A DNA stretch of 64,000 bases. Source: an uncultured Pseudomonadales bacterium. Lineage in GTDB: Bacteria > Patescibacteriota > Microgenomatia > UBA1400 > PJMF01. The stretch's first letter is position 1; every line of letters starts with the position of its first letter. Position numbers and translations under genes: made by a program. Location of the stretch: the NCBI GenBank assembly GCA_964406075.1, contig CAYOQI010000002.1, positions 160,565-224,564 on the forward strand, written 5' to 3'. Below are positions 1 to 64,000 of this stretch, piece after piece. The notes below the pieces were generated by a model. That model saw only the letters and a program-made list of their open reading frames with translations. It ran no database searches and had not been told where the DNA came from.

Positions 1-531
1 CAATACCTGAATGAGCTCAAATCTTTGTTCTTTTGTTAAGTTTTGAGAACTCGTTTTATGTTCCTGAGCAAACGCTTCAACAGCATCTTGGATTTCTTGC
101 AATGACAATGTTCTCAACTGTTCAGTAGATGATTTTCCCACTGAGTCAGTTGCTGTAAACATTTCTAATTGTGAAGAAATATTTTTAAAATATGATGTAT
201 CAAAGTTTAAACAGATTGAAGCAATATATTTTCCTTGCTCGTTTTTAATACCAATCGAAGTTGACTTTAGTATTTTCCCGTTTGGAAGAATATTTTGATA
301 GTTCTGCAGTACATCAGGAAAATCAGCATTAACTGCTCTTTCTAAACCTATGTTTGTTGTAGAATCACCAACTTTACGACCAGAAAAGTTATTCTCTATC
401 GCGATAATGGCGTTCTTAGGATTACGCAAGTCATGAAGTACGACCTCACAAAAAGGCGCAAACATTTTTCCCAATGCGTGTGTAATTTTTTTACCTTCTT
501 TAAGAAGATGATCCTCATATTTCTTATTCAT
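1..531 (-). CDS. YheO-like PAS-domain transcriptional regulator (C-terminal part outside window)
   Basis: Not in the ORF track because it runs off the window edge. My minus-strand translation from ATG at 531..529 gives MNKKYEDHLLKEGKKITHALGKMFAPFCEVVLHDLRNPKNAIIAIENNFSGRKVGDSTTNIGLERAV... This resembles the YheO N-terminal pattern (CE[IV]VLH, GRK[IV]G) as I remember it. Confidence 0.55.
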   Translation of the reverse strand, partial: MNKKYEDHLLKEGKKITHALGKMFAPFCEVVLHDLRNPKNAIIAIENNFSGRKVGDSTTNIGLERAVNADFPDVLQNYQNILPNGKILKSTSIGIKNEQGKYIASICLNFDTSYFKNISSQLEMFTATDSVGKSSTEQLRTLSLQEIQDAVEAFAQEHKTSSQNLTKEQRFELIQVL

Positions 532-691
532 AAGGAAATTATAACTGAATTTTTACATTTTGTAAATATTTAACTAAATGTAGTACGTTAATTTTTGCGT
601 TTTGGTTAATATCAAATCATTATCCTATAACTTGATTTATCTCGGCTTCTCTGATATTATAGGACGTTCAAAATTGGTCAAGGTAAGCATT

Positions 692-3600
692 ATGAAAATA
701 GGCATAATAGAAGGAATAAAAACGCGATTTAATCGCGAAAAAAAAACGACACATTCTTCAGATGACATAAAATACCAAGTGCCTTCAAAGAATACCCAAT
801 TTGTTTTTTCAGCTCTCGCCTTAACATTAGTTACACTATTTGCCTGCTGGTGGTTTCGTCCCATTCACTTACCTCAAAATTTTACTGGTATTGCAAGAAT
901 ATTTGATGTTATTCTTTTTCTTCTAGTGAGTTTTATTATTTTTCACCCCATCATTATGGAGGTGCTTACTTGGTTAATTTCTTCCCATATTAAAGAAGTT
1001 GATCAAGAATCTCCTGCTCCAGGATTAAGAGTCGCATTTATCACCACCATTGTTCCCGCAAGTGAGTCATTAGAACTATTACATAAATGTCTGCCAGCAA
1101 TGATACTGGCTGACTATCCACACGATACCTGGCTTTTAGACGAGGGAAATAGTGAAGAAGTAAAAAAAATCTGTGAACTATATGGTGTCAATCATTTTAG
1201 TAGACACGGAAACACTGGCTACAACACTAAAGTGGGAAAGTTCACACGAACAAAAGGTGGCAATCATAATTCTTGGTATGATGCGTTTGGAAACGACTAC
1301 GATGTGGTTGCACAAATTGATACAGACTTCGTACCAGAAACATCTTTTTTAACAAAAACACTTGGATATTTTAATGATGCTCAAGTTGCTTTTGTGGGAA
1401 CTCCTCAAATTTATGGCAATACTGAAAATTCTCTAATCGCTCGTGGTGCGGCTGAACAGCAGTACAACTTTTATGGCTCAGTGTTGCGAGGGTTAAGTGG
1501 AATGGGTGTCACACTCTTAATCGGTGCAAACCATGTAATCCGAGTGTCAGCATTAAAAGATGTTGATCACTACAGTGCTCATATCACTGAAGATTTACTT
1601 ACTGGAATGAAACTTCATAGCAAAGGCTGGAAAAGTGTGTATTTACCGTATGCTTTAGCAATTGGAGAAGGTCCTAACTCTTGGGAATCCTACTTTAACC
1701 AACAAATGCGGTGGGCCTATGGATGCATGGATATTTTATTCAACCACAGTGGTAAATTGTTCAAGAAAATGAATTTGCGCTGTAAAATGTACTACTTCTT
1801 TTTACAGCAACATTATTTCTCTGGTATTGCCATGGCATTGAGTATTATTTTATTGAATCTTTATTTTTTTAGTGGATTAAGAGCAGCTGATGTAGATTTT
1901 TTCAGATTTTTTGTTTTTTACTCATTCGTGCTTTTAACTAGCTGGTTAATGTCGGTCTGGTTACAGCATTATCACATTCAGCGTGAAGATGAAGGTTCCT
2001 TACTCTTGGCCGGATCCATTATTAATGTGGCAGCCTGGCCTATTTGGTTTATTGCATTTATTAGTGTTTTAATACGCAAACGCCTAACTTACAAAGTTAC
2101 TCCAAAGGGTGAGCAAAAAAACTCAAGCTCATCCTTATTAAAAGTATTTTTCCCTCATCTTCTTTTTGGATCAGTTGCAGGTATGGGATTAATAGCTTCC
2201 CTATTTACTCATTGGCAAAGTCCCGCAATGATCTTCTGGGCAGTGAGTTCTATGTTGTTGATGTTATTTGTTCCTTTTGCTCAACGTATTGAACAGACTC
2301 TAACGAAGTGGTCCACAAAGGTAAGTAATTACTTGCGAAAAAAACTTGAATCATCAACAGAATTAGCTACACACCACACTCCAATTCAAACAGAAACTGA
2401 AATCAACCAAGTGGAAAGTAAAGAAGTGGAGAGGGAGAATATATTTGGAAAATATACGGCACTTATCGATTCAATATATATCGGACTGACCGTGATTGCA
2501 TCAGTAATCCTCTACGTAGGTAGGATAGGATTTTATAGTGACGACTGGTCATTTTTAGGAAATTTTCACTTATCCCGTGACCAATCTTTGTGGGGACTGA
2601 TTCAAACTGCTACCACTCCGAATACGTTCATGCGTCCTGTTCAAAACATCTATGATGCAGTGTTGTATTGGCTTTTTGGAACTCAACCTTTGGGATATCA
2701 TCTGGTCAATACCACTGTATTAATCGCCATAGCAGTACTGTTTTACTTTGTTTTGCGTCAGCTGAAATTACCTCGGATAATTACGATAGCTTTGCCATTG
2801 GTCTATATATTACTTCCTCATTATTCTACTGACCGTTTTTGGTTCGCCTCGTTCCAAGTCAATTTGAGTATGTTGCTCTATTTCTTTAGTTTATATGCAG
2901 GACTTCGAGCTCTGGCTGTACAGACTGTCAGAAAAATGACATGGAAATTTTTCAGTCTTCTGAGCGTGTTTCTCAGCATATTGAGTTATGAGGTGGTTGT
3001 GCCGTTATTTTTATTAAATGTTCTGTTGTACTGGAAACCTATTGCTCGATTGAAAAGTAAAAATTCTGCACACCAAAACAACGCCGTATTTATTCTATTG
3101 AATTTTATTTCCCTCTCATATGTACTACTTTTTAAAGCCAAAACCACGATCCGTCTAAGTTCTGGATCAGATGAGAATTTCATTCTCTATGTGATAAATA
3201 TGCTCACATCGGCATTCCAAGTAAACTACGGCACTTTAGGAGTACATCTTCCCCGAACTGTATGGAATATTATTGAGCACTACTCAGATACCAATATCCT
3301 TCTGTTTGGAATTATGTTGGGTATCAGCATCTTTTGTTACCTTTTGTTTTCGGTTTCAGAAATAACTTCTTATCTGCCTAGTAAAAAATGGCTGACATCG
3401 CTCGTTATTTTTAGTTTCGTTGTTTTCTTTCTTGGATATGCCATTTTCATTAGTAACAGGAATGTAGGTTTTTCACCGACTGGTGTATCCAACCGCGTCG
3501 CACATGCCGCTGCTATAGGAGTCGCGTGTTCAATCGTGGGCGGAATTGGGTTGATTAGTAAATTTTTACGTTTCGAACTATTGTCGAAGATGCTTTTTTC

Positions 3601-4093
3601 CGCTTTCATCGGATTCGTCTGTAGCCTTGGATTCATTACCACAAATTCACTTGCAGTTTTTTGGATCGACGCTCATGAGCAACAACAAATTGTGTTGTCT
3701 GATATACGCCAACACGTTCCGATCATTCCTTCGAATAGCACACTCATACTTGATGCTGTGTGTCCTTATATTGGGCCTGCTAGTGTATTTGAAGCACAAT
3801 GGGATATAACTGGCGCATTGCAGATACAGTACAATGATCCTACTTTACAGGCGAATGTCGTGAGTCCTAGATTAGAAGTTAAAGAAGAAGGTCTTCACAC
3901 CACCATTTACCATTTCACTCAAACGTATCCATACTATCCTTATAACAATCTGTTTATTTATAACTTTAAAAGTAAAGACCTGTACCCACTCTTTGATGCT
4001 GAAACTGCCAATAACTACTTTCAACACATTAACCCCCAGTTCACGAGTAATTGTCCTGAAGGAACTGAAGGTCATGGGGTGAGCATCCTTTAA
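692..4093 (+). CDS. Fusion glycosyltransferase: N-terminal processive GT2 (cellulose-synthase-like) plus C-terminal multi-TM GT-C-like domain
   Basis: ORF 602..4093. ATG at 692 (MKIGIIEG) is preferred over TTG at 602. GT2 motifs are DTDF, HITEDLLTG (TED) and FNQQMRWAYG (QxxRW). The C-terminal ~650 aa has many hydrophobic helices and an acidic first-loop motif, FYSDDWSF. Confidence 0.8.
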   Translation: MKIGIIEGIKTRFNREKKTTHSSDDIKYQVPSKNTQFVFSALALTLVTLFACWWFRPIHLPQNFTGIARIFDVILFLLVSFIIFHPIIMEVLTWLISSHIKEVDQESPAPGLRVAFITTIVPASESLELLHKCLPAMILADYPHDTWLLDEGNSEEVKKICELYGVNHFSRHGNTGYNTKVGKFTRTKGGNHNSWYDAFGNDYDVVAQIDTDFVPETSFLTKTLGYFNDAQVAFVGTPQIYGNTENSLIARGAAEQQYNFYGSVLRGLSGMGVTLLIGANHVIRVSALKDVDHYSAHITEDLLTGMKLHSKGWKSVYLPYALAIGEGPNSWESYFNQQMRWAYGCMDILFNHSGKLFKKMNLRCKMYYFFLQQHYFSGIAMALSIILLNLYFFSGLRAADVDFFRFFVFYSFVLLTSWLMSVWLQHYHIQREDEGSLLLAGSIINVAAWPIWFIAFISVLIRKRLTYKVTPKGEQKNSSSSLLKVFFPHLLFGSVAGMGLIASLFTHWQSPAMIFWAVSSMLLMLFVPFAQRIEQTLTKWSTKVSNYLRKKLESSTELATHHTPIQTETEINQVESKEVERENIFGKYTALIDSIYIGLTVIASVILYVGRIGFYSDDWSFLGNFHLSRDQSLWGLIQTATTPNTFMRPVQNIYDAVLYWLFGTQPLGYHLVNTTVLIAIAVLFYFVLRQLKLPRIITIALPLVYILLPHYSTDRFWFASFQVNLSMLLYFFSLYAGLRALAVQTVRKMTWKFFSLLSVFLSILSYEVVVPLFLLNVLLYWKPIARLKSKNSAHQNNAVFILLNFISLSYVLLFKAKTTIRLSSGSDENFILYVINMLTSAFQVNYGTLGVHLPRTVWNIIEHYSDTNILLFGIMLGISIFCYLLFSVSEITSYLPSKKWLTSLVIFSFVVFFLGYAIFISNRNVGFSPTGVSNRVAHAAAIGVACSIVGGIGLISKFLRFELLSKMLFSAFIGFVCSLGFITTNSLAVFWIDAHEQQQIVLSDIRQHVPIIPSNSTLILDAVCPYIGPASVFEAQWDITGALQIQYNDPTLQANVVSPRLEVKEEGLHTTIYHFTQTYPYYPYNNLFIYNFKSKDLYPLFDAETANNYFQHINPQFTSNCPEGTEGHGVSIL

Positions 4094-4117
4094 TACGTTA
4101 AATTAGACACATCAATC

Positions 4118-5122
4118 ATGATTTCTGCATTGAAAAACATTTCCAAAAAAAAACTCGCACTCATCGGAATTGCCATTGTCTTCCTTACTATATTCATTCT
4201 GTACACAGTTTCCCCTTCACGACATATCACTACTGGTGCATGGACTGAAGGACTTTTTGATGCCACCGACCAATCATTACATCCCGAAAAACTGCTCGAA
4301 CTAGAAGAGTTAGTTGGCCACAAATTTTCGATTGCACATTACTATCGTGGGTGGGAAGCGTTAGCTGATCCGAATCTTATAGCCGAGTTTGAACTGCTTC
4401 GAAGTCATGGCTGGGAACCGATGCTCAATGTGAATCCATACTTTTTTCAGGAATGCGTTCATTCAGATGCAACTTTGTACAAAGCTATTGCACGCGGAGA
4501 TTGCGATCAGTTTCTACGTACTGCGGGAAAAAATTTAAGTCAAATTAACCAACCTTTTTATCTCTTGTTTGCATGGGAGATGAACAACCGTGATCTTGAA
4601 TGGAGTATCAATTATAGTGGGAGCACGCCAAGCGAGTTTGTTTCTGCTTGGCAACGTATACACACAATTTTCAAAGAAGAAGACGCCACAAATATTGTGT
4701 GGGTGTTTAGTCCCAACACAGAAGATAGTACAAGTGTTTCATATAGTGAACTCTACCCTGGTGATGATTTTGTCGACTGGATTGGGATAGATGGATACAA
4801 TTGGGGAAGTACCCAATCTTGGAGTCAATGGAAAAGTTTTGCAGAAGTCTTTACACCTTCTTACGAACATTTGGTAAGGATTGCTCCTGATAAACCTTTG
4901 ATGATTGCTGAAGTAAATACAACTGATCAGGGTGGTAACAAAAGCGCTTGGTACACAGATATGTTTCTAAAACAAATCCCTTATCACTTTCCTAAAATAC
5001 AAGCCATCATCATCTATAACGAAGATCGAACTCCAAGCGAAAAAGTAAACTGGAAGATAGACATTACTCCAGAATCCTTATCTGCATTTTCTTCAGGGAT
5101 AAATTCCAAATACTATCGGTAA
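4118..5122 (+). CDS. Membrane-anchored glycoside hydrolase, GH26-like (beta-mannanase/glucanase family)
   Basis: 334-aa ORF 25 nt after the synthase with an N-terminal TM helix. Motifs LLFAWEMNN, NIVWVFSPN, YPGDDFVDWIGIDGYNWG and KPLMIAEVNT fit the GH26 pattern as I remember it. Confidence 0.65.
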   Translation: MISALKNISKKKLALIGIAIVFLTIFILYTVSPSRHITTGAWTEGLFDATDQSLHPEKLLELEELVGHKFSIAHYYRGWEALADPNLIAEFELLRSHGWEPMLNVNPYFFQECVHSDATLYKAIARGDCDQFLRTAGKNLSQINQPFYLLFAWEMNNRDLEWSINYSGSTPSEFVSAWQRIHTIFKEEDATNIVWVFSPNTEDSTSVSYSELYPGDDFVDWIGIDGYNWGSTQSWSQWKSFAEVFTPSYEHLVRIAPDKPLMIAEVNTTDQGGNKSAWYTDMFLKQIPYHFPKIQAIIIYNEDRTPSEKVNWKIDITPESLSAFSSGINSKYYR

Positions 5123-5151
5123 TGATTTAACCGAATAACAATATCTATTTA

Positions 5152-5180
5152 TTGACAAACGATAAATGATGAACTAAAAT
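5152..5180 (+). promoter_or_regulatory. Sigma-70-type promoter (TTGACA, 17 nt spacer, TAAAAT)
   Basis: TTGACA at 5152..5157 and TAAAAT at 5175..5180, about 33 nt upstream of ATG 5213. Confidence 0.5.
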
Positions 5181-5212
5181 AGCCGTATCTCTATATCACT
5201 GAGGGACTGCTT

Positions 5213-5689
5213 ATGAAACAAGGTTCAACATTATTTTTAAAATCAGTTATCTGTCTTATCGCGTTTGTGACCGCTGCTGGTTTGCTGTGGTTTCCTCAAA
5301 CTGAAGGAAGAGCTGCAAACTTAGATCTGATCAGTATTTATGCTGATCCGCTTATTCTCTACGTTTATATCGGTTCAATTCCCTTTTTTGTTGGGTTATT
5401 CCAAGCATTCAAATTATTAAACTTCATTGAAGCAAATAAAGCCTTTTCCCAAGGTGCCGTAAATTCACTGAAAAATATAAAATTTGCAGCACTCAGTCTT
5501 ATCGGTTTTATTGCATTGGCACTGATTTTTATCCGTTTATTTGCACAAGGTGATGATCCAGCCGGTCCAACAATGCTTGGAATTCTGGTATCCTTCGCAG
5601 TCGCTTCTATTGGAACCGCTGCTGCAGTGTTTCAAAAATTGTTCCAAAATGCAGTCGATATGAAGTCAGAAAATGATTTAACAGTCTAA
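5213..5689 (+). CDS. DUF2975-like multi-TM membrane protein
   Basis: 158 aa with 4 predicted TM helices. It lies immediately upstream of a YozG-type HTH gene, which is the usual DUF2975/HTH pairing. Confidence 0.6.
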   Translation: MKQGSTLFLKSVICLIAFVTAAGLLWFPQTEGRAANLDLISIYADPLILYVYIGSIPFFVGLFQAFKLLNFIEANKAFSQGAVNSLKNIKFAALSLIGFIALALIFIRLFAQGDDPAGPTMLGILVSFAVASIGTAAAVFQKLFQNAVDMKSENDLTV

Positions 5690-5698
5690 AAGGAATGT

Positions 5699-5911
5699 AT
5701 GGGAATTATTATCAACATTGATGTTATGCTCGCCAAACGAAAAATGAGCGTCACCGAACTGACAGAAAAGGTCGGGATTACGATGGCAAATCTTTCCATC
5801 TTAAAAAATGGCAAAGCCAAAGCCGTTCGCTTCTCTACATTGGAAGCCATTTGCAAAGCGTTGGATTGTCAGCCCGGGGATATTCTCGAATATGAAGCCA
5901 ATAAAAAATAA
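5699..5911 (+). CDS. XRE-family helix-turn-helix transcriptional regulator (YozG-like)
   Basis: 70 aa. MSVTELTEKVGITMANLSILKNGKAKAVRFSTLEAICKALDCQPGDILEY is a typical Cro/C1 HTH of the YozG subfamily. Confidence 0.85.
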   Translation: MGIIINIDVMLAKRKMSVTELTEKVGITMANLSILKNGKAKAVRFSTLEAICKALDCQPGDILEYEANKK

Positions 5912-5930
5912 CTCAGTATAGTGCACAATC

Positions 5931-5967
5931 CCTGCCTACCGGCAGGCAGGCCGCCGACGGAGGCGGG
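5931..5967. repeat. GC palindrome copy 1 (CCTGCCTACCGGCAGGCAGG) followed by hairpin CCGCC-GACGGA-GGCGG
   Basis: The 20-bp core at 5931..5950 recurs at 13970, 49098 and 49296. A second GC hairpin lies at 5951..5966. No U-tract follows on the + strand. Confidence 0.85.
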
Positions 5968-6015
5968 ACAAAAAAGTAACAAGTAATCTTACTCAGCATT
6001 AGAAAAAGGATACAT

Positions 6016-6270
6016 ATGAAAACGAACACGACCAAAAGATTAGGAATGTGGGCAGCGCTCGTAGCTAGCATACTCATGCTCCCGCTTCTGGCAAATGCAC
6101 CATGGACTATCAGTGATTTTATTTTTGCTGGAGTCGTACTTTTTGGCTCTGCCTCTGTGTACGAATTTACGACAAAAAATATGAATAATAAGACACATCG
6201 AATGGTCGTTGGAATTGGAGTATTAACCGTTGTATTGCTTATTTGGGCTTGGGCAGTTGCTGGTCCTTAA
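6016..6270 (+). CDS. Small membrane protein (paralog of 6354..6659)
   Basis: 84 aa with 2-3 TM helices. It shares the W..SDFI..G..L.G / L.IWAW.AV pattern with the next ORF. Confidence 0.5.
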   Translation: MKTNTTKRLGMWAALVASILMLPLLANAPWTISDFIFAGVVLFGSASVYEFTTKNMNNKTHRMVVGIGVLTVVLLIWAWAVAGP

Positions 6271-6353
6271 CGTTTACGAATGACTTGTATAATATGCCCC
6301 TCTTTTGTGAGAGACATTAGAAAACTTGCAAAATATTACTACTGGAGAATTTT

Positions 6354-6659
6354 ATGAAAAACCAAAATACAAGTATTTTTATGCAAAATAAAGACATCGT
6401 CAGTATATTGCTGGGAACTGGACTTGTTCTCTTGATTCCTTTCGTCGCAATGCAAGTCACAAATGAAGTGAATTGGGACGAATCAGATTTCATCGTCATC
6501 GGCGCACTTTTACTCGGAATGGGAATGGTATTTGTGTTCTTAACGCGTACATTTCAAAACAGCACTCAGAGAGCGTTCATTGCTCTCGGAGTTATCGCAA
6601 TCACACTCTATATTTGGGCAGAGCTGGCTGTAGGTATTTTTACAAACTGGGGAAGTTAA
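6354..6659 (+). CDS. Small membrane protein (paralog of 6016..6270)
   Basis: 101 aa. NWDESDFIVIGALLLG and LYIWAELAVG align with the upstream paralog. Confidence 0.5.
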   Translation: MKNQNTSIFMQNKDIVSILLGTGLVLLIPFVAMQVTNEVNWDESDFIVIGALLLGMGMVFVFLTRTFQNSTQRAFIALGVIAITLYIWAELAVGIFTNWGS

Positions 6660-6664
6660 AAGTA

Positions 6665-7111
6665 TTACTTCACAGCCTTCTTCACCAGTTCAGCAATTTT
6701 TGTTTCTTCGGTAGCCGTTAATTTTTTCAATGCAAAAGCAGTTGACCACATATTCCCGTCATCGAGTTTAGCTAAGTCGTTGAACCCAAACGTGGCGTAT
6801 CGTGCTTCAAATTTACTGGCCGCTTGGAAGAAACAGATCACTTTCCCATCTTTATTTGCGTACGCGGGCATCCCGTACCAAGTTTTTGGCATCAGGTCAG
6901 GAGCGTTCTTTGTTACAATCTCATGAATTTTTTGGGCGAGAACACGATCTGATTCTTACATCTCAGCAATGGCATCTAAAAGCACTTTTTCACCTTGAGC
7001 TCGATTTTTACTTATTTTTTTCTCAGCTAAGAGCTCTTTAGCACGAGCTTTCATCGCTGCTCGCTCTTCTTCTGAAAATCCCTCGAACTTTTTTTTAGTA
7101 TTGGATGGCAT
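6665..7111 (-). pseudogene. DUF1801/YdhG-like protein interrupted by one in-frame TAA
   Basis: Reading from ATG 7111 gives MPSNTKKKFEGFSEEERAAMKARAKELLAEKKISKNRAQGEKVLLDAIAEM-TAA(6958..6956)[58 protein letters not shown]... The frame is unchanged across the stop. RBS AAGGAG lies upstream of 7111. Confidence 0.7.
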
Positions 7112-7331
7112 ATTAAACTCCTTTTAATTCAGTCAAAGTATATCAAAGATGTTTGTTCCAACCAGAGAGTATTTTCTTGAAGCTTCGATACAATACGCGC
7201 ACAATGACTGAAATAAATTCAATCAAAAAATCTCCGACGGCACCGCTCCACAGAAAAATTGCACACTCCCTTTCCACAGCTACCAAATTCAGTTACACTC
7301 GTTACATTAACATAGAGGAACAGGGAAACTA

Positions 7332-9614
7332 ATGGATACAGAATCCTCAAAATCCGCACATGATCTCAGCCTGCCAGCAATAAAAACTGTAGAGGTTGGG
7401 AATAGCCAACTACCCCTACCTTCAGCTACGAAGCACGAACGGGAAGAAACATCCGATGAGGCACTCTCATTTAATCCTGCAACAGAAATTAAAGTTGCAC
7501 ATCAACTAGTTAAGTCAGAATTAATTGCCGGTGGCGTTGAGTCCGATAAAATTAGTCGTGGTGAAATTAGAGAATCTACAATTTTGTATCTTGTTTACTG
7601 GTTTTATCGACTTCGTAATAACAACCAAGAGCAAGACAGAATTGGTCGTCATTTAATTGAATATATTGGAAAGGCAACGAGTGATCCAAACAGTTTAGCT
7701 GTTAATCTGGTTACGAATGTAGAACTACAAAAGGTAGCTAAAAAATACGTCGAGACGTTAATGATATCTCAGAAGACTGTTGATTTGGTGATTACTCCTG
7801 TCGGTTCAGAAGATAGTCAGGATAAAACCTTTCTCGCTATGCAACGAAGTTATTATCCTTTTGGCTTAGCTCTCCCTGGTGGTTTTATTAAAGATACCGA
7901 TGAAACAAATAATTTAGATGTTACCCCTGAGCTGTTTGCAGCCTTACGAATTGCCGGCGAAAAAGTGCTGGGTTTAGGCACTAATGCTGTTTACGAAAAG
8001 AGCGTCGATGCAAAAGGCCAAGCGTGTTTTATCGTTCATGGAGAAACTAGCCCTCCTTTAGTCCGTCTCTATCTTGAAGACATAGGAAGATTTCATTTTC
8101 GGGAAAATGTTAAAGCGACCTTTAGGCCTTCTGACCCTCGGCATGTTGTCGATACCATTGGTTTTAAGTGCGAAATTGAAGGTGAACCAGTAAGCGGCTT
8201 TTCATGGCAAAATAAAAACGCTGTCATGGATTCCGAAAAGCTCAATGGTGGCTTTGCATTGGGTCATCACAGAGAAATAGTTGCTCAGGTTACCAGTCGT
8301 AGTACTGTTGAAAAGGAACAGCAAATAAATGAAACAGAGTTCATTCGTGGTTTGATTCAAAATCCCTTAGAGCGTTACAACGAATTGAAAAAGCGTTTTG
8401 AAGCGAATGGCAACTCAGATGAGACTAACTTCCCAGAGTTATTCCCAGTTGTGGATCAGTTATTCAAAGGAATGTTTAGTGACGAAATTAACACAATGTG
8501 TAAAAAAGATCGAAGCTTAAAAGGGATTAGAGATAAAACCGTTATACATATTCGTCAGACAATATTAAAGGATGCTGGGGTTGTTCTTCCCTATCGCCCA
8601 ACTATTGATGCTATTGCACACGCTGTGGCTTTTTTCGATTTAGTAGCTCGAAATAAGAGGGATTTTTATGATTCACTCCCTTCTGACAGTATCATTGAAC
8701 ATAATCCTCGAGATACGAAGAATGCTTCCTATCATATGTATCGCTACGAACATCGTCTGAACAGTTTAAAAGCGATGCTCCCTCATGAGATCATTATTCC
8801 GACATTTGAGTCCCTTTCCGCAACTGATCTTTTGAAAGTTCGGAGCGTGCCAATTCGATTTTTGGGTATCAGTACTGACTTTCTGTACGTTGATGAATTT
8901 GAACAGTCACCTGAAGAATTCATGATGCACGATGCAAATCACTCCTGGCGTATGGCACAAGAAGACTTGAATGTCATGGAAGAGCGCGGCTGGACACGAG
9001 AACAATTAGTAGCAGAATCTACTGCTTTTAGTCAGGAATATTTAGCAAAAATAAAAATTCTCAAAACTGATAGCGAAGAGCAAAGAGAAATGAAAAAACT
9101 TAAAAAAATTATTCTGTTTGAGATTGTACATGAAGATGCTCGCCCATTCTTAAAAGACATAGTATGTAAGTATGTTCAGCAACAAGAAGGCGGTCATGTA
9201 CCTTTTTCAGTTCCCTTTGTAGATAAGAATACCGGATACATGAATATGGTAAAAACACTTGACACGGGTATCAGCACTTTATCTTATGTAAGAAACAAAC
9301 TCCAACATGGTTTTTATGATCAAGTTGATGCCCAGTTACCTCAAATTGTTGATCCCAAATACCGAACTGCTCGTTGGATTGCTAAAGCCGCGTATGACAT
9401 GCTTGTTGAATTAAATGCTTTACCAGTGGAAGGCGCTGAGGTGGACGAGTCAGGCCATGTTTCTTTTGAATGGTTGTTACGTCGAACGTGCGCCGTAGGG
9501 CCTGATAATGTACATGAAGCAACAATGGAAGATCCTGATGTTGGTGAATATGGTGATAAAGCTATTGTGAACTTGAAGCGCTATCAAATGATGAGTGAGA
9601 AATCACCATCATAA
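7332..9614 (+). CDS. Large hypothetical protein with a central degenerate Nudix-like segment
   Basis: 760-aa uninterrupted ORF. YPFGLALPGGFIKDTDE...ALRIAGEKVLGL resembles a decayed Nudix box (GX5EX7REUXEEXGU). I do not recognise the C-terminal ~430 aa. Confidence 0.7.
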   Translation: MDTESSKSAHDLSLPAIKTVEVGNSQLPLPSATKHEREETSDEALSFNPATEIKVAHQLVKSELIAGGVESDKISRGEIRESTILYLVYWFYRLRNNNQEQDRIGRHLIEYIGKATSDPNSLAVNLVTNVELQKVAKKYVETLMISQKTVDLVITPVGSEDSQDKTFLAMQRSYYPFGLALPGGFIKDTDETNNLDVTPELFAALRIAGEKVLGLGTNAVYEKSVDAKGQACFIVHGETSPPLVRLYLEDIGRFHFRENVKATFRPSDPRHVVDTIGFKCEIEGEPVSGFSWQNKNAVMDSEKLNGGFALGHHREIVAQVTSRSTVEKEQQINETEFIRGLIQNPLERYNELKKRFEANGNSDETNFPELFPVVDQLFKGMFSDEINTMCKKDRSLKGIRDKTVIHIRQTILKDAGVVLPYRPTIDAIAHAVAFFDLVARNKRDFYDSLPSDSIIEHNPRDTKNASYHMYRYEHRLNSLKAMLPHEIIIPTFESLSATDLLKVRSVPIRFLGISTDFLYVDEFEQSPEEFMMHDANHSWRMAQEDLNVMEERGWTREQLVAESTAFSQEYLAKIKILKTDSEEQREMKKLKKIILFEIVHEDARPFLKDIVCKYVQQQEGGHVPFSVPFVDKNTGYMNMVKTLDTGISTLSYVRNKLQHGFYDQVDAQLPQIVDPKYRTARWIAKAAYDMLVELNALPVEGAEVDESGHVSFEWLLRRTCAVGPDNVHEATMEDPDVGEYGDKAIVNLKRYQMMSEKSPS

Positions 9615-9675
9615 TTTCTTACCTCACAGGTAGCTGATACTTCGATGGTGCTCCGAAGAAATTATTGAAGATCAT

Positions 9676-9795
9676 TTACTTCCGCAAAATCTTCTCCATC
9701 ACTTTTCCCTTTGCCAATTCATCGAGGCATGTTCTCAATTCAGCCATCGAAATTTTATTTTTACCACCGACATTAATACCACGTAGAAGAATCAA
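9676..9795 (-). pseudogene. Chimeric gene remnant: DUF1697-like N-terminus joined to a DUF2200-like C-terminal tail
   Basis: The minus-strand frame reads (TTG)LILLRGINVGGKNKISMAELRTCLDELAKGKVMEKILRK*. ILLRGINVGGKNK is the DUF1697 N-terminal signature. DELAKG..MEKILRK* duplicates the end of the intact gene 14023..14400 (about 80% nt identity over ~50 bp by eye). Confidence 0.6.
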
Positions 9796-9808
9796 ATACG
9801 TATTCGTA

Positions 9809-10135
9809 TTAACAACCAGTTGCACCAAGAAAACACGGCATTTGGTCTACGATAATAGTTATAAATGCCCATGCAACAATTCCTTCGAGAATGACTTTGA
9901 GTCCAAGAAAAACATACTCTTTTTCAGTCATCTTTTTCTCACGCAATGAATTCACTATTGAAACCAATAGAAGGATAAAAATAACAGCTTCAATCCATAG
10001 TGCGATAAATAGCTGAATCGGAAAGTTTGACCTTGGAAGATTTGAAGCAGTTATCCATTCCAGAAGTGCAAATGGCGCAACAATGAGGAAACAGAGAAAG
10101 GCTACTAATTTAGGGGTGATTGCAATTTTATTCAC
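9809..10135 (-). CDS. Small membrane protein
   Basis: 108 aa, 3 TM helices, GTG start at 10135..10133. Confidence 0.55.
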   Translation of the reverse strand: MNKIAITPKLVAFLCFLIVAPFALLEWITASNLPRSNFPIQLFIALWIEAVIFILLLVSIVNSLREKKMTEKEYVFLGLKVILEGIVAWAFITIIVDQMPCFLGATGC

Positions 10136-10141
10136 AAGTAA

Positions 10142-10150
10142 ATTATATCA
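10142..10150 (-). promoter_or_regulatory. Extended -10 promoter (TGATATAAT) placing the TSS at or next to the GTG start (leaderless candidate)
   Basis: Minus strand reads TTTGATATAAT-TTACTT-GTG. Only 6 nt separate the -10 box from the start codon, and there is no SD. Confidence 0.4.
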
Positions 10151-10243
10151 AAGTAATTCCGACCAGAGATAAAATGTTGTTCACATTATTAGATCTAATA
10201 GTCAACATCAAAACAACTATGGGATATAAATTTCGCCTGAAAC

Positions 10244-10252
10244 TGGTATAAT
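10244..10252 (+). promoter_or_regulatory. Extended -10 promoter (TGGTATAAT)
   Basis: TGGTATAAT at 10244..10252. There is no good -35, but the TGn extension is present. Confidence 0.45.
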
Positions 10253-10312
10253 TCCCTTCTATTTTAGGTGTAAGAGAGGATCGTTTGTCTTTGATCGTTG
10301 TACTTAATGAGT

Positions 10313-10354
10313 GCAATCATGAAAGGCTAACTTCCTTTCCAGGATTGCTTTTTT
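10313..10354 (+). terminator. Rho-independent terminator/attenuator within the leader of the 10485 operon
   Basis: GCAATC-at-GAAAGG-ctaactt-CCTTTC-cag-GATTGC followed by TTTTTT (10349..10354). Confidence 0.6.
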
Positions 10355-10378
10355 CATTTACGAAAAATAGCGACCCTG

Positions 10379-10401
10379 CATTTAGTAACAAATACTAAAT
10401 G
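10379..10401. promoter_or_regulatory. Perfect 9-bp inverted repeat (CATTTAGTA-ACAAA-TACTAAATG), candidate operator
   Basis: Lies between the leader terminator and the RBS (AGGAGG) of GTG 10485. Confidence 0.35.
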
Positions 10402-10484
10402 AGCTCGTTAACAACTTCAAGAGATTTATTATTTTTTTCTAGGAGTCCTTTTTTTTATAGTTCTCTACAGGAGGTAGGAACATA

Positions 10485-11747
10485 GTGGGAGATCGAGAAA
10501 AGCTCTTCTTTCGTGCCCTGTTCATCACAGGGGTCATCTGTATATTGTTGGGAGTATTTATTACTCTCAACGACCAATACCGGTTTGCTGCACTCGAAGA
10601 ACAGATAACTGCTTTAGAGCTGCAACAAGAAGACCTTAACGAATTGTTGGTGAGTGTGCAAATCGAGCTGGATGCACATCGTCGTGAGTATGCCTCGGTG
10701 CATACCGCTAGTCAATACAATCGTCTTAGTGAAATGCAGACATGGCTAACTGACAGTGGCCAATATAGCACCACAGTTCACGCAGCCCGGGCAGCACAGC
10801 AGGATTCTCGGAATGGTGATCCTTTTGTGTTTGCAGATCTAGCTCAAAACTGGGCCAATGACATCATTGGTTTTCACCAACTGATTCTCGGCGAGTCGAG
10901 TCCCGAACAGCCAAGCTTCTACGAAGCTTTAGGATCGGAAACAGCCCAAGCTCAATCCAGTCTTCGTTCTGCGCACCAAGAGCTGTTAACTCTCCAGACT
11001 TACCTCGGAGAAAAACGCCAAGATGTGTGGAACCGGGAACACGGAGTCGTCTTCAATATCGCAGCAGTTGAGATCCAGATGATCCAACAAGATCTGGACA
11101 GTGTTGATCGGTATTCGACTACCAAACTGGTAGACGATTATGTCGAGTACGATTGGGTTGGCGTGTATCGTCAAGCTCAAGCGGTGAGGACAAGCATTAC
11201 CAATGCTCGCGGTCTGATTGACCAAGAACATCAGCTCAGTCGGAACGCATTTCAGGAGCTAGCAGAAGCTGAGGTAAAAATCCTCAACGCCGATGACTAC
11301 ATCCTGAAGTCGAATTACCGACAGGCGCAAGCATTGGAGGCACTTCGAAATGTGCGTCTTACGTACAATCAGGCGCAAGCGTTTTTCTGGGGTCAACAAT
11401 CCGTACCAAATGGTCAAATTGCTCATCCTGACTATCAGCAAGCGTACAATTTAGCGGTACAGGCACAGTATGAGGCTGATGACGCGTGGTTGATCGCAGC
11501 CACACCAACACCAACTCCGCTTCCAACCGCTACACCAGTCCCTCCACCACCTGATGATGACGATGATGATAGCTTCTTTGGAGGTAGCTCATGCTGTTCA
11601 AGCAGCTATGGTGACTCTGGAGGAACAAGCTTCGGGAGCGATTACGGCTCTGGTGGCTCAAGCTGGAGCGATTCATCAGGAGGATTCAGTGGGAGTGATG
11701 GATTTGGTGGAGGCGATGACGGATTCAGCAGTAGTGATGGATTTTAA
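10485..11747 (+). CDS. Membrane-anchored coiled-coil protein with PT linker and Gly/Ser/Asp-rich C-terminal tail
   Basis: 420 aa. GTG start with AGGAGG 8 nt upstream. One N-terminal TM helix and a long helical region. The tail is ...PPPPDDDDDDSFFGGSS...GGFSGSDGFGGGDDGFSSSDGF. The gene is GC-rich relative to its surroundings. Confidence 0.7.
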   Translation: MGDREKLFFRALFITGVICILLGVFITLNDQYRFAALEEQITALELQQEDLNELLVSVQIELDAHRREYASVHTASQYNRLSEMQTWLTDSGQYSTTVHAARAAQQDSRNGDPFVFADLAQNWANDIIGFHQLILGESSPEQPSFYEALGSETAQAQSSLRSAHQELLTLQTYLGEKRQDVWNREHGVVFNIAAVEIQMIQQDLDSVDRYSTTKLVDDYVEYDWVGVYRQAQAVRTSITNARGLIDQEHQLSRNAFQELAEAEVKILNADDYILKSNYRQAQALEALRNVRLTYNQAQAFFWGQQSVPNGQIAHPDYQQAYNLAVQAQYEADDAWLIAATPTPTPLPTATPVPPPPDDDDDDSFFGGSSCCSSSYGDSGGTSFGSDYGSGGSSWSDSSGGFSGSDGFGGGDDGFSSSDGF

Positions 11748-11765
11748 AGAAAAGGAGCACATAAA

Positions 11766-12578
11766 ATGCACAGCAATGGTCCGCTTTTAGTAGTGATCGG
11801 GGTACTTTGCCTGATAGTGGCAGGGGTGTGGTATCTGTATCACAACCCTCACATTCTCGGCAACTGGGCTACCAACCTCCGTCGTACCCAACGCCATGTT
11901 GAAGACTTTCGTCAGGAAGTCAGGACTGAAGGTCTTCAAGAAGCTATTCAGCCTGAACCCACTCCACTCCAAGAAGAGATGGCGTTTGATCTGTCCGCTG
12001 CTCGTCTGAATGATGAGTTCCATTTTGACCTCAACGGGGATTACAGCCGTGTCAATGGAGTCAAGTTGGTCGTGCGTTTAACCGGAAATCTGATTGCCTT
12101 GATTCCTCCACAGGCACAAGGGGGAAGATATCAGGAAAAAGGTGAGGTTTATGAGGTTATCATTGCCGAAGATCTCGGCGGTGAGGATTATGTCTTAATC
12201 CAGCATAGTGCTGGGTTGATTGTCCTGACTCAAGATGAACCTCTAACAGACGGCCTCAAACAACAATTCAAAGAGGTCGGTCTAGCCTACTCACAAGCAG
12301 GTCAGACAGGAAACGCCCATAGCATTAACCACAAGGGTGTGACACTTACATTTATGGATGTAGGCTATCACCGCTTCGACAGTGAGGACGGGCGCTCTGA
12401 CATTCGTGGGCGCATGTATTTGCCGGAAGCAGATGGTCTGCCCGGCGTAGTCAAATTCGGGTTGTTCCAAGGTGATGATGGGTATCACTACTTCATCGAA
12501 CAACTTTCTCAGGCACAAAGCCTGTTGTGGCGTGGTCACGTGCTTAATGACCAAAACGGCTATATTTTCTCCGCATAA
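11766..12578 (+). CDS. Membrane-anchored protein, possibly DUF4178-like
   Basis: 270 aa with an N-terminal TM helix. The family guess rests only on operon context with a DUF350-like protein and weak pattern similarity. Confidence 0.6.
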   Translation: MHSNGPLLVVIGVLCLIVAGVWYLYHNPHILGNWATNLRRTQRHVEDFRQEVRTEGLQEAIQPEPTPLQEEMAFDLSAARLNDEFHFDLNGDYSRVNGVKLVVRLTGNLIALIPPQAQGGRYQEKGEVYEVIIAEDLGGEDYVLIQHSAGLIVLTQDEPLTDGLKQQFKEVGLAYSQAGQTGNAHSINHKGVTLTFMDVGYHRFDSEDGRSDIRGRMYLPEADGLPGVVKFGLFQGDDGYHYFIEQLSQAQSLLWRGHVLNDQNGYIFSA

Positions 12579-12607
12579 ACGTATAACTAAAGGAAGAAGG
12601 AAAGAAA

Positions 12608-13144
12608 ATGAACACACGCTCTATTAGTGGTGTAGTGAAAGTCGGGTTACTGGCATTGATCCTGTTTGGTGGCGGCCTAGTACTAGGTGGCAATGTAAAT
12701 GCTGAAGTCATTGGCGTAGTGATCGACAAGGTCTTCAAATTTGCAATCTATGCTATCTTGACCTTCATGTTATCGGCCTTCTTGATCAGTGTCTTTTTCG
12801 CTTTGGTGTTAAACACACCGAGACAGATGATAGGACACGTATTGAAGCAGGATAATAACGATAGTTGCGCAATCTTGTTGGTCAGCATCCTCCTGTCGGT
12901 GGTTTGCCTCGTTTTAGGATCAGGGGGTAACGATTTCTGGAGCTATGTTGGTGATCTGCTCCTCAATACAGCCCTTGCTCTCGCATTAAGCACAATCAGC
13001 ATCCCGATCATTCTGAAGATGGTCTTCGGTATAAAATCCCAGAACGATCTCATTGAATCAATTCGAGAACCGTTCAACAACAACGACGCGTGGTTGATTG
13101 CCGGCCTCATGTTAGCGTGCGCAGCGCTGACAGTGATTCTGTAA
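12608..13144 (+). CDS. Integral membrane protein with two DUF350-like repeats
   Basis: 178 aa. Two similar TM-pair halves each end in a polar ...N(N)D.A...(A/S)G motif. Confidence 0.6.
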   Translation: MNTRSISGVVKVGLLALILFGGGLVLGGNVNAEVIGVVIDKVFKFAIYAILTFMLSAFLISVFFALVLNTPRQMIGHVLKQDNNDSCAILLVSILLSVVCLVLGSGGNDFWSYVGDLLLNTALALALSTISIPIILKMVFGIKSQNDLIESIREPFNNNDAWLIAGLMLACAALTVIL

Positions 13145-13171
13145 GACCATCAATCTCTTGAAGTTCTACCA

Positions 13172-13204
13172 ATCGGTGTGGTGGGTTACCCCCACCACAC
13201 CGAT
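13172..13204 (+). terminator. Strong GC hairpin after the three-gene operon
   Basis: ATCGGTGTGGTGGG-TTAC(C)-CCCACCACACCGAT, a 12-14 bp stem. The following T-run is weak. Confidence 0.5.
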
Positions 13205-13294
13205 ACTTCATTTTCCATATCATTTCACTATTAATTGAGTTATTTACCTACTAGTAGAAGTAGAAAAAGGTGAAAACCTATTTTTTTAAGCCAA

Positions 13295-13603
13295 CTAAGC
13301 TTTTCGCTTAGATTTTTTATTTAGCACATGTTGCACTGACGGACTAATTTTTTTATCTGAGCGATGAATACACCCAATCCAGCAACACGGTCGACGCATT
13401 CCTTCTTTGAGTTCGGTGATCGTCCTTTTAACATGCTCTGTTCTCGTCTCTTCTTTCTTTACAAACGTCACCCAACAGATCCATTCATTGCGAGCCAGAG
13501 GAGTGAGATCCTCCCATTTTTCAAGAGCAGGAGCATTAGCAGTTAACGCTTTCTGTAAATCTGCTGGAAGTTCGTGAGCGACGCCACCTGAAATGGTAGA
13601 CAT
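13295..13603 (-). CDS. YdeI/OmpD-associated family protein
   Basis: LPADLQKAL...WEDLTPLARNEWICWV...KKEETR fits the YdeI C-terminal domain pattern. ATG 13603 (MSTISGG) is preferred because it abuts the upstream stop. Confidence 0.6.
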   Translation of the reverse strand: MSTISGGVAHELPADLQKALTANAPALEKWEDLTPLARNEWICWVTFVKKEETRTEHVKRTITELKEGMRRPCCWIGCIHRSDKKISPSVQHVLNKKSKRKA

Positions 13604-13604
13604 A

Positions 13605-14003
13605 TTATTTTTTACCTTCAAGGTTAAGAGTTACAGCTGCTTTAATGAGGTCTTTAAATGCTTTTTCATCAAACTTATCTTCTTCATGAATGACGATAGC
13701 TCGATAAGTATTGATCAGACTTTGCGGATCACTACTTTCTTTAAGAAGTTTTCCTTTTGATAATCCTAATCTCAGATGTTTATTGTATACCTCACCAGTA
13801 GAAATTATTCCGTGGTGATACCACACGAGCACTCCATTTGGATTTGTCTTTGTTTTATATTTTACCTCCTCAATCATTTCTGGATCTGCTTCCCTGATAA
13901 GTTCACGAATCCGCGACATAACCTTCCCACGCCAATCATCTGGAATTTTAAACTCTGAATTATTTGAAACCTGCCTGCCGGCAGGCAGGATATCTCTAGT
14001 CAT
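13605..14003 (-). CDS. DUF1801 domain protein
   Basis: DDWRGKVMSRIRELIREADPEMIEEVKYKTK...VLVWYHHGIISTGEVYNKHLRLGLSKG fits DUF1801. The N-terminus MTRDILPAGRQV is encoded across palindrome copy 2. Confidence 0.7.
   Translation of the reverse strand: MTRDILPAGRQVSNNSEFKIPDDWRGKVMSRIRELIREADPEMIEEVKYKTKTNPNGVLVWYHHGIISTGEVYNKHLRLGLSKGKLLKESSDPQSLINTYRAIVIHEEDKFDEKAFKDLIKAAVTLNLEGKK
13970..13989. repeat. GC palindrome copy 2 (CCTGCCTGCCGGCAGGCAGG)
   Basis: Perfect 20-bp palindrome inside codons 6-12 (LPAGRQV) of CDS 13605..14003. Confidence 0.9.
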
Positions 14004-14022
14004 AGGGATATTTTAACAAATA

Positions 14023-14400
14023 TTATTTCCGTAGAATTTTCTCCATCGGTCTTCCCTTTGCCAATTCATCAATCAGCTTATCCAAATAACGAACCTCTTG
14101 CATAATGCGATCTTCAATTTCTTCCACTCGGACTCCACAAATGACTCCTGTGATTAATTTGCGGTTTGAATTCATGTTGGGAGCGTGAGTAAAGAAGTCT
14201 TCAAAGTTTGTTTGTTTTTCAAGCTCGGTTTCTAACTCTTTCTGACTATATCCGGTTAACCATAAAATAATTTCATCGACTTCTGCTTTCGTCCGTCCCT
14301 TTTTCTCCGCCTTCTGGATATAAAAAGGATAAACGCTTGCCACACTCAATGCATATATTCGTTGGAGTGTTTTTTCGTTTTGTTTCATATTTTGTATCAA
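14023..14400 (-). CDS. DUF2200 domain protein
   Basis: 125 aa. [32 protein letters not shown] is typical of DUF2200. Confidence 0.7.
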
Positions 14401-14993
14401 AACGAGCCCGTCTTCACTTCACCAGCACGTTGAAAGTTTGCAAAGATGACCCCACTGGGAGAAACTTTTGACTCTGTTAATTTAAATGCGACCGGAATTG
14501 CTCCATCTTGAAACAACCGTTTTCCTTTTCCAAGCGTGATCGGGAAGATTTTTAGCCACAGCTCATCCACTAAGTCATTTTTTAATAAAGTTTGGATCAG
14601 ATTTGCTGAACCATGAACTTGGATATCAGGCCCTTTTTCATCTTTGATTTTTTTTAATTCGGCTGCAACATCACCCTTTATAAAAACTGAATTTTGCCAT
14701 TCGGATGATGAAAGAGTGTTTGACACGACATACTTAGTCGCTTCGTTCACACCTGGCCAGACATCCGCATGCTGTGGCCAATATGAAGCAAAAATGTCAA
14801 ATGTTTTTCTACCCAGAAGCAGACTAAAGGGTCCTTTCATCTGTTCACTCATAATGTTCCCTGCAAATTCATCGAAATACGGAACAGTCCACCCACCGTA
14901 TTTAAAATCACCGGAAGTATCTTCTTCAGGTCCACCAGGCGCCTGCATCACGCCATCAAGTGATATAAAAGAGAGGACAATTATTTTTCTCAT
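14397..14993 (-). CDS. Dihydrofolate reductase family protein (RibD C-terminal domain-like)
   Basis: [25 protein letters not shown]...GGW...[11 protein letters not shown]...[12 protein letters not shown]...[19 protein letters not shown]. Confidence 0.8.
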
Positions 14994-15084
14994 ATGCTTA
15001 GTTTAACATGCAGTTTGAGATGTGAATTTCCTTTAGGAATGAGTGTGCCCAACAAGTGTAGGAAAATAAGAGTATATTCTCAGT

Positions 15085-15357
15085 ATGACCACAAAAAAAC
15101 TCATTTCAGTAGAAGAAGCCAAACAAATCGGTGAACAACTCAGTATCACCTGGGATAAATTCGACGTTGATCAATATAAAATAGGTATGGAAGTAGAACT
15201 AGAACATGGAACTGCGAATCCACTTACAAATGTTACAAACGACGACTTGCTCACTACAGGGAAAATTGCCCTCGCACATCTCAATGAATTTCCTGATTAC
15301 TACACACGTTTGTTGAAAATGGAAAAAGAAGCCGAAAGTGAACCCACAGACAAATAA
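15085..15357 (+). CDS. Small conserved protein (DUF5661-like)
   Basis: 90 aa. GMEVELEHGT...ALAHLNEFPDYYTRL. Confidence 0.5.
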   Translation: MTTKKLISVEEAKQIGEQLSITWDKFDVDQYKIGMEVELEHGTANPLTNVTNDDLLTTGKIALAHLNEFPDYYTRLLKMEKEAESEPTDK

Positions 15358-15401
15358 CTTAAATCTGTAAAAATTCCTGAAAATGTAATGAAGAAATTAC
15401 A

Positions 15402-15818
15402 CTACTCGGATGAGCTGACAATCTCCCAAAGATGACCGTCGATGTCTTGAAAAAAACCTGAATAAACACCTCCACCACGATCATGAGCAGTATTTGCGAT
15501 TGTCGCACCGGCTGCCTGAGCTTTATTCATAATTAAATCTACTTCTGCTTTTGATTCAACTTGATGCATAAGCGTGAATTCCAAGGAACTTGATGATGTA
15601 AGAGCAAGATTTGTATCTTTAGCTAGGTTCTTTTTTGGATAGAGGGATAGTATTAATCCACCTTCTAACATAAATAATGCAATCCGCCCCTCATCATCAG
15701 GCTCATCACTGGTAGGCACAATTCCATCTGTTGGTAGTCCTAATCCATCACGGTAAAAAGATACTGACTTTTCTAAATCGTTAACTGAGAGTGTTATAGA
15801 AGTTATTTTAGGATTCAT
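15402..15818 (-). CDS. VOC/glyoxalase family protein
   Basis: 138 aa. ITLSVNDLEKSVSFYRDGLGL...GFFQDIDGHLWEIV. Confidence 0.8.
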   Translation of the reverse strand: MNPKITSITLSVNDLEKSVSFYRDGLGLPTDGIVPTSDEPDDEGRIALFMLEGGLILSLYPKKNLAKDTNLALTSSSSLEFTLMHQVESKAEVDLIMNKAQAAGATIANTAHDRGGGVYSGFFQDIDGHLWEIVSSSE

Positions 15819-15845
15819 AGTATTTGTTTTAATACTTATATAAGG

Positions 15846-16724
15846 CTAAGGGTTTAACGCAATTAAAGCTGCACCGACTAACATAATTAATCCAGCAAGG
15901 AAATGCTTCAGAAGACCTTTTTCTTTAAAAAATGTTCCTGACAAAACTATCGTTAATAAAATATTTAAAGAGACAATAACAGTAACAAAGGTTACCTTCC
16001 CTATACTAACAGCTTTCGTTCCAACAAATATGGAAAGCCCATAAAAAATCCCCATCATTAGGATTGACTTGCTACTGACAAGTATATCTTGCAACTTCCC
16101 TTTTCCTTTAGCTAAAAATAATAAGGTCAGTGGAATTGCTGTAATTGAAAAATAAACTGCAGCAAAAAATTGTGATGAAGAATATAGGATTGCCATTTTT
16201 TGAATAGGAACATTTATTCCAACTATCAAACCAAATAAGAGGATTAAAAGAACACCTTTTTCTTTCGTAAGCTTCATAAAAGGATAAAAAATATTTTTAC
16301 TAAGACTGAAGTCAAAATTAAGCACGTAAATGCCAAGTACAAAGAGTAACAACGCAATACCGTGAATAACGGTCAATTTCTCACCTAAAATAAAATATGC
16401 ACCAACTGCAGTAAATAAAATATTTAATGAAGTTACTGGAGTAATTAAGGAGAGTGGAGAGATTTTGACAGCCTTAAAATAGCATACAGTGCAAGCGATT
16501 TCTAAAGGCACCATGATAAATAACAATAGCCAGAATCTGCTATCTATAACCGGCAGGCCATTTTCCAACAAAGCAATCCAAAGTACTGGCAAAGCAAAAA
16601 TTGAACGGAGCCAAGCCACTGAATACTCATTGAGTTTGGCATTATTGCTTACCTGTTTTGTTGCTAAGTTAGCGATAGTAACAAAAACAGCAGCAAGAAG
16701 CGATAAAAAAAACCAACTAGTCAT
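15846..16724 (-). CDS. EamA/DMT-family transporter
   Basis: 292 aa, ~10 TM helices, duplicated EamA-like halves. Confidence 0.75.
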   Translation of the reverse strand: MTSWFFLSLLAAVFVTIANLATKQVSNNAKLNEYSVAWLRSIFALPVLWIALLENGLPVIDSRFWLLLFIMVPLEIACTVCYFKAVKISPLSLITPVTSLNILFTAVGAYFILGEKLTVIHGIALLLFVLGIYVLNFDFSLSKNIFYPFMKLTKEKGVLLILLFGLIVGINVPIQKMAILYSSSQFFAAVYFSITAIPLTLLFLAKGKGKLQDILVSSKSILMMGIFYGLSIFVGTKAVSIGKVTFVTVIVSLNILLTIVLSGTFFKEKGLLKHFLAGLIMLVGAALIALNP

Positions 16725-16811
16725 GAGACAATTGTACAGAAGGATGAAGAATTTTGTTCAAAGGGCTAAAGTTCGAACCTATGTAATGAATACTGCTCTA
16801 TAACACAAGTT

Positions 16812-17315
16812 TTATTCGCCAGCTTTTCGGATTGTTTCGAGATCAAGTTTTTTCATAGGCATAAATGCTGCAGTTACTGCCTCTGCCTTTTCGGGATTAC
16901 GCATTAGTTCGTCTAGGATTCTTGGTGTTACTTGCCACGTTACCCCAAATTTATCTGTGCACCATCCGCATTGCTCAGCTTCAGGAACAGCTGAAAGCTT
17001 TTCCCAGAAGTAATCAATTTCTTCTTGTGTTTCACACTCAATAATATATGAGGTTGATCCATTGAGCTTATATTGCTCCATAGGACCACCGTTCAGAAAC
17101 ATAAAGCTAATTCCATCAAGTTCGCATTCAGCTGTCAGAACGGATCCCTCAGGCATTGCAAACGGAGCATCCGCAGATGGCTTAGGTGTTTTTGTGATAT
17201 CTCCAAGTTTTGCGGTGTGTTCACCAGGAGCTGAATTGAATGTATCTATGTAGTAATTTGCTGCCTCGTCTCCGTTGTTGTTGACAAACCAGAGGCATGT
17301 AATTAATTTACTCAT
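16812..17315 (-). CDS. VOC-fold protein, 3-demethylubiquinone-9 3-methyltransferase-domain (PhnB-like) family
   Basis: ATG 17315 (MSKLITCLWF) with GAGGAG RBS. Motifs LWF...AANYYIDTF and KFGVTWQV. Confidence 0.7.
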   Translation of the reverse strand: MSKLITCLWFVNNNGDEAANYYIDTFNSAPGEHTAKLGDITKTPKPSADAPFAMPEGSVLTAECELDGISFMFLNGGPMEQYKLNGSTSYIIECETQEEIDYFWEKLSAVPEAEQCGWCTDKFGVTWQVTPRILDELMRNPEKAEAVTAAFMPMKKLDLETIRKAGE

Positions 17316-17358
17316 GTTATTTCTCCTCACATATTGTAAGAACTTTTCTTATATGTAT

Positions 17359-17787
17359 TTATTTCTCACTGGAAAATTCGATAATCCACTCAATACCGTA
17401 CTTATCTCGGAACATACCCGCATACGAACCCCACGGACTGTCTCCCATAGGACCTTCTACTTCTCCGCCCGCCGAAAGGCCAGTAAATAATCTCTCTGCC
17501 TCTTCTTTACTTTCCGTTCGTACTAAAATCTTGCTTCTATTTTCATGCTCATTTACTTTCCCCAGAACTTCCGGAACATCATTTGCTATCAACATCGCAC
17601 CTGTACCAATAGGTAAGGCGATATACATTATTTTATTTTCTTCTTTTTCTGGAATTGGGAATTCAGCACTCGCGATATCTTTGAAACGTACTACTTTCGT
17701 AAACTCTCCACCAAAAACTGATTTATAAAACGTAAATGCTTCTTCTGCATTACCGTTAAAGTTAATCCAAGTATTTATTGTTGTCAT
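17359..17787 (-). CDS. PhnB-like VOC family protein
   Basis: INTWINFNGNAEEAFTFYKSVFGGEF...DKYGIEWII. Confidence 0.75.
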   Translation of the reverse strand: MTTINTWINFNGNAEEAFTFYKSVFGGEFTKVVRFKDIASAEFPIPEKEENKIMYIALPIGTGAMLIANDVPEVLGKVNEHENRSKILVRTESKEEAERLFTGLSAGGEVEGPMGDSPWGSYAGMFRDKYGIEWIIEFSSEK

Positions 17788-17817
17788 ACGTATTCCCTAC
17801 TAAAATTAGTTAGACGT

Positions 17818-18009
17818 TTAGAAAGCTTTTGTCGCGCCGTTTTCTAGTGCTTTTTCAGCATTGTCTTTAGACATCATTGCACAAACAGTTGTTCCGCACT
17901 TCTCGTGCTTTCCTTTTGCCATGAAACCACCTTTTTTAGTTTGGTGAATCTCTGGTGCTGACAATTCAACACCTTTTTCTTTACATTTAACGCAATATCC
18001 TGTAACCAT
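17818..18009 (-). CDS. Small Cys-containing protein (DUF5679-like)
   Basis: 63 aa. GYCVKCKEK...HEKCGTTVC. Confidence 0.5.
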   Translation of the reverse strand: MVTGYCVKCKEKGVELSAPEIHQTKKGGFMAKGKHEKCGTTVCAMMSKDNAEKALENGATKAF

Positions 18010-18153
18010 ATCTATCTCCCTTTAAATATATCTGGTTACATTCTACCCCATTTTAGAGGGCACATCGCATTCGTTGGAAGATTGAGAGTAAACCACGAAA
18101 TTCTACGCCTGGAAGATATAAAAATGGCCTAGTTATACATACCATTTTTACAT

Positions 18154-18172
18154 GCTCCCCGCCATCGAAAAA
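18154..18172 (-). repeat. tRNA-Asn 3'-end-like repeat A
   Basis: Minus strand reads TTTTTCGATGGCGGGGAGC. It is intergenic and in the same orientation as tRNA-Asn. Confidence 0.6.
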
Positions 18173-18185
18173 GTCAGGAACGCTT

Positions 18186-18395
18186 TTACTTAATAAGAGT
18201 CTTTTTGTACGGTTTTCCTTTTAAGTCGTAGGTAGTCCATTCACCAACTTGCTTACCATCTTTAAAATTACCTGAACGTAACTTAGTACCATCTTTTCTA
18301 AACCATTCCCAATAACCAACTTGAACATCATTTTCCATCTCACCTGTAGCCCAAACACTGCCATCTTTGTGAAGCTTTTTATACTTTTTTCTCAT
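18186..18395 (-). CDS. MORN-repeat protein (YwqK-like)
   Basis: 69 aa. DG..W..GE..ND...G.WEWF..DG......F.DGK..GEW repeats. Confidence 0.65.
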   Translation of the reverse strand: MRKKYKKLHKDGSVWATGEMENDVQVGYWEWFRKDGTKLRSGNFKDGKQVGEWTTYDLKGKPYKKTLIK

Positions 18396-18547
18396 TCAGA
18401 AATTATATCAGTTGCGTGGGCATCATCGCATATATAACTTTGTATAAGCTTTCTAGTACTGATAAAATGCAGGATAAATATAATTCAAACGTATTTTGTT
18501 TCGCTTGATGGACAGTGTTAGAACCTATTTTAGGAATTCTGATGATT

Positions 18548-18826
18548 CTACTTTTTCTTTCCAGTTAAGATGAGAGTATTTGATTCGTCACTATGAACTC
18601 CACCACTATTTACATTTTTATCACCTATATTTGGTCCATTCTTGATAACATGCACTAATGCCATTCCATGTCCTCGACCTAACCCATACTCATCTTTTAA
18701 CCAAAAAAGTATTTCCCCAGCCTTTGTGTTTTTGTCGAAACCTTTTGCTTTTGCTTCATCAATAAACTGTTGTGGTGTTTTCCCAGTTTTTTCCTCAATG
18801 TTATCTAAATATGCTTGAAATGACAT
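18548..18826 (-). CDS. DUF4287 domain protein
   Basis: MSFQAYLDNIEEKTGKTPQQFIDEAKAKGF...WLKDEYGLGRGHGMALVHVIKNG. Confidence 0.7.
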   Translation of the reverse strand: MSFQAYLDNIEEKTGKTPQQFIDEAKAKGFDKNTKAGEILFWLKDEYGLGRGHGMALVHVIKNGPNIGDKNVNSGGVHSDESNTLILTGKKK

Positions 18827-18900
18827 TATGTTTAATTATATCTAAAAAAGGTTCTAACGTCCAAATAGGGTTAATGGAAAATTGAGGCTAAAAATATGCT

Positions 18901-18918
18901 GCTCCCCGTCAATGAAAT
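18901..18918 (-). repeat. tRNA-Asn 3'-end-like repeat B
   Basis: Minus strand reads ATTTCATTGACGGGGAGC. Intergenic. Confidence 0.6.
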
Positions 18919-19125
18919 GTGGGGATTATAGCGGAAAAACAATAAAATTAAAACTATAGGATCTAACAACTACACCTACTTTAAAGTCCTACATGTTAAA
19001 GAGTTCTGAACATCATAGATTCCGGGTTCCGTGTAGGACTTGTAACAAGCGAGACCTAAGAAACAGGGCCATGTCAACATCTCTCAATGTCTCACGGCCC
19101 TGATATAAGAAGCATCTAAGATGCA

Positions 19126-19431
19126 TCAATGATTGAGGTAACTAACCCGCTCATGTTGCTCCAAAAGCCTCTGGTAGTGAGTGTTATCACCTTCAGTGCG
19201 TTGAGGGCATTCATCATAAAAAGGGTCATACCACGTATTAGTCTTGCTCTGACGATAGCTATGTGCGCTATCAGCTAGTTCTTTGCCGGCTTGTAGACCA
19301 CAGTGGAGTACAAACTCGGTCCTCGTGATCAGGAACCATTTATCTCGTTCCTGTGCCAATGACTCAAGGGCTTGTTGCTGCTCTGTACTCAACCCTAGAG
19401 ATCTAAGATCGAACGGGAAAATATCACTCAT
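19126..19431 (-). CDS. Hypothetical protein
   Basis: 101-aa ORF followed by a hairpin (CAGGGCC...GGCCCTG, then T-run on the minus strand). No recognisable family. Confidence 0.5.
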   Translation of the reverse strand: MSDIFPFDLRSLGLSTEQQQALESLAQERDKWFLITRTEFVLHCGLQAGKELADSAHSYRQSKTNTWYDPFYDECPQRTEGDNTHYQRLLEQHERVSYLNH

Positions 19432-19782
19432 CGACTAACACTCCTTTGAGATACTTTTAAATACGAATGTGCTCTAGAACAAGAAGTAGTAAGTGCAATT
19501 GATACACCTCTGATAATTTCTAGGCCTATAATTATATCATCGGACTTACTCTTGTCTACCTCAGGAAATGACCTAGTAATTCTGTAAACAAAAATGAATC
19601 ATTCTAAAAAAAACAGAAACTATGTATAGCTTTCTTGTTGTCACTATTCTGTAGACGAGATGCTCATAGATTTTAATGAATGGTGCTATGAAAAAAAAGA
19701 TGGAAGGTGAATGGATATACAGTAAAAAAGAAGGATATCTCTTGGCAATTTAGTCAAGAAGTTGAACAAGTCTTTAAACAGA

Positions 19783-20388
19783 CTATTTATCCCATTTTAA
19801 CTGCTCTCTATCCCTAGCTGATTGAGTTTTGTTATCTGTGTTACTAACAATATCTTTATGCATTAAGAGCGATAATGTCCCATTTAATCCAATATAAGGT
19901 TGCAGATCAATGCCTCCTTGAATATCATTTTTGAAAACTGATACTCCATAAGTAATTTTCAATCCTTCTGATGCTAACCCAGGGACAGCGTGTAAATATT
20001 CATGTTCTAGCATTTCTTCAATTTTCTGGTCTACCCAAGAATCAGGCACAACAGCACCAGTTTCATTAATGGCTTTTTCAAACGCCATTCTTAGCAAAAT
20101 AGGGTATAAATGCGAGTCAGTTACTTCAATTTTATTATCATCATAACTAGCTGAGGCATCCAAAAAAATATCTTCAGGATTAACTTCATCACGAATTTTT
20201 TGTATTATTTCAGCTGTAAATGCTTTAGCCTCGTCTAGATCAACTTTGGGTGCAATTGAACCATCAGACTGAAACTCAACTTTTGACTCTGATAATATTT
20301 CTTTATGGTCAAAGGCAAAATCAGTTCTGTCCGCAAGTTCCTTTTTTTGTTCTTCTAATTGGCTTTGAACGGAATTTTCTTGCATCAT
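19783..20388 (-). CDS. Hypothetical protein with an HExxH motif
   Basis: 201 aa with an acidic N-terminal half. EEMLEHEYLHAVPG contains HEYLH. Confidence 0.55.
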   Translation of the reverse strand: MMQENSVQSQLEEQKKELADRTDFAFDHKEILSESKVEFQSDGSIAPKVDLDEAKAFTAEIIQKIRDEVNPEDIFLDASASYDDNKIEVTDSHLYPILLRMAFEKAINETGAVVPDSWVDQKIEEMLEHEYLHAVPGLASEGLKITYGVSVFKNDIQGGIDLQPYIGLNGTLSLLMHKDIVSNTDNKTQSARDREQLKWDK

Positions 20389-20458
20389 TTAAGTATATTA
20401 CTTAAGACGAGAAGAAGCATGGAGTTTATCCCTGCTGTTTAGGCGAATATATACTGAA

Positions 20459-20487
20459 GCTCCCCGTCCATCAGCTTACTCGAACAA
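20459..20487 (-). repeat. tRNA-Asn 3'-end-like repeat C
   Basis: Minus strand reads TTGTTCGAGTAAGCTGATGGACGGGGAGC, 27/29 identical to repeat D. Confidence 0.75.
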
Positions 20488-20731
20488 CAATAACACAAGT
20501 ATTCATCTAAATTGAATTCAATTTCTGATATTCTAGTCCCTATAATTTTTCTCTAGGTCTTTTTAATGGTATAATCTCCTCTGGAAAATTCCTTTTGCCA
20601 GGCGGTTTTTACGACTGTTTTTTTAGCAAAAGATGTTTTTCAGTTCGTTAACATGTGAAGAGAAAGGAAGACAAGACACAGAATAGTTCAAATTCGTTCT
20701 TAATCTAAGAAAGTCTACAAGGAGACAAGAA

Positions 20732-22837
20732 GTGAATAGCAAGTTGAAAGTGGGAATAATCAGGATAGCACTTCTGATCGTTTTAGTAGTGTTATCACAG
20801 GGAACTGTTTTTGCTCAGGGCTGTAGTGTCCAAATGTCAATGGATCCTACGCCACCATTCACGCTGGGTACTCATGTCCAGCTTCATGTTTGGGGCAATT
20901 GTGGGACAGTCCGGTTTGAAATTAACGGGCAACCACGTGCTGAGATTGGTACTACCGAACAACGAGAAACCTGGAAAACGGAAGAATTTGGTTCTGGGAA
21001 TTTTGAAGTGTGCGGAGTTGGACGCGGAAGCGGCGGTTGGGAAAACGCCAGCCGCTCTTGCCGAACTGTATACGTAGCTGGTAGTCAAGCTCAACCTCCT
21101 GGGAGTAATCCCGGGAGTAACGTAAGGTGCTGGGTAAACAGTTTTACTGTAACACCTGGTAGTGCAAATATCGGTCATACTTTCCAGTTCGCCGGCTCAG
21201 GCCAGTGCGACGGGAATGCCAGGGCTGCACGGTTCTACATCGGTGGTAATCCATGGGGAGAGTATGGTGGAAACACAACCTCATCTTCGTGGAATACCAG
21301 TGGACAGAGTGCCGGTACATACGAAATCTGTTTCGGCATCACCGGTGGAGAGTGGTCACAAGAAGCGAGGAGTTGTACAAACATCACCCTCAGCTCATCG
21401 GGAGGACCATCGAACAATACCTCGCAGGGTCCACAGACAAACAATAATCAGCCTGGACAAACAAACCAAAGTGGGCCGGGGAATCAAAACAACCCTCCAG
21501 TACAGAATAACCAACCTCCGAACCAGAACAATAATGCAGATAATGGTGGATCTAGCGGGAATTCAGGTGGATCAAGTGGTGGTTCTGGTGGAGGGAATAG
21601 TTCAAACAATGGAGGGGACACCGGGTACGGCACGAACAGCAGTGATCCGACGTTCAGTCAACCTTGTGTTTCATCCAGACTTCGGGTTGGAGATATCGCT
21701 ATCGTCAACCCCAGGAACGAGTATGTGAGACTCCGTTCCAGTGCGCGTGTGGATGCCTCCACATTAACTACCATCCCTTCAAGAAGCCAGATTACCCTAA
21801 TCGGTGGGCCTGTCTGCAGTCACGCCTGGCAATGGTATGAAACCCAATACAATGGTTTCACCGGATGGGTAGCTGAGATTGGTCCTGACGGGGACAGTCA
21901 ACGCAACCTGCTCAGGAATGGAGAAGCACTTCCGGGTAGCAGTGGTTCATCTGGTTCAGGTAGTTCTTCAGGAAGTGGCGGAAATTCAAACACCACTACT
22001 TGCAATGGAGCAGTCCAAGTTTCTCTCACGGTCGGTGGACGAGGACGGGTTACACCTGGTGATCCCAATCGTCTGCGGTCAGGAGTGGGAACAGGTCAGT
22101 CCCAGATAGATACTATTCCTGGCAACGGTGAGTTCCAAGTCGTTGGCGGTCCTCGCTGTGCTGACGGTTACCAGTGGTGGCAAGTAGAATACAACGGTCA
22201 GACCGGCTGGACTGTAGCTGGCGGAAATGGTCAAGCCTGGGTGGTTTCGCTGGGTGGGGGAAACAACAACCAACCCCAGCCAACACCAGTTCTACAGGGA
22301 AACCAGGTAGAAACTATCCAATTCTACTATGCACCTTGGGGAAGAACCTATCAGCTCGAGGTCACACGAACCAACCATTGTGTGGTACGGAATGGTTCTA
22401 CAATTATCGCTCGAGAAATTGAGCGAGTTGGGATCATTCTCGATTCAATGAATCTCGCACAGCGGGTGAACTTTATGATTGAGTATTTCTCACTCAACAC
22501 TGGAGGTATTGAGCAATTTAGGCTGCGTATCCAGCGCCAGCTTGGCTGTTCTAATTTCTCTTACCAAGTCGGAGAGAGAAACATGGACGAATCAGGGTTG
22601 GGAAATATTATCTACGGATATGCGCTTGAAAGATGGTCAGATGTGGTTGAGTCTGTTATTGCACGTCTTTTTCAAGGTAGACGAGACAAAAGTCTGCATC
22701 CACTCATCCTCGGTGACAATCCAGACGATGTTTCTCAACGATCACTGGGAGCGACTATAGCTCGACTAACTAACCAATCGGCGAGTCCTTCTACCAGTAC
22801 AGTTGAACAGGCTGCTGTATCAGTAGGACTCTTCTAA
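20732..22837 (+). CDS. Secreted multidomain protein: 2 Ig-like repeats, Gly/Ser/Asn-rich linkers, 2 SH3b-like domains, unknown C-terminal ~190-aa domain
   Basis: 701 aa. GTG start with AAGGAG RBS and a signal peptide. The SH3b-like pair ends ...WYETQYNGFTGWVAE and ...WWQVEYNGQTGWTVA. The C-terminal domain contains GLGNIIYGYALE. The gene is strongly GC-rich (36/60 GC at 21001..21060). Confidence 0.8.
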   Translation: MNSKLKVGIIRIALLIVLVVLSQGTVFAQGCSVQMSMDPTPPFTLGTHVQLHVWGNCGTVRFEINGQPRAEIGTTEQRETWKTEEFGSGNFEVCGVGRGSGGWENASRSCRTVYVAGSQAQPPGSNPGSNVRCWVNSFTVTPGSANIGHTFQFAGSGQCDGNARAARFYIGGNPWGEYGGNTTSSSWNTSGQSAGTYEICFGITGGEWSQEARSCTNITLSSSGGPSNNTSQGPQTNNNQPGQTNQSGPGNQNNPPVQNNQPPNQNNNADNGGSSGNSGGSSGGSGGGNSSNNGGDTGYGTNSSDPTFSQPCVSSRLRVGDIAIVNPRNEYVRLRSSARVDASTLTTIPSRSQITLIGGPVCSHAWQWYETQYNGFTGWVAEIGPDGDSQRNLLRNGEALPGSSGSSGSGSSSGSGGNSNTTTCNGAVQVSLTVGGRGRVTPGDPNRLRSGVGTGQSQIDTIPGNGEFQVVGGPRCADGYQWWQVEYNGQTGWTVAGGNGQAWVVSLGGGNNNQPQPTPVLQGNQVETIQFYYAPWGRTYQLEVTRTNHCVVRNGSTIIAREIERVGIILDSMNLAQRVNFMIEYFSLNTGGIEQFRLRIQRQLGCSNFSYQVGERNMDESGLGNIIYGYALERWSDVVESVIARLFQGRRDKSLHPLILGDNPDDVSQRSLGATIARLTNQSASPSTSTVEQAAVSVGLF

Positions 22838-22857
22838 ATCTCTTCACAATAAACACC

Positions 22858-22886
22858 ACCTGTGCCAGGAAAATCCTGGCACAGGT
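22858..22886. terminator. Bidirectional hairpin terminator between convergent genes
   Basis: ACCTGTGCCAGG-AAAAT-CCTGGCACAGGT, a 12-bp perfect stem. Confidence 0.65.
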
Positions 22887-22887
22887 T

Positions 22888-23244
22888 TCACAAATAAATA
22901 TACAAAATTGTTGAAATAAGAACCGTACATACAATAATCAGAAATGATAGAGCAAATCCCGATACAATATTGACAAAAAATGTTTGCAGTTTGTTTTTTG
23001 TTTTATTTTGAGGAAGGAACACAAGCAAAGAAAAGACAAAACTTAACGCTCCAGTTAGACCCATCCAATGAAAGCTGAGAAGAATTGAAGTAAACATCAG
23101 TGTATTAGATAGAGTAGAAGTTCCACCACTTCCTGGGCTGTCATGAAATTGCATCCAAGTGATTAAACAGAGGAAAATAAACGACGTGATGGTTACGGAC
23201 ACAAGTGCATATGGGATTGTTTTAAAAAAGTTTAGTATTTTCAT
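22888..23244 (-). CDS. 4-TM membrane protein
   Basis: 118 aa. Its topology resembles that of the adjacent 129-aa protein. Confidence 0.55.
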   Translation of the reverse strand: MKILNFFKTIPYALVSVTITSFIFLCLITWMQFHDSPGSGGTSTLSNTLMFTSILLSFHWMGLTGALSFVFSLLVFLPQNKTKNKLQTFFVNIVSGFALSFLIIVCTVLISTILYIYL

Positions 23245-23262
23245 ACGCAGATTTTGTTTTTT

Positions 23263-23652
23263 TTAAAAAAGATTTGAAAAAAAGAAAATGAGTGCTAATC
23301 CTAAACAAAAAATGATGAAAGAAATAAAAGGAGTTAAAACAGTATTAATCGCAATCTTCTTTAATACTTTTCCTAAAGATTTTCTTTCAGTCAGCCCATA
23401 AAAGATCAGGCTCAAAACAAAAGAAGTAACTGTTGCAGCGATAAAAAGGAAACTTCCGAAAGCTAGAGCTAACTGAATCCCAAACCAATAATCACTTGAA
23501 GTGTAATGAGCATCAAAACCACTTCTTACCTCTGTCCTTCCATATATCCAAGGAGAGAGTATCAAAGGAAGAATAAACCACAGGAAAAAAGAGATGAAAG
23601 AAAACGGAGCTAGTTTGGGTAGGTACAAAAGATACTTTTTTAATCTTTTCAC
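23263..23652 (-). CDS. 4-TM membrane protein
   Basis: 129 aa with a GTG start. Confidence 0.55.
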   Translation of the reverse strand: MKRLKKYLLYLPKLAPFSFISFFLWFILPLILSPWIYGRTEVRSGFDAHYTSSDYWFGIQLALAFGSFLFIAATVTSFVLSLIFYGLTERKSLGKVLKKIAINTVLTPFISFIIFCLGLALIFFFSNLF

Positions 23653-23709
23653 AAATGTATTGTATCGTATCGAAGATAGAAGTTCAGCAATTAATTACTA
23701 TAGGTCTTT

Positions 23710-23738
23710 GCTCCCCGTTCATCAACTTACTCGAACAA
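23710..23738 (-). repeat. tRNA-Asn 3'-end-like repeat D
   Basis: Minus strand reads TTGTTCGAGTAAGTTGATGAACGGGGAGC. An adjacent 7-bp inverted repeat is GAACAAA-TTCT-TTTGTTC. Confidence 0.75.
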
Positions 23739-23973
23739 ATTCTTTTGTTCATTTTTTCTAATCCGAACGATGATTTAGCTTGTATAAATGTGTAGTGAAA
23801 ATGAAGCTAGCATGAACTATCTGCTCATTTCGAAATGTTCTCTAATCAAGTCTACTGACTACGTCAATAACATGGAGGTAGCACTGTTAAGCTAACTAAT
23901 ATACAAGAAAGAGTTCACGATTGTTCTCTGGCTATATTGATGATTTTTTCTAGTATAGAATTAATTCTGCACT

Positions 23974-25653
23974 ATGCGCTCCATTAGAAAAATATATTTC
24001 AGTTTTGCTGTTGGTTTGCTTTTTTTTGTCTTTTTTGTAGTATCTAGACAGCCAATTGATGCTGATGGTACTCTGGTGAGCTGGTGGAAATTAGATGAGA
24101 CGACACAAGGTGCTACTGCTGTCGACTCAGTTGGTACAAATAATGGAACTGGGGTAGGAACAGGTGGCGGTCCTAATCCGTCAACAGATGTACCTACGGT
24201 AAGTTTTTCTAATCCTAGATCAGCGAGTTTCAATGGTTCAGATCAATATTTTAATTGTGGAAATTCTCCATCAAATTTACCCACAGGTTCACAAGCGAGA
24301 ACAATTTCAGCATGGATAAAAGGAAACACATATACCGGCGGTTCTGGGAGAACAGTCGCAGGTTGGGGCACTGATTCCTCTGGACAGCTGAGCGAGTTGC
24401 GCGTCAACTCTTCAGGAAAAATTGAGTTTCATGGGAATAGTAATGACATCCCAGGGGCAACAACCCTTTCAACAGGACAATGGTATTTTGTTGCGACAAC
24501 AGTTTCGAGCAGTGGCGCAGTCAAGTTATATGTCAACGGGACAGAAGATGGTACCGGAAATGTGACACTCAATACGACAGCTGCAAACTGTAAAATTGGA
24601 CGTCAACCAGATTTTAATGGGCAGTACTTTAACGGCTTCATTGATGAGGTTCGTATTTATAATGGTGATTTATCACCTACTCAGATTACAAATCTAGCAA
24701 ATGGAAACTCGAGCCCTGATCCCACTCCGACGCCTACACCAACTCCCACACCTACCCCGACTCCAACACCCACCCTTACACCTACTCCAACTTCTGTCCC
24801 CTCAATCAGTAGCTCTGGTTCGTCATCTACATCAAATTCGAACTCCACTGAATGTAGCGATGAAGCACCTACATCAGTACCGGATCTTTTTCAGATTAGT
24901 ACTTCACTTACATCCGCAACGTTGTACTTTTCACCTGTAGGGTCGAGTACTGCTTATATCATCCATTACGGCACGTCACTTTCCGCGGATCAGTATGCAG
25001 TAAGTTTTGATCAAAGTACTTCAGGTGGTGTGGTGTCATATACGGTTCAGTCTCTTGCCTCAAACACCAGATATTATTTCAAGGTGCAAGCAAAGCGTGG
25101 TTGCAAAACTGGCACTTGGTCCAATACCAGAGATGAGAAAACGACGAGTCTCGTACCGGAAAATGGTGTTCCTACAACTTCATCAAAGCCATTAAAGATT
25201 CAGGTTGAAGAACCAGTGAAAACCGATACAACACAAGAACCTGCATCGCAAACAACAGAAACACCTATTTCAGACTCAGATGAAGTCGGTGGGTATGAAC
25301 TCTCTATTGCCGTAAAAAATGATGACAAACCAATAGAAGGTGCTGTTGTCGAGTTGCACTCAGTACCTCGTCAAACCACTACAGATAAAGATGGTATAGC
25401 CCGTTTTAGTAATGTCGAAAAAGGTGAGCATACCGTAAAAATTGCCTATGCTGACTATAACGGTGAAGAAAAAGTGACAATTGATGGAGACCAAAAAGAT
25501 CTTTCGATTAACATTACTATTGAAATGGAATCAACGTCAAAATCGCCCAATATATCAGGAATTACAATAGGGGCTGGTGGGGTACTTCTATTCTTGTTTC
25601 TCCTGTTTATTTTCAAAAGAAAAAAATCAAAGAAAGAAAAAATTCGAGTGTAA
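23974..25653 (+). CDS. Surface protein: LamG-like lectin domain, PT linker, FN3-like domain, CarboxypepD_reg-like domain, C-terminal TM anchor
   Basis: 559 aa. LVSWWKLDE...ASFNGSDQYF...ISAWIK...GQWYFVA...FIDEVRIYN fits LamG_3. The C-terminus is ...SPNISGITIGAGGVLLFLFLLFIFKRKKSKKEKIRV. Confidence 0.8.
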   Translation: MRSIRKIYFSFAVGLLFFVFFVVSRQPIDADGTLVSWWKLDETTQGATAVDSVGTNNGTGVGTGGGPNPSTDVPTVSFSNPRSASFNGSDQYFNCGNSPSNLPTGSQARTISAWIKGNTYTGGSGRTVAGWGTDSSGQLSELRVNSSGKIEFHGNSNDIPGATTLSTGQWYFVATTVSSSGAVKLYVNGTEDGTGNVTLNTTAANCKIGRQPDFNGQYFNGFIDEVRIYNGDLSPTQITNLANGNSSPDPTPTPTPTPTPTPTPTPTLTPTPTSVPSISSSGSSSTSNSNSTECSDEAPTSVPDLFQISTSLTSATLYFSPVGSSTAYIIHYGTSLSADQYAVSFDQSTSGGVVSYTVQSLASNTRYYFKVQAKRGCKTGTWSNTRDEKTTSLVPENGVPTTSSKPLKIQVEEPVKTDTTQEPASQTTETPISDSDEVGGYELSIAVKNDDKPIEGAVVELHSVPRQTTTDKDGIARFSNVEKGEHTVKIAYADYNGEEKVTIDGDQKDLSINITIEMESTSKSPNISGITIGAGGVLLFLFLLFIFKRKKSKKEKIRV

Positions 25654-25656
25654 TTT

Positions 25657-25680
25657 GCTCCCCGACCAGTCCACTTGAAG
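25657..25680 (-). repeat. tRNA-Asn 3'-end duplicate E
   Basis: Minus strand reads CTTCAAGTGGACTGGTCGGGGAGC. CTGGTCGGGGAGC (13 nt) is identical to the tRNA-Asn 3' end 95 nt away. Confidence 0.8.
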
Positions 25681-25743
25681 GGATACCCGCTTTACTCCTA
25701 AACTCTTCACTACGTGCCAGCCCAATTCATTGAAACCTACAAG

Positions 25744-25767
25744 AAAACCACGCATCAACGTGGTTTT
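25744..25767. terminator. Bidirectional hairpin terminator
   Basis: AAAACCACG-CATCAA-CGTGGTTTT, with A/T runs on both sides. It lies between the LamG gene and tRNA-Asn. Confidence 0.6.
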
Positions 25768-25775
25768 CTTATGAG

Positions 25776-25847
25776 CTCCCCGACCAGGATTCGAACCTGG
25801 AACCTTGAAGTTAACAGCTTCCTGCTCTGCCGTTGAGCTATCGGGGA
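25776..25847 (-). tRNA. tRNA-Asn (anticodon GTT)
   Basis: Hand-folded cloverleaf: TCCCCGA/TCGGGGA acceptor, GCTC/GAGC D stem, anticodon loop CTGTTAA, T arm CCAGG-TTCGAAT-CCTGG, discriminator G. CCA is not encoded. Confidence 0.9.
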
Positions 25848-25957
25848 TCAATTAGATTTTAAGAAATTCTTTCCATCTAACAGGATGTGATTGTACCAAA
25901 ACACCTCTTGAGAAAAAAGGGCGTGTTCATTCACCTGTGTGCTACACTTTGCTTACT

Positions 25958-26422
25958 ATGGTAACACTCAACTCTCCCGCACCTGATTTCCAACTTCCTG
26001 ATCAAGATGGCAAAATGCATTCGTTAACAGAGTACAAAGGAAAATGGCTGATTGTCTATTTTTATCCCCGAGATAATACGCCCGGTTGTACGGCTGAGGC
26101 GTGCTCTTTTCGAGATACTTCAGAAGTTTTTAAAGAAAAAGGGGTGGAAATTGTCGGTATTTCTAAAGATAGTGTCCGGAAACACAAAAACTTTGCCAAA
26201 AAGTTTAATCTCAATTTTCCATTGCTCAGCGATGAATCTACTGAAACCATCAAAGCATTTGGAGCTTGGGGACCACGCTTATTTTGGGGCAGAAGATTTG
26301 AAGGGATTTTACGAAATACGTATTTGATCAATCCCAAGGGGGAAGTTGTCAAAGTATATGAAAAAGTAAATCCTTTGACCCATGTTCAAGAAATTCTCAA
26401 TGATATTGCTGAATTTCAATAA
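25958..26422 (+). CDS. bcp: Thioredoxin-dependent peroxiredoxin Bcp
   Basis: APDFQLPDQDGK...LIVYFYPRDNTPGCTAEACSFRD. ATG 25958 is preferred over GTG 25937. Confidence 0.9.
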   Translation: MVTLNSPAPDFQLPDQDGKMHSLTEYKGKWLIVYFYPRDNTPGCTAEACSFRDTSEVFKEKGVEIVGISKDSVRKHKNFAKKFNLNFPLLSDESTETIKAFGAWGPRLFWGRRFEGILRNTYLINPKGEVVKVYEKVNPLTHVQEILNDIAEFQ

Positions 26423-26455
26423 AAAGACCGCTTGGATAAGCGGTCTTTTCTTTTT
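26423..26455. terminator. Bidirectional rho-independent terminator
   Basis: AAAGACCGC-TTGGATAA-GCGGTCTTT followed by TCTTTTT. Confidence 0.7.
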
Positions 26456-26468
26456 AAAATATTTTTAC

Positions 26469-27128
26469 CTACTGTAACTTAGGCATCAAGACCGAATCAG
26501 TCACAAACGTTACTCCGTTACTACTGATCACATCTTTGATACTAACCGTCGCTACGCCACCCATTGCATCGGTGACAGTCATTTGTCCATTTGCTGTCAT
26601 ATTAATGGTAAGTTCTTGACCTTGAACGGTTTTCAGTTTTTGACCATTCTTCAAATCTTTTGCTAAATATCTTCCCGACACAACGTGATAAGTCAGTACC
26701 TTTGTCAAATCAGCCTTTTTTTCTGGTTTAATTAATTCTGAAACTGTTCCTGCAGGAAGTTTCTCAAAGGCAGAATTGGTTGGAGCAAAGACCGTGTAGG
26801 GTCCTTTACTTTGCAAAGTCTCCACTAGACCTGCAGCTTTAATTGCAGTTACAACTGTAGAATGGTCTGAGGACAACTGTGCATTGGTGACAATATCATT
26901 TGACGACACCATCATCGCTCCTCCAACCATAACACCTGTCTGAGAAGAGGGCGAAGGTTGTTGTGTTCCTTCTTCATTCATACTTGTTGGTGATGCTGAC
27001 GAAACAGGAGTCACAGTCATCGTTGGAGTCGGAGAGACATCTACAGTGGCATTCATCTGACCACTACATCCTGCCAGAGTAAGTCCTGCAATTGGTAACA
27101 ACGCCAATACTTTTAATGAAGTTTGCAT
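26469..27128 (-). CDS. Fasciclin (FAS1) domain lipoprotein
   Basis: ATG 27128 with GAGGAG RBS. Lipobox LTLAGC. TVFAPTNSAFEKLPAGTV...VLTYHVV is typical of FAS1. Confidence 0.85.
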   Translation of the reverse strand: MQTSLKVLALLPIAGLTLAGCSGQMNATVDVSPTPTMTVTPVSSASPTSMNEEGTQQPSPSSQTGVMVGGAMMVSSNDIVTNAQLSSDHSTVVTAIKAAGLVETLQSKGPYTVFAPTNSAFEKLPAGTVSELIKPEKKADLTKVLTYHVVSGRYLAKDLKNGQKLKTVQGQELTINMTANGQMTVTDAMGGVATVSIKDVISSNGVTFVTDSVLMPKLQ

Positions 27129-27212
27129 AGTGCTCCTCAATATGTATAAGAAGAGTCACAATAGATCAGTTGTGTGATAAAAAAGTAAGGACGAGGTAAC
27201 AATTAGAAGAAC

Positions 27213-28307
27213 TTAGTCCAAATAGTCACGAAGTTGTTTACGCTCACTTGGGTGACGAAGTTTTCGTAAGGCTTTGGCTTCGATTTGACGAATACGTTCA
27301 CGAGTGACTCCAAAGTATTGTCCGACTTCTTCCAAGGTCATCGAACGAGCACGGTCTAAACCAAATCGCATCATCAACACTTTGGCTTCACGATCCGATA
27401 ACGCTGCAAATACTTCTTTAATATTCTCTTTCAACATGCGTTTACTGGTGGAATCGTATGGAGTTACTTGGTTTTCGTCAGCAATGAAATCACCAAGGAA
27501 GCTATCTTCATTATCACCAATTGGAGTTTCCAAAGAAGTTGTTTTCTGAGAAATCTTGAGAATTTCACGAACTTTTTCTGGCTCCATCTCTAAAACTTGA
27601 CCAATTTCTTCATACGTAGGTTCACGTCCCAAATCTTGCATCAATTTACGGGAAGTACGAATCAATTTATTGATAGTTTCCACCATATGAACAGGAATAC
27701 GAATCGTACGTGCCTGATCAGCAATGGCGCGAGTAATCGCTTGTCGAATCCACCAAGTAGCATAGGTAGAGAATTTGAATCCTTTTCTCCAGTCAAATTT
27801 CTCAACGGCTCGGATCAATCCTTTATTTCCTTCTTGAATCAAATCCAGGAAAGTCATACCACGACCAATATATTTTTTCGCAATTGAAACAACTAACCGA
27901 AGGTTTGATGAAGTCAGTAAGGCTTTGGCTGTTAAATCTGCCACTTCAGTTCTCTGGGCCAAATCAATCTCTTCTGCTCGATTGAGCAATGGAATACGAC
28001 CAATTTCGCGCAAGTACATACGGACTGGATCAGAAACTGACTTATCTTCGAGAGTAGAAAGTACTTCCAATTCTTTTTCGAGGGCAGTCAGGGCATCCTG
28101 ATCAGTTCGGTTATCTTGCTCCGATACACTTTCAAACACATCAATACCAATTTCAAATACTTCTTTATAAAATTGGTCGAGCGCTTCCAGGTGATCTTCA
28201 GGTTCCTTAAAGATTTTTAAGATATCTTCTTGGGTGATAAAACCTTGCGCTTCCCCTTGTTTGAGGAGCTGTTTGAGTTCAAGTTGGAGTGCAGATGATT
28301 GAGACAT
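27213..28307 (-). CDS. rpoD: RNA polymerase sigma factor RpoD (group 1 sigma-70)
   Basis: [27 protein letters not shown] and [33 protein letters not shown] 28307 was chosen; TTG 28322 is an alternative. Confidence 0.95.
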
Positions 28308-28637
28308 AGTGAAGATTGACAAAACATGAGTCCCTACTTGAGGGACAGAAAAAGATTAGACGAAAGTATACTGGATAATCACACCTTTTAAAAGGATGTA
28401 TATAATTTTACTTAAGACACAGTACTATACCAAATAATTACAACATTTCACACTAGGATTTCTTCCTTGTTCACTTTATATACGCTTCTTACACGAACTC
28501 GTCAACTCTAGTGTCGTCCGTGAAACATTTTTGTAAGACTTTTCTTTTTTTTCCAATCCAATTATTACTTTTCTTTCATGCTTCTCATCCTGTTTGGCTT
28601 CAAACTGCAGAGATCATTACTTACTTAGGAGGTGCAT

Positions 28638-29168
28638 ATGAGAGACGTTACTCTCGGTATATTTGAAAATCAAAATGATGCAGAACATGCTATTAAAGAA
28701 CTTGAATCTAGAGGTTTTTCTACAAAGAATATTTCTATTCTCATGAAAGAACCAGAAGGATATGTGGTACAAAATGGAAATTCCACAGCTGAAAATGTCA
28801 CTGAGGGTGCAGTGTCAGGTGCCACGACAGGAAGTTTATTAGGTGGTTTAGCAGGACTATTAATTGGAATTGGTGCCATCGCTATTCCAGGTGTGGGTGG
28901 GCTCTTAATTGGTGGACCACTTGCAGTTGCTTTAGGATTAACCGGCGCTGCAGCCACAACTGTCTCCGGTGCTGTTACAGGCGCTGCTGCTGGTGGACTC
29001 GTCGGAGCCTTAGCAGGACTTGGACTTCCTGAAGATCGGGCTGAAGCCTATGCTTCCTCTATTGAAGAAGGTGGTGTCATGATTGCTGTGTCAAATTGGA
29101 CCGGTGATCCGAAAGAAGCTCGTGATGTCTTGAAAAATCATGGTGCAACTCAGGTTGATACGCTATAA
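28638..29168 (+). CDS. General-stress-protein-like (YflT-type N-domain) protein with Gly-zipper membrane segment
   Basis: AGGAGG RBS before ATG 28638. GIFENQNDAEHAIKELESRGFSTKNISIL is followed by a G/A-rich hydrophobic core. Confidence 0.6.
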   Translation: MRDVTLGIFENQNDAEHAIKELESRGFSTKNISILMKEPEGYVVQNGNSTAENVTEGAVSGATTGSLLGGLAGLLIGIGAIAIPGVGGLLIGGPLAVALGLTGAAATTVSGAVTGAAAGGLVGALAGLGLPEDRAEAYASSIEEGGVMIAVSNWTGDPKEARDVLKNHGATQVDTL

Positions 29169-29188
29169 AACGAAAAACTGAAATAAAG

Positions 29189-29234
29189 AACCACTGAGCA
29201 GGTATCGCAAGATCAACCACTCAGTGGTTTTTTT
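29189..29234 (+). terminator. Rho-independent terminator
   Basis: AACCACTGAG...CTCAGTGGTT (10-bp stem) followed by TTTTT. Confidence 0.6.
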
Positions 29235-29287
29235 ATGGAACGCTCCTTGACCACTATTTTAAAAATCTCTAGAATAAAATCTTAAGC

Positions 29288-30190
29288 ATGTTGGGTATAC
29301 CTGTCCGAACCCATCAAAAAAACTTCTGCTTACTTTTTTTTACTGTAAGTTTCTTCTTTATTTTTGCTTCTCAAACATTTGCTGTCGCAAATCATGTCGT
29401 GATTTCTGAAATCCAAGTGGGAGGTGAAGTTGCGACAGATGAGTTTGTTGAGCTTTATAATCCGACTAACTCACCAATAAACTTGAATGGTTGGCGTTTA
29501 TCAAAGAAAACATCAACGGGAACTCTCAGTAATCTTGCTACAACTATTTCAGGGACAATTCCGGCATATGGTTATTTTTTAATAGCGCATGAAGATTACA
29601 ATGCTGCCCCAACTCCGGATCAGGAATTTAATACTGGCACACTTGCTTCGGATAATACCGTCCTCCTTTATTCAGATGCAGGTGTAACCTTGGTCGATAA
29701 AGTTGGATTTGGAGATGCGACAGATAAAGAAACGGCCACATTACTCGATATCGCGAACAATAGTGGAGCAGAGCGAAAAGCTCAAACAACTTCCACCGCG
29801 ATATCAATGAATAGTGGCGGTGCAGATGAATTTTTCGGAAATGGCGAAGATACCGATAACAATTCCAATGATTTCATTGTTCGAACTTTTTCCCAGCCAC
29901 AAAACAGCTCATCATCGACAGAACAACTGCCAGTTTCTTCCCCTACCCCTACCTTCACACCTTCCCCTTCACCAACCCCTAGCCCAACTCCATCAAATAC
30001 TCCCTCACCTACACCGACAAGCACACCGCTTTCTACCGCCACTTCTACCCCTACAGTAACTCCCACACCTATTTCTTCACCACAACCAACTCCTACGGGA
30101 CTCAATCCCAAAATCCAGCACTTTAGAAATATATTTCAAGGAATACTACTGAAATTGAGAAATAAGACCGCACCAACTCCTACAACGTAA
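29288..30190 (+). CDS. Lamin-tail-domain (LTD) secreted protein with PT-rich C-terminus
   Basis: HVVISEIQVGGEVATDEFVELYNPTNSPINLNGWRL is the LTD signature. Confidence 0.8.
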   Translation: MLGIPVRTHQKNFCLLFFTVSFFFIFASQTFAVANHVVISEIQVGGEVATDEFVELYNPTNSPINLNGWRLSKKTSTGTLSNLATTISGTIPAYGYFLIAHEDYNAAPTPDQEFNTGTLASDNTVLLYSDAGVTLVDKVGFGDATDKETATLLDIANNSGAERKAQTTSTAISMNSGGADEFFGNGEDTDNNSNDFIVRTFSQPQNSSSSTEQLPVSSPTPTFTPSPSPTPSPTPSNTPSPTPTSTPLSTATSTPTVTPTPISSPQPTPTGLNPKIQHFRNIFQGILLKLRNKTAPTPTT

Positions 30191-30198
30191 TGTATTTC

Positions 30199-31206
30199 CT
30201 ATCGTGAAAACTCACCTGAGGAGTTCAAAGAAATTTCTCTTGACACATATTCTTCTTGTTTGGAGAAAGAAAAAAGGCCTGGCTGGCAATACGTTCCACA
30301 AGAACTATGACTACTGTCAGAACAATTCACTAATCCATTTGATCCTGGTTGTTCCTGAGCTTTTACTGAAACAGGTAAACTCACAAGGATAATGAAAAAG
30401 GCAACCGTTGAGAGTGAACTGCATAAATTCTTTTTTGAAAATGAAAAAGCTTCAGAACTTCCATGCAGTGATTCAATTCGACTTTCATAGACTGAAGTAC
30501 TAAAGGCCGGATAAAAAGAGCCTGTGTAACTAATCTGAACATTATGTAATGCATGCTCAACATGAACAGATGTTTTTTGAATAGAACAAGCAAACGCGTC
30601 CGCTTCTTTTTCTAATCTTTTTTTGAAATGCTCAAAAAGATCTTTTAGTATGGGTAAAAAACTCAAACTGGAACTGACTAACTCTCCACAAAAAAATAAT
30701 ACTGGATGCCTGTGACTCAGGTGATATTGTTCATGAAGTAATACCGCCTCTAATTCTCGCTTTTTTAAAGCTCTAATCAAACCTGAACTAAGAACAATCT
30801 TTGGATTTCTAATTCCAACTGTAAGCGCAATCATTTTTTTATTGTTGACGATCACAATGTTTTTCTCATCAATACTATGTTGAGCACATAGCCGAGTCAG
30901 TTTGATAAAAGAAAGTGATGAGTTTTTATAATGAAATTGAGAATTTTTCTGATGGGTCTTTACAATTGAAAACAGAATTTTGAGAAACAATACAAATGAG
31001 AATGCCAAAACAACAGTTCCTAATGATTTTCCGATCATGTCAAAACTTGTGTAATTCATTTCAAAAGCGATCGGTGAACAGACATTTTGAGGTTGAGAAA
31101 AATTGACAAACGTATATTTATTGAGCAGTTGAAAAAAGAAAAGTCCTGCCACAACTACACTTACTGATATTACACCTCCATACAATAACTCAGTTCGTAT
31201 ATTCAT
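30199..31206 (-). CDS. M56-family (BlaR1/MecR1-like) membrane metalloprotease sensor
   Basis: LLHEQYHLSHRHP is an HExxH motif in the M56 context. The gene lies downstream of a BlaI-type repressor. The start is uncertain (31206, 31257 or 31266). Confidence 0.7.
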   Translation of the reverse strand: MNIRTELLYGGVISVSVVVAGLFFFQLLNKYTFVNFSQPQNVCSPIAFEMNYTSFDMIGKSLGTVVLAFSFVLFLKILFSIVKTHQKNSQFHYKNSSLSFIKLTRLCAQHSIDEKNIVIVNNKKMIALTVGIRNPKIVLSSGLIRALKKRELEAVLLHEQYHLSHRHPVLFFCGELVSSSLSFLPILKDLFEHFKKRLEKEADAFACSIQKTSVHVEHALHNVQISYTGSFYPAFSTSVYESRIESLHGSSEAFSFSKKNLCSSLSTVAFFIILVSLPVSVKAQEQPGSNGLVNCSDSSHSSCGTYCQPGLFSFSKQEEYVSREISLNSSGEFSR

Positions 31207-31213
31207 ATCATCA

Positions 31214-31573
31214 TTATTGTTTTGTAGAATTTTTCTTAGGTTTGTGAGATAGAGCATCCGCCTCATCTAAAAATGCCGCTACGGCTTCTTGTCCGAATCG
31301 ATCCACGAAAGTTTGTAGCGTTTGTTGAACCAAAGTATGAAGTGTTTGATGCTGATTTTTTTGAGAAACAAAAATATTTGTTTTGCCTTCTTTTGTCTGA
31401 TGCAAAAAACCTTTTTTCACCAAACGTGACATGATTGTCATCACAGTTGTATAGGCAATCTCACGGCGGGTTTGAAGCACAGTCACCACGTCTCGAACCG
31501 TGACCGATTCTTTTTTCCAAATAATATCCATAATTTCTTGTTCAAGAGGACCAAGCGATGAAACATTTTTCAT
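31214..31573 (-). CDS. BlaI/MecI/CopY-family transcriptional repressor
   Basis: LGPLEQEIMDIIWKKESVTVRDVV...AYTTVMTIMSRLVKKGFL. Confidence 0.85.
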   Translation of the reverse strand: MKNVSSLGPLEQEIMDIIWKKESVTVRDVVTVLQTRREIAYTTVMTIMSRLVKKGFLHQTKEGKTNIFVSQKNQHQTLHTLVQQTLQTFVDRFGQEAVAAFLDEADALSHKPKKNSTKQ

Positions 31574-31675
31574 ATATGCTCAAACTTTACCATAACTAAG
31601 ACCTTTACTACAAACAGTAGTTGTGTCGAAAACAACTTTAAATATCTAAGAAAATGATGCGGTATACTAAGTCTT

Positions 31676-32047
31676 ATGACACAAATTGTTTCCCCCAATC
31701 CAGTTAAAAAACCTACGGCTCGCCCTTATCATGCCACACCTTTTCGGGAGTATTTCAAAATTCTTGATGAAATCGATAAAGGTAAGCGGTATTCGAAGGA
31801 GTATGGATCAATCTTAATTTTAAGTTTACTGGAAGAATTAGGGGAAATGTCACGAGCGTATTTAGCCGAGCACGGTCGTAAAAAAACGAATATGGCAGCC
31901 CAAGCTGATGAGTCATATGAACAAGAACTGGGTGATTTATTGGTCACCATCTTGCGATTTGCCCGAATTAAAAACATCAACCTTCACAGTCGGATTATTT
32001 ACTCTTTAGAAAAAATTAAATTGCGGAAAATAAAGCCGAAGATGTAA
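31676..32047 (+). CDS. MazG-like nucleotide pyrophosphohydrolase
   Basis: LLEELGEMSRAYL...EQELGDLLVTILRFA shows paired EExxE/D-type helices. Confidence 0.65.
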   Translation: MTQIVSPNPVKKPTARPYHATPFREYFKILDEIDKGKRYSKEYGSILILSLLEELGEMSRAYLAEHGRKKTNMAAQADESYEQELGDLLVTILRFARIKNINLHSRIIYSLEKIKLRKIKPKM

Positions 32048-32062
32048 AGTGTTTCATCCGAC

Positions 32063-32512
32063 TTATTTTTCTTTTTGCATACTCAGAATTTTTTCCCAAC
32101 TCGCAATTGGCCCTTCAATTAATTTGAATAGTGGATGAACAGCAAACGCTACTTCTTGCTGGAATTCGAGAAATTTCTGTGCATCTCGGGACTGTAATTT
32201 TTCTTTTAAATGCTGTATTTCATACTCTAATTGTCCACGAGTAACAGCAATTTTACTTACACCTTTCACTACTTGAAGTTTTTTTCGATCAAATTTGTAT
32301 CCTCTTTTTTCTGCCTCGTCGACAATACTGTGCAAGTACTCCGTGATTGCTTCGATCGGCGTGAAGTGTTCTTGAAATCTCTGCAATTGAGGATGTTTAG
32401 TGTAGCCCTTTGTTTTTCCCGAGAGGACATGAAGTGCCAGCAAACCTTCTCGCCACACTGCCACCAAACCTTTGGCATCTAAATACTTTGGATGGAGACT
32501 CCAAATGCGCAT
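32063..32512 (-). CDS. Pyrimidine dimer DNA glycosylase (endonuclease V/DenV-like family)
   Basis: MRIWSLHPKYLDAKGLVAVWREGLLA... is the family N-terminus. ATG 32512 was chosen. The upstream 207 nt of track ORF 32063..32719 is tRNA plus repeat. Confidence 0.8.
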   Translation of the reverse strand: MRIWSLHPKYLDAKGLVAVWREGLLALHVLSGKTKGYTKHPQLQRFQEHFTPIEAITEYLHSIVDEAEKRGYKFDRKKLQVVKGVSKIAVTRGQLEYEIQHLKEKLQSRDAQKFLEFQQEVAFAVHPLFKLIEGPIASWEKILSMQKEK

Positions 32513-32531
32513 ATTAATCCTGTTTGTTTTT

Positions 32532-32632
32532 GCGGACGTTGTCCCGCCGAAGCCGAGCTTCAGCGAGGCGAAGCTCTCCTTCGCAAGCTCTAGCGGACTG
32601 CGTCCGCCGTAGCTCGCTTCGGCGAGCGAAGG
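32532..32632 (-). repeat. GC-rich multi-hairpin module abutting the tRNA-Ser 3' end (long form)
   Basis: In tRNA orientation the hairpins are GCTCGC-CGAA-GCGAGC, GGCGGAC-GCA-GTCCGC, GCGAAG-GAGAG-CTTCGC and GAAGC-TCG-GCTTC, followed by GGCGGGAC-AAC-GTCCGC. 32562..32636 is identical to 35913..35987. Confidence 0.9.
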
Positions 32633-32717
32633 CGGAGGGAGAGAGATTCGAACTCTCGGTAGCTTGCGCCACGGCGGTTTAGTAAACCGCTGCACTAGAC
32701 CACTATGCGATCCCTCC
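32633..32717 (-). tRNA. tRNA-Ser-like class II tRNA with apparent anticodon ACT
   Basis: GGAGGGA-TC-GCA-TAGTGGTCTAG-TGC-A-GCGGT-TTACTAA-ACCGC-CGTGGCGCAAGCTACC-GAGAG-TTCGAAT-CTCTC-TCCCTCC-G. The architecture matches the two other tRNA-Ser genes. Loop TTACTAA puts ACT at positions 34-36. Confidence 0.75.
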
Positions 32718-32782
32718 AAATTTATGAATGCTTGTCGGGAAGTCCTACTGGCTTAAAAGCCAAGATGGGCTACCCCCCTCCA
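32718..32782 (-). repeat. 5'-flank element: decayed tRNA 5' start plus conserved hairpin
   Basis: Minus strand reads GGAGGGGGGTAGCCCATC-TTGGCTTTTAAGCCAG-TAGGACTTCC-...TAAATTT, then the tRNA. It shares the 15-mer gaagtcctactggct with 41777..41791. Confidence 0.7.
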
Positions 32783-32920
32783 AAACCTGATCATTATACT
32801 ATGTCATCTCTTTTTTCACCTCTCTAAAACACTACTCAACGTTCTTACCAAATACTGTTTTCACACGTGATATCCTTAGCTTTAAGGATTCATTATCAAA
32901 TACGTTTAACAAATATAACA

Positions 32921-34384
32921 ATGTCGAGATTTTTTTCTTCTGCCTTCGCTTTTCTCCTCATAAGTTCTTGTGTTCTGGTCTTTCCTTTCACCGCCTCAGC
33001 AGCCACAGACACTGAGTCTTTCGTCACCACTCAAGGCACAAAATTTATGCTCAACGGTCACGAGTTTAAATTTGTGGGTTTTAATCTCTTTGATGCCGCT
33101 GCTACTGATAGATATAAATGTGGCTGGTGGCCTCGTTTTACAGATCAGGAATTAGATACAGCCTTTAAATATATGCGTGATCAAGGTGGCGTCACGGTAA
33201 TACGATTTTGGGCATTTCAAAAATATACCGACAGCGGAAGAGATTGGAGTGGAGTCGACAAAGCAATTCGGATTGCAAAACAAAATGGCATGAAAGTAAT
33301 TCCTGTGATTGAAAATGGTCCGTCCCACTGTACTGGTGATCAAACAAAACAAAAATGGCAATATCAAAGTGATACTTGGTATACCGCTGGATATAAAGTG
33401 CCGTTCGGGACTGATTTAGTCAGTTATAGAGCATATGTTCAACAAATCGTGACTCGATACAAAGATGAGCCTGCAATTCTGGGGTGGATGATGATGAATG
33501 AAGCTGATACCAGTTTGAGGGTCAATGGAAAATCAGCTTTAGTAGAATTTTCTCGTGACATTGGAACACTCATAAATAGCATTGATTCAAAACATCTCAT
33601 TACAGTCGGAACCCAAAGTAATGGAGCTTCAGGGGCAAGTGGGCAAGATTTTGTCGATGTCTATGGACTTTCTATGATTGACTTCACTGAAGGACATGAT
33701 TGGGAATACTGGTCTGGAAATGAAGCTGATCCTTTACCTGGATCGAGCAACGGAACTGCCTTGCCTGATGTCAATTCACCAGATTGTACAAAAACCTACC
33801 AAGCGAAAATTGCTTGTTCAATTGCAAATTCTGTCAACGTTTTAAACAAACCATTTGTGATGGGTGAAGCCGGAGTCAGAGCAGACGACAATGCAACTTC
33901 TCGCCAACGTCGTGCAGATATTTTTGATACTAAAATGCGTGCATCTTTTGATAATCGAGTTGCGGGATATCTAGTTTGGCAGTGGAATACTATTATTGAT
34001 TCGGAAAAGTTTGATGTGCTCCAAAGACACAATGATCCGTTGTTGGCCAAAATGAAAGCCCGCGCGGGTTATCTTCCACAATTACCGGGACAATCAACCC
34101 CGATTCCTACAACGTCCTCCTCTCCCACTCCGACACCTTCTCGCTCTCCATCTCCTACTCCAACCCAACGTCCAACGACACCAACTCCATCTCCCATCAT
34201 CTCTGCCTGTGGCAGAGAAGATATCAATCTTGATAAGATTATCGATATTACCGATTACAGTATTCTCGTCTCCAATTTTTTAGTCACCCCAGTGTATGCA
34301 CCCGCAGATATCGACAATGATGGAATCGTGGATATCACCGATTATAGTTTAGTCGTCAGTAAATTTTTGCAAAGGTGTCCTTAA
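32921..34384 (+). CDS. Secreted GH5-like glycoside hydrolase with PT linker and C-terminal dockerin-like module
   Basis: ATG 32921 followed by a signal peptide. VIRFWAF and GWMMMNEA are GH5-like (NE acid/base). The C-terminus DINLDKIIDITDYSILVSNF...DIDNDGIVDITDYSLVVSKF shows duplicated EF-hand dockerin repeats. Confidence 0.75.
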   Translation: MSRFFSSAFAFLLISSCVLVFPFTASAATDTESFVTTQGTKFMLNGHEFKFVGFNLFDAAATDRYKCGWWPRFTDQELDTAFKYMRDQGGVTVIRFWAFQKYTDSGRDWSGVDKAIRIAKQNGMKVIPVIENGPSHCTGDQTKQKWQYQSDTWYTAGYKVPFGTDLVSYRAYVQQIVTRYKDEPAILGWMMMNEADTSLRVNGKSALVEFSRDIGTLINSIDSKHLITVGTQSNGASGASGQDFVDVYGLSMIDFTEGHDWEYWSGNEADPLPGSSNGTALPDVNSPDCTKTYQAKIACSIANSVNVLNKPFVMGEAGVRADDNATSRQRRADIFDTKMRASFDNRVAGYLVWQWNTIIDSEKFDVLQRHNDPLLAKMKARAGYLPQLPGQSTPIPTTSSSPTPTPSRSPSPTPTQRPTTPTPSPIISACGREDINLDKIIDITDYSILVSNFLVTPVYAPADIDNDGIVDITDYSLVVSKFLQRCP

Positions 34385-34444
34385 TCATTCTCCATTTCTC
34401 TTTCGATCTTTTCACTTTCCTAAATCTGATTTACTATCAAGCAT

Positions 34445-35110
34445 ATGAGTGACGTAAAAATACATGAGTCATGGAAAAAAGCCTTAACGCCTGAGTTTGA
34501 AAAACCGTATTGGAATGACTTAACTGCTTTTGTACGTCAGGAATATCAAAACAAAAAAGTCTATCCTCCTGCCAAAAATATTTTCCGAGCCTTTGAACTC
34601 TGCCCATTTGAAACAGTCAAAGTGGTGATTGTGGGGCAAGATCCATACCACGGGGCTGGACAAGCCAATGGTCTTTCCTTTGCCGTGAACGACGGAGTGG
34701 CGATACCGCCATCATTACAAAATATATACAAAGAAATTAAAAGTGACTTGGATATTACCCCAATTAATTCTGGTGATTTATCACGCTGGGCCACACAAGG
34801 TGTGCTGATGCTCAATAGTGTTTTAACTGTGGCCGCCAATACTCCTACCTCTCATAAAGGTAAAGGTTGGGAAGAATTTACGGATGCGGTGATTCAATCG
34901 CTAAATGATCACCGAAAAAATATTGTCTATATGTTGTGGGGAAAATATGCTCAAACCAAAGGCTTGGTTATTGACCGAGAAAATAATCTGGTTTTAACTT
35001 CCGGTCACCCTTCACCCTTTTCGGCACATCTATTCTTCGGACATCATCACTTCAGTCAAGCGAATATCTATTTGGCTCTCAACGGCGAAGAGCCAATTGA
35101 TTGGAAGTAA
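34445..35110 (+). CDS. ung: Uracil-DNA glycosylase (family 1)
   Basis: VVIVGQDPYHGAGQANGLSFAV and HPSPFSA motifs. Confidence 0.92.
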   Translation: MSDVKIHESWKKALTPEFEKPYWNDLTAFVRQEYQNKKVYPPAKNIFRAFELCPFETVKVVIVGQDPYHGAGQANGLSFAVNDGVAIPPSLQNIYKEIKSDLDITPINSGDLSRWATQGVLMLNSVLTVAANTPTSHKGKGWEEFTDAVIQSLNDHRKNIVYMLWGKYAQTKGLVIDRENNLVLTSGHPSPFSAHLFFGHHHFSQANIYLALNGEEPIDWK

Positions 35111-35127
35111 AATCACTTCTTCAAATC

Positions 35128-35586
35128 TTATCTTCCAACTCTATCTCGCAAGTAAAATTTATTTAAAACAGGGAGATTACCAAAAAAATCCTTCGAAATA
35201 TCTTGGAATCCTCTTGTCATTAGCAACCACTCGGAATACGAATCGGGACTCACAATTGCGCAGACCGGGAGTTGCAAAGTTTGTTCAACAAATCCTATTG
35301 CATGATCCATCAGCTTTTCACCATACTGATGACCACGAGCTTCAGGATCAACATAGTAACTAATTTCTCCTAAAGTCGTAGGTAATTCTACCTTACGCTT
35401 AGTTGGATTTAGTATTGCAACCTCAGACATACCGATAATCTTACCAAGAATAGATCCAATGAAAATGTATTTTGGTGGATCTGTATGAAAAAGACAAATT
35501 AATTCACTTTCCATAATAGCTAAGAATAATCTGTCTCTCTCAGTCTGAGCGAATTCTGGTGTCACTTGTTGAATTTCAAGTTGCAT
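35128..35586 (-). CDS. GNAT-family N-acetyltransferase
   Basis: YYVDPEARGHQYGEKLMDHAI resembles GNAT motif A. Confidence 0.6.
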   Translation of the reverse strand: MQLEIQQVTPEFAQTERDRLFLAIMESELICLFHTDPPKYIFIGSILGKIIGMSEVAILNPTKRKVELPTTLGEISYYVDPEARGHQYGEKLMDHAIGFVEQTLQLPVCAIVSPDSYSEWLLMTRGFQDISKDFFGNLPVLNKFYLRDRVGR

Positions 35587-35627
35587 AAATGTCTAAGAAA
35601 ATGCTGAAGGCGATGGGATTTACCCTT

Positions 35628-35882
35628 TTATTTAATTTCTTCATTTACTAATTGATGCTTTTTCATGAAAGCTCTGCCCGAACCAGATTTTAAGTATTTC
35701 TCAAAATTGAAGGCCGTATATTTATTTGAAAATGCAAAATAAGAAATGAGTGATATTGGCAATCTGTCTTTTGTTGCAAGTACGTGACCGTTCTGATGTC
35801 TTGCGAGTCTAGCCTTCAGATTATCAGTACAACCTGTATAAGGTAAATAATCAGAACACTTAAGAATATAGACGTACCACAT
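35628..35882 (-). CDS. GIY-YIG nuclease family protein
   Basis: MWYVYILKCSDYLPYTGCTDNLKARLARHQNG. Confidence 0.85.
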   Translation of the reverse strand: MWYVYILKCSDYLPYTGCTDNLKARLARHQNGHVLATKDRLPISLISYFAFSNKYTAFNFEKYLKSGSGRAFMKKHQLVNEEIK

Positions 35883-35912
35883 CGATGGTATTAATTTTAC
35901 AGTAAATTATCT

Positions 35913-35983
35913 AGCGAGGCGAAGCTCTCCTTCGCAAGCTCTAGCGGACTGCGTCCGCCGTAGCTCGCTTCGGCGAGCGAAGG
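35913..35983 (-). repeat. GC-rich multi-hairpin module abutting the tRNA-Ser(GCT) 3' end
   Basis: 75/75 identity (35913..35987) with 32562..32636, although the two tRNA bodies differ. Confidence 0.9.
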
Positions 35984-36068
35984 CGGAAGCGATGGGATTC
36001 GAACCCATGAGCCTCTTTCGAGGCGCGGATTAGCAATCCGCTGCACTAGGCCACTATGCGACGCTTCC
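35984..36068 (-). tRNA. tRNA-Ser (anticodon GCT)
   Basis: GGAAGCG-TC-GCA-TAGTGGCCTAG-TGC-A-GCGGA-TTGCTAA-TCCGC-long variable arm-ATGGG-TTCGAAT-CCCAT-CGCTTCC-G. CCA is not encoded. Confidence 0.9.
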
Positions 36069-36112
36069 TATTGGAGTCATATCTTACCATTTATTTGAAA
36101 AAGCTTGGATTT

Positions 36113-36553
36113 TTATTTCTGTGGAAGTTGAGGAAGTACTGAAGTGAAAAATTCTTTATCTTTTCGATGAGTCAAAAGATCAGCTACTTCATTTCGATCA
36201 ACCCAGCGGGCTTCAGGGTTTTCGGGATCTTGAGGAGCTAACGTCATTTGTGTGGTTGTGAATAAAAACATGTGAATCGTTTTTAATTCAGACAAATCAT
36301 CACCACCATCCAAACTAATCCGATATCGATCGTACGATCCTAGAGGTCGGAGTAATTGTAGCTCTGAGATTCCTGACTCTTCTACTACTTCTCGTCGAGC
36401 TGCGGTCATTTCATCTTCACCTTCATCAATATGTCCTTTGGGTAATGACCAGCTATTTCCTTTTTGATTCACGACTAGAACCAAACCATCTGAATTCAGG
36501 ACGACTCCTCCAGCTGCTTGAGTTTTTCTTGTAACAATGTGTGCGTCGGTCAT
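36113..36553 (-). CDS. NUDIX hydrolase
   Basis: Canonical Nudix box GHIDEGEDEMTAARREVVEESG. Confidence 0.9.
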   Translation of the reverse strand: MTDAHIVTRKTQAAGGVVLNSDGLVLVVNQKGNSWSLPKGHIDEGEDEMTAARREVVEESGISELQLLRPLGSYDRYRISLDGGDDLSELKTIHMFLFTTTQMTLAPQDPENPEARWVDRNEVADLLTHRKDKEFFTSVLPQLPQK

Positions 36554-37170
36554 GGTTGAGATCGTAAAGTGATAATTGTTCCCTCGCCACTTTGCAATAT
36601 ATCTTCAGGGAACTCTGGTCGCTCAGCTTGATACAAAATAATATTGGTATCATCTAACTGATCAGGTGCAAATAATACCTGAATTTGTGCCAAATTGGCA
36701 TTGGAATCTGTAACGGTAAACGTCACTGTGGCAACTCGTACTTCCTCATCCGCGTTGGTTTGAACTGGTTCATCTCCAAGTTCTGCACTATTGAATACAG
36801 AAAATTTGACTCTTCCTTCTTCCCACACTTCTTCATGGATTGCAGAAAAAAAGCCCGAAGCCTCTACATTTTTTTCCTCATATTTAATTACTGTAGGATT
36901 ATAGTCTAAATCAAGATCAGCACCCACAACGGGTTGCCCACCCGTGTTCATCAAGACATCTACTTTTATCTCACCGGTTGGAATCGATTCTGGCTGGACT
37001 TCCAATCGAATATACGGACTTGCCAAACCTGGAACAGCTTCAGTCATTGATAAATTTGCTCGTCCTTGAGGAAGAACAAAGAAACGAAAAGCAACTAAGC
37101 TCATCAGGATAGTGAAGAGCACCCCACTAATTCCAGCCAGCTGGATGGTTACAATGTGTTGTTTTTCCAT
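36550..37170 (-). CDS. Membrane-anchored cohesin-like domain protein
   Basis: N-terminal TM helix. The beta-rich domain IKVDVLMNTGGQPVVGADLDLDYNPTVIKY...VATVTFTV...GTIITL matches the cohesin pattern (V.G.D..L.YDP.VL). The family call is by eye only. Confidence 0.55.
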   Translation of the reverse strand: MEKQHIVTIQLAGISGVLFTILMSLVAFRFFVLPQGRANLSMTEAVPGLASPYIRLEVQPESIPTGEIKVDVLMNTGGQPVVGADLDLDYNPTVIKYEEKNVEASGFFSAIHEEVWEEGRVKFSVFNSAELGDEPVQTNADEEVRVATVTFTVTDSNANLAQIQVLFAPDQLDDTNIILYQAERPEFPEDILQSGEGTIITLRSQP

Positions 37171-37832
37171 AAGGTTGCAAATACGACTAAACGTTTGGCA
37201 TAACTTTTATCAAGGGGATTCCAAACGCCATCACAGGTAATCAAAATGAGTTGTTTATCGGCAATATCACCGTAAATTAAATCAGTTGGAAAGGTTTTAG
37301 TCGGATGACTGACAACATCTTGGACTTGAAATAGTAGCTCTTCTTGATTCTCCATTTTAACGTAAATAAGGTCACCCGGATTTAGTCTTCGTAAATTGTA
37401 AAAAATAGCCGGCTTCCCGGTCGTTGTATCGTAGTGAGCAGTCATGATCGCTCCACCCAACTCACCTGGTTTTTTCCCCAATGAATACCACCCTACTTGC
37501 TTGGTATCTTTCGGTACTTCCATCACATTTTGAGCATCTACCCCGACTGGAACTACATCAGCAAACAAACCGAGGTTCGGAATTTCTATTTTTGCAGGAG
37601 GGCTGACTTCGACTTTGGTGGGATCTGGCGTTGGAGTAGTGAGTGGCGAGGGACTAGGTGTGACTTCAGCTAAGCGTGCAACACGAGCGGTTCGTTCTGC
37701 TATCGTATTTTTTTTACCAGACAAGGTACTTTGTTGAACAAGAATATCCACGCCAGTAGCAAGAATTGCCATGACTAATGCAACATTGACCAAGAGAAGA
37801 AGTTTCTGAAATGGAGTCCGCTGTGTTCCCAT
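37149..37832 (-). CDS. Sortase family transpeptidase
   Basis: GGAIMTAHYDT (His), LILITCDG (TLxTC-type Cys) and an N-terminal TM helix. ATG 37832 is preferred over TTG 37859. Confidence 0.75.
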   Translation of the reverse strand: MGTQRTPFQKLLLLVNVALVMAILATGVDILVQQSTLSGKKNTIAERTARVARLAEVTPSPSPLTTPTPDPTKVEVSPPAKIEIPNLGLFADVVPVGVDAQNVMEVPKDTKQVGWYSLGKKPGELGGAIMTAHYDTTTGKPAIFYNLRRLNPGDLIYVKMENQEELLFQVQDVVSHPTKTFPTDLIYGDIADKQLILITCDGVWNPLDKSYAKRLVVFATLWKNNTL

Positions 37833-37880
37833 GTACACATCATAGAAAAAGCTCAGCAAGAGAGCAACTCACAAAAAACA

Positions 37881-39110
37881 TTATCGTTGACAAGTTCCAA
37901 AAAATTGACCAACTAACAAACTATAATCTGTAATATCGACCAACCCATCTTTATCCACATCAGTCCTGGGAATACTTGGTGGGGATTTTAAAAATTCACC
38001 AACCAATAACGAGTAATCTGTAATATCGACTACACCATCTTGATCGACGTCGGCTCGACATACTTCAGATTCAGGTTGGGCGGTCCCGGAAGGACGAGGT
38101 GTTGAAGTGGAAGTTGGTCTTGGAGTTGGTGTCTGAGTAGCTGTGGGTAAAGGTGTCGGCGTCGCAGTAGTAGCAGCTAGTCCCGCGTTCTGTAGAATTT
38201 CTAGCTCAGTAAAAGGTGTAATTGGAGTTGAAAGCCGAGTGTTGAGCACTGCTAACACATCATTCGCTAAGAGCCCCTCCAAAACAGTCCCGGCATGGGT
38301 ATTGTCAGCTAAAATGGCACTTCGAGGATCATTGCTGTTATTTAAGAAAGAAATTTTAACTCCACCCACCGTCATGTTCCCAGTGGAATCAATGCGCGAA
38401 AGATACTTCAAACCTTGTGTAGCTAGGTCGAAATGAATTGCATTATTCTGCTGTGCAATTTGAGTGATATTATTATTTACCTGAGTAATAGCAGCGGTCA
38501 CTTTTGCTCTTTTTGTTGCATCTGGATATCGTCCCCTATTGTAGGGACTATCTCCTGGATCAGGAATATTACCCAAAATAATATGGTCGGGACCAGCAGC
38601 CTTTACGGTCGTGACCGCAGTTCGAATATCATTTGTCATCTGATTTATCTTCGCTGTAAGCGCCGCTCCCGCAAGAGTTCCGTTATAAATTTTATGTCCA
38701 TCAAAATTGGAGTCGTAATAGGCAAAATCATTATTTCCAATCTGGATGTACACCACATCAACCAAACCGGCCTGAACTTGAGCTGCCATTCCGGTGTGCT
38801 GACCAGAAGAGATGAGTGTATTAGTCATTGCTCCTGACCGTGCCCAGTTATACTCATAACCAGTTCTACGAGGCTCTGATCGAGTTCCCCAGGAACCGAG
38901 TGAGAAATTTCTTTTATTTACTAGCAGTTCACCCCAAGAGAGTGTCGTTGCAGCCCATTGTGTGCCACCCGCCCGATTATCATTCGCTCTGTATTCATCA
39001 GAAGTACTATCACTCATGATTCCAAACTTCACGGAAGTTTGCGCAAAAACTGGAGAAAAAGATGCGACAAAAAAACTGAATATAAAAAGCGTGGCAAGAA
39101 AATATTTCAT
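37881..39110 (-). CDS. Secreted SGNH/GDSL-like hydrolase with PT linker and C-terminal dockerin-like module
   Basis: Signal peptide and FGIMSDSTSDEY (block I Ser). The C-terminus is DVDQDGVVDITDYSLLVGEF...DVDKDGLVDITDYSLLVGQF. Confidence 0.7.
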   Translation of the reverse strand: MKYFLATLFIFSFFVASFSPVFAQTSVKFGIMSDSTSDEYRANDNRAGGTQWAATTLSWGELLVNKRNFSLGSWGTRSEPRRTGYEYNWARSGAMTNTLISSGQHTGMAAQVQAGLVDVVYIQIGNNDFAYYDSNFDGHKIYNGTLAGAALTAKINQMTNDIRTAVTTVKAAGPDHIILGNIPDPGDSPYNRGRYPDATKRAKVTAAITQVNNNITQIAQQNNAIHFDLATQGLKYLSRIDSTGNMTVGGVKISFLNNSNDPRSAILADNTHAGTVLEGLLANDVLAVLNTRLSTPITPFTELEILQNAGLAATTATPTPLPTATQTPTPRPTSTSTPRPSGTAQPESEVCRADVDQDGVVDITDYSLLVGEFLKSPPSIPRTDVDKDGLVDITDYSLLVGQFFGTCQR

Positions 39111-39162
39111 TGATTGTTATTGTATAGACTTTTTTTTTAATACACTAGGCACTTAACGTTAA

Positions 39163-40479
39163 CTAAGACTGTCCGGAATCAACATTTCCCATTTCAACAA
39201 TAAAACAGGTGTACTCTCCACCAGCCCCAAATGACAAAAACATGACATGATCACCTGGCTTCAAATCTTCCAATTGTCGACCAAAAGCAATTGGAATTGT
39301 AGCGACAGGAACGTTTCCTTCGTTAATGACCCATTTGATCTGTTCATCAGTAAAGCCTACATTCAGATTTATTAATCTTTTTTTTAGCTCCTGAAAAACT
39401 CCTAAACTTGGATGATGAACAATAACTCGCCTAATATTAGATATCTTTTCACCTTGCTCTATATAATCACCAACTACTTTTGTGGCAATTTCTTGACCTT
39501 TTGTTATAAAAGCTAAGCTAGCTCTAGGACTCATATATACAGCTCCCTTTCCTTCCGGGACTTGAAGATGCTGTGCTGTATACAAATTTTCTTTTTCTCC
39601 TTCATTCCATCCATCATACGGTCTTAGAACTCTTAAATATTTAGTCCCAAAAGGATCAGACATTGATGTATGTGTGATCATTCTCATAGAAGATGCTTCT
39701 TCAGGATGATATTCAAACGAAATTATTGATGCACCAGTTGAAAAGATTTGAGCCGAAAGTGCATCTCCACCATCTTTTGATTTTCGATTACCATCATCAC
39801 CAGCCATTAGTAAAACTTTGGCACTTCTGCTTTTTAAGGTTGATGCAATTAAATGATTAAATTTGCCAGTAAGTACTTCTGCTATTGCACGACCACTCGA
39901 ATTACAAGCCATACAAAATCGCACAACTGGTACATCCGTTCGAATCCCAGCTGCAATTTTCCATTTTTCACCAAATTGTGAATCAATTGGAATACTAGTT
40001 GCCGTTAGGACTAAGTCTATATCTTTTGGAGAAATACCTTGACTTTTAAAAACACCACTTGATAATTCTCGCATCACGATCTGTTGCATTAAACTATAAT
40101 CATTTTCTTCTAATCCCCCTGGGACTTGTAACAATTCAGAAAAACCTGTTGAAGAGGTAATATCTTCAACCACACCTTCATACCCTGTATTTCTCATCAA
40201 CCTTTCTGCTTCTGCATGTATTTTTTTTCGACCGTCAAAATGAACTCCATAGTAGGCACTGCCTGCAGCAATTTTAGATGCTGTACTTATGCGAACTGGA
40301 TCCTGTTTAAACTTCATCTGATCTGCAACTTTCAGTAAATCTTTTCTATCTTGAAGTATTCCTATTTGAGCTAACAAAAACCTTGCTTCTCCATTTGATA
40401 ATTCTTTAAATGAAGATATTTCTGAAAAGGCATTAATTGGTCTAGCTTCTCGAAGTGTAGCCATAAAACTCCTGAACAT
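39163..40479 (-). CDS. KAS III (FabH)-like thiolase-fold condensing enzyme with ~100-aa N-terminal extension
   Basis: Candidate Cys-His-Asn triad in FCMACNSSGRAIAEV, VIVHHPSLGVF and NEGNVPVATIPIAF, followed by GDHVMFLSFGAGGEY. Confidence 0.65.
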   Translation of the reverse strand: MFRSFMATLREARPINAFSEISSFKELSNGEARFLLAQIGILQDRKDLLKVADQMKFKQDPVRISTASKIAAGSAYYGVHFDGRKKIHAEAERLMRNTGYEGVVEDITSSTGFSELLQVPGGLEENDYSLMQQIVMRELSSGVFKSQGISPKDIDLVLTATSIPIDSQFGEKWKIAAGIRTDVPVVRFCMACNSSGRAIAEVLTGKFNHLIASTLKSRSAKVLLMAGDDGNRKSKDGGDALSAQIFSTGASIISFEYHPEEASSMRMITHTSMSDPFGTKYLRVLRPYDGWNEGEKENLYTAQHLQVPEGKGAVYMSPRASLAFITKGQEIATKVVGDYIEQGEKISNIRRVIVHHPSLGVFQELKKRLINLNVGFTDEQIKWVINEGNVPVATIPIAFGRQLEDLKPGDHVMFLSFGAGGEYTCFIVEMGNVDSGQS

Positions 40480-40631
40480 TACTTACAATTTATATTGAAT
40501 GATCAATGAATGAAGAAAATAATGGTAGCAGAAAAAGGAAATACAGACTAGTCCTGAGGAATAAAATCTAATTTAACAATATATAAAACACAAAAAAACC
40601 GACAACCCCTCAATGAAGTTGTAACGCAAAA

Positions 40632-41429
40632 TTAATCTAAGAAAGGTAAAATGACCGGTAGACCAATCTCAATAAAACTTTTTGGCCAGTGATCACCATA
40701 ACGTGCACTAAAGTTGTATTCTTCAGTATCTAAAATACCTACGTGTATCGAATCATCACTCTGATTTATGGTATAGACCAACTGATGAACACCTAAATCC
40801 CAGGGTTCTACATCAAATTTAATTAATTGATTTGAAATCTTGTTTAAAACATCATGGAACTGTCCAAAAAGTTCTCTTTTACTTTGAGAGGTATTCTCCC
40901 AACCACCATTTAGTGCGACCTCATCACGAACAGAAGTTCCTGATATATATTTAAATATTGTGTATCTCTTAGTGGAATCAGTTAGGTTAAGAATACCAGC
41001 CAGAGGAGTTTGAGCTTCATAACTCAATCTGAATTTTTTCCCTAAATATAAAACTTTATCGGGAAGTTCCATTTCAGATAATAATTTTTGAAGTAAATAT
41101 GAGGTTTTAAATTCATGCACAATACTTTCAGTAAAGTATCTTAACTTTGCTTGTGAAGCATCTTCTTTGGGAGCTTTTTCCTTAACTACAACTTTTGTGC
41201 CTTCGAGAATTGGAAAATAAACTTTTCTACGAGATTTTGAATATTCATCTCGAATATAACTCTCAAACCAGGTCGTGCCTTGATTCTTTACAATCGTAAT
41301 CAGTAATTCTGATAGCTCATCAGTACAACCACGAGCAATCAGTAATTCTAATCCGTTAAAACTATGCTTTCTTTCAATTACACTTTGAGAAAGGACTCTT
41401 TCAGTTGATTCATGTTCAATTCTTGGCAT
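40632..41429 (-). CDS. Hypothetical protein, possibly an atypical protein-kinase-like fold
   Basis: 265 aa. VVVKEK (beta3 Lys?), ESIVHEF, PWDLGVHQLVY and GILDTEEY are loosely kinase-like. The call is weak. Confidence 0.5.
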   Translation of the reverse strand: MPRIEHESTERVLSQSVIERKHSFNGLELLIARGCTDELSELLITIVKNQGTTWFESYIRDEYSKSRRKVYFPILEGTKVVVKEKAPKEDASQAKLRYFTESIVHEFKTSYLLQKLLSEMELPDKVLYLGKKFRLSYEAQTPLAGILNLTDSTKRYTIFKYISGTSVRDEVALNGGWENTSQSKRELFGQFHDVLNKISNQLIKFDVEPWDLGVHQLVYTINQSDDSIHVGILDTEEYNFSARYGDHWPKSFIEIGLPVILPFLD

Positions 41430-41565
41430 TTTTGAAAAATATGTAGATTTTTAGCATTAATAAAGTACAGAGAGTGAGGGATTTAGCCTCGTCATGCTCA
41501 AATTATTCTTTTTTGAGTGTATTCGCTTGATCGGGCACTATTGAAATCCCGCTTTCACTCATCTT

Positions 41566-41608
41566 GGCGGACTTTGTCCGCCGAAGCCGAGCTTCAGCGA
41601 GGCGAAGG
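41566..41608 (-). repeat. GC-rich hairpin module abutting the tRNA-Ser(TGA) 3' end (short form)
   Basis: 41578..41607 is identical to 32544..32573 (30 nt). It equals the long form minus 58 bp between gcgaag repeats and includes hairpin GGCGGAC-AAA-GTCCGCC. Confidence 0.85.
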
Positions 41609-41691
41609 CGGAGAGGGAGGGATTCGAACCCTCGATCCTTTCGGATGTCGGTTTTCAAGACCGATGCACTAGACCACTATGCGACCTCTCC
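41609..41691 (-). tRNA. tRNA-Ser (anticodon TGA)
   Basis: GGAGAGG-TC-GCA-TAGTGGTCTAG-TGC-A-TCGGT-CTTGAAA-ACCGA-CATCCGAAAGGATC-GAGGG-TTCGAAT-CCCTC-CCTCTCC-G. Confidence 0.9.
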
Positions 41692-41816
41692 TAAATTAAC
41701 AAACATTAACGAGGTAGTACTGCTGACTGTAAGTCAACATGTGCGACCTCTCCATAATTTACTTAAAACTACTGAGGAAGTCCTACTGGCTGAAAGCCAA
41801 TACGGGGGACCTCTCA
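41692..41816 (-). repeat. Two tandem ~62-nt units, each starting with a copy of the tRNA-Ser 5' end followed by a hairpin
   Basis: Unit 1 (41753..41692) is GGAGAGGTCGCA (12/12 with tRNA nt 1-12), then GTTGACT-TAC-AGTCAGC. Unit 2 (41816..41754) is TGAGAGGTCCCCCGTA-TTGGCT-TTC-AGCCAG-TAGGACTTCC. Confidence 0.75.
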
Positions 41817-41851
41817 TAGATTCAAGAATATCTGATTGTACCAGATAGAGC

Positions 41852-42808
41852 TCAATGTGAAAAAGGTGATTTTGATGCTCGAGCAAACTGATACTCCAAC
41901 CAAGCCTGAAAAAGTGCCACATCCACAGCAAACTGAATCAACGGGGCATAAACAAAATACGTTATCGATTTGATCACAATTCGATGCTTCATCCAACATC
42001 CAATGATGTACAACACGAAAAGACCAATACCAAAAAACTTAATCATTGAAAATGGTACAAACAACAGCGGTAAACCAAGCCCCAATAGGATTCCTATTCT
42101 CCACATTGCAGAGCGAATTTTTTTTGTATGTCTCTCATACTCTGCTTCTAAATCTCCTAGTGCATAATTTGTAACTTTTTCCATTAATGAAGTTAAGGTT
42201 TTTGGTTGCTTCCAAATTACTTGAGCTTCTTTTTTTACTACCCATTTTTTCGCGGATTTTTTTAAACGTTCAGCAAACACTAAATCTTCACAGGTATTTA
42301 ATTCTTCAGGGTATCCTTTTACTTCTTTCCACACTTTTTTTGTAAATGCTAACGAACGGGATGAAGGAAGAAATGTTTTTTCATCAAAATTCCAAGGTCG
42401 AACAGAAGTCACATTGGAAACTATTTCTTCAAATTGGTTTTGAGGATTCGTATCATAGAATCCTGCAACTACATCTGCATATTCTATTAACAAAGGTGCT
42501 GTTATTTTCTCTAACCAATCATTTTTTGGAATACATCCCGCATCTGTAACAATGATAATTTCAGAACTTGCTTTTTTAATACCATAGTTTCTGGCTTGAG
42601 ATCGATTTGATTTTGGAAGTTGATGAACTCGGATTTTTTTATACTCTTTTATTATGGAAAGTGTTGAATCTATTGATCCACCATCAACAAAAAGTATTTC
42701 TGAAGGCTGAGCAGTTTGTTGCTCTAAACTTTGTAACAAAGAATCAATTGTTTGTTCTTCGTTTAAAACTGGAATAACAATCGTGATTGGTAATTGATGG
42801 ACTTTCAT
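41852..42808 (-). CDS. GT2-family glycosyltransferase with C-terminal TM helices
   Basis: ITIVIPVLNEEQTI...VDGGSIDST...IIIVTDAGC. ATG 42808 is preferred. Confidence 0.85.
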   Translation of the reverse strand: MKVHQLPITIVIPVLNEEQTIDSLLQSLEQQTAQPSEILFVDGGSIDSTLSIIKEYKKIRVHQLPKSNRSQARNYGIKKASSEIIIVTDAGCIPKNDWLEKITAPLLIEYADVVAGFYDTNPQNQFEEIVSNVTSVRPWNFDEKTFLPSSRSLAFTKKVWKEVKGYPEELNTCEDLVFAERLKKSAKKWVVKKEAQVIWKQPKTLTSLMEKVTNYALGDLEAEYERHTKKIRSAMWRIGILLGLGLPLLFVPFSMIKFFGIGLFVLYIIGCWMKHRIVIKSITYFVYAPLIQFAVDVALFQAWLEYQFARASKSPFSH

Positions 42809-42821
42809 ATATGAAAGCAAG

Positions 42822-43937
42822 TTATTTACTAAATATATCTAAATATTGGTCGGCACATTTTTGAATTGAAAAGTTTTTTTGAAAATCCTTACTTGCATTG
42901 TTTCCTAACGTATTTCTCATTTCTTTATCCTTCAATGCTTTTACTATGACACTTGCTAAATCCTCGATATCACCAGACTTTGCCAACAAACCTGTTTTGT
43001 TATTTCGAATAATTTCATTTGCTGGTGCATGATCAAATGCGATCACACATTTTCCGAGTGCCATTGCTTCAATCATGACTAACCCAAATCCTTCTAGTGG
43101 CCAGACGGAAGGAAAAACACAAACATCAGATTTCCTCACGTATTCCAAAGAATCTGGCACCCATCCGGTGAATTGTACTCCAGATATGCTCAGTTTCGAA
43201 ATTGTTGCTTCTAATTGTATTTGAAAATCTCCTTCTCCAACATAAATCAATTCACTTTTGGGCAACTCTTTTTTTACTTTCACGAATGCTTGGAGAAGTA
43301 ATTCTTGTCCTTTTCCTGGTTCTAACCTCGACACACACACAATTTGTTGCGAATTATTCTCAGTTTTATTTTTCAAGTATTTTTGAGTATCGATATTTCG
43401 TCCGTTATGAATCACTGTGACTCGTTTTTCTGTAAGCTGAGTTGAGTCAATTAAATGATCTTTAGTGTGTTGAGAGGGAGTGATAATTTGAGTTGGAACA
43501 GACAAGGCAGATTGATACAAAAATTTTGGGAGATATAAAAATTTATTAAATACCGTTTCCAGTGGTCCATGTTCTAACCAAACAACTTTCACATTGAAAT
43601 ATTTTGCTAAGTGAGAGACGACAATTTTTTCTGGAAAGCCACTTAAAAAAATGACATCAGCATCTTTTTCTTTTTGAACAATATTGAAATAAATCAAAAA
43701 CGCTTTCGGGAAAAGGATCATTGCTTTCAGTAAGCCTTTCCAATTTCCAATAATATCTATGAGTACATCAATATGTTCAGTTTCAATTCCTTCTCGCTGT
43801 AACATTTTTTGAAAACGAGTGTGAGTAACATACGCCTTCACTTCATGACCTTGCTTCTTCCATTGACTAAGCAAATCTGTCTCCAAAACTTCAGCTCCAC
43901 CAATTCCTAGTGTTTGATTTATAAATACTATCTTCAT
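42822..43937 (-). CDS. GT4-family (Glycos_transf_1) glycosyltransferase
   Basis: GIGGAEV...EGFGLVMIEAMALGKCVIAF. There is a 4-nt overlap with the upstream gene. Confidence 0.85.
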   Translation of the reverse strand: MKIVFINQTLGIGGAEVLETDLLSQWKKQGHEVKAYVTHTRFQKMLQREGIETEHIDVLIDIIGNWKGLLKAMILFPKAFLIYFNIVQKEKDADVIFLSGFPEKIVVSHLAKYFNVKVVWLEHGPLETVFNKFLYLPKFLYQSALSVPTQIITPSQHTKDHLIDSTQLTEKRVTVIHNGRNIDTQKYLKNKTENNSQQIVCVSRLEPGKGQELLLQAFVKVKKELPKSELIYVGEGDFQIQLEATISKLSISGVQFTGWVPDSLEYVRKSDVCVFPSVWPLEGFGLVMIEAMALGKCVIAFDHAPANEIIRNNKTGLLAKSGDIEDLASVIVKALKDKEMRNTLGNNASKDFQKNFSIQKCADQYLDIFSK

Positions 43938-44971
43938 ATCTCACTCTTTCCAAACCACATCTTTTCATAAACATTTGCCATTTTTTTCCACGTTTGCTGA
44001 TTTGCCCAATTTTCAGCATCATTACTACTAACTTTCTTATACTGAAGTATCTTTTCAACAATTTCTTCTGGTTTTTTTACGATGCTTATCCATTTCGAAA
44101 ATGGTGCTAATGATAAGTAATCAAATTTAATTTCATTATTTGCATGTGCAATAACAGAAACTCCTTGTTCTAACGCTGACAGAATTGCTAAATAACGAGA
44201 TACAAAAGCAATGTCATAGTGTGGTAACTTTTCTTCCGCATTTTTAATAAATCCATAAAATGTGACTGGCAACTTATTTTGTTGTACAAAAATTTCCGCC
44301 TCTTTTCTTTGCGGTCCGTCACCATACACATCTAACTCAATTTCTTTTCCTTTTTGAATCAGTAACTGCATGGCTTTGAGATAATCCATGATTCCGACAT
44401 CTTCCGCCAAACGTCCTATATACACAGCTTTTAATTTTGAACTTCTTTTTACATTTCTCTTCACTTCAGTTGGAGAAATTGCTCCATACGACACTTCACT
44501 TGTTTTCATTTGATACCATTTGTTGTGAAAATCTCCGATCGCTAAAGATCCGTAACTTAATGAATTCCATAGTTGGTGTGCTCGAATTTGAGAATCACTG
44601 GGAACTTCACTGCCTTCATATCCATGAAAAGTAATGAAAAACTTTTTCCAAAAAAGTAAAAATCGTATAGGTAAAATCCACCAAAACACATCGTGTGCAT
44701 GAATCACATCCGCTCTCCAAAAAAGTGGAAGATGCTGCATTGTCCAAACCCAAGTTGAAATTTTTTTATCAAATGATGATTGAGGAATTCGATAGAGAGT
44801 GAACTGGGATGTTTTTTCGTAGAGAGGAAGATTTGATTCAGTTTGATTCGTAATGATAGTGATGTTGTATCCTCGACTTTTTAACTCTTTTGTTAGCTCT
44901 TGGACGTGTGCTTCCACTCCTCCGACATGCGGATGAAAATACTTCGTCAGAAAAAGAATATTCTTCATCAC
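43934..44971 (-). CDS. GT4-like glycosyltransferase
   Basis: FLTKYFHPHVGGVEAHVQEL is a GT4 N-terminal motif. There is a 4-nt overlap with the upstream methyltransferase. Confidence 0.7.
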   Translation of the reverse strand: MMKNILFLTKYFHPHVGGVEAHVQELTKELKSRGYNITIITNQTESNLPLYEKTSQFTLYRIPQSSFDKKISTWVWTMQHLPLFWRADVIHAHDVFWWILPIRFLLFWKKFFITFHGYEGSEVPSDSQIRAHQLWNSLSYGSLAIGDFHNKWYQMKTSEVSYGAISPTEVKRNVKRSSKLKAVYIGRLAEDVGIMDYLKAMQLLIQKGKEIELDVYGDGPQRKEAEIFVQQNKLPVTFYGFIKNAEEKLPHYDIAFVSRYLAILSALEQGVSVIAHANNEIKFDYLSLAPFSKWISIVKKPEEIVEKILQYKKVSSNDAENWANQQTWKKMANVYEKMWFGKSEI

Positions 44972-45720
44972 TTCTTTCTACAAATGAAAATGAGGTTACT
45001 TTCACCAAAAACTTTTACAAGAAAATTATCAACAATATGAAACCAAATAACCAAAGGACCTCTAATTATTTTAATTACTTTCCCAACATATGGAAATGTA
45101 TATAAGCTATTTCTTAAAATACTTTCATTTTTACCCATTTCAACAATCTCAAAACCATTTTTTTGAAGCTTTTCTTTCAACTGGTGCTGGTTATATCTCC
45201 GTAAATGTCCAACTTTTCTGTCAAATTCTTTTAGTAAGCCTAATCTATGAAGAGGGGCGTTTTCAGATGGAGTCGTTAAAAAAAGATACCCGCCTTTTTT
45301 CAGTGTAGCGTTAATAGTTTGGAGAAGTTTTTCATCATTCTCAATATGTTCAATGACTTCCGAACAAATTGCCAAATCGAATTCACCTTTTTCTAATTTA
45401 ATCTTTCCTAAATCACCTCTAAGAAATTTTGTGTTCACTTGCTTATTAAAATCTTTAAAGGCATTGCAAATATTGATTGCATCCTGAGAGACATCTATAC
45501 CAACAATATCGTGACCTTTCTTAGCGAGAAAGAAATCAATTGTTCCTACACCACATCCTAAATCAATAATTTTTATTTTCTTTTTTTTGATACTTGTAAG
45601 AACCCTATGAATATATTGTATATTTAAATAGTAAGTAAAATTGTACTCAGAAATTACAGAAAAATATTTTTTGTTTTTATTGTTTAAATGGTAGTTATCG
45701 TAAAATTTAGGTTTTTTCAT
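44968..45720 (-). CDS. Class I SAM-dependent methyltransferase
   Basis: Motif I IIDLGCGVG and motif II DLAICSEVIEHI. Confidence 0.85.
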   Translation of the reverse strand: MKKPKFYDNYHLNNKNKKYFSVISEYNFTYYLNIQYIHRVLTSIKKKKIKIIDLGCGVGTIDFFLAKKGHDIVGIDVSQDAINICNAFKDFNKQVNTKFLRGDLGKIKLEKGEFDLAICSEVIEHIENDEKLLQTINATLKKGGYLFLTTPSENAPLHRLGLLKEFDRKVGHLRRYNQHQLKEKLQKNGFEIVEMGKNESILRNSLYTFPYVGKVIKIIRGPLVIWFHIVDNFLVKVFGESNLIFICRKK

Positions 45721-45726
45721 ACACAC

Positions 45727-47580
45727 ATGAAAAAAGTTTTTCTATCATCTTTCTTCTTCTTAAGTTTCTTTTATATTTTACCTTTGAATCAAGTTAATGC
45801 TAGCAAGATAATATTTAGTGAAGATTTTTCTGACCAGATACTTGAGGACTGGTCAGAAAAAAGAAATTCTCAATGGTCTAATCCTTCATCTAAATGTAAA
45901 TTTGGACTCCAAGATGCCTCCTGGAAAATTGAGAATGGCAAAGCTGGTATTGAAATTAATGGCCATGGGTGTGTTACTGAACTTACTCCAGATAATTTCT
46001 CTTTGACTAACATAAAAAACTTTTCATATAAGTTAGATATTTCACTTCCTCAAACAACGAATGTCGACCGAAATTATGTTATTAAGTATATCGATGGCAA
46101 TAATTGGATTGGTGTACACATTATTAACCAAGACGTCATATTTCAAAAAGTTGTAAATGGAACAGGATATTTCCTTAACAGATATCAATCCAGTTACAAT
46201 TTTGTAGCGAATCAAGAATATGAATTTGAAAACATAATTCTTGATGATAATAGAGTAAAAGTACTAATTAATGGGGATGAAGTCCTTAATTTTATTGATG
46301 AGGCTCCGTTTATTACCGACGGGACAATTGGCTTACAGGCAAGTGTGGGTGCCGTTACTAATTCCAAAGTCCTCTTCGACAATATCATCGTCACAGACCT
46401 GGATACCGTTGATCTAGAAGTGCCCTTTTTCTCACAAAATAACCCGCTCTGGGGAAACGATGAATATGACTCAGCGTCTGATTACCCATGGGGTGAAGAC
46501 GATCCGAGCATTGATGCATGGGGATGTTATATGAGTTCAGCAGCAATGATGCTTCGGTTTCATGAACATACTTCACTTCCTGATGGAACGGATTTAAATC
46601 CTCAATCACTCAATCAATGGCTGAATGAAATAGACCTTGGGAAAAAAGGGCAAGGATATATCAAAGGAAATACAAATTACAATGCCATTACTCACTTAAC
46701 AGTACTCAATAACCAAATTGATTCAGATTTACCAAAATTCGAATACATGTTTAAGGATAAGAATGATGAATTCTTAAAAAATGAGCTCAAGGCTGGGCGA
46801 CCTGTTATGCTTCAAGTCACTTCTACCTTTGGACAACATTTTGTCGTAGCAAAAGGAATAAATAACGAGGATAAAATTGTTATTAACGATCCCGAAGCTA
46901 CACAAGGTGGAACACTTCTAGAAAAATATAATGATCAATATGTGAGCATGAGAACATATACACCCACTCAATCAGACCTGAGTTATTTTATGTTTGTTCC
47001 CTCTTCCCCAGATCTTCAACTAACACTTAAGGATGAGAATGGAAATATTATTCCTTTGCAAATCGTAATGGATGATGCTGTCTCACACCAAACTACCTCG
47101 GGAATGAAACAGCCCGATAATCCAGTACTTGGTATTCCTAAACCAGAAACTGGTACATACACTTTGGAAGTAAGTTCTTCTGTTGTTGGTCCATACTCTG
47201 TAGGAACCTTTCTATACAATAATCGAGCTGAAGCCAACATTTTCGAATCCACTGGATTCATAAGTGAAGAACCAGTTTCACTCACTATTAATTTCGACAA
47301 AACTGACGGCGGTGAAATGGAAGAAGAACAAATTGGTTTTGAAGAATTTATCTACGATTTAGATTTGATGTGGGAAATCGGCCATTTCAAAAAATTTGCC
47401 TTGTACAAAGTGATGCGGATTGAAGCACAAATTGCGAACAAAGCTCCAAAAAGAAATACCCAGCTTGCGCTTGCAAAAACTATTCAGAAATCAATTCAAT
47501 TGATGAAGCCTGCAACATTATCTCCCGAGGGAAAAGAGTACCTATTAACACGCATTCAACTTGTGATTGATGGGTTGTAA
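45727..47580 (+). CDS. Secreted protein: LamG/DUF1080-like jelly-roll domain plus C39-like (papain-fold) peptidase domain
   Basis: ATG 45727 gives the signal peptide MKKVFLSSFFFLSFFYILPLNQVNA. VPFFSQNNPLWGN...AWGCYMSSAAMMLRF is Peptidase_C39_2-like. An alternative ATG lies at 45688. Confidence 0.7.
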   Translation: MKKVFLSSFFFLSFFYILPLNQVNASKIIFSEDFSDQILEDWSEKRNSQWSNPSSKCKFGLQDASWKIENGKAGIEINGHGCVTELTPDNFSLTNIKNFSYKLDISLPQTTNVDRNYVIKYIDGNNWIGVHIINQDVIFQKVVNGTGYFLNRYQSSYNFVANQEYEFENIILDDNRVKVLINGDEVLNFIDEAPFITDGTIGLQASVGAVTNSKVLFDNIIVTDLDTVDLEVPFFSQNNPLWGNDEYDSASDYPWGEDDPSIDAWGCYMSSAAMMLRFHEHTSLPDGTDLNPQSLNQWLNEIDLGKKGQGYIKGNTNYNAITHLTVLNNQIDSDLPKFEYMFKDKNDEFLKNELKAGRPVMLQVTSTFGQHFVVAKGINNEDKIVINDPEATQGGTLLEKYNDQYVSMRTYTPTQSDLSYFMFVPSSPDLQLTLKDENGNIIPLQIVMDDAVSHQTTSGMKQPDNPVLGIPKPETGTYTLEVSSSVVGPYSVGTFLYNNRAEANIFESTGFISEEPVSLTINFDKTDGGEMEEEQIGFEEFIYDLDLMWEIGHFKKFALYKVMRIEAQIANKAPKRNTQLALAKTIQKSIQLMKPATLSPEGKEYLLTRIQLVIDGL

Positions 47581-47628
47581 TTCTCTGCTTTTCCAGACTA
47601 AATCTAGTCTTCATGGTAAAATTCCAGA

Positions 47629-48663
47629 ATGGCAAATTTTTGGCATACCCTTCCAGCAGGTTTTATCGGTCTCTCTCCAATGGATGGAGTGACTGACTGT
47701 GCCTTTCGAACCATTTCAAAAAAACACGGTAATCCGGATGTGATGTATACCGAGTTTACAAGTGTCGAAGGAATTGCCCATGGTGCCACTCGCTTACTGC
47801 GTGATTTTTTATACGAAGAAACTCAACGACCGATTATCGCCCAAGTGTTTGGACATACCCCCAGAGATTTCTATACTTCCACGATTGTTGTGTGCGAACT
47901 TGGATTTGATGCAATAGATATCAATATGGGTTGTCCGATGAAAAATATTGCATCACAAGGCAGTGGCGCTGCATTGATTCGAACTCCAAAGCTCGCTCAA
48001 GAAATTATTCGATCAGTTCAACAAGCGGTCATCGACTGGTCGAATGGAAAAACATTAGATGATATTGATCTGACTGATGAAATGAAATCAGTACTTTCAC
48101 AAAGGAAAGTATCAAGGCAAGATAAAGAACCGTTGCCTGTTTCTGTTAAAACCAGAATTGGATATGACAATCCAGTCATTGAAGAATGGATTCCCAATTT
48201 ACTTGAAATGAAACCAGTCGCAATTGCAATTCATGGTCGAACCTTGAAACAAGCCTATTCGGGACAAGCTCAATGGGAATTTATTGGAAAAGCAGTTGAA
48301 CTTGCAAAAGATTCTGACACGTTAATGATTGGCAATGGTGATGTCAAAAGTGTGGCACATGCACGAGAACGCATTCGTGATTATGGCGTAGATGGTGTAT
48401 TAATCGGTCGAGAAGCATTTGGTAATCCGTGGATTTTTAAGGAAAAAATCCCTACCGCCAGCGAAAGATTTTCTGTCGCCATTGAGCACGTCGAACTATA
48501 TGAGAAGTTGCATTCACATGAGGCGTTTTACCAATTTATACCAATGCGAAAACATCTCGGTTGGTATATCAAAGATATGCCCAGGGCTGCTGAAATCAGA
48601 CAACAACTTTTTTCAAGTCATACAGCAGAAGAAGTACTGCATATATTGAAAAATAATTTATGA
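47629..48663 (+). CDS. dus: tRNA-dihydrouridine synthase
   Basis: LSPMDGVTDCAFR, IDINMGCP, VSVKTRIG and IAIHGRT. Confidence 0.9.
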   Translation: MANFWHTLPAGFIGLSPMDGVTDCAFRTISKKHGNPDVMYTEFTSVEGIAHGATRLLRDFLYEETQRPIIAQVFGHTPRDFYTSTIVVCELGFDAIDINMGCPMKNIASQGSGAALIRTPKLAQEIIRSVQQAVIDWSNGKTLDDIDLTDEMKSVLSQRKVSRQDKEPLPVSVKTRIGYDNPVIEEWIPNLLEMKPVAIAIHGRTLKQAYSGQAQWEFIGKAVELAKDSDTLMIGNGDVKSVAHARERIRDYGVDGVLIGREAFGNPWIFKEKIPTASERFSVAIEHVELYEKLHSHEAFYQFIPMRKHLGWYIKDMPRAAEIRQQLFSSHTAEEVLHILKNNL

Positions 48664-49040
48664 TAGAAACCCAACCTAGTACAGTAAGAATTTTCGAAGC
48701 AAAAAAAGATTCTCCTCTTTTACTTCCTTTCACAAGAGGAAAATTTATTCGATCAGAAAAAAAGATATTCTTTGCTGAATTTTCAACTGAAGTTCATCAC
48801 TGGCAGTTAGCAGGAACATCAAAACGTACAGATGCCTTATCTGCAAGATATGATGATGCCGGCTTAATAATAAAGAGTAAAAATAATCTTATTCTTTTAA
48901 CTGGCGCATCAGGAGGATTAAGAAATCAAAAAGGTGTAGACTTTGCACAACTTTCAGAAGAAGATCTTTTGTTATTACACAATCAAACTGCTCTCATGCT
49001 AAACGGAATGAATTTAGGAGTGAATTTTTCTGTAATCTAA
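48660..49040 (+). CDS. Hypothetical protein
   Basis: 126-aa ORF with a 4-nt overlap with dus. Confidence 0.5.
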   Translation: MIETQPSTVRIFEAKKDSPLLLPFTRGKFIRSEKKIFFAEFSTEVHHWQLAGTSKRTDALSARYDDAGLIIKSKNNLILLTGASGGLRNQKGVDFAQLSEEDLLLLHNQTALMLNGMNLGVNFSVI

Positions 49041-49061
49041 TTACAAACCACAAAAGATATG

Positions 49062-49094
49062 TGGACCCGACAGGATTCGAACCTGTGACCTCAC
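49062..49094 (-). pseudogene. Orphan tRNA 3' fragment (variable loop, T arm, acceptor 3' strand)
   Basis: Minus strand reads GAGGTC-ACAGG-TTCGAAT-CCTGT-CGGGTCC-A. No matching GGACCCG 5' strand or D arm lies upstream; palindrome copy 3 sits there instead. Confidence 0.65.
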
Positions 49095-49097
49095 GAA

Positions 49098-49117
49098 CCT
49101 GCCTACCGGCAGGCAGG
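49098..49117. repeat. GC palindrome copy 3 (CCTGCCTACCGGCAGGCAGG)
   Basis: Extended by flanking TCAC/GTGA pairing. It lies between tRNA-Val and the tRNA fragment. Confidence 0.9.
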
Positions 49118-49150
49118 TGTGAATCATAGAATTTTTCAAACCGAAAACCG

Positions 49151-49224
49151 TGCTCACACCAGGACTCGAACCTGGGACCTCTGCAATGTGAATGCAGCGC
49201 TCTAACCAACTGAGCTATGTGAGC
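49151..49224 (-). tRNA. tRNA-Val (anticodon CAC)
   Basis: GCTCACA-TA-GCTC-AGTTGGTTA-GAGC-G-CTGCA-TTCACAT-TGCAG-AGGTC-CCAGG-TTCGAGT-CCTGG-TGTGAGC-A. Confidence 0.9.
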
Positions 49225-49275
49225 ACAAAATAGAATAACCTCAGCCATAGGCTGCCGGCCCGCCTCTGGAGGGAT

Positions 49276-49315
49276 CCGCCTTGGGCGGAAACTGACCTGC
49301 CTGCCGGCAGGCAGG
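49276..49315. repeat. Hairpin CCGCC-TTG-GGCGG plus GC palindrome copy 4 (CCTGCCTGCCGGCAGGCAGG)
   Basis: Palindrome at 49296..49315. It lies within the ~110-nt GC-rich leader between the promoter and tRNA-Val. Confidence 0.9.
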
Positions 49316-49340
49316 GCTACGAGTCCGTTAGCAGACTGCT

Positions 49341-49349
49341 AGTATACCA
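49341..49349 (-). promoter_or_regulatory. Extended -10 promoter (TGGTATACT) for the tRNA-Val transcription unit
   Basis: Minus strand reads AATGGTATACTAGCAG. Confidence 0.45.
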
Positions 49350-49415
49350 TTTCTCCCATCGCAACTCGATCATCATATTGATTCACGAACTATTTCAGCC
49401 GTAGGATAGTAATTG

Positions 49416-50045
49416 ATGTCTTCTCTACTTTGGGATTTTATCAGTCCACCTTTTTGTGCAAGCTGTGAATCTTCTGGGAATTACCTTTGTCCCAATTGTT
49501 TAAAAAAATTGCAGTTTTACTCTGATCCTATTCCTTCCCAACTCCAAACCAATTATCTTGATGAATTGTATGCAACGGTACACTTCACTTCTCCTGCGAC
49601 TGAACTCATCCATTTATTAAAATTTAAGAGCTACTGGAGTTTAGCTGAACCGATTGCAGAGATCATGACTACCTTTCTTCCAATGTCCGAAAAATTAACA
49701 CTATTAACTTCAATTCCACTTCATAAGCAACGTGAATGGGATCGCGGATTTAACCAATCTGAAAAAATTGCTGAATTCCTGAGTCGAAAATGGAAAGTAA
49801 AAAGAAAGAAATTATTAATAAGAAAAAAAGCTACAACCCCTCAGGCTGAGTTGAATAGAGAAAAAAGATTAACACATGTACAGAACGCTTTTATATATCA
49901 AAGTAAAGTAAATCTGCAAAACGAAGTGGTCGGATTAGTCGATGATGTCTCGACAACAGGTACTACGTTAAATGAATGTGCGAAAGTTTTAAAAGAACAT
50001 GGAGCAAAAAAAGTTATTGGAATTGTCTTCGCGCATGGAAAATGA
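49416..50045 (+). CDS. comF: ComF-family phosphoribosyltransferase-domain protein
   Basis: N-terminal Cys pairs CASC...CPNC and a C-terminal PRTase motif VGLVDDVSTTGTTL. Confidence 0.85.
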   Translation: MSSLLWDFISPPFCASCESSGNYLCPNCLKKLQFYSDPIPSQLQTNYLDELYATVHFTSPATELIHLLKFKSYWSLAEPIAEIMTTFLPMSEKLTLLTSIPLHKQREWDRGFNQSEKIAEFLSRKWKVKRKKLLIRKKATTPQAELNREKRLTHVQNAFIYQSKVNLQNEVVGLVDDVSTTGTTLNECAKVLKEHGAKKVIGIVFAHGK

Positions 50046-50198
50046 AAAAAAGAAATTGGAATGAATACACTTAGTATTTTGAGTAATACAAAAAAATATG
50101 CGTATAGACAATTACTTGTAAGCATTCAACAATAGAAAGTACCATTCAAAATTATCCGCTATGGAGGACAAAAACTTAATAGTAAAGAAGGACAACAT

Positions 50199-51083
50199 AT
50201 GTCATGGTTATCGAGCTTACTCACTAAAACTTTGTCATCAGCACCAAAATCTATTCCGCTCCCGGTTTCTCGAAATAAAGGGGTTATTACTCCAGGATTA
50301 AAAAAGAGTGTCACGCAAGCTTTTAAAGATTACCAAAAAAATGGCGTCGCAATCATTCCAAAGGTTTTCACCAAACAAGAGGCTGATAATATTCGCGCAG
50401 CCACCTTCATGACCTTGACTACACTGCACATGAGTACAGACTACACCGCTCGTCACCGAGAATTAGAAACACGAACTCGACCAGATCAGGAATATCCTCT
50501 TTTACTATTTTGGCCATCATTACGAAACCAATATCTGAATGATATTCGGGAAGATCGTCGTTACCAATATATTTTAAAAAAGTTTTTAGGTGATGATATT
50601 AAACAATTAAATAACCAAGTCTACTTTCGAATGCCTGGAGATGGAGATTCATTTCATTGGCATCAAGATGTGGTATTTCGAACTCCGGCTGAAGATTATC
50701 CTGGAATTGAAGACAGTTATTTACAAACCATTGTTGTCGTCGATGAAATTACTCCAGACAATGGGGCGGTAGAGTACGTGCACGGATCTCACAAATTGGG
50801 GAATCTCCAGTTGACTGATCCTCAGTTTAAAAATTTGCGAGAATTTGATACGAAAGTAGTGAAAAAATTATTTCCTAAAGATACACCCAAAAAAGCGTTA
50901 GCCCAACCTGGGGATGTTCTCGTATGGTCAGTCATGTCAGTTCATGGCTCCCGACCAAACAACTCACCGCATATGCGGATGACCTATATGAATGGATTTG
51001 CTAAAGCAACGGCTGCAAAAAATTGGCCAATGTACTTGGAGAATGGCAAACTTCAGCCACTAGATCCTAGTAAAATTATCTAA
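50199..51083 (+). CDS. Phytanoyl-CoA dioxygenase (PhyH) family Fe(II)/2-OG oxygenase
   Basis: FHWHQD...GAVEYVHGSHK...MSVHGSRPN (HxD...H facial triad). Confidence 0.75.
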   Translation: MSWLSSLLTKTLSSAPKSIPLPVSRNKGVITPGLKKSVTQAFKDYQKNGVAIIPKVFTKQEADNIRAATFMTLTTLHMSTDYTARHRELETRTRPDQEYPLLLFWPSLRNQYLNDIREDRRYQYILKKFLGDDIKQLNNQVYFRMPGDGDSFHWHQDVVFRTPAEDYPGIEDSYLQTIVVVDEITPDNGAVEYVHGSHKLGNLQLTDPQFKNLREFDTKVVKKLFPKDTPKKALAQPGDVLVWSVMSVHGSRPNNSPHMRMTYMNGFAKATAAKNWPMYLENGKLQPLDPSKII

Positions 51084-51156
51084 TTGCTGAGAAAGTCTAT
51101 TGCTCATCTTTGCTAATGAGCAGCATTCGCTTTTATTTCATTTTATTTCACTAAAA

Positions 51157-51165
51157 TGCTATAAT
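51157..51165 (+). promoter_or_regulatory. Extended -10 promoter (TGCTATAAT) upstream of ssrA
   Basis: TGCTATAAT at 51157..51165, about 55 nt before the mature tmRNA 5' end. Confidence 0.45.
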
Positions 51166-51219
51166 AATCATCCTAATTGAGATTCAGAACTTAATTTTTT
51201 AAGTTTTATTCTTATTTAT

Positions 51220-51624
51220 GGGGATGTACCGCTTCGACGTGTACGTACTTTTACATCTGCAGACCATCTCTGACACTTGAGATGTTAATACCAGTGTTAA
51301 ACCAAAACTGAAACAATTTCAGCCAAAGTGCAAAAAATTGGTCGAGAAATCGCCAGTCTTTTCACTCCAGTAGCTACTCCAGCTTACGCTTTAGTAGCCT
51401 AATGGCATTCGCTTGATTCTCTCACGGACGGAATCTTGCGGGTGACAACTCAGTGCGTGTGACTGTTTCTTCGTACAGTTCCGAAGAGACGTAAGCCTTT
51501 GAACTGCAGACAAGATGACCGGTTGGTCCGATAACCACTTCTTGTCACACTGAAAATCGGAACATGTCTGTAGAAGATGTCATCGTAGAGTATGCGGACA
51601 GGGGCTCACTGCCCCTCATCTCCA
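51220..51624 (+). ncRNA. ssrA: tmRNA (SsrA)
   Basis: The 5' end is GGGGATGTACCGCTTCGACG. The 3' acceptor CATCTCC-A pairs with GGGGATG, including G3:U70. The tag reading frame ends ...CCAGCTTACGCTTTAGTAGCCTAA (PAYALVA*), with the stop at 51400..51402. Confidence 0.9.
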
Positions 51625-51630
51625 CAAAAG

Positions 51631-51659
51631 AAAAAAGAGCTCGCAAGCTCTTTTTTTTA
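51631..51659. terminator. Bidirectional rho-independent terminator (ssrA / ftsK)
   Basis: AAAAAAGAGCT-CGCA-AGCTCTTTTTTTT. Confidence 0.8.
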
Positions 51660-51681
51660 TGACAATTTTTAGTAGTGTTTT

Positions 51682-53865
51682 TTATTCTTGTATCGACTCT
51701 AGACTCTGCAGATACCTTTGAACTGCTTCAATATTCACTTCTCTCGGTTTACTACCTTCCGCCGCACCGACAATGCCGGCTTCCTGCATCTCATCAAGAA
51801 TTCGTGCTGCCCGAGAGTACCCGACTTTCAAACGTCGTTGAATCAAAGAAGCTGAACCTTTGTCATGTTGTGAAATGACTCTGACCGCCTCGACAAACAG
51901 CTCATCTCGATCGCCACCTTCTCCAGTATTAAACCCAACTTTCCCACCAACTTTTGATACCTTGTATTTCGTGGTGATATCAGCTTCATAGGCTGCCTCC
52001 TGACCTTGCTCTCTTATAAAGTCCATCAACGCATGAGTCTCCTGATCAGAAACATAGGCCCCTTGGATACGCGACGGCTTAGACTGATCTGGTGGTATAT
52101 ACAACATATCTCCCCGACCAAGTAACTTTTCAGCACCAGGCATATCCAGCACCACACGTGAATCCATCATTGAAGATACGTTGAACGCAATACGAGTCGA
52201 GATATTTGCTTTGATCAAACCGGTAATCACGTCTACAGATGGACGTTGAGTTGCCAGTACGAGATGCATTCCTACCGCACGAGCCATTTGAGCAATTCGA
52301 GTAATACATTCTTCGACTTCTGCCGGGGCAAACAACATAATGTCAGCTAACTCATCAATAATGATGACGATGTATGGCATGGCTTGAAAACCAGCGAGTT
52401 CGTTGTACGAGGCAATATTTTTAACACCTACTTCAGCTAAAGTCTTGTATCGTCGATCCATTTCCGCAGTTGCCCATTTCAATGCTGATACCACCTTATC
52501 CGGCTCCACAATCACTGGAGTGAGAAGATGAGGAATATTGTTGTACCCGGTTAACTCCACACGTTTCGGATCGATCAAAATAAATTTAACTTCCTGAGGT
52601 GTAGCTCGAAATAAGATGCTACTAATAAAGACGTTTACACAAACTGATTTTCCGGAACCTGTTGCACCGGCAATAAGACAGTGAGGCATCGATGCGATAT
52701 CAACGATAAGTGGCTTTCCTGAAACGTCCAAACCAAGTGCCACAGCAAGTTTAGAACGATGTTTTCGCATTTGATCAGAAGAAAGAATTTTTTTGAGACC
52801 CACTACTTCAGCCGATCGATTTGGAATCTCAATACCAACCAGTGATCTCCCTGGAATTGGGGCTTCAATACGAATCTGCCCAGTTGGAGCAGCTAGTGCT
52901 AGAGCTAAGTCATTGGCGAGTGCAGTAATCTTTGTTAATTTTGTTCCTAAACTAATATTGAGTGCGTATTGGGTAACAGCGGGACCCCCATTTACTTCCA
53001 CCACATCCGCTTTTATTCCAAATGACCCTAGCGTGGCTTCGATAATATCAGCATTTTTCTTAATATCTCCCCGATCAGCTTTTGCTCCACTTTTTGTTGA
53101 TAAAAGAGAAATCGGTGGATACTCCCACACTTGATCTTGTCCAGGAGGATTAGCTAATACTTGCGCCGGTAGATCATCATCTTTTTTGCTCTGATCAATT
53201 GGAGCTTCTTTCTTTACCAAAGCAAATTCGGGTTCAGCCACCGGTTCTTTCTCAGCTGCTTTTTCATTCAACAATCCTCCAGTTTTCACTTTTCCTCCAC
53301 CCAACCCAAATGGAAGTAAACCTTTTCTCTCACCGTTTTCAGCTTCATCTTTTGCTAAAGCTGGATCTTTCGGTGAAGAAGCAAAGAGTTGAGCAAAAAA
53401 TGTTGCAATCTCATATAAACTCGTTTGTGTGATAATCAGATAGCCAGCTAACGCCACCACGCTAAACAAGAAATATGCCCCGACATCTTGAACCAGTAAA
53501 GAAACATTGAAAAATGTTTGCTCACCAATCTCACCGGACTGTAAAATTCCAAGGAAGCCAAGAAAAATTAGAATTCCCCCAAGCAAAGTGTGTGGACGCG
53601 CAAATTGCCAACTCAGTTGTGTGAAAATTAAACCCGCTGAGAAAAATAGGAACGGTAACATCAAAGTAACCGCTCCAAATTTATTGATGAAAATTCGATT
53701 AATGAAAACTAAGACACTTCCTTGTCCAGAGAAAGAAATGACAATCAGTCCACCGACAGCAAAGAACAGCAAGGCAGCCAAAGACATAATCGTTTCTGAA
53801 CGAATATTCAACTTTAACGGTGACTTTTTACGTCCCCTGCGTGAAGATTTACCAAACAATCCCAT
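51682..53865 (-). CDS. ftsK: DNA translocase FtsK/SpoIIIE
   Basis: N-terminal TM helices. Walker A is LIAGATGSGKS. The C-terminal gamma-domain wHTH is ISQHDKGSASLIQRRLKVGYSRAARILDEM. Confidence 0.95.
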   Translation of the reverse strand: MGLFGKSSRRGRKKSPLKLNIRSETIMSLAALLFFAVGGLIVISFSGQGSVLVFINRIFINKFGAVTLMLPFLFFSAGLIFTQLSWQFARPHTLLGGILIFLGFLGILQSGEIGEQTFFNVSLLVQDVGAYFLFSVVALAGYLIITQTSLYEIATFFAQLFASSPKDPALAKDEAENGERKGLLPFGLGGGKVKTGGLLNEKAAEKEPVAEPEFALVKKEAPIDQSKKDDDLPAQVLANPPGQDQVWEYPPISLLSTKSGAKADRGDIKKNADIIEATLGSFGIKADVVEVNGGPAVTQYALNISLGTKLTKITALANDLALALAAPTGQIRIEAPIPGRSLVGIEIPNRSAEVVGLKKILSSDQMRKHRSKLAVALGLDVSGKPLIVDIASMPHCLIAGATGSGKSVCVNVFISSILFRATPQEVKFILIDPKRVELTGYNNIPHLLTPVIVEPDKVVSALKWATAEMDRRYKTLAEVGVKNIASYNELAGFQAMPYIVIIIDELADIMLFAPAEVEECITRIAQMARAVGMHLVLATQRPSVDVITGLIKANISTRIAFNVSSMMDSRVVLDMPGAEKLLGRGDMLYIPPDQSKPSRIQGAYVSDQETHALMDFIREQGQEAAYEADITTKYKVSKVGGKVGFNTGEGGDRDELFVEAVRVISQHDKGSASLIQRRLKVGYSRAARILDEMQEAGIVGAAEGSKPREVNIEAVQRYLQSLESIQE

Positions 53866-53983
53866 AGAGAATCATTGTAACGCATGTTGAGGTAAGTTGT
53901 CAGTTACCTAGTTTTTCTTATATCAGTTATAGAAAATATTGAAGTGCTTTGAAAAGCATCCCCCACGTTGCTATGCTATATAC

Positions 53984-54805
53984 ATGACATCGCTTAACCA
54001 GCCTCCCCAGGAACAACTTCCTTTGCAAACACAAGAGTCTGTCGCACTCCAACCTGAAGCTATAGTGGAAAAACCTACCTCTCAGAAGAAAAGACTCATT
54101 ATCTTTGTTGTAACTTTTATTCTGTTATGTTTTGTACTTGTTGGTGTAACTGCAGCTAAATATGGGTTTTTTATCAAGCCAAAAAACTCAGAACCAGCTC
54201 CAACTCCTCTATCTCAATCAGACACTTCCACTACTTCTGCATCTCTTCAAGTTCCAACAACACCTACAGCTAAACCAAGTCCTACTCCAACTCAAACTGT
54301 AAAAACCATAAAATGTAATGAAAGTCCAAATTATGTAGTAATTGAAGTTGACAATGATGCTGTGGGAACTAAGTTTTTGATCAAATATAAAACATCAAGT
54401 GAGCAGAAGATCCCTTGTTCATATAACGTTGAAAACGATGATTTTGAATTCGAGACAAAATGGCGTGCAAGTTTTTGGGAATTCGCAGAGAATTTTATTC
54501 TCTTAGATTCCGGTACAGGACCTCCTCCTCGAGGAATGATAATTTACGATCTAGCCAAACGCCAAAAGGTATTCGAAGATTCGTACAACCTTTCTTGGAC
54601 TGAGGGAAGCGGCAGGGCGACACTTGTTGTTGATAACGCCATAGACTATTGGAGTCCCATTGATACGGAGGTAACTCCAGAAAATTGCCCAGAATATCAA
54701 GAATTTGAAGGTTTTGGAATTGAAATGGAAGCTTGGGTATCTTTAGATTTAGATACAATGAAGAAAAGCGAGCTCGGTGAATACAGATGCTCTCCCAGAC
54801 AATAA
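53984..54805 (+). CDS. Membrane-anchored hypothetical protein
   Basis: ATG 53984 is preferred over TTG 53939. One TM helix, a PT-rich linker and a globular C-terminal domain. Confidence 0.55.
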   Translation: MTSLNQPPQEQLPLQTQESVALQPEAIVEKPTSQKKRLIIFVVTFILLCFVLVGVTAAKYGFFIKPKNSEPAPTPLSQSDTSTTSASLQVPTTPTAKPSPTPTQTVKTIKCNESPNYVVIEVDNDAVGTKFLIKYKTSSEQKIPCSYNVENDDFEFETKWRASFWEFAENFILLDSGTGPPPRGMIIYDLAKRQKVFEDSYNLSWTEGSGRATLVVDNAIDYWSPIDTEVTPENCPEYQEFEGFGIEMEAWVSLDLDTMKKSELGEYRCSPRQ

Positions 54806-54830
54806 TCTCAACCTGCCCTGATACCTGAAT

Positions 54831-56492
54831 CTATCCCATTTCCATAAACACCGGCAAGACTAATGGAGTTCGGCCTGTGGCTTTATCGAGTTCTTTGGTG
54901 AGTTTTTTCTCTAATTTCTTCTTAATTTCTTCTCGAGATGCGTCTTGCTTGAGTGCTTCTTCCACAATATCTTTGATGAGCAATTTTATTTCCTCAATCA
55001 ACGGTTGAGCATCTTTCATGAACACGAAACCTCGAGAGATGATTTCAATTTTACTGAAATCAATTTGATCTTTGTAAGTTGGGAGTACCACGACAATCAT
55101 TCCATCTTGTGACATGACTTTTCGGTCTGCCAAGACAACGGTTCCAATATCGCCTACTCCTTTTCCATCAACCATGAGATCTCGAAGAATTAACTTTTCA
55201 CCTTTGTTGTAGACACCATTACTAAATTCCACAACTTGTCCGTCAGAGGGAAGAACGACTTCACTTGCCTTGTATCCCATATTTTCCGCTAAATCTTTAA
55301 AAAGATTTCGATGACGATTGGCACCACCAATTGGGAAAAGATATTGAGGACGCACCATCGCGATCAGCAACTGCTGTTCGGTGGCAGCCGCATGACCAGA
55401 AACGTGTAAATCATCAGCAATATCAGGATAGGAAACTTTCACTCCTGTTCGAGACAATTCATCAATTGCTCCATAAAAAGCTTGTTCATTTCCAGGGATC
55501 ACATCCGCTGAAAAAATGACTGCATCTGATTTTGAGATACGAAGTTGTGGATGTTCTCCAAAAATCGCTCGAATTAAAGATGAGCCTTCTTGTCCTTGGC
55601 TTCCCGCTACAAACAAACACAGCTTGTTATCAGCGTATTTTTCAATCTCTCTCTTTGACACAATTTCTTTTCGAGGAATATCAAGCTTTTTTAGTTGAAG
55701 AGCAATTTCCACATTTTGTTCGACTGATCGACCAATAAATGCAACTTTTCTACCCATTTCAATTGCAACATCAACCGCTTGTTGTACTCGATGAAGATGA
55801 GAACTCATCAAGGTGACGATCACTTTCCCTTTGACACCATACATTTCTCGCTCAAGCGCTTGACGGACAGTTGACTCTGATGCCGTAAAACCTGGACGCT
55901 CGACTCTCAAACAGTCCATCAACATACACATGACGCCTTCTTTTCCAACCGAGGTAATTCGATCGAAATCTGGCAAAATACCGTCAACTGGTGTTAAATC
56001 AATTTTGAAGTCAGTTCCATGATAAATATTTCCTTCTGGAGTTCGTATCAAGTAATGACGAGTATCTGGAACAGAGTGTGTCATGATCATTGCTTCAATC
56101 TCAAAAACTCCCAATCGGAAAGGAATTCTCTCCCGGACGACATTTACTGTTTTTTGCAAACCATGATCACCCATTCGTTGTTCAGCAAATGCTGCGGTCA
56201 GCGGTGAAGCGTAAATAGGAAAATCTGGGAGCTCAGGGATAATATATCCTGTGGCCGCAATATGATCATCATGTCCGTGAGTCAAAATCATACCGACAAT
56301 TTTTTTACCGGCTTCAACTTGCTCTTTCACGTACGTAATATCGGGAATCAGTAAATCAATTCCATGCATATTCAGTTCAGGAAAACCAATTCCACAATCT
56401 ACTAAGAGTATTTCATTGCCGTACTCATAGACATACATGTTTTTAGTAACATTTCCCATTCCGCCAAGTGGAATGATTCTTAATTTATTCAT
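54831..56492 (-). CDS. rnj: Ribonuclease J
   Basis: Metallo-beta-lactamase motif LTHGHDDH and beta-CASP architecture. The N-terminus is LRIIPLGGMGNVTKNMYVYEY. Confidence 0.92.
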   Translation of the reverse strand: MNKLRIIPLGGMGNVTKNMYVYEYGNEILLVDCGIGFPELNMHGIDLLIPDITYVKEQVEAGKKIVGMILTHGHDDHIAATGYIIPELPDFPIYASPLTAAFAEQRMGDHGLQKTVNVVRERIPFRLGVFEIEAMIMTHSVPDTRHYLIRTPEGNIYHGTDFKIDLTPVDGILPDFDRITSVGKEGVMCMLMDCLRVERPGFTASESTVRQALEREMYGVKGKVIVTLMSSHLHRVQQAVDVAIEMGRKVAFIGRSVEQNVEIALQLKKLDIPRKEIVSKREIEKYADNKLCLFVAGSQGQEGSSLIRAIFGEHPQLRISKSDAVIFSADVIPGNEQAFYGAIDELSRTGVKVSYPDIADDLHVSGHAAATEQQLLIAMVRPQYLFPIGGANRHRNLFKDLAENMGYKASEVVLPSDGQVVEFSNGVYNKGEKLILRDLMVDGKGVGDIGTVVLADRKVMSQDGMIVVVLPTYKDQIDFSKIEIISRGFVFMKDAQPLIEEIKLLIKDIVEEALKQDASREEIKKKLEKKLTKELDKATGRTPLVLPVFMEMG

Positions 56493-56509
56493 TTTTTCCT
56501 TTCAAACTG

Positions 56510-57310
56510 TCAAGACGACACAATAATATCTTTGACTGTCTTAATCTTTTTAAAATTCAATCGAAATGGTAGGCGACCTCGTTCTCGTTTTTGTTCGCTA
56601 AACAACGAAAGTGCCACCATACTCACTATCACTGATAACACACACCAATACACAATATAGAGTGAGTTAAAGCTCGGTGCTAGGATGATATACCCAAGTG
56701 CGAGAACAAGAAAGGACAATCCCAAAAAAAATTTGATCAGTTTCAAAAAATGTGCACTTTCCGACTGATAGAGATAGAGACTAATGTGTGCCAACATGCC
56801 AGCAATCAACGAGCAGAGTAAGATACCATAAAACGTTGATTTAGTAAAAATTTGAGTGTCCGTTGCAAAAGGAAAAATTAAGTTCGCAAATCCTAACAAC
56901 ACTCCGAACAAGATTGTTCCTAAGTAAATTCCGTAATGAGAAAAATCCATGTGGAAAAACTCTGATTTAGCAAAAAATTCGTAAACATCATCTTTTTTTT
57001 CAGTCGAAATATACAGACTTTTGGTCAAAGAATGAATCACCACAAATGCATAAATGTATAAGAAAAACACGCTAAACAGCGTATCGATTGTCAGATACTC
57101 ACCCACACTTAAGCGAAGATTCAACTCATCCCTCAGCAGGAAAAATAAAAAGTTTTTCATCCACACAAACGCTACGGGGCCCATAATGAATGTGTACAAA
57201 AATTGTGTCATGTCCATCCGAAAAATTTCTCTTCGCCCATTAAACCGATACATGACGAGAGAACTGACAACGATGAGTAATGGTAAAACGCCAAGGATGA
57301 TGGGTACCAT
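56510..57310 (-). CDS. Polytopic membrane protein
   Basis: 266 aa, ~8 TM helices, no recognised family. Confidence 0.55.
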   Translation of the reverse strand: MVPIILGVLPLLIVVSSLVMYRFNGRREIFRMDMTQFLYTFIMGPVAFVWMKNFLFFLLRDELNLRLSVGEYLTIDTLFSVFFLYIYAFVVIHSLTKSLYISTEKKDDVYEFFAKSEFFHMDFSHYGIYLGTILFGVLLGFANLIFPFATDTQIFTKSTFYGILLCSLIAGMLAHISLYLYQSESAHFLKLIKFFLGLSFLVLALGYIILAPSFNSLYIVYWCVLSVIVSMVALSLFSEQKRERGRLPFRLNFKKIKTVKDIIVSS

Positions 57311-57315
57311 GATAT

Positions 57316-58377
57316 TTAATATTGAGGTAAAAAGTAGGAGACATTATCCGCAGTAATAACAACCTGCGTCACTTTATCTTCCACTATTTTGCGAGCAGTC
57401 TTTCGAACTGCCCCCTGCAGAGTTCGTTGCAAGGTACGGATTCCAGCATCGTATCCCAACGGACGAACCATTTTCTCCCAAACACTGTCATCAATAACAA
57501 GCTGTTGAGCGGTCAAACCAGCTTCTTCAAATAATTTTGGCATGATATAGTTTTTCGCAATCACAATCTTTTGCTCATCTGTATATGACGGCATCGTAAT
57601 TTGTTCGAGACGATCATACACAGCAGTGGCAATATGCCGAGTGTTATTCGCTGTCGCCAGAAAAATTACTTCTGATAAATCAAATGGATGGTCGAGATAA
57701 TGATCTGTGAACGCATAGTTTTGACCTGGATCTAACAGCTCAACTAACGTACCCATGATATCGTTGCGTGCTTCTTCGGCTACACGATCAATTTCGTCCA
57801 GCAACATAATCGGATTTCTGGTTCCCGCTTCACGTAAGCCTTTTATAACATAGCCTGGTTCGGCTTCTAAATGTAAACGTGACTGTCCTCTAAGATCCCG
57901 AGCTGATCCCATACCACCAAAAGGGATTCTAATAATTTTTCGATTCAACGCGTCCGCCAAGGAATATGCAAAAGTGGTTTTTCCGGTACCGACCAACCCA
58001 ACCAGCAACAGGATTGGGGCTTTAATCACCGGATTTGCTGAAGTCTGGCTTTTTAATTTCAGTACAGAAACATACTCTAAAAATCGGTCCTTCACTTCTT
58101 GCATACCATAGTGGTGTTGATCAAAAATTTCTTTTGTTCGCTGTATGTCCAAAACGTCTTCACTTTTTTTATTCCAAGGTAAATCCACAACCCAATCGAT
58201 ATACTTTGACACTCTTTCATACTTTTCATCATAATTTCCAAGTTGAGCACTTCGGGACAATCGATTCAGTTCTTTATCGATTCGTAACCGCATCTCATCT
58301 GGCACTTCAGCTTCCACAATTTTTTTGCGAAGCTCGTCAAGTTCAGTCGTCAGTAAACTTTGTAGTGAATTATCCAT
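57316..58377 (-). CDS. Lon-like AAA+ ATPase lacking the LON N-domain and the S16 protease domain
   Basis: YIDWVVDLPW, HYGMQEVKDRFLEY, Walker A GLVGTGKT and Walker B MLLDEIDR match the central part of Lon. The ORF ends after the AAA+ lid. Confidence 0.75.
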   Translation of the reverse strand: MDNSLQSLLTTELDELRKKIVEAEVPDEMRLRIDKELNRLSRSAQLGNYDEKYERVSKYIDWVVDLPWNKKSEDVLDIQRTKEIFDQHHYGMQEVKDRFLEYVSVLKLKSQTSANPVIKAPILLLVGLVGTGKTTFAYSLADALNRKIIRIPFGGMGSARDLRGQSRLHLEAEPGYVIKGLREAGTRNPIMLLDEIDRVAEEARNDIMGTLVELLDPGQNYAFTDHYLDHPFDLSEVIFLATANNTRHIATAVYDRLEQITMPSYTDEQKIVIAKNYIMPKLFEEAGLTAQQLVIDDSVWEKMVRPLGYDAGIRTLQRTLQGAVRKTARKIVEDKVTQVVITADNVSYFLPQY

Positions 58378-58396
58378 ACTTTATAAATACAACGAG

Positions 58397-59317
58397 TTAC
58401 TTTTCTATTTGTTCACGCGTTAATAACCCTTTTTTTGATCCTAAATATTGGACCACACTCGCCGCATTCTTCTTTCCCCATTCTACACAATCTGGCAATG
58501 AATTTCCCAGTACCATTGATGAGAGAAAACCAGAAGCAAAACTATCCCCAGCACCGGTTTCTTCAACGGTTTTAACATCAAGAGAGGTATAAGTGTGCTC
58601 TACTTTTCCATTTACTAAAACTTCCCCACCTTTTTTCCCATCGGTGACAACCACCAATGAAAGTTGATCTGCCAAACGAGCATGCAGAGTTTCTAATGAC
58701 ATCCATTCTTCTTTATTTAAAATTAACACATCAACTTGAAGATATTCTGGACCTAGTTGGTTTGAAGTAAAAACTTTGAGATCAGTCGTTGATGGTGTCC
58801 ATGAAATTCCGATGTCATGTCTCTGAGTAAAATCCATTAAATCGAAAATGAGTTGTTTATTTCCACCCAAGCTTCCCAGATGAATCCAGCGAGTGTCTTC
58901 AAGATCTTCCCAAGGGATATCTCGGCTTTCCAACTGATACGCTGCCCCACGATGTGTAATCGCAGAACGTCCTCCATCTTGAGCAATAAGAATCACTGAT
59001 ACCGCTGTATCTTCCAGTCGTTCGGCAATTAAAAAACGAGTTTCAACGTTATCTTTCTGCAAATCACTCCAAATAAGTTGAGAAGCAAAATCTTTCCCAA
59101 TTTCACACACAGCGGCACTTTTTAAACCAAGTCTTGAACTTCCGACCGCAACATTGGTTGCTCCGCCCCCACTGGTCATTAAAAACTCTTCTGCATCCAT
59201 CTTGCCACCATAGGTCTGACACAAAGAAATCCCTTTTTCATGTGGTTCTAAACTGAAGTGCGAAGACTTTACTAAAATGTCTAAAGTTGCACTTCCAATA
59301 GTAATGATGTCAAACAT
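58397..59317 (-). CDS. PfkB-family carbohydrate kinase
   Basis: GGGATNVAV and VEETGAGDSFASGF motifs. Confidence 0.85.
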   Translation of the reverse strand: MFDIITIGSATLDILVKSSHFSLEPHEKGISLCQTYGGKMDAEEFLMTSGGGATNVAVGSSRLGLKSAAVCEIGKDFASQLIWSDLQKDNVETRFLIAERLEDTAVSVILIAQDGGRSAITHRGAAYQLESRDIPWEDLEDTRWIHLGSLGGNKQLIFDLMDFTQRHDIGISWTPSTTDLKVFTSNQLGPEYLQVDVLILNKEEWMSLETLHARLADQLSLVVVTDGKKGGEVLVNGKVEHTYTSLDVKTVEETGAGDSFASGFLSSMVLGNSLPDCVEWGKKNAASVVQYLGSKKGLLTREQIEK

Positions 59318-59329
59318 AGGGCAGCCTTT

Positions 59330-59956
59330 TCAAGTTGTTTTTTTAGCCAATCTCATTGCGAGTTCTTGCTCAAATCGTTCAAAAGCAGGAATCAACTCAT
59401 CTTCATTTTTTACAATTTCAAACACTTGCATTTCTTTAGGACCAATATAGAAATTATCGGTAATCACTTTCACAACATCATGCCAAAACTCACCATATAG
59501 GATGAAGGGCTTGTGTTTGCCGTAGTAAATGTGTGCCATCAACCAAGCAGTTGCCCACTCACTGAGAGTTCCAGTTCCACCTTTAAAGATGATGAACGCA
59601 TCTGCATGTTCGAGTAATCCAAACATTCGTTCCACATAATTCTTTGTTTTTATTTCAATATCTGCATGATTTTGATCAAATCGACCTTCAAATTCAGGAG
59701 CATCTAGCGGATCAGGATTAAAGGTAACAACTAACGTTTGCCCCCCTCCAGCTTCAGCTCCTTGAGTTGAGGCTTGCATCACTCCAGGACCACCACCATT
59801 GATGATGACTTTTTCATGATAAGCAAGATAACGGGCCACGTTAAAAACTTCCTGATACAACGGATCTTTCTCATCAATATCCGCAGATCCAAACATGGCT
59901 ACATGTTTGATTGCTGAGTGTTCCTTCGGTGCTGGGATTTGAACTTGTGTTCGCAT
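59330..59956 (-). CDS. LOG-family (TIGR00730) protein
   Basis: NGGGPGVMQA and FKGGTGTLSE motifs. Confidence 0.8.
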   Translation of the reverse strand: MRTQVQIPAPKEHSAIKHVAMFGSADIDEKDPLYQEVFNVARYLAYHEKVIINGGGPGVMQASTQGAEAGGGQTLVVTFNPDPLDAPEFEGRFDQNHADIEIKTKNYVERMFGLLEHADAFIIFKGGTGTLSEWATAWLMAHIYYGKHKPFILYGEFWHDVVKVITDNFYIGPKEMQVFEIVKNEDELIPAFERFEQELAMRLAKKTT

Positions 59957-60048
59957 AGTATCCTTCCATTAAATCAAATTTCATCTATGTTGTCAGATGA
60001 GTATAGAGTAAGAAAACGAAAAAGATAAATTAAAATTTACAAAAGAAG

Positions 60049-60723
60049 TTAGTCTGCCAGATCTTCTAAGTTTTTATATGCAGAGATCATGTTGTCACTT
60101 TTTATTAATGCACTGCCAACTACGACACTATCTGCTCCAGCATTCACAACAGCTCGAATCGTTGCTTCATTTACTCCACCATCAACAATAATTTCTAAAT
60201 CACTCAAGCCTTTTTGTCGCTTTATTTCTGATACTTCTCGTAATTTTTCGATTACTAAAGCTGTTTTCATTTCTCTACCTTGAAACCCTGCTTCAATACC
60301 CATCAGTAATAATACCTTCATTTCCTTCCAACTTTCTTCTTCAATCGCTTCAACAGGAGTATACAGATCTAAAGATAATCCTGGCATTCGTTCATTTTTA
60401 TTTATATCTTCCAAAAAATGAGCTTGCTTTGACATGTGTTCAACTTGAGCAATAATCGCTCTGGTATTTTGAATTGCAAGGCATTCTGACAGGTAGTCCT
60501 CTGGTTGGTTCACCATCAAGTGAAAATCAAAGAAAAAATCCTCGGACACAAACTCTAGAATATCCAAAGGCGTGAGTGTGAAATTGTCAGCAAACTCACC
60601 ATCGATGATATCGATATGAATAGTTTGAACTGACTCAGGTAGTTGGGCAAAATCAGCTAATTCCTCCTGAAAAGTGGTCAATGAATCAGTCAATATTGCG
60701 GGATAAATATTAGTGTTGCTCAT
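60049..60723 (-). CDS. rpe: Ribulose-phosphate 3-epimerase-like protein (divergent)
   Basis: IHIDIIDGEFADNFT, FHLMV and IVDGGV. Confidence 0.7.
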   Translation of the reverse strand: MSNTNIYPAILTDSLTTFQEELADFAQLPESVQTIHIDIIDGEFADNFTLTPLDILEFVSEDFFFDFHLMVNQPEDYLSECLAIQNTRAIIAQVEHMSKQAHFLEDINKNERMPGLSLDLYTPVEAIEEESWKEMKVLLLMGIEAGFQGREMKTALVIEKLREVSEIKRQKGLSDLEIIVDGGVNEATIRAVVNAGADSVVVGSALIKSDNMISAYKNLEDLAD

Positions 60724-61174
60724 AGGCGTGAATTTTTTCTAATCTTCGAGAGTGTCTTTCTTCTCCGAGAAATGTCGTGTTCAGAAAGTTCTCAATTATT
60801 AATTTTGTTTCTTGAGGGTTCATCCAGTCTGCACCCAAACAAATAATGTTGGCATTGTTATTCGTTTTGGCATGAATTGCGCTGGTCAAATCAAAAACAT
60901 CCACCGCTCGAATGTTTGGTAATTTATTGGCCGCAATCGCCATGCCACTTCCGGAACGACAAAATAATATTCCAATATCTTCGGGATGGGAAGAAACACT
61001 TTCAGCTACTTTGAAAGCAAAATCTGGATAATCATCATTTGGATCAAGAGTATGTGCGCCACAATCTTCAACTTCATATTTTTTTTCAATTAACCACTGT
61101 TTGACTACTTCTTTTAAATCAAACCCACCGTGATCTGCACCAAGATAAATTTTCATAATTTCCTTTTTTGTCAC
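60710..61174 (-). CDS. rpiB: Ribose-5-phosphate isomerase B
   Basis: IYLGADHGGFDLK...GILFCRSGSGMAIAANK. Confidence 0.9.
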   Translation of the reverse strand: MTKKEIMKIYLGADHGGFDLKEVVKQWLIEKKYEVEDCGAHTLDPNDDYPDFAFKVAESVSSHPEDIGILFCRSGSGMAIAANKLPNIRAVDVFDLTSAIHAKTNNNANIICLGADWMNPQETKLIIENFLNTTFLGEERHSRRLEKIHAYEQH

Positions 61175-61269
61175 CCAAAAATGATTCGCAGTGTAAACAT
61201 TTTATAAAAAAATTGTCTAATCGAGAATATGCTTGGTTCTATTTATATATCAAAAATCAAAATTGTTAA

Positions 61270-61587
61270 TTAGAATCCTAATTCAGCTCGTGCTTCTTCC
61301 GTCATTGCATCAATTGTCCAAGGTGGATCAAAGGTAATCTCTACATCTACATCTTTATCTACATTCAAGTCTTCTAATCCATACAAGGAATCCTTTATCA
61401 TCCGTTGAATTGTTCCCGCTAAAGGGCAACCTGGCGTCGTTAAGGTCATTAAGACATGAACAGCTTTTCCACCCTCTTTTTCACTCACAGTAGCACGATA
61501 AATCAAACCTAAATCTACTATATTAATATGAAGTTCAGGATCGATGACATCTTTTAAACGAATCATAACGTCTTTATCAGTCCACAT
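61270..61587 (-). CDS. DUF59 (MIP18/SufT-like) Fe-S cluster assembly factor
   Basis: LKDVIDPELHINIVDLGLIY...TLTTPGCP. ATG 61587 is preferred over 61689. Confidence 0.8.
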   Translation of the reverse strand: MWTDKDVMIRLKDVIDPELHINIVDLGLIYRATVSEKEGGKAVHVLMTLTTPGCPLAGTIQRMIKDSLYGLEDLNVDKDVDVEITFDPPWTIDAMTEEARAELGF

Positions 61588-61672
61588 CAGGTGATTGTAA
61601 CATGCAAAGTATCCAGTTGAACCAAAAACCCCCAGACTTGCTGGGGGTTCTTTTTCATTTTCTTTAAAAAAA

Positions 61673-61894
61673 TTATGCTGCTGGAACACTTTTCTTCAGC
61701 ACTGGCATACCAGTTCGTTCGGTTTCAACAACCATGTATCCTGCTGGAACGTCTTGAAGAGCTCCATCTCGAACATCTCGAGCAAAGAAGTAAATGCGTT
61801 GAACTCGTCCATTCTTTAAAGTAACTTCCCTGGTGTGCAGGTAGTAGGTTTGACCTTTAGAATTTGTATATGCGTATGCAGCTTGATCTGCCAT
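61673..61894 (-). CDS. Small hypothetical protein
   Basis: 73-aa ORF with RBS AAGGAGG upstream. Confidence 0.5.
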   Translation of the reverse strand: MADQAAYAYTNSKGQTYYLHTREVTLKNGRVQRIYFFARDVRDGALQDVPAGYMVVETERTGMPVLKKSVPAA

Positions 61895-62088
61895 ACTGCC
61901 TCCTTTTAATTCCCTTGCGGGAAAGATAATTATGTCTACAGCTTGATCATAGTATCACACTCGAGGGTCCCTTCAAGTGTGTATTTTGAGCAATTTTTGG
62001 TGTACGTCTTTTTCAAAACTTTTACGTACTAGCTGATAGGAATTTTAATAAAGTTACTTAATAAATTTGTCTCTAGCCGATATTTAGT

Positions 62089-62601
62089 TTAGAGATCTAA
62101 ATTTCCTTCTAACACTATTTCTTCAATTTGAGCATCATCTTGTTTCTCTTTTGAGACGATTACTTTCACTTGCTCAAACTCGGATGAAATAGCTCCATCA
62201 ATCACATAGCCAGCTTTCTCTCGTACCAACCTCATCGCTTTCTTTGGACCTTTTTCACCTTCAAACCATACTTGATAAAACCCATCTGTGGCTTTTAATT
62301 CTGGTAATTGAGTAGTCAATGTAAACGGAGTTCGACCGGTAGAAACAATTTTTTCTCCAACTCGAATTTCTCCCTTTCCAGTCACAGTTGATGATTCAGG
62401 TATAGATAATGTCGTTGTTTCTGCATCTTCAATTCCCATGCTTGATTGCTCTTCTCCAGTCAAATCAGAAATTTCGATTCCCTCAGCGGATAATGGGATC
62501 TGTCCATTTTGGGCATCCCGAGCATTTAACCAACGTATCCCGACAACGGCCAGCAAAAGCAAACCTGCAATCGGAAGAAGGTATGACAATGATTTATTCA
62601 T
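62089..62601 (-). CDS. Membrane-anchored hypothetical protein
   Basis: 170 aa with an N-terminal TM helix. Confidence 0.55.
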   Translation of the reverse strand: MNKSLSYLLPIAGLLLLAVVGIRWLNARDAQNGQIPLSAEGIEISDLTGEEQSSMGIEDAETTTLSIPESSTVTGKGEIRVGEKIVSTGRTPFTLTTQLPELKATDGFYQVWFEGEKGPKKAMRLVREKAGYVIDGAISSEFEQVKVIVSKEKQDDAQIEEIVLEGNLDL

Positions 62602-62639
62602 AATGTTCTCTTTCTGTTCGGACGAAGTAGCTTTCCATA

Positions 62640-63371
62640 CTACTCTTGCCGAATCTGTTCGATAGTTGGAATGACCTCCGGGGCAGTAACTTTTTTGTCA
62701 TTTACAAAAAAGGTCGGAGTGGAAGATATATTTAATTGGTTAGCTAAATTTGCATCGGTCTGTACCGCTTGTTTTACACTATCATCCTCTAAAGATTTTG
62801 AAAAGTCATCTTTATTCATGCCTAGCTCTACCGCATATTCAATGAACTTGGTTTTGGCTTCTTCAACACTTAAGTCAGTCCAATCCTCTTGAGTTTGAAA
62901 CAATTTATCGTGCATCGGCCAAAATTTATTGTACTTGGCAGCAACTTCGGATACTTCTGCTGCCAGCTGAGCTTTATTGTGAATTGATGTTAAAGGAAAG
63001 TGTCGGTACACAAACTCTACTTCACTCGGAGAGTATTGAGCAAAGATTTCGTTTTTCAGTTGATAACTTGCTCGACAGGCTGGACACTGTAAATCACTAA
63101 ACTCTGTCACAATAATTTTTTCTTTTACAGGTTCTGCTGAATCACTGGCCGTAGCTGCTTCTGTCGCAGTCGGAGATTTACTCGCTCGTGGACTCGCTGA
63201 AGGAGTGGCCGCGCTAACAGTACTTGAATAAAAATGACGAGCACCATCTGTTAACTGTGTTTGAGTAACAGAAGTAGATTGCTCTTGTTGTCGAGAAAAA
63301 AGGAAGGTGACTCCAATGATAAGAAGGAGTGATCCACCAAGCGTTATGAGTAACAAATGTAAATTTTTCAT
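62640..63371 (-). CDS. DsbA-like thiol:disulfide oxidoreductase
   Basis: N-terminal TM helix and the CPAC redox motif in FSDLQCPACR. Confidence 0.8.
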   Translation of the reverse strand: MKNLHLLLITLGGSLLLIIGVTFLFSRQQEQSTSVTQTQLTDGARHFYSSTVSAATPSASPRASKSPTATEAATASDSAEPVKEKIIVTEFSDLQCPACRASYQLKNEIFAQYSPSEVEFVYRHFPLTSIHNKAQLAAEVSEVAAKYNKFWPMHDKLFQTQEDWTDLSVEEAKTKFIEYAVELGMNKDDFSKSLEDDSVKQAVQTDANLANQLNISSTPTFFVNDKKVTAPEVIPTIEQIRQE

Positions 63372-63458
63372 CGTCCGCTAAAATAACATGTCTAAATTTT
63401 ACAGACAAGCACCAGTTGTGTATTTAGAATAATTAGCACACTCTTTATTTCGATTCAA

Positions 63459-63716
63459 TTATGCTTTTGGCCAGACAAGTTCACCAGTTGTGGTGTCAAT
63501 AATTTCTACCGCAGAAGTTGGACAACTCTGTGCCGCCAATAACTTATTGTCATCACTATCATTTTGAGAGATGACTTCTGCGATATTTTGCTCATTAAGC
63601 TTCAGAGTAGCTGGTGAAATAGCCACACAAGAAGCAGCTCCGATACACTTATCATTTATAATACGCACTTCATATTTTCCGACTTGTTGAGTTTGAACTA
63701 CATTTTGGTCAGACAT
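63459..63716 (-). CDS. Ferredoxin (single Fe-S cluster type)
   Basis: DKCIGAASCVAISP...SCP. Confidence 0.75.
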   Translation of the reverse strand: MSDQNVVQTQQVGKYEVRIINDKCIGAASCVAISPATLKLNEQNIAEVISQNDSDDNKLLAAQSCPTSAVEIIDTTTGELVWPKA

Positions 63717-63746
63717 GATTGCCTTTCTATTTTTTTAAACAACAAA

Positions 63747-64000
63747 ATTAATAAAATTTCTCATGATGTACAAATGCTTCAGGGATCTGTTTTTCAGTGA
63801 TCAATAAATTTGAAACCTCTTCAATCATTTTTGCATTCCCACATAAGTAATACCCTGCTTCAGCTGGTAATTCATGAATTCGCAAACAATCAGTTACTCT
63901 TCCTCGACACAGAGGCCATTCATCACCAGCTTGAGATAAAGTCAGGTGGAAATGAAAATTGGGAAACGCTTGCTCGAGTTGATGAAAATCATCAGCCCAA
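63747..64000 (-). CDS. Ferredoxin-reductase-like FAD/NAD(P)-binding oxidoreductase (C-terminal end only; 5' part outside window)
   Basis: My minus-strand translation gives ...WADDFHQLEQAFPNFHFHLTLSQAGDEWPLCRGRVTDCL...YYLCGNAKMIEEV...EKFY*. YLCGN..M is the typical FNR-family C-terminal motif. Confidence 0.6.

Follow-up and report, generated by a model that had tools for sequence, protein, structure and literature searches.

Junctions resembling serine-integrase attachment sites separate miniature islets beyond a tRNA-Asn gene in Patescibacteria

We conclude that five short repeats (copies A to E) beyond a tRNA-Asn gene are attP-type junction scars flanking integrase-less islets in the window, the 64-kb stretch of Patescibacteria DNA analysed here. 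Copies A to E are probably element-type half-sites left by elements with a large serine recombinase (LSR) that inserted at the tRNA-Asn 3' end. This 3' end would be the chromosomal attachment site (left half of attB), used by a Patescibacteria-wide family of integrative elements encoding an LSR. Successive insertions would each have left a P arm and the common centre CGGG-GA-GC at their distal junction, and the scars would split what lies downstream of the tRNA into islets without integrase that resemble cis-mobilizable elements (CIMEs), with surface, secreted and orphan genes as cargo. The stretch beyond tRNA-Asn would then be a strain-variable store of accessory genes. We conclude that the array is of a known kind of accretion, but serine-integrase-linked, miniature and located in Patescibacteria.

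The core of the repeats, CGGGGAGC, occurs six times, always on the minus strand and within 7.7 kb (Table 1), and nowhere else in the 64 kb. Only 0.43 copies are expected, and six were reached in 0 of 100 dinucleotide shuffles. This agrees with an earlier sequence-only reading, which had given the tRNA-Asn end and copies A to E with the same coordinates and sequences and had estimated less than one chance occurrence. The 7-mer GGGGAGC returns the same six positions. The sixth copy is the tRNA-Asn 3' end itself and A to E are all intergenic; as a control, same-strand copies of the last 8-12 nt are absent for the window's four remaining tRNA genes. Copies C and D are 27/29 identical and E has 13/13 bases in common with the tRNA end, both as first described; no further site within three mismatches of the C/D sequence was found. 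Only the 8 nt and a T-loop-like 8-mer are common to tRNA-Asn and the copies, and in C and D the spacing between these two blocks exceeds that in the tRNA by 5 nt; C and D are thus not simply decayed tRNA ends. The repeats are P-type arms, which derive from the element and mimic the tRNA arm rather than being tRNA ends that have moved: the earlier description as decayed att-like repeats stands for their att-type character and fails for the simple decay of C and D. In A and B the 8-nt core is perfect although the outer arm is gone, which does not fit uniform neutral decay and counts against our explanation.

Table 1. The tRNA-Asn array, listed from the tRNA outwards (window positions; the core is CGGGGAGC).
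Feature	Position	Strand	Basis or content
CGGGGAGC sites	18154, 18901, 20459, 23710, 25657, 25775	-	sequence search
tRNA-Asn(gtt), intronless, CCA not encoded	25775..25847	-	ARAGORN
Host-type (B) half-site GTTCGAATCCTGGTCGGGGAGC, last 22 nt of tRNA-Asn: GTTCGAAT + 6-nt gap + core	25796..25775	-	sequence, offsets
110-bp mini-unit between tRNA and E, without ORF	25665..25774	-	sequence
Copy E: CTTCAAGT-GGACTGGT-CGGGGAGC-AAATTAC-ACTCGAAT	25642..25680	-	sequence, offset scan
Unit E to D	23718..25656	.	one surface-protein gene; GC 0.408
LamG/fn3/CarboxypepD_reg surface protein (Laminin_G_3), 559 aa	23974..25653	+	Pfam
Copy D, intact element-type (P) arm + core: GTTCGAGT-AAGTTGATGAA-CGGGGAGC, gap 11	23710..23738	-	offsets, PWM
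Unit D to C	20467..23709	.	three ORFs
129-aa ORF, no Pfam match, GC 0.33; membrane protein in the sequence-only reading	23263..23652	-	
118-aa ORF, no Pfam match, GC 0.33; membrane protein in the sequence-only reading	22888..23244	-	
SH3_3 protein, 701 aa, GC-rich (0.50)	20732..22837	+	Pfam
Copy C, intact P arm + core: GTTCGAGT-AAGCTGATGGA-CGGGGAGC, gap 11	20459..20487	-	offsets, PWM
Unit C to B	18909..20458	.	two ORFs without Pfam match
201-aa ORF, no Pfam match, HExxH-like string EHEYLH	19783..20388	-	
101-aa ORF, no Pfam match	19126..19431	-	
Copy B: core + decayed inner P arm (TCATTGA vs TCATGGA), outer motif lost	18901..18918	-	
Unit B to A	18162..18900	.	DUF4287 + MORN-like ORF
DUF4287 gene	18548..18826	-	Pfam
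Promoter-like site of DUF4287 gene, TGGACG-17-TATAAT	18863..18835	-	
MORN-like ORF, 69 aa	18186..18395	-	sub-threshold Pfam match
Copy A: core + decayed P arm, GTTCCTGA-CTTTTTCGATGG-CGGGGAGC	18154..18181	-	sequence
Accessory genes beyond A: DUF5679, VOC, 3-dmu-9_3-mt, EamA, glyoxalase, RibD_C	14401..18153	.	Pfam

The arms around the core are mirror-symmetric, with a 5-bp offset between element and host types. At the cassette end the arm reads GTTCGAGT-N11-core and on the recombinase side core-N12-AYTCGAAC, its mirror; when P is compared with the reverse complement of P', 15-18 of 23 positions agree (null: 11 on average, at most 17 in 5000). The motif lies 5 bp closer to the core in the tRNA arm (N6) and to the right of copy E (N7) than in the element arms, and the half-sites measure 23 (P), 22 (P'), 18 (B) and 17 nt (B'). 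In serine integrase sites the zinc-ribbon-domain motif is likewise 5 bp nearer the centre in attB than in attP (bp 11-19 vs 16-24), and attB is about 10 bp shorter than attP (PMC3783163); the offset and half-site lengths found here agree with this published rule. The sites are also quasi-palindromic as in that class, with a length of about 47 bp for the element and about 37 bp for the host. The inner arm parts are palindromic about GA (ATGGACGGG-GA vs ATGGATGGC-TC), which may be the crossover dinucleotide.

Individual copies differ in how much of an arm they retain. Copies C and D score 50.4 and 47.8 with a PWM whose shuffle maximum is 13.9. In A, the most distant copy from the tRNA, the outer motif matches at 5/8 with gap 12 (aligned by eye; not the best match of the automated scan). 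The left arm of E is P-like with gap 8, i.e. 3 nt short, and on the right E has a host-type (B') half-site, identical to the P' arm of locus L086 except for 5 nt of missing linker; the right motif has one mismatch at gap 7 (null P about 0.025). Among the right flanks of the junctions, a significant half-site motif occurs at E alone, where it overlaps the last LamG codons (ATT CGA GTG TAA). The 110-bp mini-unit, which we read as the stump of a deleted insertion, holds a hairpin and, after it, a T-run (aaaaccacg-ttgatg-cgtggtttt, about 25744..25767; seen by eye, not flagged by the terminator scan).

Gene content is largely as the sequence-only reading had it (LamG, the GC-rich protein, DUF4287, orphans without Pfam match), apart from the MORN gene, whose match exists but is sub-threshold (18.4 bits vs a cut-off of 29.6). 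The hydrophobic stretch and basic tail at the LamG C-terminus are read as a putative membrane anchor. The genes beyond A have no nucleotide counterpart in relative L080, and no att scar was detected among them. The window also lacks a recombinase, as first noted, by Pfam (all ORFs of at least 150 aa) and by the family HMM against the six-frame translation.

Comparison with relatives places insertion or deletion exactly at the core. L080 and L081/L083 are conspecific (RpoD and five right-flank proteins 100% identical), and an 800-bp unit of L081 (12051-12850) is missing from L080, where common sequence resumes exactly at CGGGGAGC. In L081/L083 this unit terminates in GTTCGAGTAAGCTCATGGACGGGGAGC (junction j2), 26/27 identical to window copy C. 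The element GTTCGAGT-N11-core is found in window C and D, in L083 j2 and j3 and in L085, and is therefore kept across genera. Other array ORFs of L080 and L081/L083 are unrelated, and the window and L080 are syntenic at both ends (tRNA-Asn; DUF2200/DUF1801/OmdA) with nothing alignable between; the orthologous region is thus hypervariable rather than made of invariant blocks. No relative was found that is close enough to show the window's own four units individually present or absent. Neither Pfam nor the family HMM detected a recombinase in the L080/L083 arrays.

The likely enzyme comes from other relatives. In four independent ones, an LSR gene overlaps the tRNA 3' end with its own 3' end. 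The protein, 503 aa long, contains a Resolvase and a Recombinase domain; it matches the catalytic domain of TP901-1 and the C-terminal region of the A118 integrase (4KIS). In L086, L089-L093, L094 (at tRNA-Gln) and L095 the gene runs antisense and its stop codon falls within the tRNA 3' end, and core-N12-AYTCGAAC is present in all. Among the C-termini of 120 family proteins, 71 are tRNA-antisense (WLPx* or xxDSN) and 14 P-spaced. The tails WLPVHLLTRT (P0146) and GLPVHELIRN (P0216) match LPVHQLTRT, the reverse-complement translation of copies C/D in the recombinase frame, and LPVHELTRT of L083 j2; in some members, the recombinase ORF thus reads through the core into a C/D-type arm. If so, the contigs of P0146 and P0216 should carry GTTCGAGTAAG...ATGNACGGGGAGCCA downstream of the recombinase gene. 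P-spaced tails could stem from internal tandem junctions rather than from free circles. No element was captured complete with both ends: in L094 a distal site is absent within 10 kb, and contig ends truncate L089 and L095.

With no recombinase in the window or in the L080/L083 arrays, the family is tied to the window by site similarity only. From this similarity we infer that the LSR family made the window's junctions, and the recombinase would act in trans or have been lost. The units may have been added one by one beside the tRNA, A being the oldest. Site-specific integration at the tRNA-Asn 3' end, as first proposed, is supported by the occupied and empty sites in conspecifics, by the C/D-type junction across genera and by integrase-bearing elements abutting the same tRNA end; its serial character is an extrapolation. 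Canonical serine integrases recombine attP with attB only (PMC3783163); repeated insertion beside a tRNA that is already occupied would call for attP x attL or a different route.

An unlikely alternative is integron-like capture, in which small integrase-less cassettes of one to a few genes with a P-core-P' site are mobilized by a serine recombinase in trans and the tRNA-Asn end is the recipient. The L083 units resemble such cassettes: about 800 bp, one ORF each in one orientation, unrelated ORFs, and a conserved 5' module (hairpin plus promoter-like sequence, 93% over 56 nt) and 3' module (P arm). Internal junctions look attP-like, j3 for instance carrying AGTCTT and a 2-mismatch outer motif at P' spacing, and L085 is an isolated element away from any tRNA. 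Short units of mostly orphan genes with a conserved recombination site between them, integrase-less arrays and strain-variable content are common to integron cassette arrays, integrase-less attC clusters (CALINs) and our array. However, neither a circular cassette nor a trans-acting enzyme was observed, window units hold 1-3 genes in mixed orientation, and canonical serine integrases would not insert at an occupied site. On its right the L083 array is bounded by an ordinary intragenic deletion, and much of the pattern is therefore accounted for by the decay of larger elements. Unlike integrons, the array is anchored at a tRNA gene and has no IntI-type tyrosine recombinase and no attI; its site is a 27-nt duplex-type arm rather than a folded attC, and single-strand folding of 4/5 junctions was no better than in shuffles.

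It is quite unlikely that a tyrosine recombinase targeting the tRNA-Asn 3' end uses the 8-bp core as its overlap region, with units accreted into a restored core and the serine recombinases as unrelated users of the hotspot. Such integrases typically target tRNA 3' ends (PMC4383910, PMC5704250), and for this class successive insertions into a restored core are well established (PMC7192596). In two viral contigs (L074, L076) an exact copy of the 23-nt tRNA-Asn 3' end, not part of a complete tRNA, lies next to ORFs resembling tyrosine recombinases on motif inspection only, but these contigs are GC-rich and unrelated. Of the recombinase types that the sequence-only reading proposed to seek beyond the window, the large serine type was found in relatives and the tyrosine type in none of the Patescibacteria loci examined. 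Tyrosine recombination predicts neither a cassette-end arm mirroring the serine-recombinase 3' end, nor the exact 5-bp offset, nor the WLPVH.LTRT read-through tails. The likely enzyme is an LSR rather than a tyrosine recombinase, the class that usually acts at tRNA targets.

The suggestion that the motif is a regulatory element (-35 hexamer plus spacer) of minus-strand genes, its tRNA likeness being coincidental, is very improbable. A minus-strand gene does follow each of A, B, C and D after 58-145 nt, D matches TTGATG-17-TATAGT at 9/12 and C reads CTGATG-17-TATATT by eye. Yet only D passes a consensus scan, C fails, and promoter-like matches in the region (14) are fewer than shuffles give (18, sd 4.2). 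The gene after B has a better promoter of its own, E faces the convergent end of LamG, and what comes after the junction in L080/L083 is a hairpin with a T-run (by eye, a terminator), not a gene. The remaining 56 kb of the window lack the motif, as do, apart from the tRNA, about 21 kb of L080 and 20.6 kb of L079, and a promoter explains neither insertion or deletion at the core nor the recombinase link. Chance copies or remnants of tandem tRNA-Asn duplication, which the 13/13 match of E and, in L081/L083, an incomplete tRNA 3' half located upstream of the tRNA might suggest, are effectively refuted by the shuffles, the C/D gap of 11 instead of 6 nt without other tRNA-like sequence, the indel at the core, the 27-mer at unit boundaries in other genera and the recombinase-tail match.

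The closest known systems are tandem island arrays formed by site-specific accretion at the 3' ends of tRNA or housekeeping genes (ICESt1/CIME of Streptococcus thermophilus; Islander/TIGER), where direct att core repeats mark unit boundaries and one lies in the preserved target gene (PMC5704250, PMC7192596). The window likewise has a direct core at every boundary and one copy inside a functional target gene; loss of integration genes with retention of att sites, strain-variable content and reshaping by deletion are also common to both. The cases described rely on tyrosine recombinases; their counted islands usually span kilobases to tens of kilobases and each have an integrase of their own. 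Here, by contrast, the putative enzyme is an LSR, the units measure 0.1-3.2 kb (about 0.8 kb in L083) without integrase, and the host belongs to the Patescibacteria.

Large serine integrases are rarely linked to tRNA targets. The filamentous phage phiRSM reportedly integrates at a tRNA-Ser gene, and would share with our array a serine-family recombinase and a tRNA 3' end as attB; its enzyme is said to be a small resolvase-like one lacking the recombinase, zinc-ribbon and coiled-coil region, and we know of no tandem integrase-less arrays described for it. With the integrases of Listeria A118/LI, phiC31, Bxb1 and TP901-1 the LSR family has in common the Resolvase and Recombinase domains as well as a C-terminal region like that of A118. 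It differs from the A118/phiC31 class in targeting an intact tRNA 3' end instead of a protein-coding gene, and in an ORF that continues through P' and past the crossover into the partner arm; its last residues therefore differ between states. Multiple P-type junctions in tandem are also not predicted by canonical attP x attB specificity. A small HTH gene adjoins the integrase, as in other large serine integrases.

The 8-nt 3' end of tRNA-Asn, CGGGGAGC, occurs six times in the 64 kb, every time on the minus strand (0.43 copies expected; 0/100 dinucleotide-preserving shuffles reached six). One copy lies inside the 3' end of the tRNA gene, and the five others, A (farthest from the tRNA) to E, are direct repeats at the unit boundaries; for the other four tRNA genes in the window, taken as an internal control, no same-strand copies of the last 8-12 nt were found. 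The sequence-only reading had described these six motifs as absent elsewhere, had given 27/29 identity between C and D and 13/13 bases shared by E and the tRNA, with all of A-E intergenic, and had proposed att-like repeats left by integration at the tRNA-Asn end. The counts, identities and placement hold, and the proposal gains from core-exact presence/absence in relatives and from a recombinase at the same tRNA end. Judged from sequence, the window repeats are att-site scars. Probably, elements bearing a large serine recombinase (LSR) use the tRNA-Asn 3' end as the left half of their attB, and A-E are P arms of element origin that stayed behind at distal junctions; the islets that they bound would no longer carry an integrase. 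The P arm is intact in copies C (PWM score 50.4) and D (47.8), against a shuffle maximum of 13.9. In copy E a P-like arm shorter by 3 nt adjoins a good right arm of the host type, and just a 110-bp stump with a hairpin lies between this copy and the tRNA. Copy B retains the inner arm, and copy A has inner and outer traces at roughly the right spacing in our own alignment.

RpoD, encoded 1.4 kb from the tRNA, puts the window in the Microgenomates group of Patescibacteria. Scanning a genome collection with the neighbouring Bcp protein (one representative genome per species) returned relatives of at most 67% identity, in which neither tRNA-Asn synteny nor further junction elements were seen, and relatives with RpoD 85-89% identical came from contigs of public read-set assemblies. 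Contig L080 and contigs L081, L082 and L083 represent one species, as their RpoD and five proteins encoded on the right of the array show 100% identity; their flanks share 94-99% DNA identity. Within this species, a unit of ~800 bp with one 185-aa ORF is present in L081 and absent from L080, and the shared sequence restarts exactly at CGGGGAGC after the unit, the end of which, GTTCGAGTAAGCTCATGGACGGGGAGC, matches window copy C at 26/27 positions. Another unit, of 782 bp and also with one ORF, ends in GTTCGAGTAAAATCATGGACAGGGAGC. Further intervals of L081 and L080 do not align and hold unrelated ORFs (Table). On that side of the L083 array 99% identity resumes within a gene truncated in L083, and we therefore ascribe its shape to ordinary deletion. 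The core breakpoint is seen in the conspecific pair L080/L081 only, no close relative of the window having been found. When the window is set against L080, synteny covers the two ends of the region (tRNA-Asn; DUF2200, DUF1801, OmdA), with nothing alignable between; since only these ends are syntenic, the invariant blocks that the sequence-only reading had named as evidence against itself are not what this lineage contains. The Bcp gene lies between RpoD and the tRNA in the window and in L081-L083, and is missing from L080. A 1.5-kb contig ending in the tRNA T-arm (L001), the sole exact match of window proteins, was set aside as too weak.

As had been claimed at first reading, no recombinase of the serine or tyrosine family is encoded anywhere in the window; its units keep their junction sites without integration genes, as in a cis-mobilizable element (CIME). 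In other contigs an integrase occupies the same site. Directly after tRNA-Asn, on the opposite strand, contig L086 encodes a 503-aa Resolvase and Recombinase protein, followed by an HTH_17 gene, and the recombinase stop codon falls inside the tRNA 3' end. Its matches to the TP901-1 catalytic domain (E 4e-18) and, over residues 184-468, to the A118 integrase C-terminal region (4KIS; E 4e-6) identify it as an LSR. The zinc ribbon (Zn_ribbon_recom, PF13408) is precomputed for many homologues, and the domain order is that of LSRs, a resolvase catalytic N-terminus with a recombinase, zinc-ribbon and coiled-coil C-terminal region. This arrangement recurs at the tRNA-Asn end in L089-L093 and L095, and at a tRNA-Gln end in L094. 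The family has 1484 matches at E <= 1e-20, the named ones being Patescibacteria lineages, and it appears to be a widespread LSR family that targets tRNA 3' ends. Its neighbourhood is conserved, with HTH_17 (62-74 aa) and a divergent 291-293-aa gene without Pfam match, and the L089 element also has a Prim-Pol/AAA_25 replication protein; single-sequence and alignment searches of viral contigs found no recombinase relatives. This neighbourhood, Prim-Pol/AAA_25 included, suggests small plasmid-like integrative elements rather than prophages. As for a directionality factor, the HTH_17 protein beside the integrase is no more than a candidate. In the L094 element, no distal att site turned up within 10 kb. 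Logan contigs ending just beyond the recombinase were considered as circle junctions and rejected, as their breaks fall where the tRNA borders on its group I intron.

Coordinates and arrangement of features in the window and in related contigs
Feature	Sequence	Position	Strand	Remark
tRNA-Asn(gtt)	window	25775..25847	minus	
CGGGGAGC (A, B, C, D, E, tRNA)	window	18154, 18901, 20459, 23710, 25657, 25775	minus	
tRNA-Asn end	window	25772-25782		GAGCtca
tRNA-Asn end	L083	3409-3420		GAGCatc
tRNA-Ser(ACT)	window	32631-32717	minus	ARAGORN
tRNA-Ser(GCT)	window	35982		
tRNA-Ser(TGA)	window	41607		
201-aa protein	window	19783-20388	minus	EHEYLH
SH3 protein	window	20732-22837		GC-rich
ORFs of 420, 270, 178 aa	window	10485-13144	plus	consecutive
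Unit absent from L080	L081	12051-12850		
Unalignable intervals	L081; L080	12922-14870; 11427-15492		
Recombinase neighbourhoods	L089; L086; L095	15-3528; 7715-8862; 357-1472		
Recombinase at tRNA-Asn	L089-L093			tRNA split by group I intron; 6.5 kb downstream of RpoD; element also encodes Prim-Pol/AAA_25
Recombinase abutting tRNA-Gln	L094			core variant CCGGGAGC
Recombinase abutting tRNA-Asn	L095			arrangement as in L086
Group I introns	L083; L089; L091	3141-3369; 5068-5371; 2698-3001		
tRNA-Asn 5' end duplication	L080	11199-11290		
Partial tRNA 3' half	L083 (= L081)	3071-3099 (= 11705-11733)		
56-nt module	L083	3530-3585, 4261-4316		
T-arm-like match	L083	5813		
P arm with core	L085	5702-5728	minus	

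All junctions were aligned on the core and their motif offsets, which are uniform, were then compared. The tRNA arm consists of GTTCGART, a 6-nt gap and the core in 8/8 sites, with no mismatch; the cassette-end arm of GTTCGAGT, an 11-nt gap and the core in 5/5 (window C and D, junctions j2 and j3 of L083, and the metagenome contig L085); the recombinase-side arm of the core, a 12-nt gap and AYTCGAAC in 4/4; and the right arm of window E of the core, a 7-nt gap and ACTCGAAT with 1 mismatch (null P ~0.025). The gaps are 11 and 12 nt in the element-type half-sites (P, P') versus 6 and 7 nt in the host-type ones (B, B'), and the window E right arm equals the L086 P' arm minus 5 nt of its linker. 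Half-sites measure 23 and 22 nt (element) and 18 and 17 nt (host), from which an attP of ~47 bp and an attB of ~37 bp are predicted. Attachment sites of large serine integrases are quasi-palindromic, attP being about 50 bp and attB about 40 bp long. In the case of the Listeria integrase, attB has the motif bound by the zinc-ribbon domain 5 bp nearer the centre than attP does, with base pairs 16-24 of attP mapping onto 11-19 of attB (Rutherford et al., PMC3783163), and attB is shorter than attP by about 10 bp (PMC3783163). If GA is central, GTTCGAGT is at 16-23 in C/D and at 11-18 in the tRNA. Moreover, the cassette-end arm mirrors the recombinase-side arm at 15-18 of 23 positions (random 22-mers: mean 11, maximum 17, 5000 trials), and the inner arm parts are palindromic around GA (ATGGACGGG-GA versus ATGGATGGC-TC). 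GA is found in every site on the dyad axis and would be the crossover dinucleotide; identity among sites spans 8 nt, more than a central-dinucleotide model requires. For D, C, B, A and L083 j2, motif matches on the right side are no better than the null, and these flanks could be assigned to neither the host type nor the element type. Viral scans gave 0 matches to the C/D element. One viral match to the predicted attP centre (L096) was rejected, given that ~0.7 such matches are expected (rough estimate) and that it falls within coding sequence of a phage rich in GC, without arms.

The recombinase ORF runs across the site, so that its tail shows which sequence lies beyond the core. Among 120 family members, 41 stop just past WLPx, 30 continue as xxDSN, which is the tRNA T-loop antisense, and 14 read LPxxxx[ITFLV]R[TN], the element-type spacing. 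In the recombinase frame the window tRNA reads LPDQDSNLEP, matching tails such as GLPDEDSNLEP. The family proteins P0146 and P0216 end in WLPVHLLTRT and GLPVHELIRN, and the reverse-complement translations are LPVHQLTRT for both window C and D, LPVHELTRT and LPVHDFTRT for L083 j2 and j3, and LPVHDLTRT for L085. As the tails of P0146 and P0216 match these translations, we infer that C/D-type arm, core, P' arm and recombinase gene are contiguous in some members, which would place GTTCGAGTAAG-N3-ATGNACGGGGAGCCA directly past the P' arm in the P0146 and P0216 contigs. The P-spaced tails could be either a free attP or an internal tandem junction. With the integrase frame crossing the crossover site, the state of an element would be readable from the last residues of its protein.

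Alternatively, the locus may be a serine-recombinase counterpart of the integron, with cassettes captured and released at the tRNA-Asn 3' end in trans, a reading that we consider improbable. Single-gene cassettes would then carry only the 47-bp attP-like site, with the LSR supplied in trans, and genome-reduced Patescibacteria would have a dedicated, strain-variable capture platform for surface and orphan proteins. A classical integron has IntI beside attI and Pc, and neither the window nor the related arrays contain a tyrosine recombinase. Integron attC sites form single-strand imperfect hairpins, whereas the window junction sites do not fold that way (z-scores +0.46, +1.39, +0.19 and +1.24); D reaches -2.32, but its predicted helices are in the flanks, and there is no common structure. 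Less probable still is a tyrosine-integrase origin of the window junctions. Viral contigs do carry the identical 23-nt tRNA end next to tyrosine-recombinase-like ORFs, but these contigs are GC-rich and unrelated, and such an origin does not predict mirror arms, the 5-bp rule or read-through tails. Finally, a promoter or regulatory element, which the sequence-only reading had offered for C and D, fails to explain the motif family: only D passes a sigma-70 consensus scan (9/12), promoter-like matches in the region are fewer than in shuffles, the gene after B has a better promoter of its own, the motif is restricted to the tRNA-Asn array, unlike a general promoter element, and what comes after the junction in relatives is a hairpin with a T-run, which we read as a terminator.

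Arrays of genomic islands in tandem at tRNA genes are a familiar finding. Accretion and CIMEs have been described for tyrosine-recombinase elements (PMC5704250; PMC7192596); here the site architecture ties this pattern to a serine integrase, an arrangement for which our literature search found no describing paper. According to the Listeria integrase study, canonical serine integrases join attP with attB only (PMC3783163), and insertion beside an occupied tRNA is thus unexpected; other pairings call for a directionality factor. Several P-type junctions in tandem are not predicted by this rule and raise a mechanistic question for serine-integrase directionality. An integrated element might be excised as a composite with a more distal junction, transferred and partially excised. 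A 5-bp loss could turn a P' arm into a B' arm and regenerate attB, and the right arm of copy E has the form expected of such a loss. The enzyme may also be less strict in its choice of sites, or arrays may be replaced via homologous recombination between strains. The putative scars display in nature the 5-bp half-site rule of attP and attB, to our knowledge worked out on few phage enzymes only. The predicted sites (47-bp attP, 37-bp attB) belong to a new clade and would be useful for genome engineering, possibly also for the genetics of Patescibacteria, for which we know of no genetic tools at present. For the host, the array would serve, next to a core cluster (RpoD, DnaG), as a hypervariable reservoir of surface, secreted and orphan genes that has no integrase, and as a plausible route to fast turnover of host-interaction genes in very small genomes.

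The gene content of the four blocks (LamG; SH3_3 with two ORFs; two ORFs; MORN-like with DUF4287) is as first claimed, except that the MORN call falls under the Pfam threshold. Block by block, the comparison proposed with that claim, GC is uneven (0.337 to 0.445; flanks ~0.39-0.40), and the SH3 gene reaches 0.50. PADLOC gave no defence-family match for the cassette proteins. The 201-aa 'orphan' has no Pfam or PADLOC match and may be zinc metallopeptidase-like, given its HExxH pattern. Elsewhere in the window, three consecutive ORFs without Pfam matches have a GC of 0.46-0.49 (genome ~0.39); similar in composition to the GC-rich SH3 protein, these ORFs could form a further block of foreign DNA.

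Several smaller observations concern the tRNA genes. CCA is not encoded by tRNA-Asn of the window or L083, and GAGCCA is encoded by that of L080, L084, L086, L089 and L095 and by the L094 tRNA-Gln; the bases past GAGC seem to derive from the most recent insertion. The tRNA-Ser with the unusual anticodon ACT is one of three tRNA-Ser genes in 9 kb. In some relatives the tRNA-Asn anticodon loop is interrupted by group I introns (Rfam RF00028; 92.8 and 84.6 bits), and such split genes are missed by ARAGORN; the window, L080 and L086 have a tRNA-Asn gene without intron. The breaks of Logan contigs L090, L092 and L093 coincide with the intron boundary and suggest that intron presence is polymorphic within populations. 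L080 has a second copy of the tRNA-Asn 5' end (GATCCCCGA) ~80 nt upstream of the gene proper, and the intervening sequence is unrelated. In L083 a partial extra tRNA 3' half, GTTCCAGGTTCGAGTCCTAGTCGGAGAGC, lies ~10 nt upstream of the tRNA-Asn 5' end. Before it stands GTCGAACCGTT, similar to the recombinase 3' coding end in antisense (TCGAACCGTTAA), and this extra half may represent a former junction on the opposite flank of the tRNA. A T-arm-like match inside a coding region of L083 was treated as chance. In L083 two adjacent cassettes whose ORFs are unrelated have a 56-nt module in common (93% identical), which extends from a hairpin/T-run end through an AT-rich promoter-like stretch to the same first codons (ATGCAAGAAA); the first unit of L080 has only the first 70 nt in common with them, and the units appear to be mosaics. 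A metagenome scan yielded one further element, a single intact P arm with core on the 7.4-kb contig L085. As this contig has no tRNA, the element also exists away from tRNA-Asn, placed there between a gene of 334 aa and a pair of paralogues of 288 and 289 aa, 72% identical to each other.

Follow-up and report, generated by a model that had tools for sequence, protein, structure and literature searches.

Two different tRNA-Ser genes in the 64-kb stretch of DNA analysed here (the window) carry the same 75 bp at their 3' ends, which raises the question of what this repeat is and how it came to lie behind both genes. Positions 32562-32636 and 35913-35987 are identical at 75 of 75 positions, where 100 shuffles gave an expectation of 0 matches, and the adjoining tRNA bodies differ, as an earlier note on this DNA had claimed. 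In the reading that we favour from sequence analysis, with a probability of roughly 0.55, a compact selfish DNA cassette with a gene for a predicted GIY-YIG nuclease occupies tRNA-Ser 3' ends, and the repeat forms the junction module of this cassette. Such a cassette, often carrying an 80-amino-acid GIY-YIG gene, has apparently not been described previously: a full-text literature search returned no description of module or cassette, and no Rfam family, ribozymes included, matched the module even at E <= 10, which agrees with the earlier statement that this is not a described element.

Module units at three tRNA-Ser genes

The identity already covers the final five tRNA bases (CCGCC), and the same module family is found directly 3' of all three minus-strand tRNA-Ser genes of the window. 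Covariance model R1, applied with filters off, located no further module copies in the 64 kb beyond these three sites, giving a total of four units, all at tRNA-Ser. The layout consists of a tRNA ending in NCCGCC followed by TTCG, hairpin 1, CTAC, hairpin 2 (GGCGGAC-NNN-GTCCGC) and then GCGAAGGAGAG or GAGCGAAAGCGGG; the distal segment of the unit repeats the tRNA-module junction in inverted form.

All window features given below with coordinates lie on the minus strand. The final bases of tRNA-Ser(ACU) (32631..32717; ARAGORN; Rfam tRNA, 53.9 bits), TCCGCC, constitute the left flank of a complete v1 unit (32574..32630, delimited from the sequence; R1 match at 32572-32639, 85.3 bits), which reads TTCG, GCTCGC-CGAA-GCGAGC, TAC, GGCGGAC-GCA-GTCCGC, TAGAGCTT and GCGAAGGAGAG. 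This is followed by a partial v2 unit (32532..32572; partial R1 match at 32527-32567, E = 9e-4) composed of TTCGCCTCGCT, GAAGC-TCG-GCTTC and GGCGGGAC-AAC-GTCCGC and devoid of the distal GAGCGAAAGCGGG, after which the next gene encodes a pyrimidine-dimer glycosylase (32512..32063; Pfam Pyr_excise). Behind tRNA-Ser(GCU) (35982..36068; ARAGORN and Rfam), a v1 unit and a v2 stub occupy 35913..35981 (R1 match at 35923-35990, 83.4 bits); this v1 unit, at 35925-35981, is identical to that at 32574-32630, while the stub amounts to 12 nt (CTTCGCCTCGCT, 35913-35924). tRNA-Ser(UGA) (41607..41691; ARAGORN and Rfam) is followed by a complete v2 unit without an ORF (41548..41606; R1 match at 41546-41615, 67.2 bits), which comprises TTCGCCTCGCT, GAAGC-TCG-GCTTC, GGCGGAC-AAA-GTCCGCC, AAGATGA and GTGAAAGCGGG and is predicted to fold into a three-way junction with CCGCCUUCGC : GUGAAAGCGG as its closing helix.

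The earlier note regarded the element at the third gene as a short form of the long one. The underlying 30-mer match (41578-41607 to 32544-32573, repeat family D11) was recovered, and the 58-bp difference between the forms proved exact: in the long form a whole v1 unit (32574-32630), together with the C at 32573, has been inserted ahead of the v2 unit, next to the tRNA. The short form reaches further than had been stated, to 41548, and takes in GAGTGAAAGCGGG, which repeats in inverted form the CCGCCTTCGCCTCG located at the tRNA junction. The proposal that the long form arose by simple local tandem duplication did not hold, as its halves are two unit variants which occur separately in other genomes.

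The four hairpins that had been named are all present and, as had also been claimed, no T-run follows the hairpins of the module. The latter point bears on the possibility that the modules are U-less terminators of the ordinary kind, or that generic GC-rich hairpins with a stabilising function evolved separately at each tRNA-Ser gene, for which the position of GC-rich hairpins directly past a gene 3' end in a 40% GC genome might be invoked. We consider this very improbable, since the tRNA-Asn gene of the window does possess a canonical hairpin with a T-rich tail, the downstream ORF would depend on read-through, and the recurrence of near-identical module sequences of 40-60 nt across phyla rules out independent origin.

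The GIY-YIG gene and the distribution of the module

Behind the tRNA-Ser(GCU) module lies a gene which the earlier note had overlooked and which is central to understanding the element; it encodes a predicted minimal GIY-YIG nuclease of 84 aa (35628..35882; ORF; Pfam PF01541, E = 1.5e-10). Its product bears the landmarks MWYVYILKC..PYTGCT..FEKYLKSGSGRAF, finds its best PDB match in 1zg2 (UPF0213; E = 7.7e-8) and has 1525 close homologues. A full cassette consists of a tRNA-Ser gene ending in NCCGCC, at least one GC-rich unit of 57-60 nt and a GIY-YIG gene of 78-84 aa, and the window contains one such cassette, at tRNA-Ser(GCU), whereas the elements at tRNA-Ser(ACU) and tRNA-Ser(UGA) are derivatives without an ORF.

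Sampling from the protein side (eight queries and a second copy in L121; that is, L121 twice, L122, L124, L125, L132, L133, L135 and L136) placed nine of nine distinct homologue genes downstream of, and on the same strand as, a module and a tRNA-Ser gene or its remnant, L124 having a remnant in place of the tRNA-Ser gene. From the DNA side, a genome scan matched at least 119 loci in other genomes, and among the matches listed about 70 are low-GC loci that carry true modules. Among the matches listed, R1 yielded 91 in 82 low-GC loci (which also take in the protein-first and metagenome loci): 57 lie directly 3' of a same-strand tRNA-Ser gene and 13 at other tRNA ends, while the remainder are cut by contig ends, stand beside pseudo-tRNAs or are tandem units. 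The GIY-YIG ORF follows directly in 26 of the 72 listed module positions outside the window. Both in the window and at the listed loci the module is associated with tRNA ends and not randomly scattered.

The hosts include many Patescibacteria and Bacteroidota, and viral contigs gave no match to module or cassette, so that no candidate vector emerged. This very wide distribution had escaped the earlier note, as had the hairpin that copies the tRNA end. The distribution is also patchy: among the matches listed, 39 of the 96 tRNA-Ser genes in those loci have no module, and tRNA-Ser(ACU) carries one in the window and in L092 and none in L029 or L122.

The earlier note raised the concern that the identity might stem from misassembly, with a repeat having been collapsed or duplicated. 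The window does derive from a metagenome-assembled contig, and short-read contigs break at this repeat; however, an independent Logan contig (L001) has the same v1-v2-glycosylase junction, breaking inside the repeat, every copy has unique flanks on both sides, and the tRNA-module junction recurs in more than 70 other assemblies, dozens of unrelated ones and a complete Mucilaginibacter genome among them. The chance of such an artefact is consequently negligible.

Conservation, probable mobility and decay

The stem of hairpin 2 corresponds to the six terminal bases of the tRNA next to it. Its variable position exhibits compensatory changes in which all four pairs occur (AU 52, GC 11, CG 2, UA 1), the neighbouring pair is CG in 57 cases and UA in 4, and pairing is likewise seen between tRNA flank position -6 and the 5' arm of the hairpin (UA 51, CG 10, AU 1, GC 1). 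This rule correctly foretold the case of L128, where a tRNA end ACCGCC accompanies a hairpin GGCGGTC..GACCGCC, while one mismatch (L127/L130) goes against it. The flank covariation could be non-functional, arising by templated correction of nearby inverted repeats. The module core is conserved at approximately 91% nucleotide identity against approximately 69% for the ORF. Although the comparison is biased by the manner in which the loci were found, the difference suggests that the module is no passenger but has its own role, one that depends on its sequence.

Such a role might be that of a functional structured RNA, serving as tRNA-Ser 3' trailer and GIY-YIG mRNA 5' leader, with its spread being secondary; it may act in processing (as a new self-cleaving motif or RNase recognition site), in stabilising the mRNA 5' end or in gating translation, the Shine-Dalgarno region in the last case pairing with the tRNA-module junction. 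The module follows the tRNA immediately, neither a terminator nor a promoter intervening (a terminator scan finds none at modules), the putative Shine-Dalgarno site of the ORF lies inside the distal segment, and the very strongly conserved core, the compensatory changes in hairpin 2 and the predicted three-way junction fit this proposal, for which theta (HDV-like) ribozymes fused to phage tRNA 3' ends provide a precedent (PMC10879173). It is nevertheless doubtful: besides the lack of an Rfam match, a closing helix around two hairpins is not HDV-like, hairpin 1 is invariant and does not covary, folding z-scores are modest (-1.7 to -3.0), and 39 of the 96 listed tRNA-Ser genes do not have the module. 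Furthermore, orientation is fixed relative to the CCGCC strand even where the module adjoins a tRNA-Gly, tRNA-Pro or tRNA-Leu gene that lies on the opposite strand and faces it with its 5' end, and the module is reversed relative to transcription in tRNA-Tyr/tRNA-Gly spacers; this opposite orientation beside tRNA-Gly 5' ends is better accommodated by a DNA-level association than by a tRNA-Ser trailer function.

That the cassette has been copied from one tRNA-Ser gene to another within a genome is shown by the window and by L121, whose two cassettes are 94% identical in the module and 88% in the ORF against 59% in the tRNA bodies, the similarity beginning at the tRNA 3' strand and ending at the ORF end. 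A degenerate copy of the tRNA-Ser(GCU) 3' end (35603..35621; AAATCCCATCGCCTTCAGC versus GAATCCCATCGCTTCCGCC) starts 6 nt past the GIY-YIG stop codon and marks the right edge of the insertion, and a tRNA-Ser(UGA) 3'-end remnant (41468..41484; AAATCCCTCACTCTCTG, 15/17 identical to GAATCCCTCCCTCTCCG) lies 122 nt past the tRNA-module junction. Remnants of this kind also follow the insertions in L040 and L034. ORFs are frameshifted or truncated in L040, L041, L042 and L071, and tandem and partial units are found in L111, L082 and L025. Taken together, the displaced tRNA remnants, the decay of ORFs, the tandem units and the copying within genomes suggest that the cassette is mobile and has given rise to derivatives without an ORF, and the tRNA-end linkage, patchiness and copying support the earlier suggestion of a mobile or gene-converted element at tRNA-Ser 3' ends.

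Mobility might equally be ascribed to the module itself, as an autonomous REP/MITE-like palindrome or a PATE-like IS200/IS605 derivative that a transposase moves in trans to sites 3' of NCCGCC, the GIY-YIG gene being a frequent neighbour or preferred landing site. Its ends are inverted repeats, CCGCCTTCGC(C)TCG ... CGAGCGAA(A/G)GCGG, its insertion point is always 3' of one short, specific sequence, which is not duplicated and to which part of the module interior is complementary, the opposite strand has a GTAG beside a hairpin, units are found singly, in tandem and as mosaics, and the same genome has other GC palindromes. We hold this to be unlikely, since no Y1/RAYT-type gene adjoins any module in the module neighbourhoods, copies occur at tRNA ends and are not dispersed (every unit in the 64 kb being at tRNA-Ser), and a bystander gene is difficult to reconcile with the nine-of-nine linkage seen from the protein side or with the joint duplication of module and ORF in L121.

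Under the selfish-cassette reading, transcription starting at the tRNA promoter would read through into the cassette, the distal segment GAAGGAGAG would provide the Shine-Dalgarno site of the nuclease ORF, and the hairpins would separate tRNA from mRNA. The nuclease would break unoccupied tRNA-Ser 3' regions, and repair from an occupied gene would copy the cassette along with a tRNA 3' segment in a homing-like gene conversion; solo modules would be leftovers of later ORF loss, and the 75/75 identity would mean that the ACU and GCU genes have recently been involved in such copying, one serving as source for the other. In cassettes of other loci GGAGAG of the distal segment is found 2-10 nt upstream of the ATG, whereas in the full cassette of the window the Shine-Dalgarno-like segment is 46 nt away, which counts against the model. 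So do the rarity of tRNA-end remnants (about 4-5 of roughly 76 insertions), the mismatch and the stronger conservation of the module core noted above, the absence of matches in viral contigs, the composition of the protein, a bare catalytic domain without the DNA-binding domains that known GIY-YIG homing endonucleases possess, and the description of the Slx1-like GIY-YIG family as mainly vertically inherited (PMC1564403).

Comparison with known systems

The cassette shares with integrase-borne islands at tRNA 3' ends an intact tRNA and, at the far end of some insertions, a displaced tRNA 3' segment (T-loop onward), but it measures 130-450 bp and has neither an integrase nor long perfect att repeats. 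Fungal mitochondrial GC clusters and double-hairpin elements are mobile GC-rich hairpins in AT-richer genomes, often near tRNA genes and in some cases associated with mobile endonuclease ORFs, which take the place of a gene 3' end while the former end persists as a remnant; being organellar and unrelated in sequence, they offer an analogy only. REP/BIME-RAYT, IS200/IS605 and PATE elements resemble the module as GC-rich imperfect palindromes in mosaic or tandem arrays, placed 3' of a short sequence without target duplication. IS608 employs guide sequences complementary to its target, and the module likewise has a target-complementary internal segment and GTAG beside a hairpin. Here, in contrast, no Y1 (HUH) transposase adjoins the modules, only tRNA ends are occupied, the complementary segment is a hairpin arm and the partner is a GIY-YIG gene.

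Theta (minimal HDV-like) ribozymes are similarly compact, GC-rich structures a few nt from the 3' ends of many tRNAs (PMC10879173). The module differs in having neither the HDV-like nested double pseudoknot nor G1 at the junction, in matching no Rfam family, and in residing in bacterial rather than phage genomes, mainly at tRNA-Ser; moreover, upstream tRNA bases pair or covary with it, while HDV-like ribozymes do not need upstream bases. Eukaryotic Slx1 is a structure-specific nuclease, and by analogy an activity of this type would suit a hairpin or junction substrate. The cassette protein agrees with bacterial minimal Slx1-like/UPF0213 proteins (YhbQ-type; PDB 1zg2, 1ywl; PMC1564403) in its PF01541 domain, size and absence of auxiliary domains, and departs from that family as described in its tRNA-Ser linkage and palindromic module.

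Free-standing GIY-YIG homing endonuclease genes are known, such as that of phage T4 SegB in a tRNA gene cluster (PMC2330249). Seg and Mob proteins are of about 200 aa or more with DNA-binding domains, as opposed to a bare catalytic domain of 80 aa, and the present cassette, a putative homing element, has a cellular host and a conserved multi-hairpin module at its junction. As in the SegB type, a GIY-YIG gene lies between or next to tRNA genes and is inherited with flanking sequence, and the pseudogenes and ORF-less sites seen here match a life cycle of invasion, decay and loss.

Modules behind the tRNA-Ser genes of the window

The reading best supported by the present analysis is that of a compact selfish cassette, composed of a GC-rich multi-hairpin module and a minimal GIY-YIG nuclease gene, which resides at the 3′ ends of tRNA-Ser genes and has given rise to ORF-less derivatives. 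The window, a bacterial contig with a GC content of roughly 40%, contains five tRNA genes and one tmRNA gene, the latter being of the one-piece type (51220-51627, plus strand; Rfam RF00023, 64.4 bits). Housekeeping proteins place the host among the Patescibacteria (Microgenomates/Pacebacteria-like); for its Dus protein, an NCBI MAG contig supplies a 100% identical match, the next relative being 69% identical. A phage or organelle origin was rejected on the basis of the lack of any phage match, the presence of the tmRNA and housekeeping genes, and the Patescibacteria/Microgenomates affiliation of the Dus homologues. Degenerate 6-nt and 12-nt periodic C/A-rich repeats were also noted inside ORFs (24704-24809, 29931-30096 and 34095-34176), where the plus strand would encode Pro/Thr-rich linkers, including one in a GH5 cellulase-like protein; neighbouring proteins contain dockerin and cohesin domains.

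Three tRNA-Ser genes, all on the minus strand, carry the module: tRNA-Ser(ACU) at 32631-32717, tRNA-Ser(GCU) at 35982-36068 and tRNA-Ser(UGA) at 41607-41691. Each ends in ...NCCGCC (G as discriminator, then CC), and TTCG comes next without a gap. The 75-mer at 32562-32636, reported in an earlier note to recur at 35913-35987, is indeed repeated exactly, with no such match expected by chance, as is the 30-mer shared by 41578-41607 and 32544-32573. An assembly artefact is effectively excluded as the source of this identity, as an independent Logan contig (L001) contains the same junction and ends inside the repeat. The hairpins previously named were all confirmed, and each lacks a T-run behind it, in contrast to the tRNA-Asn gene of the window, where a classical hairpin precedes a T-rich tail. 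With a terminator scan also negative at the modules, an intrinsic terminator was rejected and this explanation is effectively excluded.

The modules are built of two kinds of unit. The v1 unit (57 nt) reads TTCG, GCTCGC-CGAA-GCGAGC, TAC, GGCGGAC-NNN-GTCCGC, 5-14 nt and GCGAAGGAGAG, while the v2 unit (59 nt) reads TTCGC, CTCGCT, GAAGC-TCG-GCTTC, GGCGGAC-NNN-GTCCGCC, 4-14 nt and GAGYGAAAGCGGG. At tRNA-Ser(ACU) a v1 unit (32574-32630) is followed by a v2 unit without its distal segment (32532-32572), at tRNA-Ser(GCU) the same v1 unit is followed by a 12-nt v2 stub, and at tRNA-Ser(UGA) there is a single complete v2 unit (41548-41606). The short form described for the latter site therefore exists, although it was delimited too narrowly and extends to 41548. 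By the same arrangement, the 58-bp difference between long and short forms is correct in size and is recast in nature: rather than a deletion, it represents one whole v1 unit, plus a C at 32573, interposed between tRNA and v2 unit.

The distal segment, which closes the unit, is the inverted repeat of the tRNA-module junction, CCGCCTTCGC(C)TCG pairing with CGAGCGAA(A/G)GCGG, and folding predicts a closing helix that encloses two inner hairpins (hairpins 1 and 2, the latter of the GGCGGAC-NNN-GTCCGC type). No Rfam model matched the module, whether the gathering threshold was applied or the limit was relaxed to E <= 10; some weak 'hits' (sX4, plastid) overlap the tRNA itself. HDV-like/theta and other Rfam self-cleaving classes gave no cmscan match, the topology being that of a closing helix round two hairpins in place of a nested double pseudoknot with G1 at the cleavage site, and hammerhead and HDV-like folds did not fit by eye when compared with their core motifs, the helix order also being wrong for the HDV-like fold. 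Mosaic modules contain an alternative hairpin type, GTCGCC..GCTTTAGC..GGCGAC. The hairpin GTCGCC-ATAGCTTTAGC-GACGGCGAC substitutes for or joins hairpin 1 in some modules (L136 1375-1400, L133 1470-1495, L124 2455-2485, L026, L080 and L122; L-numbers denote loci from other assemblies), and this interchangeability indicates that the module family is a mosaic of hairpin cassettes around a constant CTAC-GGCGGAC-NNN-GTCCGC.

Further repeats occur in the window. The first 12 nt of tRNA-Ser(UGA), GGAGAGGTCGCA (41680-41691), recur 49 nt upstream of the gene at 41741-41752, and a motif, TTGGCTTT(T/C)A(A)GCCAGTAGGACTTCC, lies upstream of both tRNA-Ser(ACU) (32740-32765) and tRNA-Ser(UGA) (41777-41800); these repeats may be an element of the promoter region or the scar of another duplication. 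The 64 kb also contain four copies of a second family of GC-rich palindromes, CCTGCCTRCCGGCAGGCAGG (5931-5950, 13970-13989, 49098-49117 and 49296-49315), apparently a REP-like element distinct from the module; two copies bracket tRNA-Val (49150-49224) and two adjoin small CCGCC/GGCGG hairpins (5951-5966 and 49276-49288). Just downstream of tRNA-Val, one CCTGCC palindrome is abutted by the isolated 3′ half of a tRNA (T-arm and 3′ acceptor strand, TTCGTGAGGTCACAGGTTCGAATCCTGTCGGGTCCA; 49062-49097, minus strand), which may be the scar of recombination at a tRNA gene.

The GIY-YIG gene and the distribution of the cassette

An intact ORF of 84 aa (35882..35628) lies on the same strand 3′ of the tRNA-Ser(GCU) module and encodes a bare GIY-YIG catalytic domain. 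Its membership of the superfamily is established by Pfam PF01541 (E = 1.5e-10), and the motifs VYI / YTG / R / FEKY (conserved Tyr..Tyr..Arg..Glu) are visible in all homologues. The best solved relative is the UPF0213 protein BH0048 (PDB 1zg2, E = 7.7e-8), whose group corresponds to the minimal bacterial Slx1-like family of Dunin-Horkawicz et al. (PMC1564403). A word-indexed search returned 1525 close homologues, the best of them 81% identical and mostly from Microgenomates MAGs; 3788 cluster representatives matched at E <= 1e-3.

The association between gene and module was approached from both sides. Protein-first sampling, which is independent of the module pattern, covered the genomic context of eight GIY-YIG homologues and comprised nine distinct genes (two in L121 and one each in L122, L124, L125, L132, L133, L135 and L136). 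A same-strand tRNA-Ser is located upstream in 9/9 cases (a remnant in L124), and in all nine a GC-rich module, always including CTAC-GGCGGAC-NNN-GTCCGC, separates it from the ORF. Counted module-first, the ORF is directly downstream at 26 of the 72 module positions outside the window. The order NUDIX hydrolase, tRNA-Ser, module, GIY-YIG is common to the window (NUDIX 36113-36553, tRNA-Ser 35982-36068, GIY-YIG 35628-35882) and two other Microgenomates MAGs (L121 1919-2740 and L135 835-1743), indicating that some occupied sites are old enough for synteny.

From the DNA side, one genome per species was scanned with the pattern CTCGCYGAAGCN{2,3}GCTWCGGCGG, which matched at least 119 loci. Among the matches listed, roughly 70 low-GC loci are true modules; high-GC matches were rejected as chance occurrences inside ORFs. 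The hosts among these listed matches include Patescibacteria (MAGs labelled Saccharibacteria, Levy-, Nealson-, Kaiser-, Yanofsky-, Azam-, Ames-, Harrisonbacteria and others) and Bacteroidota (Mucilaginibacter, including a complete genome, Weeksellaceae, Cyclobacteriaceae and Bacteroidia), and some low-GC module MAGs are labelled Gammaproteobacteria. Mucilaginibacter sp. X4EP1 (NZ_CP183229.1) is one module-bearing species with a complete genome, and module-bearing Saccharibacteria also include closed genomes. Viral contigs yielded zero matches to the pattern.

A covariance model, R1, was built from 67 units; run on the window with filters off, it matched the three tRNA-Ser sites and a partial unit only. 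In 82 low-GC loci, a set that includes the protein-first and metagenome loci, it produced 91 matches, of which 57 directly abut the 3′ end of a tRNA-Ser on the same strand, whatever its anticodon. A further 13 adjoin other tRNAs, either at the 5′ end (tRNA-Gly, Pro and Leu, on the opposite strand) or at the 3′ end (tRNA-Glu, Trp and Leu), and the rest are cut by contig ends, behind pseudo-tRNA remnants or in tandem units. In the window and in these loci the module is thus tied to tRNA ends and not randomly scattered. It follows 57/96 tRNA-Ser versus 4/71 other tRNAs, a comparison biased by the choice of loci for at least one module. A subfamily in tRNA-Tyr/tRNA-Gly spacers of Parcubacteria-type MAGs (hairpin GGCGGGC..GCCCGC, distal CTCGCGAAGGCGAG) was found in L008, L011, L033, L052 and L103, where the module sits between a tRNA-Tyr-like gene and tRNA-Gly, antisense to the tRNAs; a nearby GIY-YIG ORF is absent except for an opposite-strand ORF upstream in L052.

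Expression, copying and pairing with the tRNA end

The distal GGAGAG of canonical v1 units precedes the ATG by 2-10 nt and would thus serve as the Shine-Dalgarno site of the ORF. Together with the absence of a terminator or convincing promoter between tRNA and ORF (a promoter scan returned fewer sites than shuffled sequence and carries little information), this suggests that the ORF is expressed by read-through from the tRNA promoter. Pairing of this GGAGAG with the acceptor 3′ strand as a conserved interaction was rejected, since covariation is absent and tRNAs with CCCTCC or GCTTCC keep GGAGAG.

The 75-nt identity in the window begins at the last five bases of two different tRNAs. Likewise, the two cassettes of L121, behind tRNA-Ser(CGA) and tRNA-Ser(GGA), are 94% identical in the module and 88% in the ORF, with tRNA bodies only 59% identical, the similarity starting at the tRNA 3′ strand and stopping at the ORF end. 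Occupancy is patchy: tRNA-Ser(ACU) is occupied in the window and in L092, whereas the module is absent in L122 and L029. The empty gene of L122 ends ...CTCTCCGCC|GCTTG, which shows that GCC belongs to the tRNA gene itself and that TTCG is where the module starts. An A34 anticodon is unusual in bacteria except in tRNA-Arg(ACG); the ACU-anticodon tRNA-Ser, with a common core TCGCATAGTGGYCTAGTGCAGCGGTTTACTAAACCGCCGT, is conserved in several Patescibacteria (window 32631-32717, minus strand; L092 about 1385-1471; L029 after 7772; L122 4019-4105 and 2760-2840). These genes repeatedly adjoin GIY-YIG cassettes, a truncated second copy lying directly behind a cassette in L122.

Degenerate copies of the tRNA 3′ end are located at 35603-35621, 6 nt past the GIY-YIG stop, and at 41468-41484 (15/17 identical). 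Such remnants run from the T-loop onward and also occur in L040 and L034, where they still end ...TCCGCCA; across all tests, chance should yield about 0.2 matches this good. They are present at few loci, most being without any. Decay is also apparent in ORFs frameshifted or truncated in L040, L041, L042 and L071, and in ORF-less modules and tandem arrays (L111, L082). These intragenomic copies, remnants and decay series would be consistent with spread by nuclease-initiated gene conversion, and the earlier suggestion of a mobile element targeting tRNA-Ser 3′ ends is strengthened and extended by the intragenomic copies, the patchy occupancy and the linkage to tRNA ends. Homing-type cleavage of sites that lack the gene, with copying through repair, may be reflected indirectly in the patchy occupancy, the intragenomic copies and the remnants. 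Against a simple homing model stand the lack of a DNA-binding domain, the restriction of remnants to few loci, and a module core that is about 91% identical, compared with about 69% for the ORF. This last point would imply a sequence-specific role of the module itself, although it is a weak comparison biased by selection of loci through the module pattern.

Two other explanations retain some weight. The module may be a functional trailer or leader RNA. Module orientation, in turn, is fixed relative to the CCGCC strand, even where the module is antisense to the tRNA operon in tRNA-Tyr/tRNA-Gly spacers, which argues for a DNA-level rule. Alternatively, it may be a REP/PATE-like element mobilised in trans, as its palindromic, target-complementary design recalls both REP/RAYT and IS200/IS605 systems; a Y1 (HUH) RAYT or TnpA gene was adjacent to none of the modules examined.

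Within the cassette, hairpin 2 is maintained by compensatory change, with 96% of helix cells paired in alignment A2 (pair 39-46: AU 52, GC 11, CG 2, UA 1; pair 40-45: CG 57, UA 4, UG 3). Its variable base follows the tRNA base six positions ahead of the junction: tRNA ends TCCGCC, CCCGCC and GCCGCC (the last in tRNA-Glu of L009) accompany hairpins GGCGGA/TCCGCC, GGCGGG/CCCGCC and GGCGGC/GCCGCC, respectively, and flank-to-arm pairs number UA 51, CG 10, AU 1, GC 1 and other 4. When this rule was tested by scanning metagenomes for modules with a hairpin starting GGCGGY, it held in L128/L131, where tRNA-Ser(GGA) has the unusual end ...CCCCACCGCC and the hairpin is GGCGGTC-GAA-GACCGCC, yet failed in L127/L130, where a pseudo-tRNA flank GACCGCC accompanies GGCGGC..GCCGCC. 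Almost no variation is seen in hairpin 1 or the junction helix, which hence carry little information on pairing; one compensatory case was found in the junction helix (L077, flank CCTGCC with distal GCAGG). Target-site duplication, in which NCCGCC is doubled and the element ends inside hairpin 2, explains the direct repeat only and was not adopted, as it leaves the complementary arm and the conserved distal segment beyond it unexplained.

The three-way match, of the tRNA end with both hairpin-2 arms, may serve a function (target recognition or mimicry, for instance) or may have arisen neutrally, through templated correction among nearby inverted and direct repeats. A bolder proposal, which we regard as improbable, is that the cassette is a nucleic-acid-guided mobile element in which the hairpin-2 5′ arm GGCGGN pairs with the tRNA end NCCGCC and so chooses the insertion or cleavage site for an 80-aa structure-specific GIY-YIG nuclease. 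Ends differ by tRNA type (TCCGCC or ACCGCC for Ser; CCCGCC for Gly, Trp and Pro; GCCGCC for Glu), and, were the proposal true, two base changes in the hairpin would be enough to retarget the element, making it a novel and very compact system of programmable targeting. Its logic would be analogous to that of IS200/IS605 guides or IS110 bridge RNAs, with an unrelated enzyme.

Significance and relation to known systems

If the selfish-cassette reading is right, a very common unannotated piece of Patescibacteria and Bacteroidota genomes is explained, covering both the many small genes annotated as "GIY-YIG nuclease family protein" and the GC-rich blocks at tRNA-Ser genes where short-read assemblies break. 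Minimal Slx1-like GIY-YIG proteins would gain a testable substrate in tRNA-Ser gene ends and the folded module, and the cassette would provide a cellular example of a tiny selfish element living on tRNA read-through transcription. The three-way match calls for a mechanism or for neutral templating and, if targets are chosen by pairing, is relevant to programmable DNA targeting. In practical terms, R1 and the linkage rule offer a means of annotating such elements and of marking tRNA-Ser loci as recombination hotspots.

The earlier view that this is not a described element agrees with a full-text literature search, of incomplete coverage and so compatible with an earlier description, in which the tRNA-Ser–module–GIY-YIG arrangement was not found. 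Structured elements fused to tRNA 3′ ends have a precedent in theta ribozymes (PMC10879173), from which the module differs in topology, and it is matched by no Rfam model. REP/BIME elements are dispersed intergenic palindromes, whereas module units occur only at tRNA-Ser in the 64 kb and at tRNA ends in other loci. IS200/IS605 and PATE elements have subterminal hairpins but no terminal inverted repeats, and they insert just 3′ of a fixed tetra- or pentanucleotide, which they do not duplicate; the cassette is always 3′ of NCCGCC and contains hairpins, but its ends are inverted repeats and its complementary 'guide' is a hairpin arm. It is also a miniature likeness of tRNA-targeting islands: some loci have, at the far end of the insertion, a degenerate direct copy of the tRNA's 3′ segment. 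Such islands, however, require a tyrosine or serine integrase gene, and the window insertions (~130 and ~380 bp) encode at most the GIY-YIG ORF. The cassette would work most like free-standing GIY-YIG homing-endonuclease genes, of which T4 SegB, located in a tRNA cluster, is an example (PMC2330249); enzymes of the Seg/Mob/I-TevI type combine a catalytic with a sequence-specific DNA-binding domain in ~200 aa or more, while the cassette ORF (78-84 aa) is catalytic only.

Follow-up and report, generated by a model that had tools for sequence, protein, structure and literature searches.

Within the 64,000-nt stretch of DNA analysed here (the window), the resident tRNA-Val(CAC) gene is split. What had been described as a "hairpin leader" consists of nt 1–22 of this old gene, and what had been taken for an "orphan" tRNA 3' half consists of its nt 31–76. 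The same scar pattern recurs at tRNA genes of many uncultured bacteria and some phages.

The features described below lie on the minus strand, and the palindromes are given without strand. The locus begins with an extended -10 promoter, TGGTATACT (49341..49349), the original tRNA-Val gene's own. Its TGnTATAnT pattern is unchanged in all aligned relatives (the window and L002–L005), and the nested tRNA now has no other promoter-like signal upstream. A scan of 48900–49500 found no sigma-70-type site; such a scan needs a -35 hexamer and is therefore blind to this extended -10. The promoter is followed by nt 1–11 of the old tRNA, GGACTCGTAGC (49316..49326), which include the 5' acceptor strand, U8 A9 and the start of the D stem and match the intact tRNA-Val of the relative L004 exactly, at equal spacing from the promoter. 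Palindrome copy 4, CCTGCCTGCCGGCAGGCAGG (49296..49315), is a precise 20-bp insertion at old nt 11/12 in the D stem, and its flanks GTAGC|TCAGTT are contiguous in L004. Old nt 12–17, TCAGTT (D stem and loop, 49290..49295), were recognized from the sequence and the comparison with L004. A GC-rich hairpin cluster (49241..49289) is inserted at old nt 17/18 and comprises TCCGCCCAAGGCGGA (49289..49275), TCCCTCCAGAGGCGGGCCGG (49274..49255) and CAGCCTATGGCTG (49254..49242). L146, L244 and L068 have near-identical hairpins at this point of the D loop, and other intact tRNAs follow downstream. The old 5' fragment ends with nt 18–22, GGTTA (49236..49240), and the breakpoint GGTTA| is also present in L189, within a fragment of the A type (see below).

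An inserted cassette of about 112 bp (49125..49235) replaces old nt 23–30. It is composed of an 11-nt linker TTCTATTTTGT, an intact tRNA-Val(CAC), here called the B allele (49224..49151), and a 26-nt AT-rich spacer, and the 7-nt direct repeat ATTCTAT is found at both of its edges. Old nt 31–37, ATTCACA (49118..49124), contain the anticodon loop including CAC and immediately precede palindrome copy 3, CCTGCCTGCCGGTAGGCAGG on the tRNA strand (49098..49117), which is inserted at old nt 37/38 in the anticodon loop. Old nt 38–76 (49062..49097), assigned by reconstruction and comparison with L004, contribute TTCGTG, the variable loop AGGTC, the T arm, the acceptor 3' strand CGGGTCC and the discriminator A; TTCGTG carries three substitutions, at nt 40–42. 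A terminator-like hairpin, CCACATATCTTTTGTGG, followed by a T-rich tail (49038..49064), overlaps the end of the old gene. The old 5' and 3' fragments are separated by only 224 nt, and GGACTCG (49326..49320) pairs with CGGGTCC with one G·U, next to TAGC (nt 8–11 of the same tRNA). The fragment, palindrome copy 3 and the spacer are reproduced in an independent assembly, L001 (Logan SRR12762304). The genes around the locus are Dus, a 126-aa ORF without a Pfam match, ComF and PhyH.

The initial annotation had placed every element that it listed correctly on the minus strand, namely the extended -10, the tRNA-Val(CAC) (49150/49151–49224; ARAGORN, and 74 bits in Rfam), the palindrome copies at 49098–49117 and 49296–49315, the hairpins CCGCC-CAA-GGCGG and CAGCC-TAT-GGCTG, and the fragment GAGGTC-ACAGG-TTCGAAT-CCTGT-CGGGTCC-A at 49092..49062. 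Its reading of these elements needs revision. The matching 5' half, said to be absent from the window, lies right after the promoter as GGACTCG and TAGC. The 3' fragment, described as starting at the variable loop and having no 5' half, was drawn too short; it covers nt 31–76 with the palindrome at 37/38. The GC-rich leader does exist as a sequence, but its origin is old nt 1–22 interrupted by hairpin insertions. The proposal that an element had inserted into or replaced part of a tRNA gene was right about disruption and partial replacement, but not about the palindromes, which are not the boundaries of the insert. Moreover, it was the resident tRNA-Val(CAC) of this locus that was disrupted; both of its ends are kept, and the intact tRNA-Val is nested between them.

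The old gene can be recognized from L004, a related Patescibacteria contig in which an intact tRNA-Val(CAC), the A allele, has the same promoter and adjoins comF. The old-gene bases surviving in the window are colinear with L004 and identical at 62 of 65 positions, and the orphan is identical from GAGGTC onward (32/32); ComF is only 66% identical between the two. According to the initial annotation, an intact copy with an identical 3' half elsewhere would have pointed to a simple duplication remnant. Such a copy exists, but it sits at the orthologous site in L004, so the fragment is an in-place remnant and not a stray duplication. The window carries an A remnant and an intact B, and L002 carries a B remnant (28/30 identical to the 3' half of the window's B) and an intact C. 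An intact C-type allele with a GGCCACT acceptor is found in L003, a related intact allele with a GGCCGTT acceptor in L005, and the intact A in L004. B and the old A allele agree in 61 of 74 positions. These states show that the A, B and C alleles succeed one another at the comF-linked locus and leave remnants of their predecessors; recipient tRNA has been replaced non-reciprocally by donor sequence, with alleles differing between relatives. On the other side of the tRNA, the window shares no conserved neighbouring gene with L004 or L002, so the orthology is taken from the promoter–tRNA–comF side only.

The inner tRNA-Val(CAC) (49151–49224) fits the full-length Rfam model with 74 bits against a gathering score of 29. 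It is called Val(CAC) by ARAGORN, and the conserved extended -10 lies 116 nt upstream. With its cloverleaf, covariance score and upstream promoter, it is predicted to be a functional gene. The outer gene, GGACTCG.../...CGGGTCCA, has its acceptor strands and T arm. Since nt 23–30 are missing and nt 40–42 are mutated, no anticodon stem can form, and because the D-stem 3' strand is gone as well, the outer gene is dead and makes no complete cloverleaf. At the RNA level, the outer tRNA's own ends read GGACUCG.../...CGGGUCCA. Neither ARAGORN (introns allowed or not) nor Rfam called the outer gene, the inner tRNA being the sole call, and Rfam at permissive E-values returned the inner tRNA alone, plus chance or antisense matches. 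ARAGORN run on 48001–50500 with introns and a 70% threshold proposed a 95-nt "tRNA-SeC" over the orphan, which was rejected as a poor model with an unpaired acceptor. A functional split tRNA had been considered unlikely by the initial annotation, and we agree: the joined halves are incomplete, with about 9 nt and the anticodon stem missing, and there is no intron family match. An integrase att scar, which would be a direct repeat at the end of a kb-scale island, was also rejected; the insert is 112 bp and the neighbours include no integrase. In addition, a search of the window allowing up to 3 mismatches gave no second copy of the 22-nt orphan sequence GGTTCGAATCCTGTCGGGTCCA, and the 3' half of the inner tRNA differs from the orphan.

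The palindrome has four matches in the window, the two described above and two more at 5931 and 13970, versus none in 100 shuffles. The identical 20-mer is present in at least 120 species genomes across phyla, including Flavobacteria, Planctomycetes and candidate-phyla bacteria, as well as in at least 120 metagenome contigs and 48 viral contig stretches (phages included), although it is low-copy in the stretches sampled. In 37 cases, removal of just 20 bp restores the junction, exactly or with 1 mismatch, as seen in a neighbouring intact tRNA, so insertion involves neither target duplication nor loss. The D-stem site at old nt 11/12 recurs in 18 of these 37 junctions (15 at position 11 and 3 at position 12), and both insertion sites in tRNA D stems reduce to GC^TC on one strand or the other. 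Flanking stems of at least 6 bp accompany 14% of the palindrome copies versus 2.5% of controls. In tRNA contexts, most copies of the 20-mer lie in a displaced tRNA fragment that has an intact tRNA next to it; overall the 20-mer occurs mostly singly and outside tRNA contexts, and an unbiased genome scan tied only 6 of 127 copies to tRNA remnants. Over 261 flanks we found no conserved flank or target motif, except A depletion at +1 and a modest TTCG enrichment (8 flanks). Only 20–22-mer repeats, and no longer repeat unit, were found around the window palindromes. When 3126 ORFs located up to 2 kb from the palindrome at 168 loci were clustered all against all, no common family emerged as partner gene; the largest cluster covered 7 loci, and no TnpA was found near the palindrome. 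Since the old tRNA continues on both sides of each copy, the palindromes are separate precise 20-bp insertions; this colinearity led us to reject them as cassette ends. A MITE, with terminal inverted repeats and a target-site duplication, was rejected on the lack of duplication at the 37 restored junctions, and REP/REPIN membership on the lack of a flank consensus, the identity across phyla and phages and the lack of an enriched family within 2 kb. Relative to the tRNA strand, G·T and A·C variants of the palindrome are about equally numerous, as counted by eye.

Scars of this kind are common beyond the window. Among 120 distinct metagenome palindrome contexts, 68 are tRNA 5' fragments, in a set picked by the pattern TAGN-palindrome-KC, which favours D-arm contexts. 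An intact tRNA lies within 700 nt of the fragment in 51 of the 57 contexts with enough downstream sequence, and a GIY-YIG ORF is directly downstream in 31 of the 68 fragments. A palindrome beside a tRNA fragment is no coincidence, as the initial annotation would have had it for a duplication remnant; it recurs in dozens of independent loci. A tRNA nested in a split tRNA whose outer acceptor strands match exactly was found in L026/L230, L181, L203 and L236. In L026, L181 and L203 the inner and outer tRNAs differ in identity, and these three loci have one palindrome copy only. Palindrome–tRNA–palindrome sandwiches are present in the window, L146, L143, L168, L211, L126 and L244. L148 retains two generations of 3' remnants, and in L148, L146 and L242 the cassettes split the old gene at 35/36. 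The breakpoints of the displaced fragments vary from nt 17 to nt 45, so that, unlike in classical homing, insertion is not confined to one site.

GIY-YIG genes are linked to tRNA genes and partial tRNA duplicates in these data. Of 57 GIY-YIG ORFs, 43 have a tRNA no more than 150 nt away, and so have 6 of the 7 ORFs with no palindrome near them. Their products match Pfam PF01541 and the PDB entries of UPF0213/SLX1 (1zg2, 1ywl, SLX1 6seh), and the match covers the catalytic domain only; these predicted nucleases of about 80–92 aa have no DNA-binding domain. The window has one such gene at 35631–35906, after tRNA-Ser(GCT) and followed by a 3' remnant. No GIY-YIG gene is found in 49041–49412 and no recognisable remnant of one in the 112-bp cassette, so the tRNA-Val locus does not have the GIY-YIG gene adjacent to the affected tRNA that a SegB-like system has; a nuclease may be linked to this locus purely by analogy with the others.

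On balance, we lean towards reading the locus as the scar of a nuclease-driven overwriting of a tRNA gene, with the nuclease gene since gone and mini-palindromes arriving later. The starting state would be a single tRNA-Val(CAC) A allele with its own extended -10 promoter and a weak terminator, in which a 112-bp cassette bearing the complete, different B allele then replaced nt 23–30. The most likely agent would be homing or gene conversion by small stand-alone GIY-YIG nucleases (UPF0213/SLX1-like). The nuclease would break the tRNA gene, repair would copy in a donor cassette (nuclease gene plus a tRNA or tRNA part), and entry of the cassette would displace pieces of the old gene. The nuclease gene at the tRNA-Val locus would subsequently have been lost, and the dead halves would have been colonised by GC-rich mini-palindromes, including the two 20-nt perfect palindrome copies; the latter insert precisely and without target duplication in stems and loops of tRNA remnants and in other hairpins. 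At present the old promoter would transcribe the B tRNA with nt 1–22 as a long 5' leader and nt 31–76 as a 3' trailer, from which RNase P and 3'-end processing would release the inner tRNA. The data show the anatomy of the split gene, the turnover of alleles among relatives, the precise and recurrent palindrome insertions and the linkage of GIY-YIG genes to tRNAs; we infer the delivery of this particular cassette by a GIY-YIG event, the order of events, the transcription and the processing.

The nuclease model is favoured because GIY-YIG genes lie tightly against tRNA genes and are flanked by partial tRNA duplicates. This strong link, seen in the window too, and the experimentally shown nuclease-driven route of SegB (PMC2330249, PMC13096335) weigh against the same scar having formed without a homing nuclease, whether by illegitimate or microhomology recombination of transformed DNA or by template switching during replication, which would use D-arm/T-arm sequence common to tRNA genes, the palindromes coming later. 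We still regard nuclease-free entry as a lesser but serious possibility: the tRNA-Val locus has no nuclease gene, the breakpoints differ among loci, the ATTCTAT repeat stands at both cassette edges, a GIY-YIG ORF is missing at about half of the fragments that carry a palindrome, and the inner and outer identities sometimes differ (L026, L181, L203). An RNA function is unlikely. Here the paired palindromes, as a 20–21-bp helix, would form with the old acceptor and T arm an RNase III-type processing stalk, like those around rRNAs, and the stalk would serve to release or stabilise the inner tRNA. Both the minimum-energy and the centroid fold of the 291-nt transcript pair the two palindromes, the former also pairing GGACUCG with CGGGUCC (z = -4.8); the palindrome duplex is predicted at -46.5 kcal/mol versus -25.7 for two separate hairpins, the orphan is undecayed save nt 40–42, and sandwiches recur. 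But the local hairpins would form earlier, during transcription, the palindrome is mostly single and outside tRNA contexts, many nested loci (L026, L181, L203) have one copy, and the palindrome is invariant, so there is no covariation to test.

The recurrence of sandwiches in the window and in L146, L143, L168, L211, L126 and L244 would also suit a composite mobile unit, in which the palindromes are terminal repeats and palindrome, tRNA cassette and palindrome moved as one piece, as would the fact that two copies of a perfect palindrome are direct and inverted repeats at once. We consider this quite improbable, as the old tRNA is colinear on both sides of the copies (nt 11|12 and 37|38), fitting separate insertions, dozens of loci have the palindrome at these D-stem sites without a partner copy, its surroundings show no enrichment of a transposase-like gene and no target is duplicated. 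There is very little to recommend the orphan as an att remnant of an integrase island, or as half of a still-functional split or intron-containing tRNA, even though orphan tRNA 3' ends are classic island scars and Patescibacteria tRNAs carry group I introns at 35/36 (PMC13011429): the matching 5' fragment is 224 nt away, the 112-bp insert has no integrase, the inner tRNA's 3' half is unlike the orphan, nt 23–30 are gone and nt 40–42 mutated so that an anticodon stem is impossible, no intron or other RNA family matches, and ARAGORN with introns calls no outer gene.

Our literature searches on GIY-YIG, tRNA and Patescibacteria returned no description of this architecture, the nearest being SegB, and no paper containing the palindrome sequences was found. 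SegB of phages T4 and T6 is a free-standing homing endonuclease in a tRNA gene cluster; the T4 enzyme, of the GIY-YIG type, recognises a motif of the tRNA T arm and causes tRNA genes to be co-inherited and amplified (PMC2330249, PMC13096335). The likeness extends to a GIY-YIG gene among tRNA genes, a tRNA-gene DNA target (the T-arm motif), neighbouring tRNA genes that are co-converted, replaced and amplified in segments, and repeat units with truncated parts. SegB differs in its site-specific recognition (a 27-bp site) and has been studied in phages, whereas here bacterial chromosomes encode proteins that are bare catalytic domains, the scars consist of tRNA duplicates that are nested or partial, and the Val locus retains no nuclease gene; nor have GC-rich palindromes been reported for SegB. 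Remnants of integrase islands and prophages resemble our locus in that an orphan tRNA 3' part beside a functional tRNA is an insertion footprint. Here, in contrast, there is no integrase or island, the 112-bp insert carries a whole tRNA, a 5' remnant is present too, and the 3' end of the functional gene is not repeated in the orphan.

REP/REPIN sequences, Rickettsia palindromic elements and yeast-mitochondrial GC clusters are short GC-rich non-autonomous palindromes scattered intergenically and in some cases found within genes, RNA genes included. A REP is an imperfect palindrome restricted to its lineage, present in high copy and characterised by a conserved GTAG head and a RAYT partner, whereas the 20-mer is perfect, identical across phyla and phages and low-copy in the stretches sampled, with no conserved flank, target duplication or enriched neighbouring gene. 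Elements of the IS200/IS605 type insert without duplication, in a hairpin-dependent manner, 3' of a fixed tetra- or pentanucleotide; for our palindrome no duplication is seen and copies are enriched inside other hairpins, the sites in tRNA D stems reduce to GC^TC, no target common to all copies is seen and no TnpA was found nearby. Mobile small tRNA introns are known from Thermoproteales archaea. Group I introns occupy position 35/36 of Patescibacteria tRNAs (PMC13011429). These introns are also anticodon-loop or non-canonical insertions in tRNA genes, those of Patescibacteria in the same phylum, but our insert carries a tRNA and not a ribozyme, splicing cannot restore the outer gene and no Rfam intron family matches.

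A wider reading can be put forward only tentatively, as one that we doubt more than we believe. It would make CCTGCCTGCCGGCAGGCAGG, together with hairpins like TCCGCCAGAGGCGGA and CAGCCTATGGCTG, an undescribed kind of ultra-small mobile DNA within an "overwrite and scar" cycle of tRNA genes. As parts of this joint reading, the palindrome class would be common to many bacterial phyla and their phages, it would insert precisely and without duplication in stem-loop DNA, chiefly in tRNA pieces displaced by UPF0213-type GIY-YIG cassettes, and small-genome bacteria would have their tRNA genes continually replaced through this previously unrecognised cycle. Hairpin targets may be opened, for cassette and palindrome alike, by the structure-specific GIY-YIG nuclease itself. 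If true, one small selfish cassette after another would overwrite tRNA genes in Patescibacteria and other bacteria, each supplying a substitute for the tRNA that it destroys; this natural "cut and rescue" logic is so far known from phage SegB. Horizontal transfer of tRNA alleles could then occur with no island involved. Such a process would also account for orphan tRNA halves, for long GC-rich "leaders" and for odd tRNA calls in metagenome-assembled genomes, which bears on annotation. Apart from this, the identity of 20 bases across phyla and phages and the base-pair-precise insertion point to a very widespread mobilising activity, and the many filled and empty site pairs collected here make this activity directly testable.

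The promoter, tRNA-Val, two palindromes and tRNA fragment described in the initial annotation are all real and at their coordinates. On the minus strand, an extended -10 element (TGGTATACT, 49349..49341) is followed by palindrome copy 4 (49315..49296), an intact tRNA-Val(CAC) called by ARAGORN and Rfam (49224..49151), palindrome copy 3 (49117..49098) and the orphan tRNA-like fragment GAGGTC-ACAGG-TTCGAAT-CCTGT-CGGGTCC-A (49092..49062). Both palindromes are exact matches to the 20-mer CCTGCCTRCCGGYAGGCAGG, which occurs 4 times in the window and 0 times in 100 shuffles. L001, assembled independently from the same strain, also carries the fragment, copy 3 and the spacer. The genes around the locus encode Dus, ComF, PhyH and FtsK, and the homologues of ComF were named as Patescibacteria, which marks the DNA as chromosomal and from a candidate-phyla bacterium. 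A tmRNA gene lies close by, 2 kb from the locus, and is intact (51220-51627, plus strand, Rfam 64 bits). The orphan is unrelated to it, scoring only 9.9 bits against the tmRNA model, at the end that resembles a tRNA.

We retrieved the comF-linked locus from four relatives (L002-L005) for comparison. All four carry a tRNA-Val(CAC) upstream of comF, in divergent orientation and preceded by a conserved TGnTATAnT, and L004, whose ComF is 66% identical to that of the window, has the intact gene GGACTCGTAGCTCAGTTGGTTAGAGCGCTTCATTCACATTGAAGAGGTCACAGGTTCGAATCCTGTCGGGTCCA. The orphan equals the last 32 bases of this L004 gene (32/32), and the first 11 bases of the gene, GGACTCGTAGC, are present at 49326..49316, with the same spacing from the promoter in the window and L004. 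A matching 5' half had previously been reported as missing from the window, the strand sought being GGACCCG; the real one is GGACTCG, which pairs with CGGGTCC, one G·U pair included. The rest of the old gene follows on the minus strand: nt 12-17 (TCAGTT) directly after copy 4, a 49-nt GC-rich hairpin cluster, nt 18-22 (GGTTA), a 112-bp cassette (TTCTATTTTGT, the intact tRNA-Val and a 26-nt spacer), nt 31-37 (ATTCACA, anticodon loop) and, after copy 3, nt 38-76 (TTCGTG plus the orphan). Altogether 62 of the 65 retained old bases are identical to L004, and the three mismatches are nt 40-42. The outer gene was not called by ARAGORN (introns allowed) or Rfam, and it cannot fold because old nt 23-30 are absent.

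Since the old sequence order runs on across each palindrome copy, the palindromes are not the ends of an insert. Copies 3 and 4 are two separate exact 20-bp insertions, at 37/38 (anticodon loop) and 11/12 (D stem), respectively. The earlier idea that an element inserted into or replaced part of a tRNA gene holds in part, but not with the palindrome as the boundary of that element. The “GC-rich hairpin leader” is by origin no leader but the old 5' fragment filled with hairpins. Overwriting of a tRNA gene in place, with a scar left behind, largely accounts for the Val locus. A 7-nt direct repeat, ATTCTAT, stands at both cassette edges (49229-49235 and 49126-49132, minus strand; chance roughly 1-3%) and may be microhomology or a duplication made by the insertion event.

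The inner tRNA-Val (B allele) is identical to the old one (A allele) at 61 of 74 positions; the changes are mostly in the acceptor stem, and one base pair each of the anticodon stem and the T stem shows compensatory changes. L002 has an intact third allele (C), then a remnant consisting of a D-arm piece, hairpins and AGGTCCCAGGTTCGAATCCTGGTGCGAGCA, whose 3' half shares 28 of 30 positions with the inner allele of the window. With a B-type remnant in L002 and an A-type remnant in the window, alleles therefore succeed one another at this locus, from A to B in the window and from B to C in L002, with pieces of the predecessor left each time. On the far side of the tRNA, these relatives have no conserved neighbouring gene.

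The palindrome goes far beyond a local repeat. At least 120 stretches from species-representative genomes contain the exact 20-mer (set L006-L125; about two expected by chance in 596 Gb), as do 48 viral-contig stretches (L246-L293), besides the metagenome set (L126-L245). The genome matches listed cover Patescibacteria, Bacteroidota, Planctomycetes, Omnitrophota, Nitrospirota, Chloroflexi and Proteobacteria, and cultured Bacteroidota with the exact 20-mer include Winogradskyella, Flagellimonas and Olivibacter. A single 29.5-kb viral contig holds several copies. The flanks are unrelated and without consensus, no protein family is enriched nearby, and we found no paper containing the sequence. 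Some copies are nested within other copies (L025, L031, L064 and L070). Flanking stems of at least 6 bp accompany 14% of copies versus 2.5% of controls, so the palindrome lies within other hairpins more often than controls do; copies also occur in terminator loops, e.g. L116. In the window, copy 1 (5931-5950) is preceded by a short ORF that is HTH-like, and a second hairpin, CCGCCGACGGAGGCGG, adjoins it. Copy 2 (13970-13989) falls within codons 1-11 of ORF 13605-14003 in its longest reading, and hence probably lies in a short spacer ahead of the true start.

Several of the unbiased genome matches lie in a tRNA 5' fragment with an intact tRNA just downstream (L026, L049 and L057). The metagenomes were scanned with the pattern TAGN-palindrome-KC, and the counts from this pattern-selected sample are lower bounds. 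Among the matches listed, 68 of 120 distinct metagenome contexts are clear tRNA D-arm fragments, and 51 of the 57 such fragments having room are within 700 nt of an intact tRNA. At 37 junctions, deleting the 20 bp alone gives back the sequence found in the neighbouring intact tRNA, with no mismatch or a single one; insertion is therefore precise and without duplication. These sites fall at nt 11/12 (n = 18) and nt 22-25 (n = 16), occasionally in the D loop or T loop, and the two chief sites mirror each other across the D stem (GC^TC on either strand). Breakpoints of the displaced fragments range over nt 17-45. Six further loci show palindrome-tRNA-palindrome sandwiches as in the window, true nesting of a different intact tRNA inside exactly complementary outer acceptor strands is seen in L026/L230, L181, L203 and L236, and L148 keeps 3' remnants of two generations.

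Upstream of Val(TAC) and Ile(GAT) genes, L146, L244 and L068 have hairpins near-identical to the window cluster (TCCGCCAGAGGCGGA, CAGCCTWWGGCTG and the CCCGCCCG...CGGGCGGG stem), placed at matching sites in the D loop. The conserved module in these displaced 5' fragments (L068 1785-1860; L146 2700-2830, minus strand; L244 3815-3900) reads TCAGTT-TCCGCCAGAGGYGGA-(C)CAGCCTWWGGCTG(G)-GGTTA, to which L068 and L146 add the CCCGCCCG..CGGGCGGG stem and GAGC. The entire hairpin-laden D arm may spread as one unit. Elsewhere, the palindrome is found within tRNA genes that are otherwise complete. One is a viral tRNA-Met with the palindrome in its variable loop (L277 2239-2330), still recognised by ARAGORN as a tRNA-Met of 92 nt. 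In L213 (minus strand, near 7390) a complete tRNA has it at 11/12, and in L211 (near 497) it is in the 3' D stem of a copy of tRNA-Lys from which only the 5' acceptor strand is missing.

Directly 3' of 31 of the 68 fragments, among the matches listed, is a small ORF starting M-Y-(F/Y)-V-Y-I-L-K-S. This ORF codes for just a GIY-YIG catalytic domain (PF01541), with UPF0213 proteins and the structure-specific nuclease SLX1 as closest solved structures. Across all fetched DNA, 43 of 57 GIY-YIG ORFs have a tRNA no more than 150 nt away, as do 6 of the 7 that are distant from any palindrome; the chance rate is roughly estimated at 6% (201 tRNAs in 2.09 Mb). The window itself has a 92-aa PF01541 ORF (35631-35906, minus strand) 76 nt downstream of tRNA-Ser(GCT) (35982-36068, minus strand), followed on the same strand by a degenerate repeat of the T loop and 3' end of tRNA-Ser(GCT) (GGGTAAATCCCATCGCCTTCAGCA, 35625..35602), and 35602-35906 resembles a nuclease cassette next to a 3' remnant that it displaced. 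By analogy, a GIY-YIG nuclease is a candidate driver at the Val locus. The nearest experimental precedent is phage SegB, a GIY-YIG homing endonuclease within a tRNA cluster that recognises the T-arm motif, forces inheritance of its own tRNA region and generates repeat units containing tRNA (PMC2330249, PMC13096335).

We propose, as the most likely history, that a foreign tRNA-Val cassette was copied into the resident gene by a nuclease-initiated or otherwise recombinational event, that the nuclease gene, if ever present, has since been lost, and that palindromes accumulated in the dead halves afterwards. The old promoter would drive the new tRNA; within the insert, a promoter scan gave no site of sigma-70 type, and the old gene end is followed by a terminator-like hairpin. 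In the predicted fold of the whole transcript (z = -4.8) the two palindromes pair in a 21-bp helix, and at minimum energy the old acceptor stem is closed as well; the predicted duplex has -46.5 kcal/mol versus -25.7 for two separate hairpins. Speculatively, this helix could be a processing stalk. The surprise lies in a ubiquitous, precisely inserting 20-nt palindrome together with a recurrent GIY-YIG/tRNA scar architecture, and we found neither described in the literature.

Other tRNA remnants are present on the minus strand of the window. Orphan 3'-end copies lie about 100-125 nt 3' of the intact tRNA-Asn (CTGGTCGGGGAGC, 25657-25669) and tRNA-Ser(TGA) (GAGGCTAAATCCCTCACTCTCTG, 41468-41490), and the DNA between may contain decayed nuclease-gene ends. 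A repeat resembling a 5' fragment, GGAGGGGGGTAGCC...hairpin...ACTTCCC (32781..32737), stands just upstream of a tRNA-Ser (32631-32717, ARAGORN) whose anticodon, ACT, is unusual, and two similar repeats (41815..41774 and 41753..41711) precede tRNA-Ser(TGA). All three tRNA-Ser genes share a GC-rich multi-hairpin trailer (35915-35981, 32540-32630 and 41560-41606), with TTCGCTCGCCGAAGCGAGCTACGGCGGACGCAGTCCGCTAGAGCTTGCGAAGGAGAGCTTCGCCTCGCT common to Ser(GCT) and Ser(ACT) and the TTCGCCTCGCTGAAGCTCGGCTTCGGCGG part common to Ser(ACT) and Ser(TGA); with this trailer, a further repeated module of hairpins is linked to tRNA genes.
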